A stretch of DNA of 64,000 nt from contig CAJINV010000008.1 in the NCBI GenBank assembly GCA_905178155.1, positions 124,001 to 188,000 of the forward strand, given 5' to 3'. Origin of the DNA: Amoebophrya sp. A120. Lineage: Eukaryota > Protista > Dinoflagellata. How positions within the stretch are numbered: position 1 is the first letter of the stretch; every line of letters starts with the position of its first letter. The position numbers and the translations under genes were made by a program. The notes below the pieces were generated by a model. That model did no database searches. It was not told the origin of the DNA and saw nothing but the letters and a program-made list of their open reading frames with translations. This document shows positions 1 to 64,000 of the stretch, piece after piece.

Positions 1-296
1 GGGAGTCCGCACAGGTGATATCATATTCGTCGCAATAATCCGCACTGTACTGATATGAAAGACAAAGCTGGACCTGTGTCAGTCGCTGTCGGAGATGCTT
101 TCTATTCGATATTGTGTCGGTTCAACATCATCATGCTTTTTAGAATGGAGCAGGAACTACACCCAGCACGACTGCTGGATGTACTGAAGTAGTTGCAGCA
201 CCACTTTATCAGGAGTCCGCAGTCTGAAAAGCCAGAAGATTTCTAGTTCCGCGTAGTTTTTCGAGGGCGTACTAAGGCAGGTATGACTATGATATA

Positions 297-1490
297 TCAT
301 GACACCACAGATGCAAACATAGCAATACCAGCGAAGGAGCTGCCGTCCAGATGACGACCTGACCGCACCACAAGCCTTCGCGTTCGTACATTTGGGTTAG
401 AATCGTACACGGCCTTGAGCAGTGCCAGTTCGTACTGACGCCGGTGCTCCTTGACGAGGTTGGAACCTGCGCTGCTCCCCACGGCTGTTTCGTAGTCCGC
501 AAGGAAGAGCTGCAGCAGGTCTAAGGAGTACTGCGCGCTGCTCTGCTTATGCTGAAAGTTCTCGCTCAGTTGGAACTGCGGCACCACCAACATCATGGAC
601 AGGACCAGCATAATGACGCGCCTCGTTGTCATGTCGCTGAGTTTCTTGCCCACGCGGGACTCCTGCACCGCGTTCACGCCGTCCTGTTGCAGCATGGCAA
701 AGTTTTCGTCTTCGAAGTCGATCAGGTCCTCTTCCTCACCCGGCGCCACGCGTTTCGCGTAACCCTCCTCCGCTTCCTTCTTGCGCTTGCGCTCGAGCGC
801 CGCCTTCACCTTCTTGCGTTGCTGCTGGTCTTGATACTGCTTGTACAGTTTCACGATTCGAATCAGTCGAATCATCCGCAGTACCCGCAAAACGCGCGCC
901 GCCTGTGTACCTGGGACAAAGTTTTTGGAAAAAAGAAGCCTATTTCATAATCATCACTCATGAGTTTATTTGCCGTCATGCGCATGCTTTCTGGATCTGG
1001 ACCATGCTCCACTGTAAAGAATGGCGCCAACAACTGTTTCTTTCATTTCCAGCACGACTACAATATGTACACCGAGGTGGACACGACCGAGATGATGTCG
1101 TCATCTGTGTCTATCATTTTCACCTGCTTTGAGTTGTCCCGTACCCCCGCCGGATATCAGCTTTGCTACGCTAGTGATGTCGAGAATCAGCGACAGTGTG
1201 GCGATCACGTCGAGGTAAAAGAAGAACGAGAGGAAGTAGTCCTCTTTTCCCAGACTCTGGGCCACGCATTCTAGAAAGAATACCGCAAGTGCCACCCCAG
1301 TAATCCAATCAAAGATAATGTCGGCCGGTTCGCTCGTGGTTGCTAGCCGCAAGTCGTCACCGAACAGGGCATAAATGGTCAGAATCATGGTAAAAGTGTT
1401 AAAAGCCGGATCGTCAACAATGTTCTTGCACAGCCTCGTGACATATCGACTACAAAAGGAGCGGCGGCCTTGTCCTCGCCACATTGACAT
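297..1490 (-). CDS. Alveolate-type adenylyl cyclase alpha-like protein, N-terminal ion-channel-like region (partial; probably runs off the left edge)
   Basis: Exons ~1124-1450 and ~390-910 joined by GT-AG intron 911-1123. Motifs LTIYALFGDDLRL, FFFYLDVIATLSL, S4-like AARVLRVLRMIRLIRIVKLYK and ESRVGKKLSDMTTRRVIMLVL are typical of alveolate channel-cyclase fusions. The cyclase domain is not visible in the window. Confidence 0.75.
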
Positions 1491-3319
1491 TGCGTGAGAA
1501 GGCTGTCATGATGATGCATGATGACCATGACGATACTACACATAGCAAAAACGCCCTCGTCCGCGAAACGTCAAGAGAACCTAAGTGCAACTCCGTGTAG
1601 TTCTTGCACAAGGCAAGGCCACGACGCTCCTTTTCTTTTCATAGCAGTGCCCGACTGAGTTGACCTCCGCCGGTGTCCACCCCAGCAGCACGGAAGAGAT
1701 TTTTCCGGTCTTTTGTGCCGGTGGTCCCGGCAAGCTGATGCCCCTCCACCGCCATGATTCCAGACAGCCCTTTTTTTTAGGTGAATTTCGATGAGCCACC
1801 GCCTGCTGCAAACTCGCCAGATATCGCTGCCGTCGGTACGAGGTCACGACTGTGGCTGTGACTGCAACCGCTTCATGAATTGCTCACTGTAGCTGATTGC
1901 GGAACGCGTGGCAAAGGACACTTGCCCACCACATAAACCCACAATCCACAACAAGCCCTGCCGCAGAGGGCCAGGGATCTTCTCCCGATCACGATGTGGT
2001 CATGTTGGTCATTTTGGGAGGGTGTAGGCTTGACGACATGAGAATAACGAAACCTTCACATAGATAGAGCATGAAAAGGATATCGATATCCGCGACCCAC
2101 ATGAAAAAACATAAATGCAAACATTCAATTTCAATTTCAATTTATTCACTTCACTTCATTGGGTGGCGGTTGGCGGTGGCCTCTTCGCATGTGGCTCACT
2201 AGACCGGGGCAGGGAACGACGCAACGCTATTTGTTCAACAGCGAGACTACAACCCTATTTGTTCAACAGAGGAGTCGAAATGAGAGGAGACTCGATCTTT
2301 CAGTCCTCGCGCGCGCAGGGACTAACTGCGCGAGGCTCTTCGTTTCAGCGCCCTTACTCCGGGGTCGCATCCGGAGTGTACTGCTTCGTGAGGTCCCAAC
2401 CCAGTTGCACTATCAGAATAATCCATAGATGAATACGTGCGTGCACAGCTCGCTGAATTAGAAGATGGTCAACTACAATTCCTTCGCCTTTCGCTCACCC
2501 TCTTGTTCATATCAATTCCACTCTTCGTGTGTTTCCTTGATTCTTGGCGTGTCGTGATGAAGAGCTCCTAACAAGTTCTGGAGCCAGAACCCACGGCACC
2601 CAACGCCAACATCGCGCGGTTGCATGTCTTCTCGTATTTATTAATTTACATGTCAGCGAGACATAAAGTCCGTCTCCCATCGCATCCTTTCATTTTTTTT
2701 TTACGCGCGATGCCGATGGCTCGCTTTGTCGTGCTACGACCGTGGTTTGGCGTACAAGCATGATACCGAACACGCAATAATTTATTGACGAAACAGCAGC
2801 AGCACAAGCAAGACAATGTTGCACTCCTGCATCACCAGCAGCATCGTCATCAGGTACGGTGATTTCTTTCGCGACCCGCCAAGCGGTACATTAGCCGCAC
2901 AGTTAGTTATTTGGAAACAGCGGACTGCAGCAAGGATGACGCAGTTAAGTAATCGTGATTCATCTGGGCGGTAGAGCGATTATGAATTCAGGGGGGAAAA
3001 TAAACGAAACTCCTTACCTTCACTTTAGTCTGGGAACAGACACTGAAAATATGAGTCACAAGCTTGATGGGGTAGGGCTACTTACTGTCGAGTCAGTGAC
3101 AGTGTCGTGCGTCCCCGCCTTTTCCAACGGACACATAATAGGAAGAGGGGATCATATTTGATTTGACAACTGATGTGTTCACGGTTACGGGCAGAAATCG
3201 AAACAATAACAAACTGTATCAAAGTGCAAAATTCGAAGTTCGAAGGAAGACCTGAAACTTCCTAGAGTACGATGAGGTGTCTTATTGATTCAGCGAGCAG
3301 TTGCTTTCGACCTTACTTA

Positions 3320-3960
3320 CTTAGCCAGTCCGTCGCGTGTCTGCGTTTGACAAACAAGAGAAATGAGTCGAGGTAGCTTTGTTCCACTACTCTCCGCTCC
3401 TTCTTGTACTTCTTTCAGACCACCGTCAAAAAGGTAGTTGGATCTTTCCAATTTTCCCGCTCCTTTTCTGCAGCAGTTCCGGTTTCGTCATCGTCGTCTT
3501 CGTCCTGATATATAAATTTTCCGACAAGTTTGTGCCTGTGAAGGCAACAGAAAACGAGATTCCGATTCGGCACGAAAAGAAAAAAGAGGCATGCTACTGC
3601 TTACAATGGTAATTCTTCATTTCGCATGGAGGTTCGCGAGTAGATGCGGCAGGGATAGGCTTATGTTGTAACAGCTGTGCTCGTCGTCCTGTGTCCATCA
3701 GGCGAAAGTGAAAGAATGAGTACCTGTAGTTTCTCAGGACGAGCAGATGCGAGGTCGTGGCTGTCGTCCGTGTCTTGAGATTCGGCGCGACTTCCAACAG
3801 CTGCATCTTCTTCACCGTGGCTCCTGTTCGGGCAATTACAGACAAAAGCATGCGCAGCGGTGCGAGGACTCGTAGCGGTGATTTGCTGTCCCGCACCAAT
3901 ATCGGTGCTTTGTTGCAGAAAGGATCCGGAGCACGAGCACCCGCCTCCGGCGTCTACTGT
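3320..3960 (-). CDS. Possible exons of an unknown protein, or a C-terminal extension of the LPMO gene
   Basis: ORF 3594..3899 joins through a GT-AG intron (~3535-3723) to an exon reading HKLVGKFIYQDEDDDDETG..., which ends at a GTAAGT donor near 3320. Frame choice is uncertain and the exon contains an in-frame TGA at 3415-3417. Confidence 0.3.
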
Positions 3961-4687
3961 AGAGTTCGCGCCGCCGGCGTCTCCTGCTGGAGCGTTTGAT
4001 TCACCCGCCCCTGGAGAGTTCGCGCCGGCCGGCTCTTATACATAGGGAAGCTTGAGCTTCATCAACCTGAACCTCTTCGTGAAACTTATATAAATGAATC
4101 ACAGTCGCAACTCTCTGTGACAAAAATCACAATTTTGTACATGCCCATGTCCCAAGTAAAAGTGTCGGTGCCGCTCTTTCTTCCTGCCTGAGAATCAGTT
4201 ACTCGTCGAGGACTAGGAAGGACGGACCAGGGCGTATGTTTTCTACATAAAAGATATCAACCGTACATATACAACATAAATGAAGACTGAGACCCTGACA
4301 TACTCTTTGATGGCGTACACGTCGCTCACGGAAAGTGCGCCAAGGTAATCGTATCAAAGGTGCTACGCAACGAACGAGGAAGGTTGAGTTTTCGTGTCTA
4401 CTTCATAACGGCTGGAAGTCCGCCGGGGGCGACCAAGGTGTTCCGCCTTGGCCACTGCCGCTCCCGTCTTTTGACGGCAAATGAATCGAAAACTATGCAA
4501 GCCAAACCTGTTGCGGCCGTAGCGCGTTCAAATTTGATCTACAAAACGGCATAACAAACAAATGGAAATCATATCATGACGTCATAGATGCAAAACGGGG
4601 CTCGTCGCTTGCTTCTGACATTGTCATTCCACCAATTCATTATGATTATCATCGGCAAACGTTAAGATCATTGACTTAAATTCATTT

Positions 4688-6703
4688 TTATGAGTGGCGG
4701 AGGACGAAACTCCTATACCGTGTCAAATTCAGGTATAACATGATTCCCCGTGTGCGAAAATCGAAATGCTCGCGTGCATCAGATGAAAACGAAATTTTCG
4801 TTTTCAAAATTTTCGTTACGAAAATAAGATTTTTTATCGGCTTCATGAGGTTTGGTTCTAAGCATACAGGCAGTCCCTTCGGCTCTGGCCATTCTGTTTG
4901 TGTGGATCCATCTGACTTGAGCACCTGGACGTCCGCACAATTGCGAAACTCTTCGGGGTGTGTTTCTCCCTGGTGACACATTTGGTTCAAAGCCACTCCA
5001 GTCCACTTCATCGTTGTCCCCAGCGTTTCCTCCTTGTTCCACTCCTGCCATTCCGCGCTGCTAAAGTAGTCGACCATCTTTTGATCTGGAATGCAGGTGT
5101 TTGAGGTCTTTCAGACCCATTGCAGCGTGCAATGTTGGCACTCGAAATTACGGGGAATGTCGTAATACATGAAATGGAAACTTTGCACCTGTTGGTCATA
5201 TTGCAGATCCGTTTCCGCCTGCTCATCGCTCGAAAACGTGTGCTCTCCCTTTTCCAGTGGAGGCGTGTACCACCGGCCTTCCTGGCCCGCAAGTCGGGGT
5301 TGGCAGTCCGCATCGGACTTTTTGGCACCGCAATTCCGGAGGCTCGGGTCGGACCGCCACAGTGGATTTTCGTCCAGGGCTTTTTGGGCTTCGGCGTTGG
5401 GAAGTTCGTGGTCGATCAATTTGTCGGACAGATAAAACTCGTAGAATCCATTGTGGTGAGTGCCGATGCCGATTACAATGTGATAGGCCAGACCGGCTCG
5501 AAACTGATTGGCGTGGGGACTGGACAGTGCAACAAGGGCGAAATCCACGTCCGTCAGTGCGTACCGCATGGGCTGCTGCTCAAAATCGTCCGGGTCCCAC
5601 TTTTGCGACGGATCTTTCGAATTCACTTTCATCCCATCGGCACCGCACTGCTTCGAGTTCTGCCGAGGATCGCCGCAGAGCCCCACGGAGTTGTAGTCTG
5701 TGGGCAACTTGTCGTTCGCGTTAGGCCCACACTTTTGTGAAAGGAAATTCTTGATCGACATTGAATGTGTCCGAGTGGTTACGGCAACTGCAATAATTTT
5801 CACGAGTACAACACGGCAAGCGGTTCACCTGCGTGGTCTGCGATGAAGGGCCTAGCCTCGTTCGCGATTTCTAACAAGAGGAATCCATTTGCATTTGCTA
5901 GATGCATCACATAAATGAGGAGCTATTTTCCATTTTTTTGGCATTGACGAAGATGACAAGATCAAGGGCAAATCGCTTTTCTGAATGAGCTAACCAGTAC
6001 GTCCCTCTTTTTGATCTTCGCCTACCTGCATCTGAGGACGCAGCCGCACGGACACACTCTGAATATTCAAGTCGATCGCGATTTCATTTCGCTTCCATAA
6101 CATCTGCATCGAGGTCGGATTGTAGTTGAAAGTGCGTCCTTCTTTGTCCGGCCATCCGTTCAAGTTGAAAGACATGTCTTGGAAGCTACTGCTATCCTGT
6201 GCAAAAACATTCCCGGCGACCCATGATCACCACGCTAGTACGTGCTGCCGTGTGATGAGATCACGTTCTATGCTGTCAAGAAGTGCGACACTGTCAACAT
6301 GCAAGCATGAGAGGCTTCGTGCAGTTGAAATCGCCCCCTGTCGTGAATCAGCCTCGTCTCTTCGCCTCTCTGTTTGCAAATCGAGGCTGAGGCGATTGGT
6401 TTTGGTTGCACAATGATATTATAGGCCGCATCAGGAAAGGCGGCCCTGGTGTCCGCCCTCATCTGGGACGACATTATGCCTGCACCGCTTGTGTGTCATT
6501 TGGGCAGCATGGGGACGTGTTGACACGGGATAGCTATACGGAGCACTGTATGGCAGGCTCGGAGAGAAAGGGTGCTGGTTGTACCACAAATTCCGGCTGA
6601 TTGGCACGGCGAGCAAGGAGTGCGAGCTTGCGAATATTACCACCGAAGGCTGCATAAGCCATACGTGGTAAACGAAAGCAAAGTTTGCAGGTAACTGCAC
6701 CAT
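4688..6703 (-). CDS. Secreted lytic polysaccharide monooxygenase (AA10/AA15-like) with an in-frame TGA
   Basis: Signal-like N-terminus followed by HSLLAVPISRN (His1 at 6620-6622). Further motifs: GLCGDP, FRAG...GTHHNGFYEFYL, CQHCTLQWV(TGA)KTSNTC, PEEFRNCADV. ORFs 5111..5803 and 4688..5077 are in the same frame. Exons ~6524-6703, ~5995-6196, ~4830-5787; 3' end uncertain. Confidence 0.8.
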
Positions 6704-8268
6704 CGGTCGTTCTTTGTCACCTCCAATATTAAAAACAAGAACGATAAAATAACCGCACTCCAGTACGTAGTCTCCTGGCGAAGCACCACAGCCTCAAAAA
6801 ATGTTCTTTTCGTCCGGAAGCAGCTTTACGGAATAAAAAAAGACCCAAACTCAAACCTGAAGATGAAGGGGTGCTTCACGTCACTTCGGCGGTGGCTGGC
6901 TTACTAGCTTTCTTTGACCCTAGCCAGGCGGCAACGGGGCCAGAAGCAACTAAATAATGGCGCTTGGGAAAGGCGTGCCTGAATCTCAATAACAATAGGG
7001 CACTGCGCTTCTTCTCCTGTATATAATCCTGTGTCATTGAGTAGTACTTGTACGTAGTGGTAAGAAATATACGTATCAAACCCGATAATTACTGGTGGCT
7101 TTTTTACTTTCATGCCAAAAACTGGACGAAATGAACAACGGAACTCTATTGATGACTGCGAGGACATAACAGCCGAAGGCTGGCACGATAACGATGGGAC
7201 GACTTCGATTTCTTGCAATGTCCGGACGAAAGAGGCTGGAGAAGGAGAACGAAGGCCACGCAAGGCAATCAGAAACAAAAATGACAGTGGACGAAAGAAG
7301 GGGAAGAACATCGACATCGTTGTTGCAAATAGAAACTGAATGCCACTTTCTTATGGTCGTCTTGGTCAAGGAAAAGATTGCAATTGAATTTGAAGTTGAA
7401 CTTCTGACCTTGGTCTCTACCGAACGTTTAGTAATATCGCTGAACTACCACAGGAGCAGCGGCAGATTTATATTTTGCAGTCTCGCGGACACGTGAGACG
7501 GGATCAGTTCCATACAGGTATAGGTAAATTAATTGCGGGATTCCTGTACGAGTACCGCTAGTGCTAGTCGCAATACGTGTTGGTTGAAGGATTCAGAAAA
7601 GTGTTTGTGTTGTAGTACGTGTAAAGCGATTTAAGATACGAGCGCTGAGTTCTTTAGTTGAAACTTGGCTTCCTGGATCTCCAACAGGAGCAGGGGGGAT
7701 ACAAATTACTTAATTCTGAAGCTCGATACAGCCGTAAATTCAGCTGCCGCGGATTGAGGCACAGCAATGGGGCGGACACATCACTGGCCTGATTTTTTTA
7801 CATTTGTGTCTCAGTCTTGGCGAAGAACGCTTGATAGTTTTTGAATTTATTTTATTGTTTATTCAAAGAAAACGAGCAAAAGGGATAACGGTAGCGCAAT
7901 ACAGATGAGTTTCTTCTTTTACAATGAGAATGGCTCTACAAAGAGCACTAGCTATTCATATCGAGGAGTGTCGGATACCACAGATAATCTAGTTTAGCAT
8001 GTTCAACAAAATAACCAAAGTAAGTCCTTGATATTGTTTTCAGTTGAAGTGTCGTCAAAGTCATGCCGCACAACTGGTTTATCAATCTCTATCTTCACGG
8101 ATCACGGTTGATTCTGCCATCTTCTGGGTGAACCGAATGGGTCTGCTAGCTCCGTCTTGAAGATTTGATCTACGCACTAGTACCAGCAGGACGAGTACGT
8201 GAAAGATGTAGTTAGATCCACCTCGCAATAACTGCAACAAGTGCTGTTATTTGATTTTCGTGCGGTCG

Positions 8269-11200
8269 CTACAACTGATGTGGATCCTGGGACGCTTTAC
8301 TCCTGGACATCGAACGCAGGCTTGGCTGTCGCAGCTTGGATGTGACAGGAGGATAATCAGATGACCCTTCACCAGAGCCATGTCGCCCGCGCACCGACCT
8401 CGCGGGTCCCGCGCTGGAGTGTTGCATTATAGTGGATCCGCCCGTCACGCGGGGGGGCCTTCCAAAAGCTCCTTTCGGTGGCGAAGCCCGCATCAGTGCG
8501 TTTTTACTTGTCCCACCGGTGCCCGAAGCCGCAGAGAGCTTCCGCGGCTGATCGGGTTTCGTGTTCTTAGCGGCCGTCGTGCTCAGCGCCTTGCTTTGAT
8601 GCTGGCCTATTTGCGCAGCGTTGTTCAAACTCTGACTCAGGAAGTTCAAGTTGTGTTGCTGAGACGACGAGGAAGAGCTAGCATGCTGCATCGGCGGTTG
8701 AATGTTCGCCATCGGGTCAACATTCTCGTCAGTGTTGCCACGCGATCGCGGGCCAGCACTGTTCGATCGGTAGTCGCGGTCGCGGCTATTATTGCTGCCT
8801 TGGCGCGAAGAGGACTTGGGGGCCTGAGCACCACGTGCTGCCGCTTGTCCTCCGCGGTCGCGGCTGTGACTCCGGAAGTCACGATCTCGACTGCCACTCC
8901 GAGACCGCGCAAAACTTGTCTCGAGATTGAAATTGTTGTTCAAACCGGTACGGCTCGTGCTTGCCAGCGGATTCCTGTTGTGTCCCGGAAAGTAGGACGT
9001 GCCTTGCGACGAGTATCCTCCACCTGAGGCTGGCCCGGTGCCAGCAGAGGCCTGCTCGAAATGACGACCCGAAGAACTAGTTGCTGCTCCAGCCCCAGAG
9101 TTCACGTTCCTGCCATTCGGTTTCAAAACGACCGGTGGCGCACCGTGGGGGGTGTTGTGGCGAAGGTTCGAAGTTGATGCGGCGGATGAATGGTTCACAC
9201 CACCACCACCACTTCTGCTATTGGCGATCGGCTCGATTGCCGGTCGTGTCCGCGCGGAAAAGCCGGCTGGCTGTAGGGCTGCCGCGCTGGGATTCTTGCT
9301 CAGAGCTTGCGGTCTCGGACCCCGGAGCCCGGTATCTATCCGCGGCGATACTTGTCGGACGAATCGAGCAGTACTGTTTGGGCCACGATTCCCGTTCCGT
9401 GGAGAGTTGGGTCGTTGAAACGAAGCGTTCAGCTGACTGCTCTGCTGGGCGGTGTTCTTCTGCTGTGCAGAGGAAGAGCCCGCCGTCCCTCGCCGTGCTG
9501 CAGGGGCAAAGTTGTTACTTCTCGACGGAGTGCTGCTCGCGTTCGCCGGTGGTCCTCCCTTCGGGGCGGAATTCACCCTACTCCCAAACGCAAAGTTCTG
9601 CTGGGTCAGATTGATGTTGGATCTGTTGGCAGTTGCGCTCCTCTTCTTCCCGCGTTCTGTGCTTTGAGGCCGGCTGGGAGCGCCGGCTGGAACGGTGCTG
9701 GCTGCTGCTTTGAAGGCAGTCGCAGCCGCAAAGGGCTGGGACGAAACTTTATCTGACGAAGGTCGCGGTGACGAGGAGAGTCTGCTTCGGGCGGAATTCG
9801 GTATCGGTTCGTTTTGTGAGGATCGACGTCCCTCTGCTGACAGCGGAGCGGTTCCGAATCCGATCAGGTCGACGAGCCCCGCTCCTCCAGAAGCAACGGG
9901 AAGCTCCGCGACCGCGGGCACCCCTTCCGCTCTGCCACTGCCGCTGTGGCGCGGCGCAGCCTGGTCTTGAAGACGTTGGTCCCTGGTGTTGCTTGGCGAC
10001 ACCGAGGACATTTTTCTGCTGCTAGCACCACTCCGCGCGTTCGGGCTCACGCCACGCGTCATCAGATCGCAGTGCACCGCCTGCACTTCTGGCTCTCCAG
10101 CACTTGCAGTTGGCGGAAACAATGTTGCAGCTGCTGCTTTCGGAGACGCATCCCGACCGCTAGCGCGACCCTCTTGTTGGTCAAGCTCTGGCTCATGACG
10201 AGCATTACTTGATTCAGCAGGAGCGAGAGTGTTTGCTCCAAAGCCAATTTGCTGTGCAGAACTGGACGCAGCCAAAGGCGAAGGCTGGCGGAAGCTGGAC
10301 CGACCTAGTGGCACACGTGCTGGCGAAACTGCGTTGCGGAATGGCGGTTTGCTTTCCTGTCGCAGCGGCCCCGAACCTGCTCTCGCACCGGCGGATATTG
10401 AACGCGGCGCGGAAGCAGACCCTGATAGTTGAAGAGAGAAAATGATGGCAAGGAACTGCAGCCGGTGGTCGCAAGAACACACATCGTCAGAATAAAATAC
10501 TATTTTCATCTGACTGTAGAGCGCATTCATTCTCATTTGAAATTGAATTTGCTACAATCCCACCCTGCACCTATCTGCTCACTAGAAGAACAACTACGAC
10601 TGCACAAATTGACCGCAACTAACAACTAAGCATCGAAGTAGAGCGAGTATACAAGAGCCGGCACTTGTTCTCACGACCACGGGCAGTCATTCTATGGCAA
10701 CATAAGGAAGAATGTGGACTACAAAGTCAATGTAGAAAAAAATAGCTGCCTGGTGGCAACAAGAATACGTGCGCGCTCTCCGGAGTGGCTTCTGGTTCTG
10801 GGCCGAGATGCCGCTCGATGGTTGTTTGGGATATTTTCCGCTGGGTTCAACAGGTCGTTGCTGCCACTCCGACCACGTCCGAAGGCCACGCCGGCTGCCC
10901 CGCGGGCCGTCGGCGTAGCGCCGCGCGAGTAGGTGATACGCTGGGGCGGCTGGTACGTGTCGAAGCTTCTACTACGCCCGCGCACAACCGCGCCACCGCG
11001 GTTCATGGTGCTCGAGGATGCCGGTGCCTGTGGCACGGGATGGCTGAAGTCGTTGAATTTTTTCAGCGTGCTCACTTGGTAATTTTTCGGCACCGCCAGC
11101 TCCTCCATGCGGGCGCGCTGTTCGGCGGCCGACCTCTTCCCCTTTGCCTTGGAAGACACAGCGGCTCCTGTCTTCGGGCGAGCAGTGGAAGACGTTGCCC

Positions 11201-14200
11201 CACCGGTGCCCACAAATGCCGGCTGATGCTCGTCGCGGCCACCTGGTTCTACCTCGAGTTCGTTCGTACGCCGGGGAAACGGAATCTCGGATGATCCAAG
11301 GAGTTCGTTTTTAATGTCGTGGACACCAGAAGACCGCAGCTTGATGTGCGCTGTGCTGCCGCTTGCTCGGCGCATGCTGGCCCCTGCTTCGCCGGCGCCG
11401 GTCGTGCCTTTACTAGCCGCTGGGGGCGGCAAAATGTCATTGTCATTCGCACTGTCGAGAGCTAGCGGGCTGCACGCGTCGACGGTGGCATTCGCCGCAC
11501 CTTGCAGGGGCGAAAAGCCTTCGATCATACTGAGGTTTGGGGTTTGAATGGCCACTTGCTTGTTCTCGGTTCTTTGCTTTCGCCTCCGTACCAGAAACAC
11601 TTTCAGCCAAGCCACCGTCAGGAAGAGCTGTCAGTTTCAAATAGTGAATGTTTCTTCTGAGTTAGAGATACATACAAATACGTTCAGTTTTTGGTCAGGA
11701 CGACGTGGTGCTGAAAGCATGGAAACGAGGTTGTACAACGAACTTCTACTTTTTACTTAGGTTTAGTACCTGCACGCTTCTTTTCGCCTGCTGCCGCTGA
11801 TGCAGGAAAGCCGCACTGCTTTGGCGTTTGCGCTGGTGAATGGCTTCCTGCTCCAGCTTCTTTGCTTCGTCCAACTGTTCCTCCCAAAGCTGCTCCTCCT
11901 CTCGCTCTCTTCGGCGGCGCTCTTCCGCAATTTTTTGCAGCTCCGAACTGTATTCCGCTCGCGCCTGTAGGGTTCCGTCCTGCTCCTTGAGGGCTGCCTG
12001 CAGATGCTCTTCCAGCTCGCGTTTTTTTCTTTCTTCGTACTGACGCTTCTGCTCCGCTGCGACTGCAAGACGCTCCGCCTCTTCCTTGGCACGGCGTTCT
12101 TCCTCTTCCCGGGCCAGCCGCTTAGCCTCCTCGCGTGCGAGACGGGCCTCCTCTTCCCGCTTCAGGCGCTCCTGTTCCTCCTGTGCACAGCGCTTCCTTT
12201 CCTCTTCGGCGCGCTGCCTTTCTTCCTCTTCGCGCCGCCTGGCCTCCTCCTGCCGCTTCCGCTCCTCAATTTTTTCCTTCTTTTCCAGCCGCACATTGCG
12301 CATGTACATCTTCAGCAGTGATATGCGAAATATCTCGTGCACGAACGTCTGGACACGTGCTCTGTGGCGCGCCGCAGTGTACAGGCGGGGCCGCAGATTC
12401 TTTGTGATGTATCGCCGGCCGTACACCGTCAGTAGCAACATCCGCCACAAGTGCCGCAACAAACGCTGGGCGGCGAGCCGAACCCTTGTGCGGCACAACC
12501 ACGCGTCTAGCCCGATGGCGACCCGGACCGCCTTGTGGACCTGTTGTCGTGGTATTTTTTATTTTTTTGCCTACCGAAAGAACCGAATGCAGAGCGGATT
12601 TGGATTTCATGATTCAAAGGAGCACAAAAGACCCCACATCCGAAAAATCTTTGCGTTTCAACATCTTCTACATCTTACCCTGCATGCCAGCGTTGCAAGC
12701 CGCTTGTTCCTAAGAAATATCCTCGCGCGCCCCGCCCAGCGCATCAACCGCAGATACGTTCGCGTGACGCGTACTAGACCCATTCGGATCGCATTTTTCC
12801 GCACGTTCTTCATTATGTTTTTTAGGTGGATGCTGAACCGGATGACGTTGAGGCAACGGCGAAGCTTTTTCTTCCAGACGAGTTTGCGCAGCTTTTTCAG
12901 CACTGGTCCACTGGCCTCCGCACCGGAAGCCTTAAGCGCCTCGAGCACCGCCATGCGGCCCGCTTTGAGGAACAACCGCGTCGTGCCCAGGGTCCACTCC
13001 CGCAGCGGGACGTCAAAGGCAAGCATCAGGGACTCCACAAACATGCGTGGATCCGTGTTTTCGCTAAACTCGGGCGGCAGCAGCGGCGTGAATCGGTGGT
13101 AGAGGTCCTCAAAGGGGCACCGGTTCGGGTAGCCGTCGCGCATGACGCGCACCAGCTCGATGGTCCCCGATTGCACCATCTGCTCCAGAATGGTCTGCCC
13201 CTGCCAGTAGTTCGGCCGCTGCTCGTTGTTCGGCTTGAAGCAGCGGATGTAGTGCAGGGAACACTTGTCCAGTGTCTCCATCAACTTCTCCAAATTCGTC
13301 ACGTAGCTCTTCCCGATGGTCTTCGCCGTCGGGTTGTCGGCCAGGTTGCACGCCTCCTCGTCCTGCAGCTGCTGCACCAGCGGGTTCACGCTGTCCCGGA
13401 TCACCTGTTCGGGTCCCGTTTTCATGCGCGTGTTGTTTTTCTCGATCCAGCTCCGCGTCTCGTACTCCACCTCACCCGCATAGTGCCGGATGACGAAGCC
13501 GGCGTTTTGGGCCAACGCCTGCTCCCGCCCGGCGCGTTGCACCGCCTTCTTGCCGATGAAGGGAAACTGCACGTTTTTGCGCCGCTCCTTGTGGATTTTT
13601 TCGCAGAACTTCTCGTCCGTCGCGGTTTGCAGTCCCTTGTTGGCTTGCTTGTTGAAGTCGTTCAGCTCGGCCAGCACAAAGCGGACGTCGTCCAGCACCG
13701 GCTGCGCGTCGGGGAGCGGGATCGGCTTCCAGGTCAGACCCTCGCGTTCGTACATGGTCTGCTCGGCCACCAACACTTTCTCGACGAAGAACTGCTGCAG
13801 CCGCTCGTTCGCCAGGTTGATGCACAGCTGCTCCAGGGAGTTGGACTGCAGCTGCTCGAAGCCGTAGATGTCCAGAATCCCGATGTAATTCCGGTGCGCC
13901 TCGCCCTTGCTGGTGTCCTTGTATGCAAGAAAAAAACGGCGTAAGTGTAACTCTGTGATGCAGAACATGCAACAGAGTTACACCTGTCATGCCAAACGAC
14001 CATGAAGTCCTCTTTTCGTGTGTGTTTTCCCTTACGACCCACGCATGACAGGTTTTCTCTGTCATGTAGAGCATACTTGTGATGCTGTCAGCCAAAGACA
14101 GTTACACTAACACAGTTTTTTTCTTGGATACCTTGACCGCACGGTTTACTTTCTCCACCATCCAGTCGAACAGCCGGCTGTAGAGGATTTTCATCAACGA

Positions 14201-16406
14201 TTGCAGCATCCCGTTGGCCTGGTCCTTCGTGTTGTGTTTCAGGCAGATCGAGTCCTTCATGTGCCGCGCGATGGTGTTTTTGGTCGTGGTCAAGTGGTCG
14301 TACAGCGTCACGTCGTCAAACCCCGCCTGCGCGCAGGCGTAGTCGAAATGCTCCTTGTTCGCCATCTCCAGCTCGCCCTCGATGCCGTGTTCCCGGTCCT
14401 TGAACCGCACTTCGCCGAGGTGGATCAACGCGGCCAGCACGGAGAGCAGGTCGCCCTGTTCCTGGTCCTTCACGTTGACAAAATCGAGGCTCTGGATCAG
14501 CACTTTGTAGTTGTCCGCATCGTCTCGCGCCTTCGCCCGGGTTCTCAGCAAGTTGTACTCACCGTCTGGGAGCAGAAAGTAGTCTTCCAGGTTTTCCGCA
14601 CCCGCGAAAAACTCGTAGAAAACGTGGTACCTAGTAGTGTCGTGTGTGTGTGCGCATTTTGGAGGGAAACATTTTTGAGTACTTTTGTAACTAAAACAGT
14701 TTTCGTTTTTATTTGAAGGACTAAAACCAGGTCCAGGCATGATCCAAAGCGACTAGAGTACACCTACAGCTCCAAGATCCGAGAAAAGCTGTAACCGAGG
14801 AGGCGCAAAGATTTGCAGCCACTGCTCACTGCATCGAAATCAAATCAACAAGGGGTACGTTCGTTCGGCTTCGGCGCTGTTCAGTACGCGGCTGGCCTCC
14901 AAGAGGTATGTACGGACCTCGGCCCCCACCAAGCTCCCGACAGCGTTGAAGCAAAGGTTATTGTATTTGCCAAACCTCGACGAGTTTCCTGTTTATCGAA
15001 TTATTTCGGATTTTTTTGGAGCTGATGTGATAGTACTACCGTAGAAAGTAGAAATGCTATCTATAGCATGAGCACCAAATACAGTCCATCTCGGCCAAAA
15101 ATCGAATACTACGCCTGAGTGTCTTGCAGTTGCACCTAAGCTATTTGGGAAACTACAACTAGATGGTTTGATCGTGATGACCAACAACGAAAAATCTACC
15201 ATTCCTGATAGTTGTTGCGTTTCCGAATGACTCTAGCAAAGGATTCGCCGCAGAGAGAATCTTCTCTTGCAAGGAAGCTGCTTGGCTCTGTTCCGTGCGA
15301 GAGCGCTCGCCGAGAAACTTCATGACCATCTTGGCCGTCTCCGTCTTCCCGGCCCCCGACTCCCCCGATATGACCATCGCCTGGCTCTCCTTGTCGCAAA
15401 GCAGTTGTCGATAGGCAAGATCAGCCAGGGCGTAGGGATGCGGCGGTCGCTGGTGGATGTTGGTAAGGTTTTTGTATTCCAAGCGCTTCTGGTCCGTGTC
15501 AAGGTAGACAGGCTTGTAGGGATTCACTGCAAATAACACCGCCCCCGTGAATGTGTAAATTTGGTCCTCACAATACCGGACTCGCAGGTTCTCCAGGATG
15601 TTCGCTTCGTCTAAATGGGTCAGGCTTGTGCAGTCGGGCTTCCCCACCGCAACGGCGGTTCCCACCCGATTTCGGAAGCTCCCGCTGTTTGACAGTCGCA
15701 GCCCTCCGCTTGTCCCCGTTTTATTGCTGCCAACCGCAGAAGTGCTAGATCCTCCGCCGAGCAGGCTCGTGCGCCAGTTTTTGCTACCTTGCCTATTGTT
15801 CACAGCTTCCTCAGGCTTTGGCCGTGGGAACACTTGCCGGGCTGCTGCAGTCGTGCCAGTACCGAACGCATTCGTACCGGGTGTGCCAGGTCTAGTCGGC
15901 GTGCCAGGCCGCTGTCCGGTCGGCGTGCCAAGACGCGTTGGTGTGCCGGGACGGCCGAAATGATCCGCACCAGCACCGACCTGGAGACGCGCACGCTCGA
16001 TACCTCGTTCGGGATCGGGCTCGCACTCGACTACAAGTGTTGGCAGGGTCTCCACAACGGTACCGGCCAGGTACCCGTGCTCGGGAGCAGAGACATAGAC
16101 TGGATCTCCTACATTGAATGCGGTGGAGGACGAAGCAACATCGTCTACCACATTGTCCTGCGGCACGGGAAGGGACAAAGCAGCGCTCGGCCCCGTACTC
16201 GCATGTCCGCCTGTAGTTGTACCTCCAAAGGCGAACTGTGGCCGTGAAGGGGTAGACGTTGCCGCGCCTCCATTGATACCTGTGTTCGACATCGACGAGG
16301 ATGCGCTGCTTCCACCCCTCTGAAGATTCGAGGACGAAGTGAAAGGGGCTTGGTTTTGTGGAACGGCAAAAGACCCGTTGCGAGGACCTCCTCCTAACCA
16401 CGACAT
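8269..16406 (-). CDS. Unconventional myosin with SH3-like N-terminus, ER/K single-alpha-helix region and long disordered tail (7 exons)
   Basis: P-loop GESGAGKT, switch I NSSRFGK, switch II LDIYGFE, HYIRCFKPN. Introns 14989-15199, 14631-14858, ~13918-14131, 12541-12678, ~11559-11769 and ~10422-10768 all keep the frame. Stop TAG at 8269. Confidence 0.9.
13922..14130. mobile_element. Introner (TIR element), 209 bp, in the myosin motor domain
   Basis: TIR TAT(G/C)CAAGAAAAAAAC.G.GT.AGTGTAACT; TSD CCTTG at 13917-13921 and 14131-14135. Removal restores AVK-DTSKGEAHRNYIGILDIYGFE. Confidence 0.9.
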
Positions 16407-17609
16407 TTTTGCCTAGTTGCAGATGATTTTGATTACTCAGAAAACATTATCGAAATTTGCATTTTTACTTTCCCGTATTGATGTTTGACTTCTTTGATAT
16501 GATACGATAAAGTAAAGAGACACGAGCAGCGATGAAAGAGTTAGAGTTCGCAATTAGAATTCCAGCACACAAAAAGGAACCCTTGAGTCTTCTTCTATTT
16601 CGCATTGGTTTTGGATTTCATTTGGTGTAAGAGGGAGAGCATAAAGAAAAAATTGGTATGTGCGACTTTTCATGCACTTGCACAATTTATTTATTTTTCT
16701 TTAAATCTTTTGGTGCACACCAGTGCGGCGGATCGATTTCATCAACATCAAGAACGAGACACCACACCACCGACGACGAGTAACTACGGAAATAGTTGTG
16801 CGGTTTTCTATTTTGATATTGCGCACAGGTGGCGTTGCTCTCACGACGATCACCGTGTCGACTAACTCTATTTTTTTGGTAACGAGACGAGGGCGTTGAT
16901 TTTCATAGCAACCGGAACCACTGCAACAACTTGTAGTTGGCATCACATCTTAATTAGCATTCCTCCTCCTTCTGCAGCGGGAGCAAGACTATGGTAAGGG
17001 GCCATCCTACTTGCCGAAAGATACATTCAACATCGATGTTCGACAGTCATCACATCTCTTTCTGTATCCGAATTTCGATGAGACTGAGACTACTTCGATT
17101 GTTCGGTTTGTTTTCTTGTGGTCTCGCAGGAATTTTTGCACAAAAACGAACGATCGATGTTTTCGACGAACACATTGAAGTAGTCGCGGTTCAAACGACC
17201 GTGCATCAATTTAGAAGCGAGGTCGACAATAAATCTCCCTCGGCATTTGCTTCTACCTTCTTCTATGGAAGTGGGTTTCAACTTGTTGTGGTTTAGCGAG
17301 CATTGTGAAGTCACATTTAAATTTATTCACATGAAAGCTTTCTTTCTCTAGATACAGCATAGGCTGCACTTTAGATACCGGAGATTGAGATTTCACGTCT
17401 CTCGTTTTTTGAATTGTGTAATGCTAAGTCTATCGATCATCTAGTTTGATCTTTAGAAGCCGGCATCTTGGAAGAAGAAACTAATGAAGTTACTTCCCGT
17501 GCGAGTTTTTTGCAGCTTCTGTTCGTGTTCCCGCCCTTCTTGGCGTCCTCCTCGTATTGCTTTCACACTACAGAGGTAAGAAAAAAAGACTCTTGTTTTT
17601 TCGAGGCAG

Positions 17610-17731
17610 CAGTAGTTTTCGGTAAATTCTTTCTCGGTGTGAAATTTTCGTGTGATTCTCAGTGGTGACAGTAGTTTTCGGCTCAAAATTCTTTCTCGGT
17701 GTGAAATTTTCGTGCGATTCTCAGTGGTGAC
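17610..17731. repeat. Tandem duplication, 2 x ~60 bp
   Basis: CAGTAGTTTTCGG...TTCTTTCTCGGTGTGAAATTTTCGTG(T/C)GATTCTCAGTGGTGA repeated at 17610 and 17669. Confidence 0.85.
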
Positions 17732-17825
17732 TGAGATCGTGTGAGTTTTATACAACTTGAAGAATAGAGGCATGCAAATTTCAATTGCTTTTTGCTTCTT
17801 GAGCTTCACCGTGTCCTTTACACAA

Positions 17826-20800
17826 TTACGACGTATTTTCTGCACCGTCGGATAGGGATCCATTGCTGTCGTGGCTGCTCTCCTCAAAATCGTTCCACAC
17901 GTTGTCTTCATCGGTATTGTTCTTGTCAGCTTCCCAGAATTCGTCCCCCTCGTATTTTTCCTTAGCGCGTTTCGCGTCGATCTTCCTCAGGTGCTTCAAC
18001 AGCCGCTTTTCATCCTCCTTCTGGGCAAGCTGCGACCGAGGGCGCGAGTCGTACAGCGACTCTTGCTCTTCAGTAAGCAATGAAACTATCATGGAGAAAA
18101 CTTCGCCGGTCAAAAATCATCAATGCAAGTTTCAGTTTCTTGTTTGTTTGGGAACGACTCTGATGAATAAATTAGCAGAACGAATACGAGTAGAACGCCT
18201 ATACTTTTTGATTTTTCTCTGGTGTTGTGGGCTTCTACGTACAAAATGCCCTCGCTGACGAGATGCGTGTGTGTATATTTTTCTTGCGTGGAGAAGCCTC
18301 ACAGATGAAGCGATAATTCACATAAACCTTTGATGGCTTTGTTGACTTGAGTGAAGCTTTTCCCTCTGCCGGCATAAAGGCCAGAGATTGCTGTTTTCGA
18401 AACCTCTGGCTATTCTTTCGAAACTCCGCCTTGAATTTTTCAACCCCTTTGGGCCGGCCGGCCATCAATGCTTTATCAATATCGTCCGCGTCGGCAACGA
18501 GTCCGTGTGGAGTGGCCTGGCTTGGAGTGACACTTGATGCGCCGTAGTCATCATCTTCTGGTGCGTTAATGGACGAGGATGAAGTGGATGCTGACCTGTG
18601 GTGAAGATGAGTGGACGAGTTGGCGTTGACACAAAAATTGCTAATAGCAATTTTTGAAAATGCAAATTCAACCACCATGACCATTGATTCAATTTCAGGA
18701 GACAAAAGCTGACGAGTTCTTGCATCATGTAAATGAAATATACCCAGAATGGTCATGTGAATTCTCGATGTTTTCGGGCTTCTCCTGCTTCTTCTGCTTG
18801 TTGTTCACGAAAAACTGGAAGGAGCTTGCCATCGACGGAGAAGCTGCTACTTTTGTTCCAGGGGCGTTTTTCCGTTTGCCAGGCGGCGTTTTATTGTCCG
18901 TTCCAGCGGCATGTAGTGCCGAGCTGGAGCTGCTGGAAGAGGACGGTGCTGTACCCCCGCTGCCGTTCTTGCGTGGTGGCCGCCCAGCAGGTGGCTTCAT
19001 CTTGTTGCTTGGCGGCCCCAGGAACGCCGCAAAGAAATCCTCTTTTGGCTTGGTTTGCAGCAAAGCTTTTTGCACCGCTGCGTCGCGCTTCGGACCGGGT
19101 TTCTCCGGAATGTCCACGCCGCCAAGTCTTCGAATCGGGGAGCTCGTTACATCCGCCGCTTTGATGCTTTCTTTCTGAGAAATAAGCTGTTGCGGCTTCT
19201 TATTTATCGCTGGCAAACTAATCTGCAACGACGACTGTGAAACAGCGGCTGGCGCTGCATCAGCTGCAGTAGCTTTATTGGCCTCCTGTAGGTGTTGCAG
19301 CTTCGGCTTTGCTGCCGTGCCAGCAGCCAAGGCTAGGGCTTCTTGATCTTTCTTCTCGGACACCATGGCCGACACAGGTGGAGCAGCACATTCCTCGCGT
19401 GGTCGACCATCGCTGACGCCGGTGCCGATGGCAAGGGGCTTGGCATCTTTAACTTCCCCCGGTTTGCTTTCATCCCTGACCCTGCTTTCCCTCGGTGATT
19501 GTAAGGAAGCTGAGGGCGCCGGTACTGGTGCGGTGGGCAGCTTGGGCTGCACCTTCTGCTCCTCCTTCGCATCGCCCCGCGCCATCAAGGCGTTTCTTGC
19601 GTTGGACCGCCCCCTCGTTCCTCTTGCCCTTGCCGGGGACCTCTTGTTTCCCCGAGCCTTCACCTCCCATTTTTCCTTTGCGGCCCACCTCGCTCGGCAT
19701 TCTGCTATGGGGCGACCGACGTCCTGACTAACCCGCTCCCAGTAAGCCACGTCTGCTAGGTTGTGCCGGCGCGCCGCTTCGGCTAGCTTCTTCTCGTCTG
19801 CCTTCGACCAGTCTTGCGGGGCCGCGGATTGCGAGGTGGACGACGAGATTCCGTTCCCTGCGTCGCCTGCAGCTTCCTTAATATCCGCGTTTTGATGGCT
19901 TGCCGCGATCGCGAGCGCTGCTTTCGACTTGTCTCCCGCTGGTGGAGCCGCAGCCTTTTTAGGTCTACCTCTACCCCTACCTTTTTTCGCCCCAGCCGGG
20001 CTGGCGGGCTTGTGGTCCTCTTGTAGTTCTCCATTCTGCAGCAGCGTGCGTCCCATGCCGCTGGGCTGCTCCTTTGCGTTCTTAGATGTGTCTGGAACTC
20101 GATCCTTGTCCTCGCGGTCACTATCGCCGCGCACTGCTTTCCCACTTCCGCCCGTGAAGGCCGAAGCTTGTTGCTGGTGATCGGGGTGCGGTGCCCACCT
20201 CTTCTCTTCTACTTGCCTCGACACAGCCCCATTGCCGCTCTGTCCAAACACAATCGCGGCAGCTTGTTCATTTTCATCTTTCAAGTTGGTTGCGCCGATT
20301 GCTTCAGCTATGTTATCAGGAACATCTCCTGGCTCGATACCGGCACGGCGGAGCTGCTCTCTGAGGAGGTTGTTTTCTTCGAAAAAGGCCTGTCCTTCCG
20401 CCCAGATACGGTTGATTTCTACGTTTGCCTTCGCCACGTTGCCGTTTGCCTGGTCTATCGCGCTGCGCATTCTCGCCATCCCTCTTCTCGCCTCACTCTC
20501 TGCGGCTTTGCGGGTTTCGTTCGCAATACTTGCTTGCTTCTCCATGAGTGCCTTCCAATGCTTGTCCAACTTTTCTTTCTGCTCTGCCTTTTCGCGCAGC
20601 AGCGCCGCTCTTTCCTTGTCCCACAGTTTCTGTGCAGCATCAAGTTTTCCCTTTTGGTGAAGGAGAACCTCGTCCAAGCGATCTTTTGCTTTTCTCTTGC
20701 AAGTTTCGAAGACATGCGACCACTTCTCCTTGAGATCCTTGAAGCTATCGCCCTTCGCCGTCTTCGCGGCTGCCTCCGCAACCTCCACCGACGCCTTCAG

Positions 20801-23800
20801 CTCGTCCACCTTAGTTCGCAGCTCGATATTGTCCGCTCGCCACGCGGCTACCTCGTCGGCGTGGTCTTGCTCCGCTTCCGCTTGCTCCCGCAGGCGCGAT
20901 AACTGTGCTTGCAGCAGCTTCTGCTTTCCCAGTGCCAATCTCTGGTCAAGTTCCGCAAGGTCCCTCCTCATCCGCTCCTCCGTAGGATTGTGACCGCGGT
21001 GCATGGAATTGGAAGTATTTTTATTCCCGCCGAACATCAACGCAGTACGAGGACCAAGAGCTGCACCAGCCGCAGTGGAAAACTGCATCAAGGTGTTCTG
21101 CTGAATACTAGCACCTGCTTGCACCAGCCCCGAAGCCATGGCGGTGGCCTCGGCTAATCTGACCGCTAGCGGTTTGATTTCAAAACGCACCGTGTACCCG
21201 AGTTTCAGTTGCACGATGCGTTCGGCCTCCAGGATATCAAATGTAAAAATGTCTGGGTCTGGAAAAGTGTAGACTTGTCATGCAGAATTTCCATGACCCA
21301 TGAGGTCTGGAGTGCGGCACTTAGCATGACAGACTCTACGAGGTCTCTGCCATGCCTATCCTGCATGAGAAAGTCCCTTCCAACTTGGTCAAAAGTATAC
21401 CGCTTTTGGCACTCATGCAACACAGATTTTTGCATGCTTCAGATTTACCATGACAAGTTGCAATCGTCCAGACCCAGACATTTTTGCAATTCATACAGGA
21501 GCAGCTGTGGCAATTCCTCGGCCATGGAATCCAGAAAGCTTGAGTATGACACCCTCAGAATGGAAATCCTCAAAGTGGAAATAATTTGTGATGCATGAAA
21601 TGCGACACCAAAAAGACTGTATTGCAGAGAACGCAATGGAGGCCGACTACTGTGCTTCTACGGGTTCAGAATTGGGCTGCTGATTAGCACGGGAGAAGGG
21701 CACCCCTTTGCCTAACTAGCATGACAAACACGTTTTGAGTGCCCGGGAAATTTGTCATGCGCCGACTATAAATGCTGCTCGAACTGGCGTCGTTTTTTTG
21801 CATTACAAATTATTTTCACTTTGAGGATTTCCAACCTGAGGCTTTCATATTGACGTCTGGTTATGGTAAACCAGCATGCCGTCGAAACACAGCGCGGAAA
21901 CTTGGTATTTCCCATTGGTCGCCGCAATGACGCGCTCCAACTCGAAGAGCACTGCGTCCTCCAGCTCGCCGATCACGTAGGACAGGAGGGTTCGCTTCGG
22001 GTGTTGTCGACCCGAAAACAGTTGCAGCAGATCCGGCCGCGAGCGCGCCACGACCTCCATGCAGACATTCGCTTCCTGCTCAAACCGCCGCACGAAGCCG
22101 TGGTTCCCGGGAACAGCGCTGCCGCAATGCTGCTTCCAGGCGTCTATCCCGCCTCCGTAGAGAAGCCGCAACAACAATTCCTTAGCGTCCTCGCGCGTGA
22201 CGTTGTAGTAATTTTGGATCCGCTTCAGGCAATTCTCGCGGCCGTTAGTCGTGTACAAACGAATCATCGCCAGGGGATCTGACAAAAGTACGCGGAGACA
22301 GTAAATTTTGTTGGTTTTCTCGCACTTTTTCTAAAATTTCGGTTGCACGGATGAACTTGCGCTAACTACGCGTAGCTGTACTTTGTTGAACTTGATAATG
22401 CTGTTGATCATGAAAGTGTATTGTAGAAGATAGAGGCACGACAACCACATTGATTTATCAAGATCAACATTACAATACCTGCACCCCCGTCAGGCAAGCC
22501 GTGACCCTCGCGAAATGCGACTGGTTGTTCCTTGACAACTTGTGCGAGATTTTCCGCAAAGGCAGGCTTATCAAGCAGCTGCACCAAGAGGGTTGGGTAG
22601 CAATTCTGCAGGTCGACATCTGTTGCGAGGTGTCCGCAGGCCGCGGCGCGGACAAGCTTGGAAACGTGTTGCAGCGAATACTTGTGATCGGCGTAGCGAC
22701 GCCCCATTCCCTTCGGGCGGTGGTAGCTCATTGGAATTCGACCTTCATGTCGGAGCGCTACCGCTAGCAACTCCTCTGCTTGTGCGAGATACTTGCGGCT
22801 TGCGGGGTCCGTTCGAGGGGCGAACTGTAGTTCCCGAACGAAGTACCCGAGAGTGTGCACATCAACAACTTCGGTGTAACACGTGTGCTCCGCTGGGATT
22901 GGTCTGTAGTCTGGGTGCACGCCGGGTTCTGGGGAATCTTCCTCCTGGCCGAATGATGAAGATTTCATTCCTCCTCGGCCTGGACCTGAAATCAAGTTCA
23001 TGTTCTTGGCAGCTTCTGGTCCCTTGTTTTCATCCTTTTCTGAGGCCGCCGCACTGGACGATGGCGATGACGTTTTCGTTTTCCTGCGCTTCGCTAGCGG
23101 CTCTCCTACTCCAGCTTCATTCTCCTGGTCCTCCTGGCTGCTCTGCAGCAGCACGCTCAGATTTGGGCTTCTGTTCGCTGCTGCTGCTTCTTCTTCGCTG
23201 CGATGGTAGGGCGCGTGTAGTATCAACTCAAGTTCGCGACTGAAACTGCTTTCACGTCGCAGCTCATCTCGGTGTAGGGTTTCGAGCGGAGAGGCCGGTC
23301 GACTTTCCAGGGCAAAGCTCGCCTTCGCGACATCACCATTTTCGTCCCTGCTGTCGTCAGGCTCTTCCACACTGTGTTCGACACTGAAGGCAAGGTCGCT
23401 AAAACTGAGGGCCGGTATTCGCAAGCACTCAGGTAGCGGTCGTACCCGTAGAGGTTTCTGACGTCGAACCACGCCGGGATCGCCAGGGAGATTTCCTGGG
23501 TCATCTTCGAACTGCTCGTCGTGCTCGCTGTTTTCAACATCGTCTTCTGCGCTTGGTTGTGGCGCGTGGTCTGCTGTGCCAGCGTCGCCGGCAAAAGTGC
23601 TGTCGGTTTTTTTCTGATCTTGTGCTAAGAGCAGGCGGACTTCTGGGTTGTTGTCAAATGACTCCGAGGCACGTAAAAGATACGCCGTGGAAAAATGTTG
23701 CGGGGGTGCAACAGCCTCTTTTTGCAGCGGACCGGGCCCGCCTCTGGCGGAGTAGAGTTCTTCTTCCTTTCTTGCGTTGTTAGAGTACCCTCGCGGCATA

Positions 23801-26800
23801 TGGTGCTCCATAGATTCCTCATTCTCGTGTTTCGCCATTCCTGAGCCATCTTGCCTAACATGATCGTCGCCGGAAACTACAGAAAATTGTGAGTCCGGTG
23901 AAATCGGATCTACAGCTACAATACGGGCGTTTGCGGGGAGCTTCATCAAACGCGGACGCTTTCGCTCCGGAGACGTCTCGGTCTCTTCTGCATCTACTTC
24001 TTCAGCAAGCGCTCCTATGATGCTGGCCCCATCCAGGAGGTCCGTCATTTCGGAGAGTTCAACCATTCCGGACAATTCAACTGGAGGCTCCTCTCTGCTG
24101 ATATCGACCTGACCAACGGCCGAAGAACGCGAAACGAGATCGTGCCGGCGCTGATCGTTGTTCCCCATGCGCGCGGGGGCGTCAAAAATACCGTGATGGG
24201 AGCCTTGCAGCTGCCGCCGGCTCTCATTGTCTACTTCCCGAACACCCCCTCGAGCATCATCATGATTGTGTCTTCTCTTCTCGCTGGCCTGGACAGGTAG
24301 TGGCTCCAACTCCACCATCTTCTCCAACTTATTGCCACCTAGCAGGGCGTCGTCTGTATCCGTCGTCTTTCGTGGTCTCGATGTTTCGTCAGGGACGACC
24401 TCGCGGTCGTCGTGACCGACTTCGACTTGGTCCGTATGAGGATGATCGTCCTCAGGAGCGACATGTTCCACTTGCGCATCTTCTTCTTCTCGTACTATCA
24501 CAGATGTGTTGATATCGTATGGCACTTCTCGTCCCTGCTGTGGCGTCGCTTGCTTCCCGTTTCCACTTGCCGGTGGTGAGACAGAAGTGGAACGCCGGCG
24601 CCCCTTCAGCATGTCAAACACATCTTCTTGAGAGGAGTGGATTTGGTAACCAAGCACCTTCTGCCTCTCCATGATTGTACTGGAAAACATCTCGAGGAAG
24701 CTGTTCCGCTTCGGGGAGGAAGTGAATTTGCTTTGCTGCTGGTGGGCCCCGCTTGAAACGGACCGCGACAACGCTGGCTCGCTACGCTGCTTAAGGCGCG
24801 CTCGATTTGGGCTCGGAATGTTCGCCATGCTCATCTTGGAATTCCTCGGGGGAGAATTGGTATGCGACCGGCCGATCGTCCACCCTTTGGATAGTACTTG
24901 TCTTCCTAGAAGCAAAGGGGCAAGGGCGGGGGCCGGTGCATACTGCGAATCATCTTTATTTTCCTCACGACTTCTTGCTGATAGTGATACAGCGTCCATG
25001 TACTGGCTGCTCCTGCTTGCAGAAGCAAGCGACCGCTGCGAGGAGAATACGTCTGCGCCGACGCCGCCCAATGCTGCAGCAGCGTCGCTCCTGGGACACT
25101 GGGCGGCAGTCCAGGTTCCGTAGTTGCTCTTCTGCCTCGCTGACGCCTGCGCAGTATTTTCGCGTGTCCGCAGGTGGTGGAAAGCAGCTAGCGCAGGAGT
25201 AGGAGAGCCAATCGGACTGGGTCGCAGGCCTACGTTTATATTTTGTTGTAACACTTCTGGAATGAAAAAGCTTCTGGCGCCGCCAGCAGCTGCACCACCT
25301 TGCCCGTGAGAATCTTGTACATAATTCCCTGCGTTTCCGCTTGCGCCATTGTGATGGTCTTTGTCGAGGGGGAAGCGTTGCAGTCCACTCTCGTCCGAAT
25401 TGGAAAAGCGGGCGTTCATGCGCTCCAGAAGCGGTAGCGAGGACTCGTGGTCACCGGCAATGCTACTCGGCTCGTCGCTTTGCGTTTGTTTTATGAAAGC
25501 GGTATCAAGTTGCTGTCCAGCACACTGAGATGATGAGGCGGACGAAGACGGTGCAGTACCGACCTGAAAATTTTCCATCCTTGCGACGAGTGAGAGGGAC
25601 GACAGCCCATCTGTAGCGGACTGAACTTGATGCTCATCAAAAGCATCAGTGTTGTCCTCCGCTACCGGTTCGGGTAGTAGAGGCGGCCCGGCGAGCTCGA
25701 GGTCTTCCTCCAACGGAAATTCGCGCAGCAGTTCCGAATCCAGAATCCACTCTTCCCGGAATAGGCATACAACGGTGCGATCAGTCAGGGCATAGTTCGC
25801 AGAGGCAGGAAACATGCGACGAACATCCATTCTGCGCTTACCGAAGCCGGACCAGGGAATAGCTTCCGGAGGCTGCGGGAAATAACCGCGGCATAGCCCG
25901 CGCGAGGCAGCGTTTGCGGCAACGTTTGCATCGAACCGAGCGAGCAGGTCGCGCGACTCAACAGGTAGGTAGTCCTGCCCTGGGATCTGGTAGGTGATTG
26001 CCTGCTCTGCCTCGCCCTGTTGCCGTAGACGTCGCCAGAAAAGTAGTTGGCGGAAGTTTCTGGGGAACCCGTCACACTTCTGAAAGCCCACCTTCACGAA
26101 GTCGGGTATGTGTGGATGGGAAAACGACTCAAAATTGAACGTGTTGTACTGGACCGCAAGCAGTTTTCCATCGCGAAGCGCAAGCCGGTCGGGTCCCACC
26201 GCATGCACGATTGGAGCAGACAAATGGCGGCCTTGTTGGCACTCGACCGCGTCGCGCCCCTGAACTCGCAGCGTCAGCCCTGTCTCGGACACGGGCAGGT
26301 GGTGTTCCCGCCAAAAGGCCTCTTGCTTTTCGAAAGGAAACATTTCGATGAACCGATCGAAAGGCACCTGCTCGCGAAACTGCCACACCGACCGAGTCCG
26401 CACTTCGTCCAGAAGAACGGGCCCCCAGTCGTCATACTTCAACTTTGCTGCCGCCGGTGCAACGGTTTTCTCTTGCTGTGCGAGGAGTTCGGCACAAAAC
26501 TTACAGATCGGCTCGCCAAAATCATTTGTCGGGCGAGGACCCGATCCACAACAATTGGCATTGCAGATCATTGCACGGCAACTACCGCACTGTCGCAGCG
26601 AACCTGGAGTATTGTAGAGGTTTCGTTTGACAAGCGCTACGAACACAATCACAAAGACAAAAATGACATAACAGAAAAATAAGTGATAAAAAGTGTTTCA
26701 ACTCAACATAGATAGTACCCGAATCACAAGAATCGTCGCCTGCGGGGAAGCGCCTGCATTCGACACAGACCGGCAGCAGGGGGTCCCATCCGGCGCACAT

Positions 26801-27979
26801 ATCGCAGCGGTAGCCGTGCTGTTCGATCTCCCTCAGTATAGCCTTGTTTTCGATGCCCAATGCCCTCCAGTCCGGATCGCTAAAAATTGGCGGCCAAAAG
26901 CACTGGCGGCACGTAAAGCTGCCGCACTCCTGGCACTGCACATGGTATGCCTCTTCGCGCCGTTGATCAGCCGTGAAGACCAGGGAGGCTATATTCATGT
27001 TTGCGCAGTATTGGCAATCGTCCAAACCAAGCTCCTTGCTTCTTTCACAAACAGCAGCCGCACGATTATTCTTCCCGCGCGTGGCCCGGCGGCCCGTACA
27101 GGAGCTTGGATGACTCGGGTGACGTCCATGGGCGGGGCCGCTAGCACAACTAGAGAGACCGCTCCTTTCGACATCGTCCAGAGAACAGAGCGACCCGTCG
27201 CTTCTGACACTGCCACTCGGGCTCCCGGGCACGGCAGTGTTTTGTTGGTAGGGGAGCGGGTGGGCGGACTCGTTACGCGGCCATCGATCAGTGCTACTAG
27301 AATCCTGCATGAAAGAACCATGCAGCGGCCGCCGGTCTTGCTCCACTACGACCTCCACCTGACCCAGTGCAGGCGCAGGCTGTGCAGGTTGAGAAATAAC
27401 TCTCTGGCGTTCTACTTGTTCTACTCTATGATCAGCAATGCCTCCTCCGGTACCGGTTCCGTACTGTGAACGTGAATAATCGCTACCTGCTCCTCTTTGG
27501 TGCGCAAAATCAGATTGAGATTGCCCACGTCCGGGTCGTCCACGGTCTCCGTGGGAAGTTAGCGGAGGTGGAGTTCGCGGAAGGTCGGGAAGACGAACAT
27601 CTGGCAGTGTTGCAGCTCCCCCAGGAGGACCTCGCTCCCCGCGGCTTCGTCGTCGTGCTGTCACTGGAATTTCGTGTCCGCATTCTACACTTGCCGTGCC
27701 TGTTCGTTGTTCTCGTTGCAGAGACGAGTGCAAGAACACGTCAGTTTCATTGAAGCCGCGCTGTGGCGCTACAACCGCTGAGGAAAATTGCTGAGGATCT
27801 GGATGGGCGCCCCGATTTGGAAAAATGGTCGGCGTCATCTGCTGCAGTACCGGAGAGGACGACGAGGACGAGGACGCGGATGACGTGGCGCCAGCCACTC
27901 CACAGGCTATCCAACTAGCGCCACGATGTGTCGCTTGCGGAATGGGATAAGTTTGCATGTTATTGTATGCGTATGCCAT
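17826..27979 (-). CDS. Giant (~2,900 aa) multidomain protein: Cys-rich Zn-finger-like N-terminus, disordered linker, TV-Pol/family-A polymerase-like domain, coiled coil, AT-hook, SANT/Myb
   Basis: ORFs 26582..27979, 22408..26652, 21845..22285, 18725..21214, 18235..18756 and 17826..18113 join through GT-AG introns (~26604-26718, 22279-22505, ~18596-18743) and two introners; the last junction is not resolved. Pol motifs: GRRYA..SLQ, DVDLQNCYPTLL, AKELLLRLLYGG, SALCFDGMLV, LGYTVRFEIKP. AT-hook GRGRGRPKK; SANT-like WSKADEKKL...YWERVSQDVGRPIAECRARW. Confidence 0.7.
21235..21495. mobile_element. Introner, 261 bp
   Basis: 29-bp TIR TAT(C/G)AA(A/T)TG(T/C)AAAAATGTCTGGGTCTGGA; TSD CAGGA at 21230-21234 and 21496-21500. 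Removal gives ELPQLL-LEAERIVQLKLG. Confidence 0.9.
21545..21849. mobile_element. Introner, 305 bp (same family as 54523-54829)
   Basis: ~50-bp TIR TATGA...CCTCAG..TGGAAATCCTCAAAGTG.AAATAATTTGT.ATGCA; TSD TTGAG/TTGAC (one mismatch). Removal gives YHNQTS-SFLDSM. Confidence 0.88.
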
Positions 27980-29201
27980 TTATTTGATTTTCTTTTTCGT
28001 CCGCGGCGCAGGCGCAGCGACAGCTGCAGTCGCCTGCTCCTTTGCGCGCAAAAACAAAACTTCAAGCTTGCTCTGTTTCGCTGGTGGAGCATGTATCGCT
28101 GGTTTCCACCATGTTGAAGATCTGAAGTGAACTACAGCACCGCAAACACTATGATCAGCTTCCCGATGAATCGAAAATACTCGCCTCTTAAGTTAGGATG
28201 TACTCGATCAATGTGTTGGCGGAAAAAATCATGAGTTGCAGTAGCAATTGGTCAGCACGTGCTAATCCTATACTAACATGTACATGGAGATGAATCAGGC
28301 TCACTACAAAAATAATCACTATCATTCAACTGTGGTTAGTGTTCATTATTACAGCCTGCAACTGAAGAAAGTAAGAGTATCCGCTTCAAGATAACCGTTG
28401 AGTGCACTTTTGTCCTACTTGTGCTTGCAATCCTCCTCCATCTTCTTCGTCATCCACCATGGTTTTTCACTACTACATGTTCTGCTCGATTTGGTGACCG
28501 GTTCTCATTCGTAGTGACTCTCGTTGGATGTCTCCTCATGCTCAACGTCATCCCCTTCTTGCAGCAGCAAAAATAAATAACACAAACAAAAAGACGTTGA
28601 ACTTTTCTGTTTTATTAATAAGAGGAATATAGTGAACTATCAATATGCTGGGGGAAGGGGACGACATTTTTCTTACATTCAGGCACGATACGGAGACAGA
28701 ATTAATGTAAAATACTCTGTCACTTTAAGGGAACAAGCATGTCGTGTCTGTGTGAGAGCGTAATATTGTAACTACGGGGCTCCGGTTCCTATCGGCGGAC
28801 GGACATTGAAAACTTGCGCGAAAAAGACCACCTAGAGAACAACGAGTTTAAAACCCGGGATCCGTTTCATAGCAACGCAAATACTAGGCATAGCCCTTTT
28901 CGCGATGCGCATAGTGTTTCCTTTGAAAAGATGATATATAATATCATCTTGCTTCTGCTTGTGCTTTTAGCGCATTCGATTATCTTTTCCACATTTGGAA
29001 TTGGATCAGGATCAGAGGACTCCTCCAGCTCTTTGTTCTTGTTAAAATGTGTTTATTACTCGGCATTGAAGAGTCCTTAACCAAACCGGAACCTTCGTTT
29101 CCCAATCAAACAGTGCAAGCATCGATCTCCTCCTACGCATCAGCCGTGGAGGACTATAACAGGCCTCTCGTCCTCTTTCATCAAGCGAGCGCAACTTTTT
29201 G

Positions 29202-32200
29202 TCACGGCGAGTCAAACACTCGCTGTGACGCGGAGACCGGCGGATCCCTACGCCCGGATATCCTGTCATGGTCCGTGCGACGGCTGGTCGTGCCGCGTCG
29301 GCTGGCTGAGCCTGCGTTGTCGACATCGAACGGATCCTGTGTACTGAAGAGGCGCACTTTTCCGCAAGACAGTAAGTCGTCCTCAGGGTGTTGGTGCCCC
29401 GCAGCAACGCCCCCGCCAGAGGAGCCGATGACTTCGCTGCTGCCCCCGGCGTGCTGCGGCAACCGGCTCGCTGCTCCTGCACGCACGACCGACCGCTGCT
29501 GGTGTTGCTGCTGACCCCCGCCACGAACCGCGGAAACCGATTCGAAAATTTTCCCGGCACTGTTCTGCTGCTGATCGCGTCGCCGGGCGCTCCAGTTCGT
29601 GCTGTTCATCATCGTGCCCCCCCGAGCGGCGATTCCGCCAGCCACACTGGGGCTCAAGTGCAGCAGCGACAAACGCCTTTGGTCAGCTGGACTGGGTCGC
29701 GCCGGGGGGCTTTGCGCCGACGCGGCGGCCATCTCGTCGTACACGGCGAAGTCCGCGCGGGTGACCTGAGTCACGTTCTGAACGGGCACGTTGGGGTTCG
29801 GCCGTCGCCTTTCGCGGCTGCCGCTGTTGTCCCGCCGAAGCACGGCAGGCAGCGGCTCGGAGTTCATCTCTCCAGGATGGCGCGGGTTGCTGTTGGACCG
29901 GAACAGCGGAATTTGCGGGCGGTTTCCAAACAGCATCCCGCCCCCGGCGCCCGCCCGTGGGTGTCGCGGCGAGAGACCACTGATGATCCGCCCGTTGTTG
30001 TTCACCACGACCGGCGGGCCAGCACCACTCGCGGAGCTACTGCTGCTACCACCTCCCGTGCCTGCTGTTACAGCGCTCTGATTCATGACCAGGCCCCCGC
30101 CGCCGCCACTCGTCGATATGTGGTGCAACAGTTCTGCGGAGTGCTCCAGGGGAACCGCGTTCTCGTCGGAAGCCGGCCGCTGAGGAATTTCCATGGAAAC
30201 ATCACGGCGCCCACCGAAAACCGCGGAGTTGTTCAAACTCATGGACGGTGAAGCGCCCCGAGACGGTAGTGGCTTGCTGTGAGATCCGGGTGGTCGCTTC
30301 TGCCCGCTTGAGGGACTGCGCTGGCGGAGCATGCGGTCCTGTAGGCTCTTTTTCAGCGGCCCGGTGAGCTCTTGTTCGCGCTTTTGCGACAACTTCGAAT
30401 CGAAGGAATGGTGCGGCCGCAAGATTTTCTTTCCCGAGCCCGACGAGCGGGCGCTTACCGCGGACCTTCTCGCATCCGCCTGACCACTCTTGCGCCCGTC
30501 CGCGATGGAAGATTCTCTGCTGCCCGCAGCACCGCCAGCACCCTGGCTGGTTTTTGCCTCGGATTTCTTTGAGTGAAAATGAAGCGCCGGCTGTGATTTT
30601 GATACGTCGGGAAGGCTTGTTGAGGCCCCGATGATGGAAGAATGTGCTTTTAGCTGTCGTGGCCGCTTTGCCTTCGGCGCCAAATCCTGAATTTTCCCTG
30701 TCGTGTCGTCGAAGAGCGCGCCAACGTCCCTCATGGCGCGCTTGGTCGCGAAGGTGAGCTCCTCCTCGTTTAGCGCCACACCGTGGGCAGCGGCGCCTGA
30801 GCGGCCGCGGCCAAACAAGCCGGTGTTGTTCTCGCCGCCGCCCTCGAGAATCCGACGCACTTCCCGAGTCATGTTGCCGGCGTTGGTCATTTCCGGTTCG
30901 ATGCTGACATGTGGGCGATCGCGGTGCTCGGAAAATGGCAATGGTTGAACATCATGATCGGCATTCATCACGTTGTCGCGTTTGATGTCATTCCTGCCCG
31001 CACTGGTAGTGCCTTGTTGCGCGCTTGATGAAAATTGCGGTTCTGACGCACCTTTTCTTGTCGAGTGATGCTGCTCAACATCAACTCCCCCTGTATGTGT
31101 ATCGCTTAGCAGGCGACCGGCGCCGAGTGGAAGCGGCAGGATTTTTGCAGCACCGTCGCTAGTCTCTTTCTTGCGCCACGCATCCCAGAATTTTTCTGCC
31201 CGCATTTCCTCTATCGATATTCCGGACGGCAGAAAGCCGAAAACGAAATTGCTTTTCTTTCGGCTGTCGTGATGCGACTCCATCGCTGGGAGGGGTCCGG
31301 AGGTCGGATCTTGTTCCAGGATCAACGTGACTTCGTGGCTCAGGTCGTTCTTACTCTGCATTTTTAGCATGTCACTCTTCTCGTTTCCCCTGTTATCCAC
31401 CCGCCCTCCACCAGGAACCAGCTGATCATTGCATCGCTGTAGTCGGTGACCATATGTAGCTGCTGGGGGACCGCCCGGACCTTCGCTTTCGTGCCTTAGC
31501 ACTTGCATTTCACCGAAGTGCACCCTCGAGCTCGAACTACTGGAGGGTTTAACTGGCTGATCGCTAGCGCCAGGCGTGGTGGTTGCTCCCGGTACTGCCA
31601 TCGCGGCGCAAGCGGGCTGAGAGTCTTCCATCTTTTCCTCGGCCACGTCTAGCACCCGCCCGAACGCACGCTTCTTGGTTTTCGGACCCGATGGACAAGT
31701 CACAGAAGTAGCTGCCGTAGATGGTGCAACAGCTGTAACATGAGGGCGCTCATCTTCCTTTTGCAACGCCTCTGAGTATTCCTGGAACTCATCGTCGCAA
31801 AACAATTCAAAGGAACTGCTTGCAGTGGTTGTTTTTTTGTTCGGTATGATGTTCCTGTAACCTGACGATGACGTCGACGAAGCGGGCGCGGCCGGAATCG
31901 CCTTCATTCCGTCCCAGTTCACAGCCTTCTTGACGTTTTCGGACCGGAAAGCTGGCGCTGCTTCTAGCGATGTGGGAAATGGCAATTGACTCCACTCGGA
32001 CTCCTATGGTATATGTTGTATTAGAATTTGCATTTTGAACTCAAGCAGCTGCACATGGACAAGCACATGAAGTCACCAGATACGTATGTGCATTGTTTTC
32101 TACTTTTTCTACGGCAACGGCACGTAAGCACACAACTGATATGAAAATGCAGCAAATGCAAAATTCTGTACAAAGTCAAATATGTTCTGTCGCTGTGCCC

Positions 32201-33727
32201 CAGCAAGTTCGTCCCTCGGCGACAGGACGGTCCAATTGCGAGCCGTGGCGAACGCGCTGGCAGAAGCGGGTGGTATTGAAGACGAGGTCTGACCAGGAAC
32301 GGAAGACCCGGAGCATGACGTTGCCTGTCCCCAGCGGTCGTTGCCAACCGGTTGCGGCTGCGATGACGACATCATTTGGCCGAGCAAACCGCCGACGACC
32401 GGACGTCGCACCATCGATTTTGCGTCCTTCCCACTCAGTGGGTTGAAGGCCTGACGACTGCTGGAGGAACTGGCCTGCTGGTGCTGCGGCATCTGCTCCA
32501 TTTGTTCAGGTGGCACATCATCGCTCTCGTTCTGGTCCTTCAGATCGCGCTTCACCCGCTCCACCATGCGCACCTGGAATCGGTCGTAGTCCTCCTGCAG
32601 CTTCACGAAAGGCTCGGCCTTCCGCGCGAGACCCATCTTGTAAACGTCTTCGGTATCCTCGAACCGACGCGCTTTCTCCAGTACCGAGGCCCAAGCCATG
32701 TAGAAAAGACCTGTACAACGGAAGACGTTCTTTTGATATCAACTAAAACGATCGGTAGATGAATAAAATAGATCGATGCGACCACTCAGCACAGTTGCTA
32801 GCCCGTCGTCCACTCCTTTGACTCTGTTAAGTGCGCCGCAGTAATAGATGCTGAAAATGAAGCCATCTTTACATGATCAGTGAGTTGGTGGTCTTATAGG
32901 AAAGTAATCGAAATACAAATAGACTATTTGTATTTCGATTACTTTTGAAATAGTTTGATACCGAAGGTCTGCCCAATGCCATTAGCCCAGAGAAATGGAA
33001 ACATATCGACGCTGTTCTTCAGACAATGCTCGCCATACATGAGCCACAGTGTCAAGTATCGGTAGTCGCTCTTGTACCGGGTCTCTGCGAAAAACTTCCG
33101 GGTGGCGCGTTCGAGATATTGTTGAAATTCCATTGGGTGGGCTTTCCGCGTCGTTTGCTGCTGCCACCATTTGGCATAACCGTGCCTGCAAGTTTCATTT
33201 TATGGTGCGGAACGAGTAGAAGCACGTGTACGGGTGCGGAAGAGTACTTCTTATAAATATATTCTTTCAGGTGAGGAGCAAATCAATAAGGAAAAGGAAG
33301 ACATTATGAAGCAATGGGCTGCAGCTCGGGGTAGTCGTAATCATAAAACATATTTGTTCATTTTTGATATCTTCGTCTTCCTGTACCAACAGTGGCACGT
33401 TCATCACATCATACACTCTATCGATCCGGCTTGCTTATCATGCCTTTCGACTTCATCGCTAAGAATGAACAAAACAACGGAACGTCCGACCAGACAACAC
33501 AACTACAGAAAGAATCAGGTGAAATGGAAGGTTTACCATGCGGCCAAGGGGTCCGGCGAGGATTCATTTCTGATATCTGCCTCCCACCGCGCTCGCTCCT
33601 CGTCCAGTCGTGAGTCCTGCTGCTCCGGCTCCTCGTCAAGAACCACTAAGGCAGCAGCGCCCCGTCCGCGCTTCAAGGGCACTATGTTTTCCTTGCATTC
33701 CTCGACCTTGCCGATGTCGAATACCAT
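29202..33727 (-). CDS. MadBub/Mad3-BubR1-like spindle checkpoint protein without a visible kinase domain
   Basis: KENIVPLKRGR KEN box, DPLAAW, TPR region YKSDYRYLTLWL...GIGQTF.LFYMAWA...GLARKAEP, ABBA-like FELFCDDE and FAVYDE, GLEBS-like ISIEEMRA, CD1-like TFATKRAMRDVGALF. Four exons with GT-AG introns; stop TGA at 29202. Confidence 0.85.
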
Positions 33728-35006
33728 GATCGACGCGGCGGCGGGTTCTACTTCTACTCGTCTCGTAGCAAGATATAAAAGATCGGCAACATCGAGCTTC
33801 CCGACACGGCGACGCGTCCGCAACCAAGTGCTTCACCTTGAAGGAAACCAGGATCTTCGTGCTCACGCACAACTTCTACCTTGCTCACAACTTCCTTGGC
33901 AAATGCCGGTGCTTTCCGGTCTTGCGTTACAGGCCGGACGAGGGTAAGGATTTTTGGTTTTTGTTTAGAAAAGCCGCTCGAGAGTGCTATCAACGGCTCT
34001 TAATGTTCGTGAAGCAGGGGAGTAGATGTAGATCTTGTGATGCTTCCACTACTGGAAAATCCTTTTGCGCGCAACAGAAGCAGCACCATCTTCTGCCGCT
34101 GACGCTGTGCTGACATAGAAAAAGTTCAATAAGAATAAGTATCAAAGAAAGCGAGTGCAGCCACCGAAGCCACTAGGTACCCAAACTATATTTCCATTGT
34201 TCTTGCTCCTATTGGCTTTCGCTAGATCTAGAAATACGGTAGTGACAATCAGAAGAGCGACTTTGTAACGGACACGAAGCAAACTTCGACGAGGGCTTTG
34301 CTATACTGCTCAGGAAAGAGTATGACGGCTGCACCAGCACTACTTCTCTCTTTTTCTGCTCATACGCCAGCATCTGCGAAACATTCTACACCAGCGTGAG
34401 TGGCTCGCATCCAGTGGCTCGCGTCCTCCAGATGTCTACGTTGCATGCTACGTGGCCTCGTAGTTTATGATCTCTTAACCTACTTACACAAACGACTCCT
34501 AGAGTTCGGCACGTGTTCTGTCTCTGACTGTCAGCAAAATCACTTCGACCTCTAAAAAGTTCGACGTCGAGTGCGAGCGGCGAGGACGGAAAAAGGGAAC
34601 GCAACATTTGAACAGCGAGCCTCTCCTCGTCTTCATTGACTTTTCCATGGTGCGTTCAGTAATATGACAAGATTGCCATCACCGGATGCAGCACTACGCG
34701 GACTCTGCAGCTTCAATATAAAAAAAGCGACTTTTCGACACACACTCTTTGCATTGGCATTTGCAATTGCAGTGCAATCGTCTATTTCTCCTTGACCGTG
34801 GTCCGACTCCGAGGAGTTGACCTCATCTACTCAGCATTACACATAGTTCTGTTTCCGCTATCTCGTAAGACTCTTTACCAGGATATCATGCACGAGTTCT
34901 TCATGTTGACTCGGCATCAACTTCGTTTGGTTTGTTTACGAAAAGAAGTAGTTGTAGTTTTAGATAGAAGTACTGCTCCTACTCCACTCTATCCGAATGC
35001 GTAACC

Positions 35007-37770
35007 TCAGCTCGTAGCCGCCGCAGTCATTTTCTTGAGGCGAATCAAGTCGGGCTCAAGCAGTTTTCGGGTCATGTGGTTGCTCTGCTTCGTGTTTTTC
35101 GGGAGCTGATCCACGAACGTGAATGCCTCTTCAGCCGCATGAACGGAAGTATGAAACTTCTTGAGAAGTCGCAGAAAAGTGGTATTTTTGTCAAACTCCA
35201 GCTGTAACCTCGTTGACGGCAACCCGGCTACGTAAATGCGGAGCTGTGATTGTGAGAGAATGTGATCGACAAGAAAAAACAATGATCGAGACCTGGTGGA
35301 GAAGATGGAGTTTTTCTTATATGAATCTACACACCGCATGATAGTCGGAGCAAAGTAGTACGAGCCGATCAGTGCAATACAACGAAGGCCAAAGCCGAAC
35401 AGCTGCACGTCCGGCTGAACGAAAATCGAAAACACTTATCAAAGCCACCACTGCTGCTCCAGAAGCACATCAATACCTCGAGATAATCCTTCACCACGTA
35501 CTTGCACTGTTCGAGCCATTCAGGCGTAACCTTCGACTCGTAGAAAATGCAGGCTTCCGCGAGGGGAACCGCGGAGTCGTAGAACGTTTTGCTTTTTAGC
35601 TCTTCATTCACACCTATAACGTAGCTCCAGTTGTCGTGGATTATGCCCTCGATCTCACGCGTCTGTAGTTGTTCTTTCAACAATTTTCTCAGCATGTAGC
35701 AAGCAACACGACATAAAATAACAAGAAAAAACAGAACAAGTAGAGGTAGACCACAGCTGGTGTTTGTCATATGAATCTGGAATTTTTATGATTACGCTTC
35801 TAATGCTAATTTCTAAAAAATACGAAGAGGTTTTCGTATTCCTGCTTTCTCGCGATTTCTAGCCTGTCTTCTGCGTCCGTGAGCTTTTTCTCGATCTCGA
35901 CGAGGTTTGTTGGCTGCCTCAGGACCTGTCGTGTGGGTCAATGAAATATATTTTTGATAGTCTCGTCTGATGTTGTGGTATATTTTATTATCATCTGAAT
36001 AGAAAGGAGCAAAGGCGTGGCACTGTGACTCTGCAGATGCGGCGAGAGAATCATGAAAACAAAACAAGCCAAGCGTAAGTACTTCCGAGTCAATGAAGTT
36101 TTTCGCGCCAAGGTACATTTCCTCGTAGGCCACCCACGCAAGGTCGAACTCACTCAGTTTCTTGCCGAATTCTTGATTGAACTGTTGTGAGATTTTTTGA
36201 AAAAATCAAAGATGCAAAACCTCGGTCTTCACATCCATGCTCAGGCAGAAGCCTTGAAATTTCAGCGAATGAGAGGACTGTATCGGCTGCCCGCCCTGGT
36301 ACCGCGGCAATTTCCGTAGCTTGGCGTCAGCGTCTTCTAGGAGCGATGTCACATCATAACAAATTTGAGTAGAACGCCTCTTGATACGCTATGCGCAACT
36401 GCACAAGGACAAGCCTGGAGATTTTTCTTAATGTTTTACCTTTTTCAATCCTGTTGGAAAGTCTTCTTTGACTTCCTTTTCCATGTGCGAGGCAAGTGTC
36501 GTCATTGAAGTGTCCAGCATCTTCAGAAATTCCTCGGACTTTGCGGCAAGCTCGGGAGCTATCTCGTTGTAATCAAAATCTCTTCCATTGAACGAAACCG
36601 CCGTACTGGCGCAGATCGCCCTCGCCACTTTTATCAAACTCGCGGGGTATCCAGTCGGAAAATATTGTGGTGGCTGAAAAGTGAATAAACAATGAAATGA
36701 CTTCGGCGAGGACGGTAGCGTGATCCATCATATCATACCAAAGTAGCTATTACTATCGGTGTTTCTGTCGCAACATGGTGCGATGCTGCAGAATGAAAAA
36801 TGAAATATCAAGATCATAACGTTAGAACTTAGATGCAACACCGTCAAGTAAAAAATGATATAGACAAGTATGCAGCACGCAGTAGCTTCTGCTTGCTGTA
36901 CCGGAAAGGCCAACATGTGGTGCAGTTTGAACCGATATTCCTTGGACGCGTCTGCCTTGACAAACACCGTTAGTAGCCCGAGCATGCTCAGGAAGCGGGC
37001 GACTTTTCGAAACGAGAGGTCGTCGAGCACATCGGAGGCGACAAAGGGTAACGATTCTTGTATGGCGATGCATTCCTTCAGCATGGCAAACTCCTTTGTG
37101 CCCTTGAATTTGATCACCTCCGGCGTGCCGGTGATCTTTTCTTTCTTCCCTGAGAAGTTCTTGTAGTTAATTTTTCACTGGTACTGGTTAAAGAGGGATT
37201 GATCACGGCCAGAAAACGAAATTAAATTTATACAACTGAGGCTGTCCTCCTTTATGTCAACAACTTCCTATTCGCCCTCGCAGGCACGAAAGGACTCTGC
37301 TTTATTCCCACAAAGAAAAAACAGGCGTAGTTGTAAAGCTAGTTCTCGGGGTACCCTTTTTTCCCATCTCTTCGGCGGTTGGCTGTCGAGAACTTTTCAA
37401 TCAGCCGGAACCCAGCCCTCGGGAATCTCGGGTCCTGGACGATACTCCCTCGGCCTCAATGGCGCCGTGGGACCCGAAGAATCATAATTTCACTCGGTGC
37501 GCTCCCGCGTGGAGCTGATAAGTCGTATGACTGGATGAATGTGGTTTGGTTTTCTTGTTGAGCCGCCAACTCAACGAACACGAACGGCAAGCGGAAGCTA
37601 TGCTACAGCTCACATCACTCAAATTTGCCTCCCACTCTAACTCCGGTCTGGCGCCGCTAAAGTCCCTCGTTGGAGCGATATTTCGGCCCAATCCCATCTA
37701 GATGAATTAGATACGCGCCTCCTCAACTACAACCTTCGTGCTCGTCCTCGGGTAGCTCGAAAGTTCAGAC
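35007..37770 (-). CDS. Unknown helical protein, at least 8 exons, with in-frame TGA codons in its 5' exons
   Basis: Canonical GT-(C)AG introns join ...EDEHE|VIRLISSTRERTE*NYDSSG...EGWVPAD*KVLDSQPPKRWEKR|YQ*KINYKNFSGKKEKITGTPEVIKFKG...AFP|PPQYFPTG...GLKK|FNQEF...DSE|VLRQ...NLF|TREIE...YLE|LRIYV...AAATS. Start codon not located. Confidence 0.7.
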
Positions 37771-38528
37771 TACCGCAGAACAAGAGACTTTGACTCGCGG
37801 GCAGGACTTGCCCTTCGCCTTCTTTTACGCCACGAAAACAACGGAGATCGACGCGCGCAAAGTCAACTTTGGAAGTGCCCATCATGTCTCCCCTTATTTA
37901 CCTTTACGAACGACTTTCTGGGTTTTAGTATCAGGTTTGATGCTGATTTTCCTTGGTATTTTACAATGCTCGGATGCAACATTTCGAGGATTGGTTGCTC
38001 GCAAATTCACATGTGAAAGGTCAAGGACGATGTTGAATTGAAATAGAAATCCTAATCATACACTTGAAGCGGCAACTAGACATGTGTTGGGTTTTGCTTT
38101 TGCTGTTTAAGACAGGTTCGACTGGCCCTGCGTAGTGAATTTTTCATCCGGCGAGGTCCACCTCCATACAACCCGGTACTTCATTCATGAATCAGTACGT
38201 TTCCGTTGAAGAAAATGAAAAGAGACTGCCCTGACATAGATATTCTTTTTGAAACTTTCACTTTCTGCAGATTCAATAACCTGACAGATGGAACTCGAAC
38301 TGCCAAAAAAAAAACGTCATGCTCAATCAATAAACGATAGCGCGAAGGAGAGATGATTCATTGAGGACATCAGCTGGAGTAGTGAAACTACCGGGGGTTT
38401 TCTGGATTTCGTTTCGGTATTAGAATCATTCACTGCCGCACACGCACTCGAATCAGGGTCGCAACTTCCTCCACAATCAATTTCGCCCGTTGGGCTGCCC
38501 TCGCTCCGACGCCTAGATCGATCCACAC

Positions 38529-40508
38529 TTAAGTCCATTTCCCGTGTCCAACGGGTTCGACCGCACGACCATCTGCTTTGTTGCTGTTGCTGGGCGAGGA
38601 CAGCGAAATCGCTCCGCTCAGTGGTGCGGCCGTCGCTCTTTTGCTGTTCTTGCGCACACAGGATAGCATCGGGCTTGAGAACCAGTGCTGCTCACAAGCA
38701 TTCGTGAAGTTCTTCAAACCATGCCCCAGCGGAGAAGCGGGATTTAACGACCAAAACTCCGGAGCCCAGGCTTGTCGGAAACCGAGAATCCGCACCGTCA
38801 GATGGGAAATAACCTGATTTGGGTGTGAGACGACGACTTTCTCCTTCAATGATTTTTCGCCGTGCTGCTGGGCTCCTACTGCTACTTCGCTATGCGCTTT
38901 CGCTAGCACAGCATCGGTAGCCGAAAGGAGCACGCCCTTGCGCCGTTCAAAGTTCTCTCCGTCCGGATGGCTCTCTGGCGTTGAACCCATGCCAAGACGC
39001 TTCCGAAAACAACCCATCACCTGTTTAAGTTTATGGAACCAACTTGAAAGACATTACCAGCAGAAGAGAAGACTGGTCATCAATCAAAGCGCCTGTATAC
39101 ACTTAGCGTTAGCTGCAATAAAAACGCCTCAGAAACAAGCTACGAGAGGCCCACCGGATCAAGCAAGCTTCTTCATCAAGCATCAGACTCTTTTTCTTCC
39201 ACGATTACCGGTTCTTGCGCTCTCTCTTTATTTTGTAAAACTTAGTAACTCGACATAACCTTAATAAATCACTTGACCTGTGAGTGCGCGTGTGTTTTTA
39301 TTAGACCGAGCTGTTTCTAGTACACGTGCTAGCAGGGTGGTTGGAGTTGTACACATGCAAGCAATACACAACATTTACATGGACAATTCGGCCCCCACAC
39401 AGCAACTCAATACCCTAGCGTGGGCAACGAAAATGTCCAGTCCGGTCGAGCCCGGCAAATTGTGAAAATCCTCCTCACAGCGAGAGGCCGGGATACCGAG
39501 CGCCCCGAGCAGGGCAACGTGGAGCGCGCCGTTGTCCGCCGAGTCAAAGCCTCCGACGTATTGCTCTCCCTTCAAAAACGGCGTGTGCTTTTCCGGGCGG
39601 CGATGCTCCAGAGTTGCCCATTGGCGGAGAAACCGCCGCGTGCGCGGATTGTTTCGAACCATGTAGGAGCCCGCCATGACATCGTTGTGGTGTTCGAGGC
39701 CCCACCACCGCTCAAAGAACATCAAATCAGCCCCGGCCGCTGACGAAGAGTCTGACCGAGGAGGAACAAACGCCAACCGCGAGGTGCTTGCTGCTGCGCG
39801 GAGGTGTTCTTGCACTGTGAATGTGCTTTTTGCTTTCGTTGCGTTCGGAGGCAGCGCACTGAGCGATCCGGTGCCGGTCATAACAGATAACCATGGCGCA
39901 AGATCCAGGTCGAACGAGCGCGCCCCAATGTCTGAGTCCAACGCGATGTAGATCGTCGGATCTACGTGTTGGTCGGCTTTCGCCTTGTCCTCGCGGTCAA
40001 CATCGGCAGCAGGTTCATCTCGCTGAAGAAGATGGCCTTCACTTGATGCTCGTCGCGTCCTCACTTTTGACTCAAGGTAGGCGGCCAACAGACAGTGTCG
40101 GAGGAAGTACGGGTTGTTTGCGCGGTCGAGACAGCCCTTCCGCGTTTGCGGGGACGCGGCCAGAGCCCAGGCTTCATTGGTGGCCGTGAGGTTTTTTACG
40201 CCGAAAGTCCGAAAGGAATAACCAAAATGATTGGCAAAGCATCGAACGCTCGCCATCTGCCTCGCATTCCTTTCCTCCTCCTCGAGCCAATTCGCGTCAG
40301 CAAACACTAGCAGCTCGACCTTCGGACGAGACGAGGCCGAGGTACCAGCACGATGCGGAGGAAGATGAATCGATGCCACCAGCGGATTTTTAAGCTTGGG
40401 AAAAAACAAAAGGGCAAGATATGTCCTCCAGATCCCGGCGATAATAGCAGACGACGAAACGAGCCGCGTCCGTCTATGACTAGATGACATCCCATGGTGG
40501 CTGTGCAT
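38529..40508 (-). CDS. DUF273-like putative nucleotide-diphospho-sugar (glycosyl)transferase
   Basis: Motifs FLRHCLLAAYL, ALDSDIG (DxD), DLMFFER, VMAGSYMVRN...FLRQWA, DSADNGALH, CFRKRLG; N-terminal hydrophobic anchor. GT-AG intron ~39021-39412. Confidence 0.65.
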
Positions 40509-41414
40509 GTTAGTATCAGCCTGGCACTTGCGCTCGTTCGCTGTCGCTGCTCATGTGCGACAAATAATCATTTTTCGAATTTGAATTTCACATCACAGCA
40601 CGACATCGAAGATGACCAGATACTTATATCGAAGATGACGAAGAGGATGACGACGACTACATACAGAAACAAACAAGAAGGACGATGAAAAAGTCAATCA
40701 GAATCAGGTTGAAGAGAGTCATACTTTATGTGTACGCGTCTCACTTTCATCGAAGACAGAGGCGTGGATACCATGCGACCGCACTTTATCAAAAGCTGCA
40801 AGCAACCTGTTCTGGTCTCTTTCGGTTTGCACACTGTAGCTCTTCCTCGTCCCAACTGTTCTGGTCTGTTTGATGCTCTAGAATCTCAATTTCTTTATCT
40901 TCCTCTACTTCCACTGCAGCCCCGCAAAGCTTGCTGAGAAAACAAGGACAAGGAGGTCGATGCAAGTTTTGTCCAAAGAAGTTCGACACAAAAATCTGCA
41001 TCGCATCAACGCATGCATTTCTGAATTAGCTCACAGACAACCAGGCCCCTTCAAAGTTATTTGTTCTTAGTTGGAGTGATCGTAATTATGCTAACGAATC
41101 GCATACGTTTCCTCGTTGTTAATCTGTGAAGTCCGAGGTGAATTTAAGCGATTTTTAGATAGGCAACTCCGCCACACAGGCATTGTCGGCCAAATCGTAA
41201 TGGATACGGCATCGACCACATGCATCGTGAAGATCGTCCACACGACCTTACAACGGGATCGCATCGGATGATAGGACAAAAAAAAATTACAATTACTTAA
41301 AAAAATGGCTCGAGTTGTTCTTACTTGTAACCAACACAGGAGCAATAGCAATACAACTTCTCGATCATGAAGCATATTCATTTACGCTTCTCGGATCGTG
41401 GTCTAGGCGGTTTG

Positions 41415-44400
41415 TTATTGTTTCTTTTCCGGTGGAATTACCTCCGGAAGAAACACTCCGGCCTGCGCCACCTGCTCGACATCCGTTTGCTCTCCAGCGA
41501 GTCTTTCCGCTTTGTCGATCTCCGGAGAGCTAGTAGCCATGGTCCGAATGGATCCGGCGCGCTCGATCTTCCGGTATTCTCGCAGTAACACGACAAAAGA
41601 AAGCAGCCGCAGAAACACGGTGATGCCCAACAAAACGAAGACGGAGAAAGAGGAATTTTCAGAAACTGTGTCACCCACTGGCCAAATGTCGCCGGACGTG
41701 AGTCCGAGGGATTGCAAGGCCCCGTCGCAGGTGGTGACAGGACAGATACCAACGGTGCCGACGAGCTCCCGCGAGTCGCAGCAAAAAGGGCAGGGCGAAT
41801 CACTGCACGTCTTCGGCGCTGGATGTACACCTGAACAATGGGAAATTCCAGACAGGTCTCTACTCACGGTCGTATCGAAGATGATCCACGTGGCGTTATT
41901 CTTATCAATTTGGCTTTGGAAATTCAAATCGAAGTGCAAGTGCCGATACACAACTACGCCACATATAATCCATATGTTTCTCTTTCTCTTTCTGGTACTT
42001 TTCAACATCGTAGACGTTGCAGTCCCAGGAGTTGTTGACTCCTGGTTTCAGTTCTTTATCTTTCTTCTCTTCACTCTTTGTGATTGTGAAGTAAGTCTTC
42101 ATCATCTAAGAACATTTCGGCTTTCAGTCGGAGGTATCTATGGTTTCATCTAGGCGAAGAAAATAAAAACTGAAAAACTGAAGTGCCGCGTCACAGCGTT
42201 GCGGTACCAGGGTGCCCCATTTCCAACCACGCGCTGGTTCGACACGACGCGTCCGGTTCCTTGCAATTGAACTCATTGAAAACGAGCGCCTGCCACGCGT
42301 AGCGGAACGGCGTCACGTAGGAAAGTGCGCCGAACGGGAAGAGGGGCATCGACTCGACGTCGATCATGAAGCCGGAGAGAAGTACCTGGGGCAGCACGAC
42401 CACCGGCGTGATGGCCAGGGCCTTGTCGATGCTGCCGGCCTTCGCGGACACGATGAAACCGAACGAGGAACCCACATTCGCCTGCAGCATGATCACCAGG
42501 ACAGCGACCAGAAAATTGTCAAAGGAGTCCTGGTTTAACCCGATGAGGTTATGGCGCGCGCAAAGTTGCTTTTTGAAAAGTACTAGAATTTTTTTTTTGC
42601 AAGCGCTTCAGTGCTCAAGCCTAGCTAATAAAACTAGCTAATTCTAAATATGCATGAGAAGTTCAGCGCGAATAAGTGCAAAAGCACGTCGGCGCCGAGA
42701 GGTAAGTTGGCTGGTACTCTTCGAGGCTCTGGTCTACGGATCTGTCCAGGGCGGTCCCGTCGCCAAGCCTTGCTGAGGGTCTTCTACTCGGAGCTGTGGC
42801 TAGGTGTACGGTCCCAAAACGACGAAAACCGCGGGGAGCTTACCAACCTCCGATACCTGGTTCCGAACATCCAGCCAGATCTTGACTCTGGCGCACGATG
42901 GCGCTACCTACACTGCGACGGCGCATTAGCTGTCGCACATGGGAAAAAAACCTCTGCGAATCTATTGTGAAACTTCGCCCGAGTTTGCACCCCTCCGCAG
43001 ATGCCAACTGATCGGCCTCTTCGGGAGGGGTAGTTACATCGGGATTGGCGATTTTTTGGGGGGGTGTTTCGTAGGCCATTTTGCCGGCCCCTTCGAAGCC
43101 CCTTTGGGGGGCCTCGTGTTGGGGAAGGCCTGCGTGCCGGTTGCTCTTTTCGCTGCGGTCCACAACAGGCGGTCTCCGCACTTGCGTATTGCGAAGTCAT
43201 TCGCAAACTCGTACTAGACGCTGAACGTCATGAGATGGTCGCTCTACTGTTTCAACCGGAGTAGATGACTGTGCGCGCAACCAGAAACATGTCCGCGCTC
43301 GCCACGACGTACCGATAGCGTTGCGGACAGATCCGTGGACCAGCCCCCCTTCGTGGAAGACGACTTTACTACCTCTGAATTGGACGCCTTGCTATGCATG
43401 CAAAACTCCATCTAGTATAATTAGCTAACTCTATCTAGTCTAATATAGCTAGTTGCCGACGTGCCATGCAAACATTAAAAAAAAAATTCTAGTACTTTTA
43501 AAAACGCAACTTTGCGCGCGCCATAGAGGTAGTAGACGATGCAGACCGTCAGCCCTGCGTAGAAGCTTTGCAACGGAATGTCCAGCAAAACCTTACTGAG
43601 CCAAAACTGCCACGGGGTGTACAGGCGGTCGAGCGCCTCGCGCAGAAACACGGGACGTTCGCCGATAAACACATTCAGCATTCCTAAGGCCGAAAAGAGA
43701 AGCTGCGTGAGGCACAGCAGGAACGCAACCGCCGATCGGTTCCGCACACCGACGACGTTTTTCTCGAGCTGGAAAAACAGAAAGCCAACCATGAGGCCAA
43801 TAAACACCGTCTGCGCCAAACGAATTTTGGTCAAGAACGGTTCCCGTTTCATGCACGTGAAAGAACGGTGGAGCAGCACCTTGAACATGGGGACAACTGG
43901 ACCGCGCTTGGCTACACCAGCACTGTGGCTAGCTGCACTAGTACTAGCGACGTCCACCATTCCGATGGCAGCAGGGGCGACACCAATGGCACCAGCAGGT
44001 CCGCTTAGACTATTAGTGACTGCGACCCCCTCGTCGTAGCTTTTCTTCATTTTTTATCCAGGAAAAAACACCCATCCCCATCCAATTTGTGATGCAAAAC
44101 ATGCATAAAGTCCCGTATTTGGCATGCAAAAAATGGATGGGGATGGGTGTTTTTTCCTGGATATTTTTCGCACTACTTCCGGCAGCGTCTCGAGAACATC
44201 CATGACGTGGTCCGCGGGGTTCGTATCCGCTGGGACCGGACAACCTAGTTCCTTGAACTTTGCGATGAGCTGCTGCACGGTTCCAAAAAACACCGCTTCC
44301 CCGTGTCCGGCGAGCAGAAAGACTTTTTTGAACATCCTGAAGACCTCCGCGGAAGGTTGGTGGATCGTCGAGATGACGGTGATATGCATTGCAAAAGCAT

Positions 44401-45821
44401 AAGCATCGCGGCACTAGTAGAAATCGCATTACGAATTCGGTCCGCATTATGGGGGGACAAAATTCGGAAACGAACTGAGAATGGCCTTGTTTTTGCGTCT
44501 AGATATAGGCTCGATTTCTTGGGTTGCTTGATTTTTTTGGTTCGCCAGCGCGCCCAAATGCACGCGCACGGATTTACTTTCTGTGTCCATGGCAACCATT
44601 TCCGGAGCCAAATCGGCGGAAGTCATTTTATAAAATATTACGCCCCCCTGGTGTATATCCACGACGGGACGGCGTGGATATAGGATACCGCGCTGGATAT
44701 TCAATATTTAGGGCGGAATGGGCGCGGATATTCTATAGAAGGTATTTCTAGCGCGAGCGCCGCGCCGTTTTCGAAACAATGCAAGTGGTGCAGGCGCGAA
44801 CTTCAGGTAGAGAATTCGGCGCATTAGGCCGCTGCTATTGCGCAAAAACTAGACGCAGGGGGCCTCGCCTGAGCTTCCCCGAAAGTGGGCAATTCGCCAA
44901 AAACCCGCTATATCTAAGCCTCGAAAAAAGGCCGTTCTCAGTTCGTCGCCCCTAGTTTGTCCCCCCATAGTCCGCATGAGAAATAGAATTTGTCATGCTG
45001 TTTCACGACCTTGGGATGGAGGTTTGTAATGCATGACTGGGATTACTACGAATACGATACTTTTGCACAGGATAGGTGACTCCCTTCACTCCCGCGCCGT
45101 CGTCGTTGGTCAGCTGCCGCAGATCCTCAACCAAGGTTTTCGCTTTCCGGCTGTCGAGCCCGGAGGTCGGCTCGTCCAGCAGCAGCAAGTCGGGATCAGA
45201 ACAGAGTGACAAGGCAACATTGAGTCGCTTCCGCTCGCCCCCACTCAGTCCACCGGCGCCGCCGATGGAGGACGCTTCGTCCCCAACTTTCGTGTCTGCG
45301 CACTTCTCCAGGCCCATGCGGAGCAGCATAGAGGCCACCTCCTCGTCGACATTCTCGTAGTCGGCCCCTACCGAGAGCAGGCGGTACCGCAGCGCCTCGC
45401 GGGGGGTCAACACGCGCAACATGATGTCGTCCTGCGTGACGTAGCCCATCCTTGCCCGAAGCTCGTCCCGTTCCAGCTGCGAACACGCTGTCATGTTGAC
45501 GCTGTCAAAAACTAAGCTCCCATTCCAACTGGCGCCCACTCCAGGTCTTCCCATCAACGAATTCAAAAACGTAGTTTTTCCCGCGCCACTCGCTCCCATG
45601 ATCGCCACGAACTCGGACTCCGCGAAACAGACGGATACCTCATGCAGGATCCGCTTCTCGCCCCGATTGACGCAAAGTTTCTCACAACGGAGTGCGATTC
45701 CGCCCTTTCGAGAGGAGCGTCGCCGGGCTGGGCTTTGGGGAACCTGCAAGTGGAGGTTACCGCTTTGCGACGGCGTGGGCGGGCCGACGCCCGCGTCTGT
45801 ACTCGTCGCGCTGCCTGTCAT
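41415..45821 (-). CDS. ABCG (White-like) half transporter
   Basis: Walker A GASGAGKT, signature LSGGERKR, Walker B LLLLDEPTSGLD, H-loop STIHQPS, TM region ERPVFLRE...PFRYAWQALVFNEF. Three introners plus canonical intron 41831-42207. Confidence 0.93.
42550..43525. mobile_element. Long introner, 976 bp
   Basis: ~49-bp TIR TATGGCGCGCGCAAAGTTGC.TTTT.AAAAGTACTAGAATTTTTTTTTT; TSD GAGGT at 42545-42549 and 43526-43530. Removal gives IVYYL-IGLNQDSF. Confidence 0.92.
44055..44163. mobile_element. Introner, 109 bp
   Basis: 30-bp TIR TATCCAGGAAAAAACACCCATCCCCATCCA; TSD TTTTT. Removal gives EVVRK-MKKSY; the retained form has an in-frame stop. Confidence 0.92.
44383..45074. mobile_element. Introner carrying a nested element
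   Basis: Ends TATGCATTGCAAAAG and (revcomp) TATCCTGTGCAAAAG; TSD GGTGA at 44378-44382 and 45075-45079. Removal gives VKGVT-VISTIHQPS. Confidence 0.88.
44448..44969. mobile_element. Nested TIR element, 522 bp, with 8-bp TSD
   Basis: TIR TATGGGGGGACAAA...CGAACTGAGAA.GGCCTT...TAGATATAG; GTCCGCAT duplicated at 44440-44447 and 44970-44977. Confidence 0.88.
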
Positions 45822-46808
45822 ATCTTTCGACCTACTTTTGTGCTCCTTGAGCTCGAGGCCTACTGCAGCTGCAATAGATGCACTCAAGTAAACAGGTGAA
45901 CACACGAAGAACTGAATAATGTCACCAAGACCAATACTCAGAAGTAAGTACAAAACCAAGTACAAGAAGCAGCGGCACGGCTGCCACCAGGAGTCACTAA
46001 TCAATTTCACGCCCTACAGTCAATATGCACAAAAAGAACGATCTGATCACGGTGGGGAATGAATAGTCATAGCAAAGGGCCGTGAGTAAATCATTATCGT
46101 ACATGAAAACGACGAAGCCCAAGGGGATCCGAATATATACATGCTTTCCTTAAAACGAAATAAACATAAACCGAATTACCGAGTATGAGTAATTTGATGT
46201 GGCTCTGAAGGATCTCTTCCTTGCCTCTTTGTTCCTGCGTTCTGGTTCTGCCCCTCCCTGCACTCCTACTTTCATACGTGACGAGACACACCCTCATGAC
46301 CATGAAGATGTTCTTGTTCTTATGTCACGATTGCGAATGCGATAGGCATAGGTGCAAAGATCATCATGGCGATGGCGGACGCAAAGCCAAAAGTTGAAGT
46401 GTGTGGCTGTAATGTTGATGAACTGCAGCGCAGCCTACAGCACGTTTACTTCTACTCCTTTTCGTTCGCCTAGATCACCGAGGCGGGAAGAGAAAGATGA
46501 ATTGCATTCATGATGACCGATTTCGTGGTGTGACAGTAACTAGAACTTCTACGACAACCACCCTGTTGCATAAAGCAGATATTACAAGCACTGCCTCGTT
46601 ACCGGTGCACGTAGTTTTACATTTGACACATTCAAAGCATCTTCACGACGTCCTCGTCCTTCACAAGTAAAGAACGTCCTTTGATGCTACATGCAATGCT
46701 ACTGGGAGGATCAGCTTCTTGAACTTACAGAAGACGCTAGTGCAACTGGAACTGGTACAACTGGAGCGTGCTGAGCTCTGCGAGCCAATATGAAAGCGAT
46801 ACCAACAT

Positions 46809-49274
46809 TCACGACGACAGTGCTGTTTCTTTACCAGCTTCCTTTTTTTCGTCCGCACACAGCGTCTGACTGCGCCATCTTTGCTGCCACCGCGACAATT
46901 GCACGTCCCGCAGCGCGTACATAGTCACATAGCTGTACCCCTCGCCCATGCAGCGCGCGGAACGGAGCCAGAAGGGGTCCAGAGCCCGCGGCCCGCTGTT
47001 GCTGTAAGTGGCTCCGGTACTTGCTGCGTTAGGAATGTACAAGAGGCCGTAGTCGTGATCCAGGAAAAAGTCCAGCAGCTCCCGTGCAGTGGCGTAGTTC
47101 TGATACAAACCCGCAGGCCAGAGTTCAAACATCACGAGTTTCACAAATCGATGGTAGAACAAGTTCTCCGCGCCCTGCAGGATTTGAAGCTCGTGTCCCT
47201 GTGCATCGATTTTCAACAGGCGAATATTCAAGGAGCGGCCAACATTCATCTCTCTCGGCGTCAGAGGGACATCGCTGGTGCTGGCCGTGCTCCCGACGTT
47301 CCCGCGTACTTGATGTGACATCTCTTGGTGGAGGCCAAAGGTTTCGACTGTACGCGCAAACAAAAAAAAGTTCTAGCTTCATCAACCAGGCTGCTCATTT
47401 CAATATTAGTGACGGGGGGAGAGTCTGTGACGTCGACCACATCCACAGCAACGCTAATTACAACGGAATAAGGAGCAAAAGCGCCGGTATCTTCTGTCAC
47501 TAGTTGGTTGCAAATCTCATTCACACATACATTTCAACATTTGCATCTGTGTGCTTTTGATGTTTCCTTTTTTTAGAGGACGACGAAAACTAGAAAAACA
47601 AGAAGTATTCATTTTCATAACATCCAGCGTGGTCGTGTGTGTTTTCGTGATATCTTGTGGGCGTCCGTTTTTGTACTGAACGAAGTCCTCTACTTGTAGT
47701 TGAGTCGCATTTTGTTGCAGATTTTCTTCTTCTGCCGCCGAGTTGTCAGCATCATGTTCTACATCACTACTTATCATTGCCCCACCTCGCTTTATTTCCT
47801 CGTCTTGTCCTCGCAAGACGATTCCGCTGTCGCCACGATTCCAATGATCACTGTAGAGTACTCTGGTCCCCCACGATGTGTTGGACGCCGCCATTTCGAC
47901 CAAGTGGATTTTCTTCCTGCGCTTCACCGAGGAGGGCAGGGCACCGAGGCTTTCTTTTAGGTAGAAGAGATTTTCCGGGACCGGCTCGAACGCAACGGCG
48001 CGACGCACGTCTCGGTTGTGTAGCATCGGAATGAGGCACGAACCGATATTCGCACCCACGTCGACGTAGGTACGATTCTGATCCAAGAAAGAGCGCGGAA
48101 AGTTACGCATTGCGAAGTCTGTCTCTGCGCTCCTTGTTTCCGTTGGACCTTCCTTTCCAGCAGTCGACATATCGTTCGTCTTATCTCCTCCCCGCAGTAG
48201 TTCTTGCGCCGTCGGAGCATTCGCCGGAGTATGGGGCAACGACGGAAAAAACTCTTCCAACCCGCGTCCCATTTCATCATCAGCGTAGGGAATTGTCGGC
48301 GGCTCGAAGGCGATGTCGGCCACGACATCGTCCCGGGGCAAGGCTTCCGTCGCGCCGTCGTGGTCCACCTGCGCGTCATCTTGTCCGCTGAGAGCTGGTG
48401 TTGTTTTCTGGTCGGGCGGGTGCGTGCGAATCGCTTCTTCTGGAGCGGATGAGCCCACCGTTGCTGGTTCTGGCGGACCACCAATTATATCGCGGCGATT
48501 CCTCGCCTTGTCTGCAAACAGTCCATGTTGAAACTGTTGCATGTAAGCGTCGGCGGATATGAGGTTCTCGAGGCCGTCCGCCGCACGGATGAGGGGCAGG
48601 CTTCCGTTATACTTGTTGTGGAGATATAGAATTTCCCCCTCGGCGTAGTACCACTCGTGAAGCCAGGCGCGCTCCACATCTTCGCAGTCGCTCCAGCCGC
48701 CGTCGCGCCGGATGGCGTTGGATACAGCCTCAGCATTTGGGCGGAGACACAAGTCGACCTGCAGGCTCGACACGTTGGATGGGCTCGTACGAAACCACGC
48801 GCAGCGCGGGTCCCTTGTCGAAACTTCTGGAAGAACCTCATGCTTTTGCAATTCATTTGCAAATGTGGTTGGGAGGCTGCGTTTTTGTGTCTGCTTAGTA
48901 CGGAGTCGTGGCACGACCTCGTCATGCTCTTGCGCTTTTGCGAGCACCGCAAAGAAAAAACGTGTCGCGCAGTTTCCAAACAAGAACTCCTTTAGCCACA
49001 GAACCGCCAAAGAAAACAATGACAAGATGAAAGCAAAAAGTATCAACTTGACGTTGACGACATTATATCGTCTACCAATACGAATATGGATGCTCTTCTT
49101 ACGGGAGTAGAGCGAACTACATATTGCAGCTCGCTGTAACACTAGCAGGTGGACCTCCCTTAGTTTATTGCTTGTCGCGCAGCGAGATTGAAGACACATT
49201 GACATTATGTTAAAGCAGATGCAGATGCAAGTGGCTGCCCCTGAGCCTGATACTAGCGTACTACAAGAAAGCAT
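46809..49274 (-). CDS. FkbM-family SAM-dependent methyltransferase with a hydrophobic N-terminal segment
   Basis: YVDVGANIG, AVAFEP, TTTLD, IRLLKIDAQGHELQILQGA, VMFELWP. The intron between ~47350 and 47620 and the start codon are not resolved. Confidence 0.8.
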
Positions 49275-50042
49275 CCATGGTCAAGCGCAAACATGTTGTT
49301 CTTCGTCTTGTTCAATCTGCTCCCTGTATTATATCTATCTCATTCAGTGGAGCCTGCTGCTCATGTTGAACGGATCCTCTCGAGAGGGAGAGCCTCGCCT
49401 ACTGTACTATATTATCCGACAAGAAACTTCAAGCTCATCGGCCCCTTGCCTCATGGCTAGAGGAAAAGATGACGCAGATGGCGGCCCTCTCACCCTTGTT
49501 CAATATGATCAGATTCCTGCAGGCGGCCCGGTGATCGAAGATGAATCGCCAAACTCGTAATCACTTGCACAACAAAAGAACAAGAAAACTTTTTCGTCCA
49601 GAGACACGGATAGAGGACACAGAACTAACAGCGACTACAACTGGAGGCGGCGCTTTACCTCTATTTCAGCTGTGCTCCTGTGCGGGTTTGCCCCCCCCCT
49701 CGTAGTCCTATTGGCCGAAGCAGCTGGGAAATAATTGCCAGACTTCGGTACGATAGTCAGAAAATAGTTGGTTTTTAACGTTCCTCTTTCTTCTGCCTGT
49801 AATCGAGGTACCTTCGCCAATACCTGCGTGCTGAGTTTTCGTTTGCTACTTTGCCGTATGACTTCAACCCTGATTTTCATTTTTTTGATGTACACACCTC
49901 CTTCAATCATTCTTCTCACACTGCACCATGACGCGTGGTGGAATCATTCCTAATATTGCTGCAGTCGATACATTTAGCAGGCATTGTCGATACATTTAGT
50001 AGGCGTGATGAAGGTGGAGTACTAGGTGGAGACACCTTTCCT

Positions 50043-52872
50043 TTACACTTTTTTGCAGTCGTCCAAAAGATCTTCCTCCATATTTTCCAACTCCACGGAG
50101 CCCAAACGACTTCGACTTCTGGTGGTGCTCAGCGCTGCGGTCAGAGCCTGTTCGTCAACGACGTGATTCATCGAGATGGAGTATACGCTGCTGGTACGTT
50201 GCTTGTCCGCCTTGCTGTATACTGTAATCGAGCGGCCATCCTGCGACTGGTAGACGGAGCGTGGGACCTTTAGTTCCTCAACCTTCTCGATTTCCGTTTC
50301 TGGAACGGAAGGCGTGGGGACGCAATAAACGCTCGCGTAAGAATAAACGAGAACGCCAAGAATAGAGAGCACCGTCGCAATTCCCGTGTACCTGGAAATC
50401 GAGAACAGTTTAAACAAGATTGAAGCTCAATCACATCATTTGATGTAGCACTTCGACCGATCTTCATACAATCAAGAGTCAACGCAGATGCTGAAACTGA
50501 TGCAACAAGATCCACCTTGCCTTTTATTTCATCATATATGTTTCTTGTATATACTTGTTGCAGAAGAGGTGGTCGATTTCCTAGTCACTCAACAACAGCT
50601 GAAGTGAAGAAGCAGAGCAAAAGGGTTCATGTCAAGCACTAGCAGTACGTGTCGATGCACTGCTTTGGGTTCTTTTCGTAGTCACACCACAAGAAATGGG
50701 ACAGCATGACGTAGGTTCCTGTTTGAGCTCCCTTGACCATGGAGCAGGAGACGACGCCTATGTTGCCCAGGAGAAAGAAGAACGCGGCGGCGTGGAGCCA
50801 ACTGGCAATCAGGAGCCCGACGGATCCGATCATATCCACAGAAAAAAACCCATCCCCATCCATTATTTTTTGCATGGCAAATAGTGGACTTCATTCATGT
50901 TTTGCATGACGAATTGGATGCGGATAGGTGTTTTTTCCTGGATAGATCACGGCAAGATCGTACTTGTCCACTTTGATAGGCTCAACCACGATATCGGAGA
51001 ACTCGGGCCAGACCCACCCGGCGAAGTAGAAGCTATACAAGAAACAGGAGATAATTCCGATCATCACAGCAAGAGACGCGGCAGGAATCGGCTTGATTGT
51101 ATCGCTGTTGCAAGCCTGTCCAATTAATATGTGGAGTGATGGTCTTAACATCGCTTTTCGGTGGAAACATCAATGCGAATATTCGAATTCGTTAAAGCAT
51201 GTTTAAGTTTATCATTATCTGTCTGTCGAGTGTCATTCACAAATCAAGGATGGAAGAAGACCTAAGCCAATAATTTCGTGATCAATCATGACCACGACCA
51301 AGCAAGGAGCCGCACATCAATAGTGGTGTTATACATGAAACAGAAACAACCTAGCGCTTGAGGAACTACAAAAACCGGTATCCAGAACTACAAACCTGAA
51401 GAATCTTCTGATTGAAGACGTTAGTCAAGCTGTGCAGAATGGTCCCTGCGAGCATGAGCACAATGGCTAGAACGTCACTGCCCCCAGATTTTGTGATTAC
51501 ATCGAAGGACGACTTCGACTTGGCCATCAAACCCAGAATCACCAGAAGCATGCCGATCTGTTGTGTTGTGACCAGGTTTTGATACAAAGACCACGCATGG
51601 TCGTGCTGCCCGCAGCATGCATCGCACTCGATTTGAATTGTTCGCTCTTTATGTCCTTCGTGGTCGTTGGTTTCCCAGCTCGAGTATTTCTAATTCCATA
51701 TTCATATTCTTGTTCTTTAATACGCTTGGTAAGTATTTCTGAATTTATCATGTCCAGCACAGCTCAGCTACTTCCGTGTGTGCGAATGTCGCTCAAAGAC
51801 CACGACCAGGTCCACGATCGCATCAAGAATAAGCATCAACTTCAAGTCCTACGGTACTCACAATACAATTTGCCACGTGTTAAGTTTCTTCTGGAGAAAC
51901 AGCCAGCAGCCGAGTGCTGACCATACGGAGCCGCTGCAGTATATGATGGTTTTCAACTGCGCACAGCTGAGGACGATTCCGGTGAAGAGGCAAATCTGTG
52001 CTAACCCCTCGCAGATCGCAGGACCAGCTGCTAGCCCCCAGTTTTGCTTGTGCAATGTTCGGGCCTCTGATGGCTTGAAGATCAGCACCATCACGTTTCC
52101 AAGACGATGGATGAGTTCGTATGAATGCAAAGACTTCGGAAGGCGCCCCCGGAGGTGATCACACACTAGCACCTGCAACTGCATCATTATCATTATCAGG
52201 CGGCACCATTAGGTTTATAACACCCCTCTACTTGTAGTTGTACTTTGACTAGACACCATAAAATTCTTCGCCGTGCATTTTGATATTGCTGTGTCTCGGA
52301 ATCGTGCGTCCGGATGCGTTAGTTCCCGCTGGTTGCGCAGTGCTACATCACCAACCTGAAGCGTCTTCTGTTACGTCTCATAAAAAGGAGAAGAGATGCA
52401 TAGGCCTTGCAATCATCTTGGTGTTCACCCAGTTCTCCGCGACAGCTTCTTCTGTATTATTGTAGGCAATGTACTATTCATCTTCAAATCGTGATCGCGA
52501 ACGCAATTTCATAGAGGGATTGTGTATGAGTTTTTACATAATTCTTGCGACGAGAAGTAAGTGAGACGAGCTCCTTCGTTTTTTTCTCCATGATATTTCT
52601 TGATGATGATGATGATGATGATGATGAAGCGTCGAAAATGTCTTATTGACCGAACGCTTACTGCGTGACCTAGTGCTTCCGTACAAAAACACTTTCCGCC
52701 GGTGCATCCTCTTGGGTATCCTAAAGTGAGTTACACCGTCCGGCGTTGTTCTCACTTTGTAACGAGGACCCCGGGATGCGTACCTGTCAGCGTCTCCGTT
52801 ATCACGTTGTCCTTCTCCAGCTCCTCCTTTTGCCTTCACGGCGTAACTAATTACTGTCTTGCCTGTTGCCAC
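50043..52872 (-). CDS. Multi-pass DMT-superfamily transporter (nucleotide-sugar/CRT-like)
   Basis: Hydrophobic exons ~51866-52170, ~51395-51557, 50650-51115 (with introner) and 50043-50391 join in frame, e.g. TIIYCSGSVWSALGCWLFLQKKL and FFLLGNIGVVSCSMVKG. 5' exons uncertain. Confidence 0.65.
50833..50944. mobile_element. Introner, 112 bp; same family as 44055-44163, opposite orientation
   Basis: TIR TATCCA...AAAAA.ACC.ATCC.CATCCA; TSD GATCA at 50828-50832 and 50945-50949. Removal gives DLAV-IGSVGLL. Confidence 0.9.
52601..52627. repeat. (TGA)9 microsatellite
   Basis: Read directly from the sequence. Confidence 0.9.
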
Positions 52873-53304
52873 CAGATGCTCATGACTACTAGTGGCCGGC
52901 GCTATTTAAATTTTACTGTATCTGCACAGCGCCCTTCACCGCCTCGTCCCCTTCGCTTCCCGGTCTTCAATCCACTACATAGCACTCATCATCTCTTCAG
53001 GCAATACGGACTCCTATTCTTAATCAAGTTCATCATTTATAAAACAGAAATCTGTGCTGTGCCACTGTTGCTAATCAAGAGAAAAAGTAAGCAGTTAGGA
53101 ACTGCGTCATATACTGAGGATTCTCCTTTCTGGCCGCCTCCTTTGTGAACAAATTCTTTCTCTACTGATGGTAGAGCTTCTCATGGCTTTCTTTTTGTTT
53201 TTCATTTTTCTTTCTCTTTCTGCCATCATTCACTTTGTACAAAATCTGATCACTTCACGCTATAGACCAAGCATTCGAATCTTACAAGTTCAGCTTACTT
53301 TATC

Positions 53305-56085
53305 TTACATTTGTTTTTGTAATTTCTGCAAAATTTTCTTAGCTCTATCCCCCACCGGCTTCTTGGTATTTGCTCTGCTAGATTTTTCCAGTGGTATCCC
53401 TTCTCGTGGCATCGGTGTGAATGCTGTGCTGTAGTGCACTGGTAGTAGCTTCGGGTAGATGTCGCACAGGTCTCGTATGAACCGCACTGCTTCCCCTGGT
53501 TTTTCCTTCAGAATTTTTGCTGCTAGTTCTGGAGTCGGTAGTGCAGATTCAAACCCGAAGCAGTTCACCCGTAGCTCTTTGATGGAGATCGCGTGAAGCA
53601 CATTGCCACCTTGACACTCACAAAGGAGGTGGTCAAGGCAGCCTGAGATCTCCATGATATTTCTTCTACACCTGAAGACAATGGATGACGCGATCGATTG
53701 GCAGTGGCGGCAAAAGCAAGACATACCTGGATTTTCCCGCATTACGTACTCGATCTTCGCAACGCACTTCTCTAAGTCGCTCTTCGCACCAGCTGTCTGC
53801 TCCACTAGGCGTCCCATGTTGTGAAAGTGGGATATGGGGTTCTTGCTTCCCCCCAAAGCAAGTGGGCTCGTGGAGCCACTGGCTCCAGTCGACGTTCCTG
53901 TGGCGTTTTGTTGTTCTTCCCGTTGTGTGTTGGGATAGGCTCTCGTCCTTCCTACTCAATTGTAATGGACGAGCCTGTCATTTAGCAAAACTAGCGCTCG
54001 CGCAGTTGTGGGCGTCAGTAGCAAAAAAAAAATATGTCGACTATGAATAGTTCAACTATGAATAGTTGGAGTGACGCCGAGACGATCATAAGCGCGTATT
54101 GCATCGGAACGACGGAACTGGTGAACGAGGAAAACCTGCTGCTGGGAAAATGTGCTCATTATACATAGCGACCTCGGAGGATCTGCGAGGCAGTACGTAT
54201 ACGTAGCCTTGCGTATATACCTGGTGTAGTTCCCTGAAGATCAACAATGCTGGCCCCGACCGCGGGCTGCAGTTGCTTGCTGTGAAAGATATCCAACTCC
54301 AGTCGCTCCCCTTTCGCGGGTCGAATCATGTGGCATATGGTTGAGGTCGGCTCCGTTTCCATGGGCCCGGTCTTGTACGCTTTGTCGGTTTGAATACTTA
54401 TTTTGCAATCGACCTCATCCTGACAAGTGTTGAACCATGCGAGCAGCAAGGTGCTTTTCAGCATTTTCGAGGTAGTTTCCAGATCCTCACCGTCGACAGC
54501 GGACAAACCGAGCGAGGCGGCGTATGGAAGCGTCAGGTTTGAAATCGTCAAAGTTGAAATAATCTGTAATGCATAAAATGCATGACCCGAGGCACGTGTG
54601 TTGCAGAGCAGGCAAGTGAGGCCGATTGTAAGCCTGTTTGGGGTTACAGCTCGAGCTGCTAAAGTAGCATGAGAAAATCGCTCTTCTTTGCCTAAACAGC
54701 ATGACAGACTGGATTTAGGGACCGCCGAAATTTGTCATGCGCCACTTGGAAACTGGGTTCCAACTGGCATCCATTTTATGCGTGACAAATTATTTCAACT
54801 TTGTCGATTTCAACTCTGACACATCCATACGGCGGAATTGGAGGAGGCGGGCGGCTCCTGTTGATGTGAGCGCTCCGTGCCGATGAAGAACTGGCTCGGA
54901 CCCGCACCTACTTGTGACGTCACCGGCGGGGCGTTGCTTTTGACGGTATCCGCATCCGGATCGATTTGCTGCGCCGGCTGAAAGTCGTCTGTTGTCAACA
55001 AACCTTCTTGCTGCCGCTGTTGACCTAGCGCCGCCAAGGATGAGCCGACATGCGAAGTACCAGATGCGCCCAACAGCACATTCGTGCCGAGAGTGCTCGG
55101 CAGGGTTCCGGGAATAGCGTTTTGCACTCTCAGGGGGAAGGTGCGCTTCTTCCCGTCAGCAAGGTCTGCGTTATATTTGAAGTTCCAGTAATTCATCTGC
55201 GATTCGTTCATCAGGTCCGGAAAATAGACCTGTCGTGTAGTTGTGTATGTGTTCCGGATTCAAAAAAATTAAAAATAAAAGCTACTTGTTTCTGTTTGTA
55301 ACGTCGGAAATAAAAGCAACAGATGAAGCTGAAGGAACTTCCAGCAGCATCGATTTGTAGCGATTGCACGTCATTGAAAAAAACGGGCCGAACTACACTG
55401 GGAAAAAGAAGATTACCACTTTTGTTTCATCCTGCGGAACAAACTACAATTATCCTTTCTCATTCTCAATTTCATGAAAAATGACGTTTCTCGTGTATAC
55501 GGATAGGAATAGCTTACCTCGCCCATAGAGGACAGCCACAGGATGAAGAGCAAGAATGGGGTGCTACAAAGCCAGCTCTATCCTTTGCAAGTAGAGTATC
55601 GCGCACGCGCTCGTACTAATTGCGCTTTTGTATAGACAAATCTACTTTTTTAGCAGAAGCTAAGTCAGCATCTACAAATTTCTGAGTAGAAATGCAATTT
55701 GTACTAATCCCCAGTACGATACTTTTGCAATGCATAAGCTCCTGCTCAAAGCATCTTCCTGGTGTTGCTCGGGCACGAACTCTTCCTCGTCGCGAAGCTC
55801 CTCTTCTTCCTCCATGATGGTGTGAGATAACCCATTATGGTCGTGGTGATCCTTCCCCTGGTGTAGCAATCCCATGTTGGACAACCGCTGGTCCGGAGAG
55901 GCAGAAAAATTTGCCCCCAAGCCGTTCAGGTGTGTGCCGGATTTAGATTTTCGGAACGGCGCGACGGTCGCAGCCAGGAGGGTGTTGGCGGACCCACTCG
56001 ATCCAAGGGTGCTGCTGCTCACGGTATCATGCAACGGTTGGCAGGCACTTTGACTCTTCGACATCATACTTCGTGCCACCACCAC
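53305..56085 (-). CDS. Unknown protein with a Cys/His-rich C-terminus (5 exons, 2 introners)
   Basis: In-frame joins EDALSRS-WLCSTPFLLFILWLSSMGE|VYFPDLMNE...SSNSA-ASLGL...QILR|GRTRAYP...CFCRHCQ...CLDHLLCEC; stop TAA at 53305. Confidence 0.6.
54523..54829. mobile_element. Introner, 307 bp
   Basis: TIR TATGGA...GTCAG..TTGAAATCG.CAAAGTTGAAATAAT; TSD CGGCG at 54518-54522 and 54830-54834; internal similarity to 21545-21849. Confidence 0.9.
55579..55736. mobile_element. Introner, 158 bp (related to the outer 44383 element)
   Basis: Ends TATCCTTTGCAAG and (revcomp) TATGCATTGCAAAAG; TSD AGCTC at 55574-55578 and 55737-55741. Confidence 0.85.
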
Positions 56086-58087
56086 AAGAACAGCTTAGAA
56101 ATTGTATACCACTTTAGAGTTATGATTTTCACAGCCGTATGCGTAGGTATTGTTCTTAGACGCAAAAAAAACAAGTATTATCAAAATATAATTTTGGATC
56201 TAGTTCTTTTCGCCGACATACACGGAAGTCTAACTACCCTAGACAGGAATCGGCCATTGAAGATGGTGTCACACTTATAAAATTCACCATATGGTTTGAC
56301 AGATAGATTGATTAAGAGTTGTGCGAAGCCGATTTCATGCAGTTGCAGAAGAACCATACATTTACATAGGTGGAACCGATCCACTTATACGATCCACACA
56401 ACTTCTGGCGGAAACAATGGAGATCTCGTTGCTTTTAGGAAATGAAGAAAGAAACGAACAAAGATGAAGCACATCAAAACAAAACGAAACACAAACGATC
56501 AAGCTTAGGATCGCTAGTACACATGGCACAGTCTCTCTCAAAAAGAAAAAAAATAACCATGGTTTGTTGAGGTCGGGTGTACTGAACTGATATTTGATCT
56601 GTGCAGTGCAGATTAAAAAAATTTTCCAATATGCCTTGCATTGCTGGATCAAGGCCACCACATTCCACCAGACAGAGACAAAGTCTGAGAGTAACGGGCA
56701 TTCCACCAAACAGAGACAGATCCAAGCAGTCCCGCCTCGATGATGCATAGGTACGGAAGACACCTCGGCAAAGTTATTCGAAAATTATGTCATCCTCGTC
56801 TCTCCTGCTGTTGCGGACTACTGCCCTTGTTTATTGAATGCGGAAACTTCCGGACATGCCTACAATCACACCAGGAGTACGCCACGAAGCAATAGCTGCT
56901 CTAGCTGCCTTCGTCGAACACATCTTTCCACCTGTGCCGGCAGATGTCCACCTTCGTCAGCATGTGGTCACTGACGCACTCCTCGGTCAGCACAGAGTAG
57001 TCGTCGTTCCTTCGCTTGAGTGATTTTTTTGACACCCACTCACACGTGCGCGAAATTTCCTACACACTTGGAACGCGCCGGCAGGCGGTCAACGTCAATT
57101 TTGATTGTATAAATTTCCTTGAAGATGCTGCATCAAATGCTCATCTGCTTCACCGCTTGCAACCAACGCGATGATCGTGAAGACGCGTCGTGTCTTCGAC
57201 TCTCCACCGACAACGACACCCTTTGGATATCGACCGAAAAGCGGTGGAGAGATGTAATATACTGCGTTGATAAAAAAGATAATTGGGTGAGTGTTGTTGA
57301 ACTTTGTTCTTGATCTTGAAGTTGATTAGTGTTGTTGAATGTTGAATGAAGTAGAAGTTGTGAATACTAGTGAGTTGTTTGTTCTTGAGATCAAAGCTGT
57401 TAGGTAGGAAAGATGTTGCCTAGGTACAACAGTAGAGTGAGAGATTGAGGCAAGTCATCTTCATGGGGTCTTGACGAGCACGACAGTGCTACTTTTAGCT
57501 TTTGTTTTTATTGAAGCTCGAGTTCCTCGGGCAAGGTGGCTCAATCTCCCTTTGGCTTTGTTTTTGTTGATGGCAAGTTTGTTTCTCTTTCTCATCGAGT
57601 TCGAGCAGGCGAAAGAAGCTCATATATCACTGCCACTGACCAACACATGCCAAGTATGCGATCTTGTCACGGTGGCTGTGGACCGTGCAGCGAAAGGGAG
57701 AGCCGAAGCAGTGACCCGCACGAGTATGATAGATGAACAGACTCCTGCAGGAGAAGGAGATAAATAGGGACAACAGAGGTAGTGATTTGGAGGGGTGGCA
57801 GTTAGCAAGCAACTACAGGGCACACACCACGATGCAGCACTCTAGTACAGAAGCAAGTTAGTGGGCGTCTGCGGGTGCTAGTGCAGCTCGAGAATGAAGA
57901 AGCTCTAGTCCTTTGCGAATGTTGCGCAACGAAAGAAGTGGTCATTAGATGTCGATGGCGAAGTTTAATTCGTTTTTCTTTTTGATGAAAAATCGTTAGA
58001 TCATTTCGAACTGATGACTGCGCGAGCAGCTCGACGCGCCTTCGTGAGCATAATCGCAAGACTCTTGCGATTATGCTCACGAAGGCG

Positions 58088-58181
58088 TTAGAGATAGATG
58101 AGAGAGATCGGAGATGAAACAGGTCTCAAACGACTCTTAGAGTCGTTTGAGACCTGTTTCATCTCGACCTATCATCTCTAA
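58088..58181. repeat. Foldback palindrome (MITE-like)
   Basis: Perfect 27-bp arms at 58111-58137 and 58139-58165 around a single T; outer arms TTAGAGAT/ATCTCTAA. Confidence 0.9.
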
Positions 58182-58550
58182 TTGTAGGGTGTCGCTCGCT
58201 CGTAAATGTAGGGAGGCACGATAGCAGAAATTTGTAGGGGATCGAATACGAATACTGAATGCAACATTGGGTAATTATATAGGGGAAGACAACCAGCAGG
58301 GCGGGTGGGTAGGCGTCGAGTTAGCAGTACCTCATCATCTAGCACGATTTGGTGTAGCTCGTAGAACATCAAATGAATCTACTTACTTGGCCTTTTGGGT
58401 AACGACAGGCAAAGCCGAATGCCAATGCGCAACCTCGCTCAGTGCGTAGCTAGTACAACGAGAATCTGTCGATCCCGCCACGAACCGCGCACCTCCTGCG
58501 TGTGGAAGGACCGTCATCAACGTGCAACCTCCGCGGCGTGTTCTTGTTCA

Positions 58551-61500
58551 TCACTTGATCTGGTAGGTTCGAATGATTCTGGCGATAGGGTTGCGGCAAA
58601 GCGGACACAAGGATCCGATGTCGGTACTGCAACTCTGACAGACGACCTGGTGGCCACAATCCAGGATGACCGTATCGATCGGGTTTTCGAAGCACACCTT
58701 GCAGATATTGTCCAGGTCGTCGCCGTGATCCTCCTTCTTTTTCTTCTTCTTTTTCTTCTTTGGTTTCGCGTCCGGATCGTCGGGGTCATGAGGCGTCCCC
58801 GAGGTTGTTCCGCGCGTGTCGTCGAGCTGGTGCTTGGATGGACTGTGACTTAGATCCTTCGAGGATCCCCGCTTGGTCTCGCTCCCAGCGGTGAGCTGCG
58901 CCATACTGGAGCCGCCCGTTTCGTCGAAGGTCTGGCTCATGCTCTGCCGGATGGACTTCGACTGCATTGCCGACTTTTTCGGGGCGTTCAGGTCGATGCC
59001 GCGCTTCCTGGCCTCTTTTATTTTCTCCGCCATCTTTTTCCACTCGGTCTGGAAGCAATTGCCGAACACGCGGTACTCGGGATTGTTCAGAATGTCGATC
59101 AAGCTGCTCAACTCCGCGCTGGGTACGCCGTCCTTCAGCCCCCGTTCGACGTCCTCGCGCTGGTAGCCTTGACTCACCGCCGCACCGGTCAGCCTTTCCC
59201 GCTCCTGCTGGAGGAACTTCGGCATCTCGTAGGGCTGCTCCACCTGCTTCAGCTGGATCTGGGACCGGGCGAGATCCTTGATTTCCTCCGGGACTGACCC
59301 CGGCTTGATGTTTTTCTTTTTGAAGTAGTTGGTCACCTCACGCGGTACCTCGTCCAGCGTGCACATCGCGAGCTCCAGGTAGCTGCGGTCTTTGAAGTCA
59401 GCGAACGGCACGAACTGGACGATATCGCGCTCCATGTACACGTTTTCGCTGGTGGAGTACAACGGCTCCTCATCGGCATCGAGCTCGTCCATCAAAGCGA
59501 AATCCTCATCCCCGACCCCCACAATAATGATCGACATGGGAAATCGGGATGCCCGCACAATTTCGTTGATCGTATCCTGCATGTCGTTGATCACGCCGTC
59601 CGTCAAGATCAACAGGATGAAATACCTGCCAACAGTAGATTTCGTCTTTTACTCCTCGTCAAGGGATCATCGTTCCCAAAGCGGGTGAAGACCCCGTGCT
59701 CTCGTGCGTGCACGGTTCTTTTCAGCCTTTTCCAGAACTGGCTTATGCAATTTTATGACATCTTCCATGTGAGAATGAGAACTGAAAGTGATCAACTGAA
59801 AGCAACAAAGCCAACATGAAATTTGTAGCAATAGTATGAAATCCAGTTTGCTACAAATTGAAGTGAGGACAACTAGGAAATAAAGGAATGGAAATGGCAA
59901 TGGATGGACGACAACTAATATACAAAAAACACGAGCGATCCGAAACTCAGTACTTCATGTCCTCTTCCTGTTCTGGGTCCTTGTACGGCTCGGCCAGATT
60001 TGCCGCCAGACGCACTATTTCGCGAAACTCGGTGGGGCCGTGTAGCGTTACTATTGGCAGTGTCTTCTTGTAAACGTCCACTACTCCTTCGAGGCCATCT
60101 ACCTGTGATTGATCATGATGAAAATCCAACTCATTGAATCAATGCAAAGCAGAGCGCCATTTTGATATTGATGCCATAGCGCGGACAGTTTTTTGTTCGC
60201 TTCTATCTCCTTCATTCCCATTCGTTCACCTTGTAGTACGGCAGCAACGTTACATAAAAATATGTTTTTTGTTACCTCTGGATCGAAGAAGTCGCCGTTG
60301 AGTGCGAAACATCTGCTCGTTGTTGTGTATCCGGGTGGTATTTTGGCACCGAAGCCGTATACAGGATACCTCTTATCACTATCGTAGTGCTGCAAAATCT
60401 CGCAGACTGCCCGTATGGCCATCACATAGTCATTGGGCTCTCCGTCCTCTTCCATGTGGTGCAAGGAACCAGGCTCGGCAGGATCCCCATTGGACCGCGT
60501 GCAATCCACAGCAATGACCAGGTTCATCTCGAGGCCACCGGCTATGTAGTCCAGAAAGGTGTAGCTCTTCTCGATCTTTATCTTGTCGAACTGTGTGAGT
60601 TTGTGTATGTGGAAAGTAGCTGCCTCTTGCGAGGGCTCGGTGAAGGTGACAGATTCAACTCATCGAATACATCAAACAAGAGTAAGTCGGTGGAAAAAGC
60701 ACAGTTATTAAACCACATCAGAAACAAAACTGTACGATCAACTGCCCCATGCACTTCGGCTTTTTCTTTTTCCCTTTCGACCCGGCTGATGCGTCGAGAT
60801 TTTCATACAAGGCCAATATTACAGGTTTCCCGTCTTCGCTCGCGCGCTGCAGGTCTGCCAGACACGTAGTGGCGCTCCCGATCAGCTTGTCTGCTTGTGT
60901 CCGATTCCAGTCGTAAACTTCCACTATTATACTTCTAAACTCATCGCCACGACATAACTGCTGGACGGACAGCTCGGTCTGAAGTAGATGATGTTGTCTT
61001 CTTCATCATGCGAAAGCGATTTTGGAGGTTAAGTTCTTGACCATCAACCTCTACCTCAACATGTCAAATCCTGCTTGTGCATTCATTGTACTGGTACGGC
61101 TGTGCTACGATTTAACATCTTCAGCAGAAACTAACCGAGAAAACGTAAGCCACCTGAGCTATCCCAGTGTAAAAGGAAAAGGATTTAAGGAATCAAAAAT
61201 AGAAAATAAAAAACAATCGAATATTATACCGGCTCCCACGTCGGATTGAGTGTTCGCTTTACTGTCTCTGTTTTAAATACAGGCACTTTCTGCTTAAACT
61301 GATCCTCTTCGCTGAGCCGAACATTTGGAACGGCTCCACGGTAAATCACGACGTAAGGATCGGCTCGGCGGGAGAAAAAATCCATCACTGGAAGAGACTT
61401 GGCGCTGAGCTGAAAACTGCACTGCATTTTCAAAGACTTCATCTCTTCCGCCTGCAGGTGTATCGTCCCGTTGTTCTTGCGCGCATGGTGCAAAATTTCC

Positions 61501-62502
61501 CGCTCCACGTTGTCCCCCTGGGCCGCGACCATCTCGCCCACGAATATTTCCTGTGAAAGTGAATGTATTTCAAAGGTTCCTGTGATTGGCAATGGCAATG
61601 GCATTGGTCGTGGTCTAGAAAGCTACTTAGTTGAAAAACAAAAAAAACGACAAGCCTCCGGTTGCACTGGCACCTCACAACCAAAGACGCCAGGCATGAT
61701 GTCAACGATGCAACACCAGCACGGTGGTGCTCCTCTGTATAAGTATAATATGTCGTGCTCGACGTACTACGTGTTTTGTTCGTTTTCTTTTAGTAAAAAT
61801 ACGCGCACGCGACGACTTTCTTTAAGTTTATCTTTGATCAGTTTCAGTAAAATACAATTTTATTTATCAAAGCAAAGACTAAATAGAAATACCGCGCTCC
61901 CCAAAAAATCCCACTCCGATATATTTTCCGATTTTGGGTCGGGGGTGTGGTACACTTCAAACCTTGTTTTCTGCTGGATCTCGAAATTGTATTCGATGGT
62001 TCCAGGCTATCCACAGGGAAAAATGCAACTTTTTCTATCCTAATCCTCCGTAGCGAGAGGAAGCTTTTTATGATTATGTTCATGAACGCTGGTAACATCA
62101 GCAGGAGCAGGCGTGTGACCATCCTGCGTCTGCCTTTGGCATTGCTATGTGACTCATCATGGGCCTGCAATACACAAGCAATTACTTACGCACGCAAAAA
62201 ATATCATTGCATTTTCTCTTGGATAGGGACCTCACAAACGACCCCGCGTCTACCCCCATCAGTGTTTCCGTTTTCAGCACTTCCGTCCATGCCTTGTCTT
62301 GCGCGCGGCGAGTGTATATCACCACTCTGGGGTTGCATTTCTTCCGCAAATCTTGCACGCGAACGTGAATTTCGACACGACTGGAGAGGTCCTGCTCCAG
62401 CAGCCCGCCCTGCGTGGCCAGCTGCGCGGCCTCGGTCACCTCATCTATGTGGGCGGTGGCTTCCGCCTGGTTGCTCTTTACGGCTGAAGAGGCAGACCCC
62501 AT
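58551..62502 (-). CDS. Copine (2 C2 + vWA) with C-terminal RING finger and N-myristoylation-like MGSASS start
   Basis: IEYNFEIQQ, ADPYVVIY, RTLNPTWEP, VEVYDWN, YTFLDYI.GG, AVDCTRSNGDP, YDSDKRYPVYGFGAK, ILTDGVINDM, RDIVQFVPF; RING CKVC...CGH..VCQSC....CPLCR. Confidence 0.93.
62008..62225. mobile_element. Introner with decayed TSD, 218 bp
   Basis: TIR TATCCA(C)AG.GAAAA(A)TGCAA; flanks CAGGC and GGGAC. Removing the element plus 5 nt restores the C2 spacing FVRSxTIEYNFE. Confidence 0.75.
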
Positions 62503-64000
62503 CTTGTTCGGGGGCGAGAGCTATCCAACACGGACGACGAGGAGGCTCTTTCCGCCCGTCCTGCCAAACAAGTCTCGATGAAGCCTCGGCTTTCGCCGAC
62601 GCTACTCCCCGCCGAAGCTGCTCCTCCGAAGTTGGAACTACTAGGAGAGCTGCAGGACGGTAAGCTATCTTTCGAAGGTCGCAAATAGAAATGCCTTTCT
62701 TCAGTTGTCCTCGGGTAGAAGATTAAGACGCCGGGCACACACCGTGATTTATAATCTGGTGTTCAGGTGGTCGTGGAAGATACACGTCATGCTGCCTATC
62801 GCAACGTCCGAAGCCATGTCGATGTTGCCGCACCTCCAAGGTGCTACTGCTATTCCAGAGCAGAGACGAGGACTCACTGCACGATGTTCGTCGGACGAAA
62901 AGCAAAAGGATTAAAGCTCCTGCGGGCCGCAATTGTAGTCAACGAACGTCAAGAGCAGAGATACCGTCACGCATGATGCAGACAACACAACAAATCGAAA
63001 TCGATGGTAAATTGGGTCGTTCGCGATGTGCTACGTCTACTAACTTGAGTAGTCAGTCATAGTGATAGTGAATGGCTACAACGCCATAGCAATAGGAGAA
63101 TCAAGAAACAAAGTCGGTGCGCGTAGTACGCCTCTGCAATAGCTGCAAATAAAGCAAAACAAAAACTAGATGCAGCTAGAACATTTTCTCTTGCAATACT
63201 GGAGCTGTGTGTTCCATCTATGGGTGCACTGATGCTGCGAATCATCAGGAGAGAAGGTTTCCGAATTGACGACCTGTTTCTACACCTGTTGATACTTTAA
63301 ATCTATAAAAAAGGGCCTTTGCCCCCATTATAGAGGAACTCCATGCCTCTTCGGTTCAACTCACCATGTCCCTCTGCTGGTCATGTCTCCTGGTCCATGA
63401 GCATGACAATCAACGACAACTCTCACACATTGCCACTTCTTGAGTGGACCAATTGGTGCGAATAGGAATATGTACATGCGACGACTACTTGCGAATACTA
63501 TCAACTGTAACCCTTTCGTGACTTCCACTCACACTGACTCCGCCTCGACGCTAACAAATAACGATAATAATTTGTATAACCTCGTCCGTGATCGATCTTG
63601 ACCGAGTTTCACTACTTTTGTTTCGTGTTCTTCTGTTTTACTTCTCTCACAACTCTTCGATTGGGATTGCCTCGTCGTACACATTCAGAACACGGCTGCT
63701 GATGGATCGATGAGCTTCCCGCTGTACACTCAAGGAGCTGCATACAAACAATCAAGTCTAGCCCGCCGGGGTCATCCTCATCTAATTGTAAGGACATGAT
63801 ACCCGTCGCGGTTGATTGCGCTTGGCTTCGGTTTGCCATGAAGATGAAGCCTCGCCACGACGAGAATGTAGCTGAAAAAGAACAGAGAAAGGTCTGAAAT
63901 CTAGTTCATTTATTTTTGACATCGGTCGAGGAGTGACATTGACACGTCGCAGCACTGCCACAAATTTAGAATTTATTGAAGAACAAGGGCACGTTTTTAT

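Follow-up and report, generated by a model that had tools for sequence, protein, structure and literature searches.

LPMOs of family AA15 have been reported from Alveolata (PMC5823890), and the Thermobia enzyme TdAA15A (PDB 5MSZ) is the closest described structural relative of the Amoebophrya sp. A120 gene analyzed here. By the residue numbers of Sabbadin et al. 2018 (PMC5823890), His1, His91, and the axial Tyr184 of TdAA15A correspond in the A120 gene to H28, H179, and F348, respectively; its W160 aligns with an in-frame TGA. The A120 LPMO departs from TdAA15A in having an axial Phe rather than Tyr, a Thr at the position of Ala89, large insertions, one lost Cys pair, and the in-frame TGA. An axial Phe is also found in TdAA15B and in chitin-active AA10 enzymes (Sabbadin et al. 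2018, PMC5823890). A literature search on AA15 LPMOs and dinoflagellates returned no relevant paper.

For the TGA, the closest described system is Amoebophrya ex Karlodinium veneficum. According to the accessible portions of PMC6394959 and PMC12005148, in-frame stops occur in about half of the genes of this parasite, with a mean of 13.6 per gene, mostly UAA or UAG, while UGA is the sole stop; its tRNA-Trp has a 4-bp stem, a feature described there for this parasite only (PMC12005148). The contexts of UGA-Trp and UGA-stop are nearly alike, and no nuclear editing was seen (PMC6394959). Other Amoebophrya are described with the canonical code (PMC12005148), stops being present in about 2% of alignments from one standard-code Amoebophrya (Bachvaroff 2019, PMC6394959), and two further papers, in their accessible parts, name only the Karlodinium parasite. 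The eRF1 change from NIKS to RIKS occurs in all Amoebophrya examined (PMC12005148). For A120, the same text reports no stop-suppressor tRNA and 94.7% alveolate BUSCO among its predicted genes (DeMontigny and Bachvaroff 2025, PMC12005148). The terms "stop codon" and "genetic code" were absent from the searched text of Farhat et al. 2021, neither A120 LPMO gene id was listed in one supplementary file of PMC7789003, and literature searches returned nothing about the A120 LPMO gene with the TGA, about A120 recoding UGA, or about NMD in this genus.

The A120 locus resembles the Karlodinium parasite (PMC6394959, PMC12005148) in belonging to the same genus, in having an unedited mRNA in which a UGA replaces a Trp codon well before the 3' end, and in its RIKS eRF1. 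It is unlike that parasite in having a single internal TGA and no in-frame TAA or TAG, in lying beside a gene of 2,285 codons that is free of stops, in using both TAG and TGA as stops, and in having no reported suppressor tRNA.

Gene structure and the TGA in DNA and RNA

The window, meaning the whole 64,000-nucleotide stretch of A120 DNA that was analyzed, carries the LPMO gene on its minus strand, with the following features.

6536..7032, minus strand: exon 1, with 5' UTR, ATG at 6703, leader peptide, and His1; 5' end near 7032 inferred from RNA contig extent; an RNA loose end maps to 6536-6557, and the N terminus matches the public protein P0002
6622-6620, minus strand: His1 (H28), exon 1, in the context SS/HSLLAVPISRN
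6100..6190, minus strand: exon 2, from a contig piece of run X3 and the joint 5730/6100; non-canonical intron ends, which are common in A120
4868..5730, minus strand: exon 3, the LPMO core, with the second brace His, the TGA, and, after it, the final core strand and its axial Phe
5455-5453, minus strand: second brace His (H179), exon 3
5111..5113, minus strand: in-frame TGA, codon 293, at the second Trp of CxxCxLQWxWxTxNxC (W160 of TdAA15A)
4948-4946, minus strand: axial Phe (F348), exon 3, in EEFRNCADV, after the TGA
4409..4489, minus strand: exon 4, 81 nt, frame-preserving, where a Pro/Gly/Ser linker begins; X3 joint 4489/4868
3724..4032, minus strand: exon 5, low-complexity linker; start from an RNA loose end, end inferred
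2925..3504, minus strand: exon 6 (inferred), with the frame end and 3' UTR; 3' end near 2925 from RNA contig extent
3415..3417, minus strand: second in-frame TGA, at codon 534 and likely to have been the original stop; flanks GGTC-TGA-AAGA as at codon 293
3313..3315, minus strand: next in-frame stop, TAA, codon 568, the last of TAAGTAAGTAA (3323-3313)

Minus-strand positions 5122-5105 read CAA TGG GTC TGA AAG ACC, and the window sequence gives the frame C-T-L-Q-W-V-TGA-K-T-S-N-T-C, with the TGA at 5113-5111. From the ATG at 6703, the spliced frame reaches this TGA at codon 293, remains open for 240 further codons to the TGA at 534, and then meets the TAA at 568. As the initial annotation had described, the frame continues past the TGA to PEEFRNCADV with no frameshift. 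An open frame of 240 codons across the later exons has a chance probability of ∼1e-4. The same annotation saw no intron in this part of the frame; this holds around the TGA, which is interior to one exon in the RNA contigs, but the gene as a whole has at least six exons.

According to the RNA joints, four of the five introns (6535-6191, 6099-5731, 4867-4490, and 4408-4033; 345 to 378 nt) have non-canonical ends. The fifth, the GT-AG intron 3723-3505, was inferred from cover, with 348 bases predicted against 347 observed in run X4; 22 GT/GC-AG pairs of similar size exist, and 3723-3505 carries the best splice signals among them. The His in THSMSIK near 5765 was found to be intronic by the RNA joints. 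The element TAAGTAAGTAA (3313-3323, minus strand) supplies stops in all three frames ∼95 nt after the second TGA and also reads as a GTAAGT splice donor; seven such three-frame stop triplets occur in the window.

In DNA, where an error or a second allele had been proposed as the point to check, an 11,412-base DNA-like contig from run X1 covers 2363-13772 with 0 differences, TGA included; X1 is possibly the sample behind the window assembly and is therefore not independent. In RNA, spliced contigs from run X3 and from run X4 are colinear with the exon enclosing the TGA (5730-4868), showing 0 differing letters, 0 gaps, and no internal joint. Among the eleven runs considered, the raw RNA runs X9-X11 gave 0 reads at the locus and so bear neither for nor against the TGA. 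Both runs derive from one sample (S2, study P2), different from that of X1, and their status as RNA is a guess judged from the skipped introns. Because the TGA stands unaltered in the DNA-like contig and in both of the spliced RNA contigs, an assembly error, an overlooked intron, and wholesale editing to UGG can be set aside: the genome encodes this TGA, and the predominant spliced RNA retains it. A sequencing or assembly error is almost certainly not the explanation; the possible identity of X1 with the source of the window leaves it some room, but the contigs from the other sample and study have the TGA as well, which largely refutes it.

Editing of UGA to UGG, one of the two outcomes that the initial annotation favored, found no support in the contigs of either X3 or X4. 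Such contigs drop minor variants, so that editing of a minority of transcripts would be invisible in them, and A-to-G editing occurs in dinoflagellate organelles (PMC6394959). That a minority of transcripts is edited in this way or spliced around the stop is nevertheless highly improbable, given that the X3 and X4 contigs match the UGA-bearing exon with 0 differences and have no joint within 4868-5730 and that no nuclear editing is described for the sister species in the available text of PMC6394959.

The public model of this gene, NCBI/EukProt protein P0002 (Amoebophrya sp. A120), ends at the TGA after 292 aa. It was 100% identical to the query translated with TGA as Trp and was the single match; P0002 is thus a truncated LPMO.

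Family membership and consequences of truncation

A homolog search returned 316 relatives, of which the best 150, minus P0002, were used for scoring columns (n = 149). At the column of the TGA, 130 of these have Trp, 18 have Tyr, and 1 has Leu. The His1 column is His in 100/149 and gapped in 46, and the column of the second brace His, H179, is His in 140/149. The best PDB match by profile was TdAA15A (5MSZ; E value, 8e-18), and a model of exon 3 read with TGA as Trp (pTM 0.78) also placed 5MSZ first in a fold search (Z 10.7, rmsd 3.6, 153 aligned residues). On profile and modeled fold, the gene is AA15-like. The TGA-bearing copy is divergent, and Pfam LPMO_10 gave no match to it. These results bear out the earlier identification of an AA10/AA15-like LPMO with a TGA at the second Trp; the catalytic His residues, H28 in exon 1 and H179 in exon 3, are intact as claimed. 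The leader peptide that precedes His1 is predicted to be cleaved.

A second A120 gene, GSA120T00013826001 (protein P0003), is an intact paralog of 573 aa with Trp at the column of the TGA, an axial Phe, and a 55-residue leader. It was sister to the TGA-bearing gene with a support of 0.999 in a tree of 71 sequences, and the ESM Atlas places it with LPMO_10 clusters. Many of its dinoflagellate relatives carry CBM1. Searches for orthologs in metagenomes and protein libraries returned only P0002 and the paralog, and no closer relative.

The sequence beyond the stop appears as well preserved as that before it. Highly conserved columns were matched at 21/25 positions before the TGA and 10/12 after it, and identity to the paralog was 106/253 (42%) before and 26/64 (41%) after, in agreement with the initial view of an undecayed downstream frame. 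This shared conservation fits a young allele but also fits readthrough. The residues beside the TGA are rare among the homologs (V292 in 2/149, K294 in 3/149), but this does not set them apart: comparably rare residues occupy 21 of 102 columns. A Cys pair that is 99% conserved in the family is replaced at both positions in exon 3, by S188 and A204, a paired loss of a likely disulfide; P0003 keeps both Cys.

In the exon 3 model, the TGA interrupts core strand E197-208 midway and precedes strand E260-270, to which F348 belongs. The axial Phe and the final core strand are encoded but would be present in the product only if the TGA is read through. With one core strand interrupted and the other lost together with F348, the truncated product is, on this model, very likely inactive. 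The model of the truncated 292-aa protein was poor (pLDDT 58), a score not comparable with that of the read-through model because of the shallower alignment behind it.

The same geometry weighs against the idea that the stop is selected, with the 292-aa His-brace fragment serving its own role in copper binding or as a decoy, or with a basal leak providing a low dose of enzyme. Both His residues are kept and the mRNA is expressed, and the divergence of the gene looks non-random, both Cys of the 99%-conserved pair having been replaced (S188 and A204). However, the modeled position of the TGA within E197-208 and the removal of E260-270 count against a functional fragment, the downstream sequence lacks the drift of a long-freed tail, and, among the best 150 of the 316 relatives, none of the homologs flagged by an end-of-protein test ends at the TGA motif. 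A selected stop is accordingly highly improbable.

Decoding of UGA in A120

All genes identified in the window lie on the minus strand and encode channel-like, LPMO, myosin, Mad3/Bub1-like, DUF273, ABCG-type transporter, FkbM, and copine proteins. In the myosin gene (7331-16632, minus strand), the 3' UTR spans at least 938 nt, and the encoded low-complexity tail is very long. A high-copy repeat at 13920-14130, with a summed depth of >20,000 in the bin containing the myosin intron near 14000 (run X1), is probably an introner-type element, and a second lies at 2190-2400, upstream of the channel gene. The copine gene (58551-60659, minus strand) encodes a C-terminal RING finger.

The neighboring genes provided a measure of general UGA usage. 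The myosin coding sequence, with exons taken from an X4 contig and one intron inferred by length, has 2,285 codons, 0 in-frame stops, and 13 Trp codons, all TGG, and ends in TAG. A partial channel coding sequence of 332 codons has 0 stops and 1 Trp, also TGG. Trp is thus TGG at 14/14 positions in the neighboring RNA-defined sequences, which by itself limits UGA to no more than ∼19% of Trp codons. The copine gene ends in a tandem TGA TGA, 8 residues past its RING domain. The many stops of a Karlodinium-type ambiguous code (UAR as Gln, UGA as Trp or stop) were not seen in the 2,285 myosin and 332 channel codons of the window, and a general reading of UGA as Trp in A120 is not supported.

Wider scans of the window had little resolving power. 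A Pfam scan through TGAs in 19 frames (11 of 35 candidate frames plus 8 others; 18 read with TGA as Trp) gave no match spanning a TGA, at low power, and a TGA just before the Mad3/Bub1 match at 32741 is probably intronic. A codon-bias scan aimed at genes interrupted by a single stop was without power: the LPMO site was not in its top 40, and its top rows looked by eye like off-frame or antisense shadows of real genes. No tRNA genes were found in the window.

The context of the stop was also considered. Both in-frame TGAs lie in GGTCTGAAAGA, an 11-mer with only two exact copies in the window. The post hoc chance of at least 8 matching flanking bases is ∼1e-4, or 4e-5 with codon frequencies; chance alone would be expected to place some exact 11-mer repeat in an mRNA of 2.4 kb (estimate, ∼0.8), and only its centering on both TGAs is odd. 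One myosin Trp codon shares 7 flanking bases with this context yet is TGG, from which it follows that the context does not force TGA; it also suggests that the null underestimates contexts like GGTC-TGA-AAGA. The shared 11-mer could reflect chance, a readthrough context, or, speculatively, a short mutation for which the gene's own stop served as template. UGA-CUAG is a known readthrough motif; here the bases 3' of the TGA are AAGA. No 3' stimulatory hairpin was found, the 100 nt after the TGA folding at a z score of -0.45. Selenocysteine was considered for this UGA and rejected: the column holds W, Y, or L and no Cys in 149 homologs, and neither a SECIS-like pattern nor an Rfam family was found.

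Against this background, UGA may be read as Trp in A120 by context or position, as an early or low-level form of the ambiguity of the Karlodinium parasite. The RIKS-type eRF1 would then have a competitor in a near-cognate tRNA-Trp(CCA), which GGTC-UGA-AAGA may favor, and the product would be a full-length LPMO with a length of 533 aa, extended to 567 aa were the second TGA decoded too. The Trp column (130/149), the intact downstream motifs, the 240-codon open frame, the spliced mRNA, and the 11-mer common to both TGAs are all compatible with this, as are the 4-bp-stem tRNA-Trp of the UGA-reading sister species and the genus-wide RIKS eRF1 (PMC12005148). The 14/14 TGG codons and the true TGA stop of copine count against it, as do the low-power Pfam scan of 19 frames, the high BUSCO score and lack of a suppressor tRNA reported for A120 in the available text of PMC12005148, and the slight difference between Trp-UGA and stop-UGA contexts in the sister species (PMC6394959). 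Furthermore, the 33 codons after the second TGA are no more coding-like than 12% of open background windows and gave no match to the paralog tail, 397 of 2,000 shuffles scoring equally high; with no clear signal, their coding status is not supported. Lone stops, moreover, are common in the LPMO family (see below). We regard context-dependent reading of this UGA as unlikely but worth retaining. The broader proposition, that context leads A120 to decode certain UGA codons as Trp despite its presumed standard code, making it a living early stage of its sister's ambiguous code, is likewise unlikely, and a shade more doubtful.

Origin of the in-frame stop

Environmental homologs provided a measure of how often such stops occur. 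Among 80 loci, TGA was found at the studied column in 0 of the 76 having the motif, and a lone in-frame stop in an otherwise intact domain was found in 4/80 (3 of ∼71 distinct). All 739 remaining Trp codons in these loci are TGG. The stops, all in environmental LPMO transcripts, are as follows.

L011, position 906: TGA at a conserved Trp (EEFW)
L018/L019, position 756: TAG, one sequence in two samples
L064, position 750: TGA at a non-Trp site

In expressed LPMO copies, a lone nonsense codon (or an error) is therefore not rare.

Taken with the intact paralog, these observations point to the TGA probably being a recent TGG-to-TGA nonsense mutation in one of the two copies of a presumably secreted AA15-like LPMO in A120. 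The codon is one base off the family residue, and no other lesion is present; of the 63 ways in which a transition could create a stop in the LPMO coding sequence, 13 are TGG to TGA. A single G-to-A transition would have converted the Trp codon, and ribosomes would stop at codon 293, so that the product would have 292 residues and lack both the final core strand and the axial Phe. Such a fragment would keep both His residues but could not complete the beta-sandwich and would presumably be inactive, a loss that P0003 or relaxed selection may make tolerable. The mutation is probably young, as there is no second lesion across 533 codons. Recent nonsense alleles and young transcribed pseudogenes in multicopy families are similar in the single transition, the lack of other lesions, the intact paralog, and the presence of RNA, and differ in that the A120 gene has the shared 11-mer at both TGAs.

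Some observations sit less well with a nonsense allele. At least two, and probably three, exon junctions lie downstream of the TGA, yet the spliced LPMO mRNA is found; the identical GGTC-TGA-AAGA at both TGAs is left unexplained; and the reading of UGA as Trp in a sister lineage and the genus-wide RIKS eRF1 (PMC12005148) argue the other way. The initial annotation had preferred reading as Trp to a pseudogene. The former is possible but less likely, given TGG at 14/14 neighboring Trp codons, the copine TGA stop, the standard code described in the accessible parts of the papers, the intact paralog, and the lone stops in 4/80 loci; for the same reasons, the dismissal of a pseudogene was too strong.

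If the TGA is a nonsense allele, the case is an ordinary one, and A120 still has two AA15-like LPMO genes, one of them intact. Such enzymes may be plausible tools against the cellulosic wall of dinoflagellate hosts. If readthrough is true, A120 would show the onset of context-dependent UGA decoding within a genus that includes a lineage with all three stops recoded, its current annotation would cut proteins short at Trp sites, and the origin of stop/sense ambiguity would become testable in culture.

Follow-up and report, generated by a model that had tools for sequence, protein, structure and literature searches.

What could a TV-Pol-type polymerase domain be doing inside a long protein that also carries chromatin modules? 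The question is raised by a gene of the window, the 64,000-nucleotide stretch of the Amoebophrya sp. A120 genome analysed here, which covers 17826..27979 on the minus strand (the strand of all gene features given below). Its seven exons (27979-26719, 26603-22479, 22278-21850, 21539-21496, 21229-18742, 18593-18378 and 18082-17826) code for 2,939 amino acids, and their translation is an exact match to CAD7957035.1 (GSA120T00006704001.1), annotated as 'unnamed protein' and referred to here as P0001. A sequence-only reading of the same DNA had proposed a host-captured primase-polymerase fused to chromatin modules and encoded by one transcript over 17.8-28 kb, with possible roles in repair, telomere or centromere biology or element copying.

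The polymerase motifs and the order of the domains can be read directly from the gene, and its 3' two-thirds are spliced. A 6,025-nt contig of run X3, whose RNA status is a guess of the tool (none of the runs listed as containing the sequence is recorded as RNA), spans 24489 to 17246 with zero differing letters, skips five of the six introns of the gene, both introners included, and thereby restores a single frame over 1,814 residues. It contains the 3' untranslated region (17246..17825). The other skipped introns are a canonical GT-AG intron between motifs A and B of the polymerase (22279-22478), one that is GT-AG if the cut is shifted by 2 (18594-18741) and a non-canonical intron of 295 nt (18083-18377), of which the window holds no second copy. 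The single transcript proposed earlier is thus borne out for 24489-17246 and not for the 5' link: reads bridge neither the first intron (26604-26718) nor the bin 26223-26623, and contig depth drops from 26 to about 6 once 24489 is passed in the upstream direction, reaching 0 at 26223-26623. A stop-free frame of 1,429 codons holds both the SANTA-like stretch and motif A in the same exon. The raw RNA runs X8-X10 cover introner sequence only (2, 2 and 1 of 30 bins) and are uninformative on expression of the gene.

The polymerase domain (residues ~1660-1975; 21164..22887) begins at ~22887, slightly upstream of the range given before. All three motifs of the sequence-only reading were located with both catalytic Asp residues present. 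Along the protein the domain shows a GR hairpin (22699-22704), motif A DVDLQNCYP (Asp codon 22612-22614), a full RxxxK (REDAK, 22181-22195) ahead of motif B, the YGG that ends motif B (22151-22159) and motif C CFDG (Asp codon 21881-21883). In an alignment of 80 rows, window included, the GR with its hairpin Arg before motif A and the motif A Asp are present throughout (80/80 each) and the motif C Asp in 78; within RxxxK, R is found in 72 rows and K in all 80. The window domain keeps 17 of 17 family-invariant sites, that is, sites at least 90% conserved in 76 other members of a family which was gathered by similarity to the window and is consequently biased towards site retention. The four full fusion domains keep 17, 16, 17 and 17 of these sites, with 31-65% identity elsewhere. 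The Gln of 56 of the 80 rows is replaced by Gly in the fusion proteins, and motif A of the window has Tyr where the TV-Pol family usually has His. This Tyr, five residues after the motif A Asp, lies at what we take to be the sugar-gate position.

The TV-Pol/PolA-like identity proposed earlier depended on a palm fold, and structure prediction provides one. The AlphaFold2 model of the domain (pLDDT 91.9) has the predicted palm-fingers-thumb fold of family A and matches the Klenow fragment (E 3e-7; Z 16.3, rmsd 3.8 over 286) and the replication protein of the Zamilon virophage (E 5e-17, TM 0.70), presumably a homologue of Sputnik V13. The best BFVD matches reach E 3e-19 and 5e-17 (Zamilon), and none of the named phage DNA polymerases does better than 1e-6. 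Cellular Pol I, theta and nu share the fold (Z 16.3, 15.4 and 12.9), but identity is 9-16% in the top ten structural matches, and the window protein lacks the exonuclease-like and helicase domains of these enzymes, its polymerase domain being far closer to viral TV-Pols. Sequence searches were less informative: Pfam and PHROGs left the polymerase exons undetected, exon 2 found no match in the PDB, the alignment profile matched there only the helicase part of relatives, and tblastn against phages returned a single match at E 0.9. No nuclease family that could proofread was found in P0001 by Pfam, the flanks of the polymerase being low-complexity, and no ssDNA-binding partner is visible.

We class the domain as TV-Pol-derived, the gene itself not being a TV-Pol element. 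It shares with that family (Iyer et al. 2008, PMC2579912; virophage polymerase-helicases such as Zamilon V6BPG7) the minimal exonuclease-free family-A core, the hairpin Arg, the two palm Asp and RxxxK, and its best structural matches (TM about 0.70) are of this kind. It differs in the Tyr and Gly substitutions, in being embedded in a nuclear, intron-containing gene for a chromatin protein, and in having no D5/SF3 helicase, resolvase, integrase or capsid gene nearby, so that the usual TV-Pol context of a D5-like helicase or mobile-element neighbourhood is not encountered at this locus. The neighbouring genes are of host type (myosin, ABC transporter, copine-RING, Mad3/BUB1). As the sequence-only reading had noted for helicase, capsid and integrase, none of these, nor a transposase or packaging ATPase, was found in the 44 of 68 window ORFs (at least 150 aa) that were scanned; a single weak Pox_A32 cross-match (E 0.048) falls in the ABC transporter. 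Walker A is missing from all six fusion sequences, P0001 included, no long repeats flank the gene among the repeats listed, and the protein cluster of P0001 has one member on one contig. A spliced gene among host genes agrees with host capture and fusion to chromatin modules.

Relatives of the same architecture had escaped the sequence-only reading. With P0002 of Amoebophrya AT5.2, P0001 has the polymerase (45% over 324, E 2e-72) in common, together with the helical segment and the C-terminal motif; as annotated, P0002 is devoid of SANTA and Cys fingers. In P0010 and P0137, both complete ORFs of EukProt transcripts, Cys fingers (two in P0010), SANTA, polymerase and SANT/Myb stand in the same order as in P0001. 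The SANTA of P0010 scores 29.5 bits with PF09133 (cut-off 21, E 1.1e-6), and its best PDB match is the human M18BP1 SANTA 9R6H (E 0.086). In the fragments P0007 and P0009 the polymerase is followed by what is, by eye, a SANT-like stretch (Myb E 0.35 in P0009). Five fusion proteins cluster in two trees (support 86; 82/39), which weakly suggests a single origin of the fusion (SH-aLRT 39). The nearest non-fusion relatives are metagenomic, P0029 with a UL9-like helicase and P0019 with a KDZ-transposon CxC5 cluster. In two metagenome scans none of the pattern matches (600 and 133) was confirmed as a locus, and a viral scan gave 22 loci, all distant (23-30% identity). Word-index searches yielded 0 of 341 candidates for exon 2 against longer proteins, 0 of 81 for the P0010 N-terminus against shorter proteins and 2 of 5,434 for the P0010 polymerase-SANT region, the last missing P0001 despite its fitting length; such blanks are weak evidence, so a restriction to Syndiniales cannot be claimed.

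Ahead of the polymerase, P0001 has two tandem Cys-rich PHD-like zinc fingers (residues ~322-457; 26494..27016), recognised by their Cys pattern and split by the first intron. They align to residues 1-100 of P0010 with a score reached by 1 of 2000 shuffles; the second P0010 finger matches solved PHD fingers weakly (E 0.12-2.2), and Pfam gave no PHD match in the window protein. A diverged SANTA-like domain follows (residues ~473-610, core 528-608; 26035..26448), with a ~40-residue insertion after its N-terminal LxYDDW motif. A spaced motif from human and plant SANTA, post hoc in that it was built after the stretch had been seen and failed by P0010 itself, matches once in P0001, in 0 of 5000 shuffles and in 0 of 140 other stored proteins. 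The best local match of the P0010 SANTA in the whole of P0001 is this same stretch, at a modest pairwise score reached by 24 of 2000 region shuffles and 40 of 500 whole-protein shuffles. Relaxed forms of the SANTA end motifs VxLxDW and FxxGFPxxW (as given in the available text of PMC9210943) occur once each in P0001, at residues 475 and 594, the final W being F. Taken alone, the stretch has no Pfam match, folds at pLDDT 36 from a two-row alignment and in the PDB resembles nothing but viral macrodomains, below significance (E 0.16-0.2). A macrodomain reading (E 0.16) was rejected, being based on one short motif at a position where the P0010 homologue is SANTA.

Beyond the polymerase lies a charged helical, probably coiled-coil, segment (20339..20986) that is homologous in P0002 (E 3.7e-9), followed by an AT-hook RGRPK (19955..19984) absent from P0002, P0010, P0137, P0007 and P0009. 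The SANT/Myb-like domain (residues ~2425-2470; 19679..19816; PF00249 E 1.7e-6, 28.4 bits, cut-off 24.4) aligns to the SANT of P0010 (0 of 2000 shuffles), and no specific closeness to the SANT of M18BP1 itself was found. A C-terminal motif ending K/R-Y-E-G-x-x-(F)-W (17928..18047) is conserved in P0002 and P0137 (0-1 of 2000 shuffles). Among the modules proposed earlier as frame-mates of the polymerase, the Cys clusters, AT-hook and SANT/Myb were recovered; the coiled coil, which passed the heptad test in one 35-residue window only, is weakly indicated. The SANTA-like domain had been overlooked.

SANTA combined with SANT is the layout of the centromere-licensing protein KNL2/M18BP1 (Mis18-binding protein 1), which narrows the proposed roles (repair, telomere or centromere biology, element copying) towards a KNL2/M18BP1-like centromere factor. 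SANTA may be unique to M18BP1, according to the available text of PMC12953894. The window protein resembles KNL2/M18BP1 in a long low-complexity linker, a C-terminal SANT/Myb and, for its diverged SANTA-like stretch, in N-terminal position and motif spacing; it departs from it in that the polymerase separates the SANTA-like stretch from SANT, the N-terminal side opens with two PHD-like fingers, the SANTA surface residues are changed and no CENPC-k motif is present. It is presumably two to three times as long as animal M18BP1. We class the product as KNL2-like on its sequence features, not as a proven member of KNL2/M18BP1.

Our leading interpretation, held tentatively, is that of a KNL2-like centromere factor with a TV-Pol captured from a mobile element and possibly used as a DNA polymerase that is tethered and does not proofread. 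An element with a helicase or transposase would have contributed the TV-Pol by a single insertion into a KNL2-like gene, in an ancestor of these lineages, with loss of the helicase. The protein may be recruited to scarce histone-containing centromeric chromatin by its SANTA-like, PHD-like, SANT and AT-hook modules. There the polymerase would lengthen primers or close gaps in the centromeric DNA, completing replication or repair in step with licensing for new CENP-A. Use of dNTPs on a primed template is suggested by the Tyr at the expected sugar gate, no exonuclease or ssDNA-binding partner being visible. In dinoflagellates CENP-C has been reported (available text of PMC9418836), and assignment of CenH3 has been called premature (available text of PMC6723414).

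Rather unlikely, though the most probable of the alternatives, is an active domesticated polymerase whose KNL2-derived scaffold no longer serves the centromere. Its PHD-like, SANT and AT-hook modules would direct it to chromatin at large, where it would fill gaps or take part in end-joining repair in a nucleus poor in histones. Besides the retained catalytic sites, this possibility draws on what the fusion proteins lack. A CENPC-k-like motif was found in none of the six by a pattern search, SANTA is strongly diverged in A120, and the two Cys fingers are not named among KNL2 parts in the available text of PMC9210943. By eye, human SANTA W413/H414, required for centromere recruitment (PMC12953894, available text), and E420/R421 are kept in neither P0001 nor P0010; plant SANTA sequences likewise differ at the W413/H414 positions. 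On the other side, SANTA has been retained, above the Pfam cut-off in P0010, and CENPC-k, present in most KNL2/M18BP1 members, is missing from mammalian M18BP1 and plant betaKNL2, which are centromeric all the same (PMC9210943, available text).

It is improbable that a KNL2-like centromere factor synthesises hardly any DNA, or none, and keeps its polymerase fold as a module that binds DNA ends or primer-template junctions. The Gly in place of the family-typical Gln, the missing helicase or accessory partner and the description of known KNL2 proteins as scaffolds would suit such a module, but both catalytic Asp, the hairpin Arg and RxxxK persist in four full domains despite the 31-65% background identity.

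Very unlikely is the primase of the sequence-only reading, a captured enzyme that would start synthesis without a primer, whether at origins of the host or in the copying of introners or other elements. Prim-pol activity was predicted for TV-Pols from helicase links (PMC2579912), a helicase-type Pfam domain occurs in 25 of 54 scanned relatives, and the genome is introner-rich, with the mobilising enzyme left unresolved in the available text of PMC7789003. But no fusion sequence carries a helicase by the Walker A criterion, no link to introner movement was found, the introners being merely located in the gene, and CCPol of SCCmec, which like the window domain is a family-A polymerase of the TV-Pol group and has no exonuclease, can extend primers by itself but needs its partner MP for priming (PMC7581432, available text), neither partner nor helicase being found here. 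CCPol-MP differs further in belonging to a bacterial mobile element with a helicase and in having no chromatin domains. Least probable of all is a virus or transposon remnant, or a gene model that wrongly fuses two genes, one for SANTA and one for the polymerase. The helicase and CxC5 cluster of the nearest non-fusion relatives, the falling 5' contig depth and the missing N-terminal part of P0002 might suggest this. Against it stand the exact in-frame splicing of five introns, the single open frame shared by motif A and the SANTA-like stretch, the same domain order in the complete transcript ORFs, the scanned ORFs and listed repeats free of element hallmarks and the single-member cluster.

Both parts of the favoured KNL2-like polymerase, TV-Pol and KNL2/M18BP1, are already known. 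A search of literature listings, with subscription papers largely outside its scope, returned neither a TV-Pol as a spliced nuclear host gene nor a KNL2/M18BP1 with an enzyme domain. CENP-B and SETMAR likewise come from mobile elements and were domesticated for roles at centromeres or in chromatin, but their source was transposases and not a replicative polymerase. It is possible, though doubtful, that in syndinians the insertion of a mobile-element polymerase made KNL2 an enzyme and that, in their histone-poor nucleus, a new nuclear polymerase takes part in centromere inheritance through dedicated, local DNA synthesis. Eukaryotes would then gain a nuclear DNA polymerase of mobile-element origin, parallel to the viral origin proposed for DVNP (available text of PMC6723414), and centromere marking in dinoflagellates, whose chromatin is largely histone-free, would become accessible, the protein being a possible marker of centromeres and its domain of 330 residues open to direct assay.

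The polymerase domain is split by one canonical intron and two introners, as had been read from the sequence; coordinates, repeats and skipping in the X3 contig all agree. Introner A (21540-21849, 310 nt) has terminal inverted repeats with 56-nt arms (86% complementary) and the direct repeat TCAA, its boundary being free to slide by 4 nt. Introner B (21230-21495, 266 nt) has arms of 29 nt (90% complementary) and the direct repeat TCCTG, with a possible slide of 5 nt. Both show the features that characterise Amoebophrya introners in the available text of PMC7789003: inverted termini, a direct repeat of 3-5 nt where exon and element meet, repetition and removal by splicing. X3 contigs from other introner copies stack up on both, and a 71%-identical copy of introner A lies in the window at 54522-54819.

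The features named in the sequence-only reading were recovered in four open frames of the minus strand, 27979-18725 (465, 1,429, 161 and 850 codons). The 1,429-codon frame ends with motif A, the next exon holds RxxxK, YGG and motif C, and the last strand of the palm is located past two inserted elements, A (21540-21849) and B (21230-21495). Ten public runs came up, seven of them containing the locus, and none of these seven is recorded as RNA. Alignment of four public runs to 17000-29000 revealed in one of them (X3) a contig of 6,025 nt, which spans 24489 to 17246 without a single mismatch and skips five minus-strand segments (22279-22478, 21540-21849, 21230-21495, 18594-18741 and 18083-18377); the exons so joined encode 1,814 residues without a stop. 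X3, whose RNA status is a guess, was read as a transcript because five introns are exactly removed, as expected of a transcript. Separate contigs cover 24473-25884 at a depth of 6-7 and one more covers 27531-27950; in the same alignments no read covered the bin 26223-26623 and skipping of the first intron was not seen. Three raw RNA runs (X8-X10) gave matches to introners only. Exon 2, searched in full against proteins, had 131 matches at E <= 0.001, the top one being the gene's own product, P0001 (Amoebophrya sp. A120 CAD7957035.1, 2,939 aa, 'unnamed protein product'), whose cluster has one member from one contig. A seven-exon model reproduces P0001 exactly; the annotation is no independent support for the splicing, since the RNA data behind X3 may also underlie it.

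The polymerase domain (residues 1650-1980 of P0001), aligned with 79 relatives, gave a model with pLDDT 91.9 and pTM 0.90. Its best PDB match by Foldseek was the Klenow fragment (E 3e-7), and in a wide structural search family-A DNA polymerases took the first ten places, Klenow with Z 16.3 (rmsd 3.8 over 286) and Pol theta with 15.4 among them, followed by single-subunit RNA polymerases. Among viral models the Zamilon virophage replication protein (E 5e-17, TM 0.70) was outranked only by an unnamed 776-aa protein (E 3e-19), and named phage DNA polymerases came far behind. These palm-fold matches uphold the family-A/TV-Pol identity first proposed from sequence, and the hairpin Arg, two Asp and RxxxK of TV-Pols (PMC2579912, in part) are all present. 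The fusion lineage carries Tyr in motif A instead of the usual His (59/80 rows) and Gly before the invariant Glu instead of the usual Gln (56/80 rows); both changes are lineage marks. A helicase-type Pfam domain was detected in 25 of 54 scanned relatives; neither such a domain nor a Walker A was found in P0001. As had been remarked of helicase, capsid and integrase, families of these kinds, and transposases, were absent from the 44 of 68 long window ORFs scanned.

Complete ORFs of two fusion relatives, P0010 (2,026 aa) and P0137 (2,205 aa), come from transcript records GEMP01000287.1 and GEMP01000256.1, a prefix which we take to be that of Hematodinium. They share with P0001 the same block order of Cys fingers, polymerase and SANT, with the C-terminal motif in P0137, and in the fragments P0007 and P0009 a SANT-like stretch comes after the polymerase. 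P0002 (Amoebophrya AT5.2 g2361.t1, 2,014 aa) has in common with P0001 the polymerase (45% over 324 residues), a helical segment and the C-terminal motif; 45-54% identity is at the orthologue level of these strains, 48-51% (PMC7789003, in part). In an unrooted tree of 124 rows, from which near-duplicates had been dropped along with 14 of the 22 viral loci, the five fusion relatives and one long-branch row form one group (support 86) nested in a group of 18 rows (support 96); an unrooted 47-row tree places the five on one side of a branch (82/39). The nearest outsiders are unnamed metagenomic proteins such as P0029, with a UL9-like helicase, and P0019, with a KDZ-transposon CxC5 cluster, and because of these partners the polymerase donor was likely a mobile element, although unrooted trees do not prove direction. 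P0019, P0029, P0025, P0030 and P0004 make up a sister group of metagenomic TV-Pols whose partners differ (CxC5, UL9-like helicase), P0025 showing by eye an SF3-like P-loop; this group may represent a family of eukaryotic transposons with a polymerase that has not been described before.

The SANTA of P0010 (residues 108-193) passes the Pfam curated cut-off (E 1.1e-6, 29.5 bits when searched alone), and in the PDB it comes closest to human M18BP1 SANTA 9R6H (E 0.086). Across all 2,939 residues of P0001 its best local match is 528-608, placed as in P0010 behind the Cys fingers, with a modest score equalled in 24/2000 and 40/500 shuffles. In relaxed form, each of the two end motifs of SANTA defined in PMC9210943 (in part) is present once in P0001, at 475 and 594. 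A spaced pattern common to plant KNL2 (from part of the PMC9210943 supplement) and the human SANTA alignment, written after the stretch was seen and with the last Trp relaxed to Phe, matches once in P0001 (534-604), once in the window's six frames, and in 0/140 other stored proteins and 0/5000 shuffles; P0010 has no match. Searched directly, the window stretch drew no supporting Pfam or PDB match, and a two-row profile reached 9R6H at only E 1.2. The stretch, which shares the 1,429-codon frame with motif A, is judged on these sequence grounds to be a putative diverged SANTA. The roughly 110 residues that come next (25800-26035, minus strand) are rich in order and had no match in a family search.

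KNL2 proteins are SANTA proteins with SANT/Myb in some organisms and CENPC-k in many, the latter missing from mammals and plant betaKNL2 (PMC9210943, in part). SANTA, perhaps unique to M18BP1, is needed for centromere recruitment, and M18BP1 dimerisation is enough for localisation (PMC12953894, in part). We propose that a TV-Pol most likely entered a KNL2-like gene between the SANTA and SANT regions, and that it would have lost its helicase and kept its activity; the reader modules would tether it to centromeric chromatin, the tethered polymerase would extend primed DNA without proofreading, and the helical segment could, speculatively, give built-in dimerisation. P0001 may be a centromeric polymerase, the leading reading, which we hold tentatively. 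It has a SANTA-like domain and a SANT, its SANTA surface residues are altered, and a pattern search found no CENPC-k-like motif. A general chromatin repair polymerase is rather unlikely. CENP-C is present in dinoflagellates (PMC9418836, in part), their CenH3 is a putative assignment only (PMC6723414, in part), and a Tetrahymena preprint (10.1101/2025.11.28.691167, in part) mentions KNL2 once, not in connection with dinoflagellates.

A non-catalytic binding module, in which the polymerase fold would only bind primer-template junctions or DNA ends, is improbable: of 17 sites where 90% or more of 76 non-fusion rows agree, the four full fusion domains retain 17, 16, 17 and 17, with 31-65% identity elsewhere, a retention partly favoured because those rows were gathered by likeness to the window. 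The primase activity of the sequence-only reading fares worse and appears very doubtful; CCPol, the nearest tested case, needs no partner to extend primers but primes only together with MP (PMC7581432; 10.1101/2022.12.02.518924; both in part), so that by analogy primer-dependent synthesis is favoured. A remnant or mis-joined gene model is highly improbable. No description of this fusion turned up in the literature surveyed on TV-Pols and their domestication and on KNL2/SANTA in dinoflagellates, alveolates or Syndiniales or with a DNA polymerase; a domain label could still sit in the supplements of genome papers. The fusion would be a new combination of two already known kinds, TV-Pol and KNL2/M18BP1.

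Both directly flanking genes lie on the gene's own strand: downstream a myosin gene of several exons (8269-16412) and upstream a Mad3/BUB1 spindle-checkpoint gene (29202-33832; PF08311, E 2.4e-15 at 32942-33199 and 2e-4 at 32112-32738), whose adjacency was not counted toward function. A 933-codon low-complexity exon of the latter holds motifs seen by eye, presumably ABBA-like, and no kinase domain was found in it. Farther off are ABC transporter, methyltransferase and copine-RING genes. The gene's 3' untranslated region contains, at 17624-17731, a direct repeat of 46 nt (98%). Perfect palindromes, each with 22-27 nt arms around a single central nucleotide, occur at 58037-58087, 58111-58165 and 32901-32945.

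Elements A and B have inverted ends, and short direct repeats (TCAA and TCCTG, respectively) mark their exon boundaries, the same anatomy as Amoebophrya introners (PMC7789003, in part). A copy of element A, 71% identical, lies at 54522-54819. Other introner-like elements, likewise with inverted ends and in several cases starting with TAT, were observed at 54518-54834 (a relative of A), 44055-44163 and 50832-50944 (mutually related), 13921-14131, 44470-44946 and 42550-43525. About 800 X8 reads pile up on introner sequence (21411-21658); their flanks are unrelated, and near 21658 there is what is probably the end of an oligo-dT adapter. This suggests an abundant transcript retaining, or made of, an introner copy that belongs to a different locus or strain.
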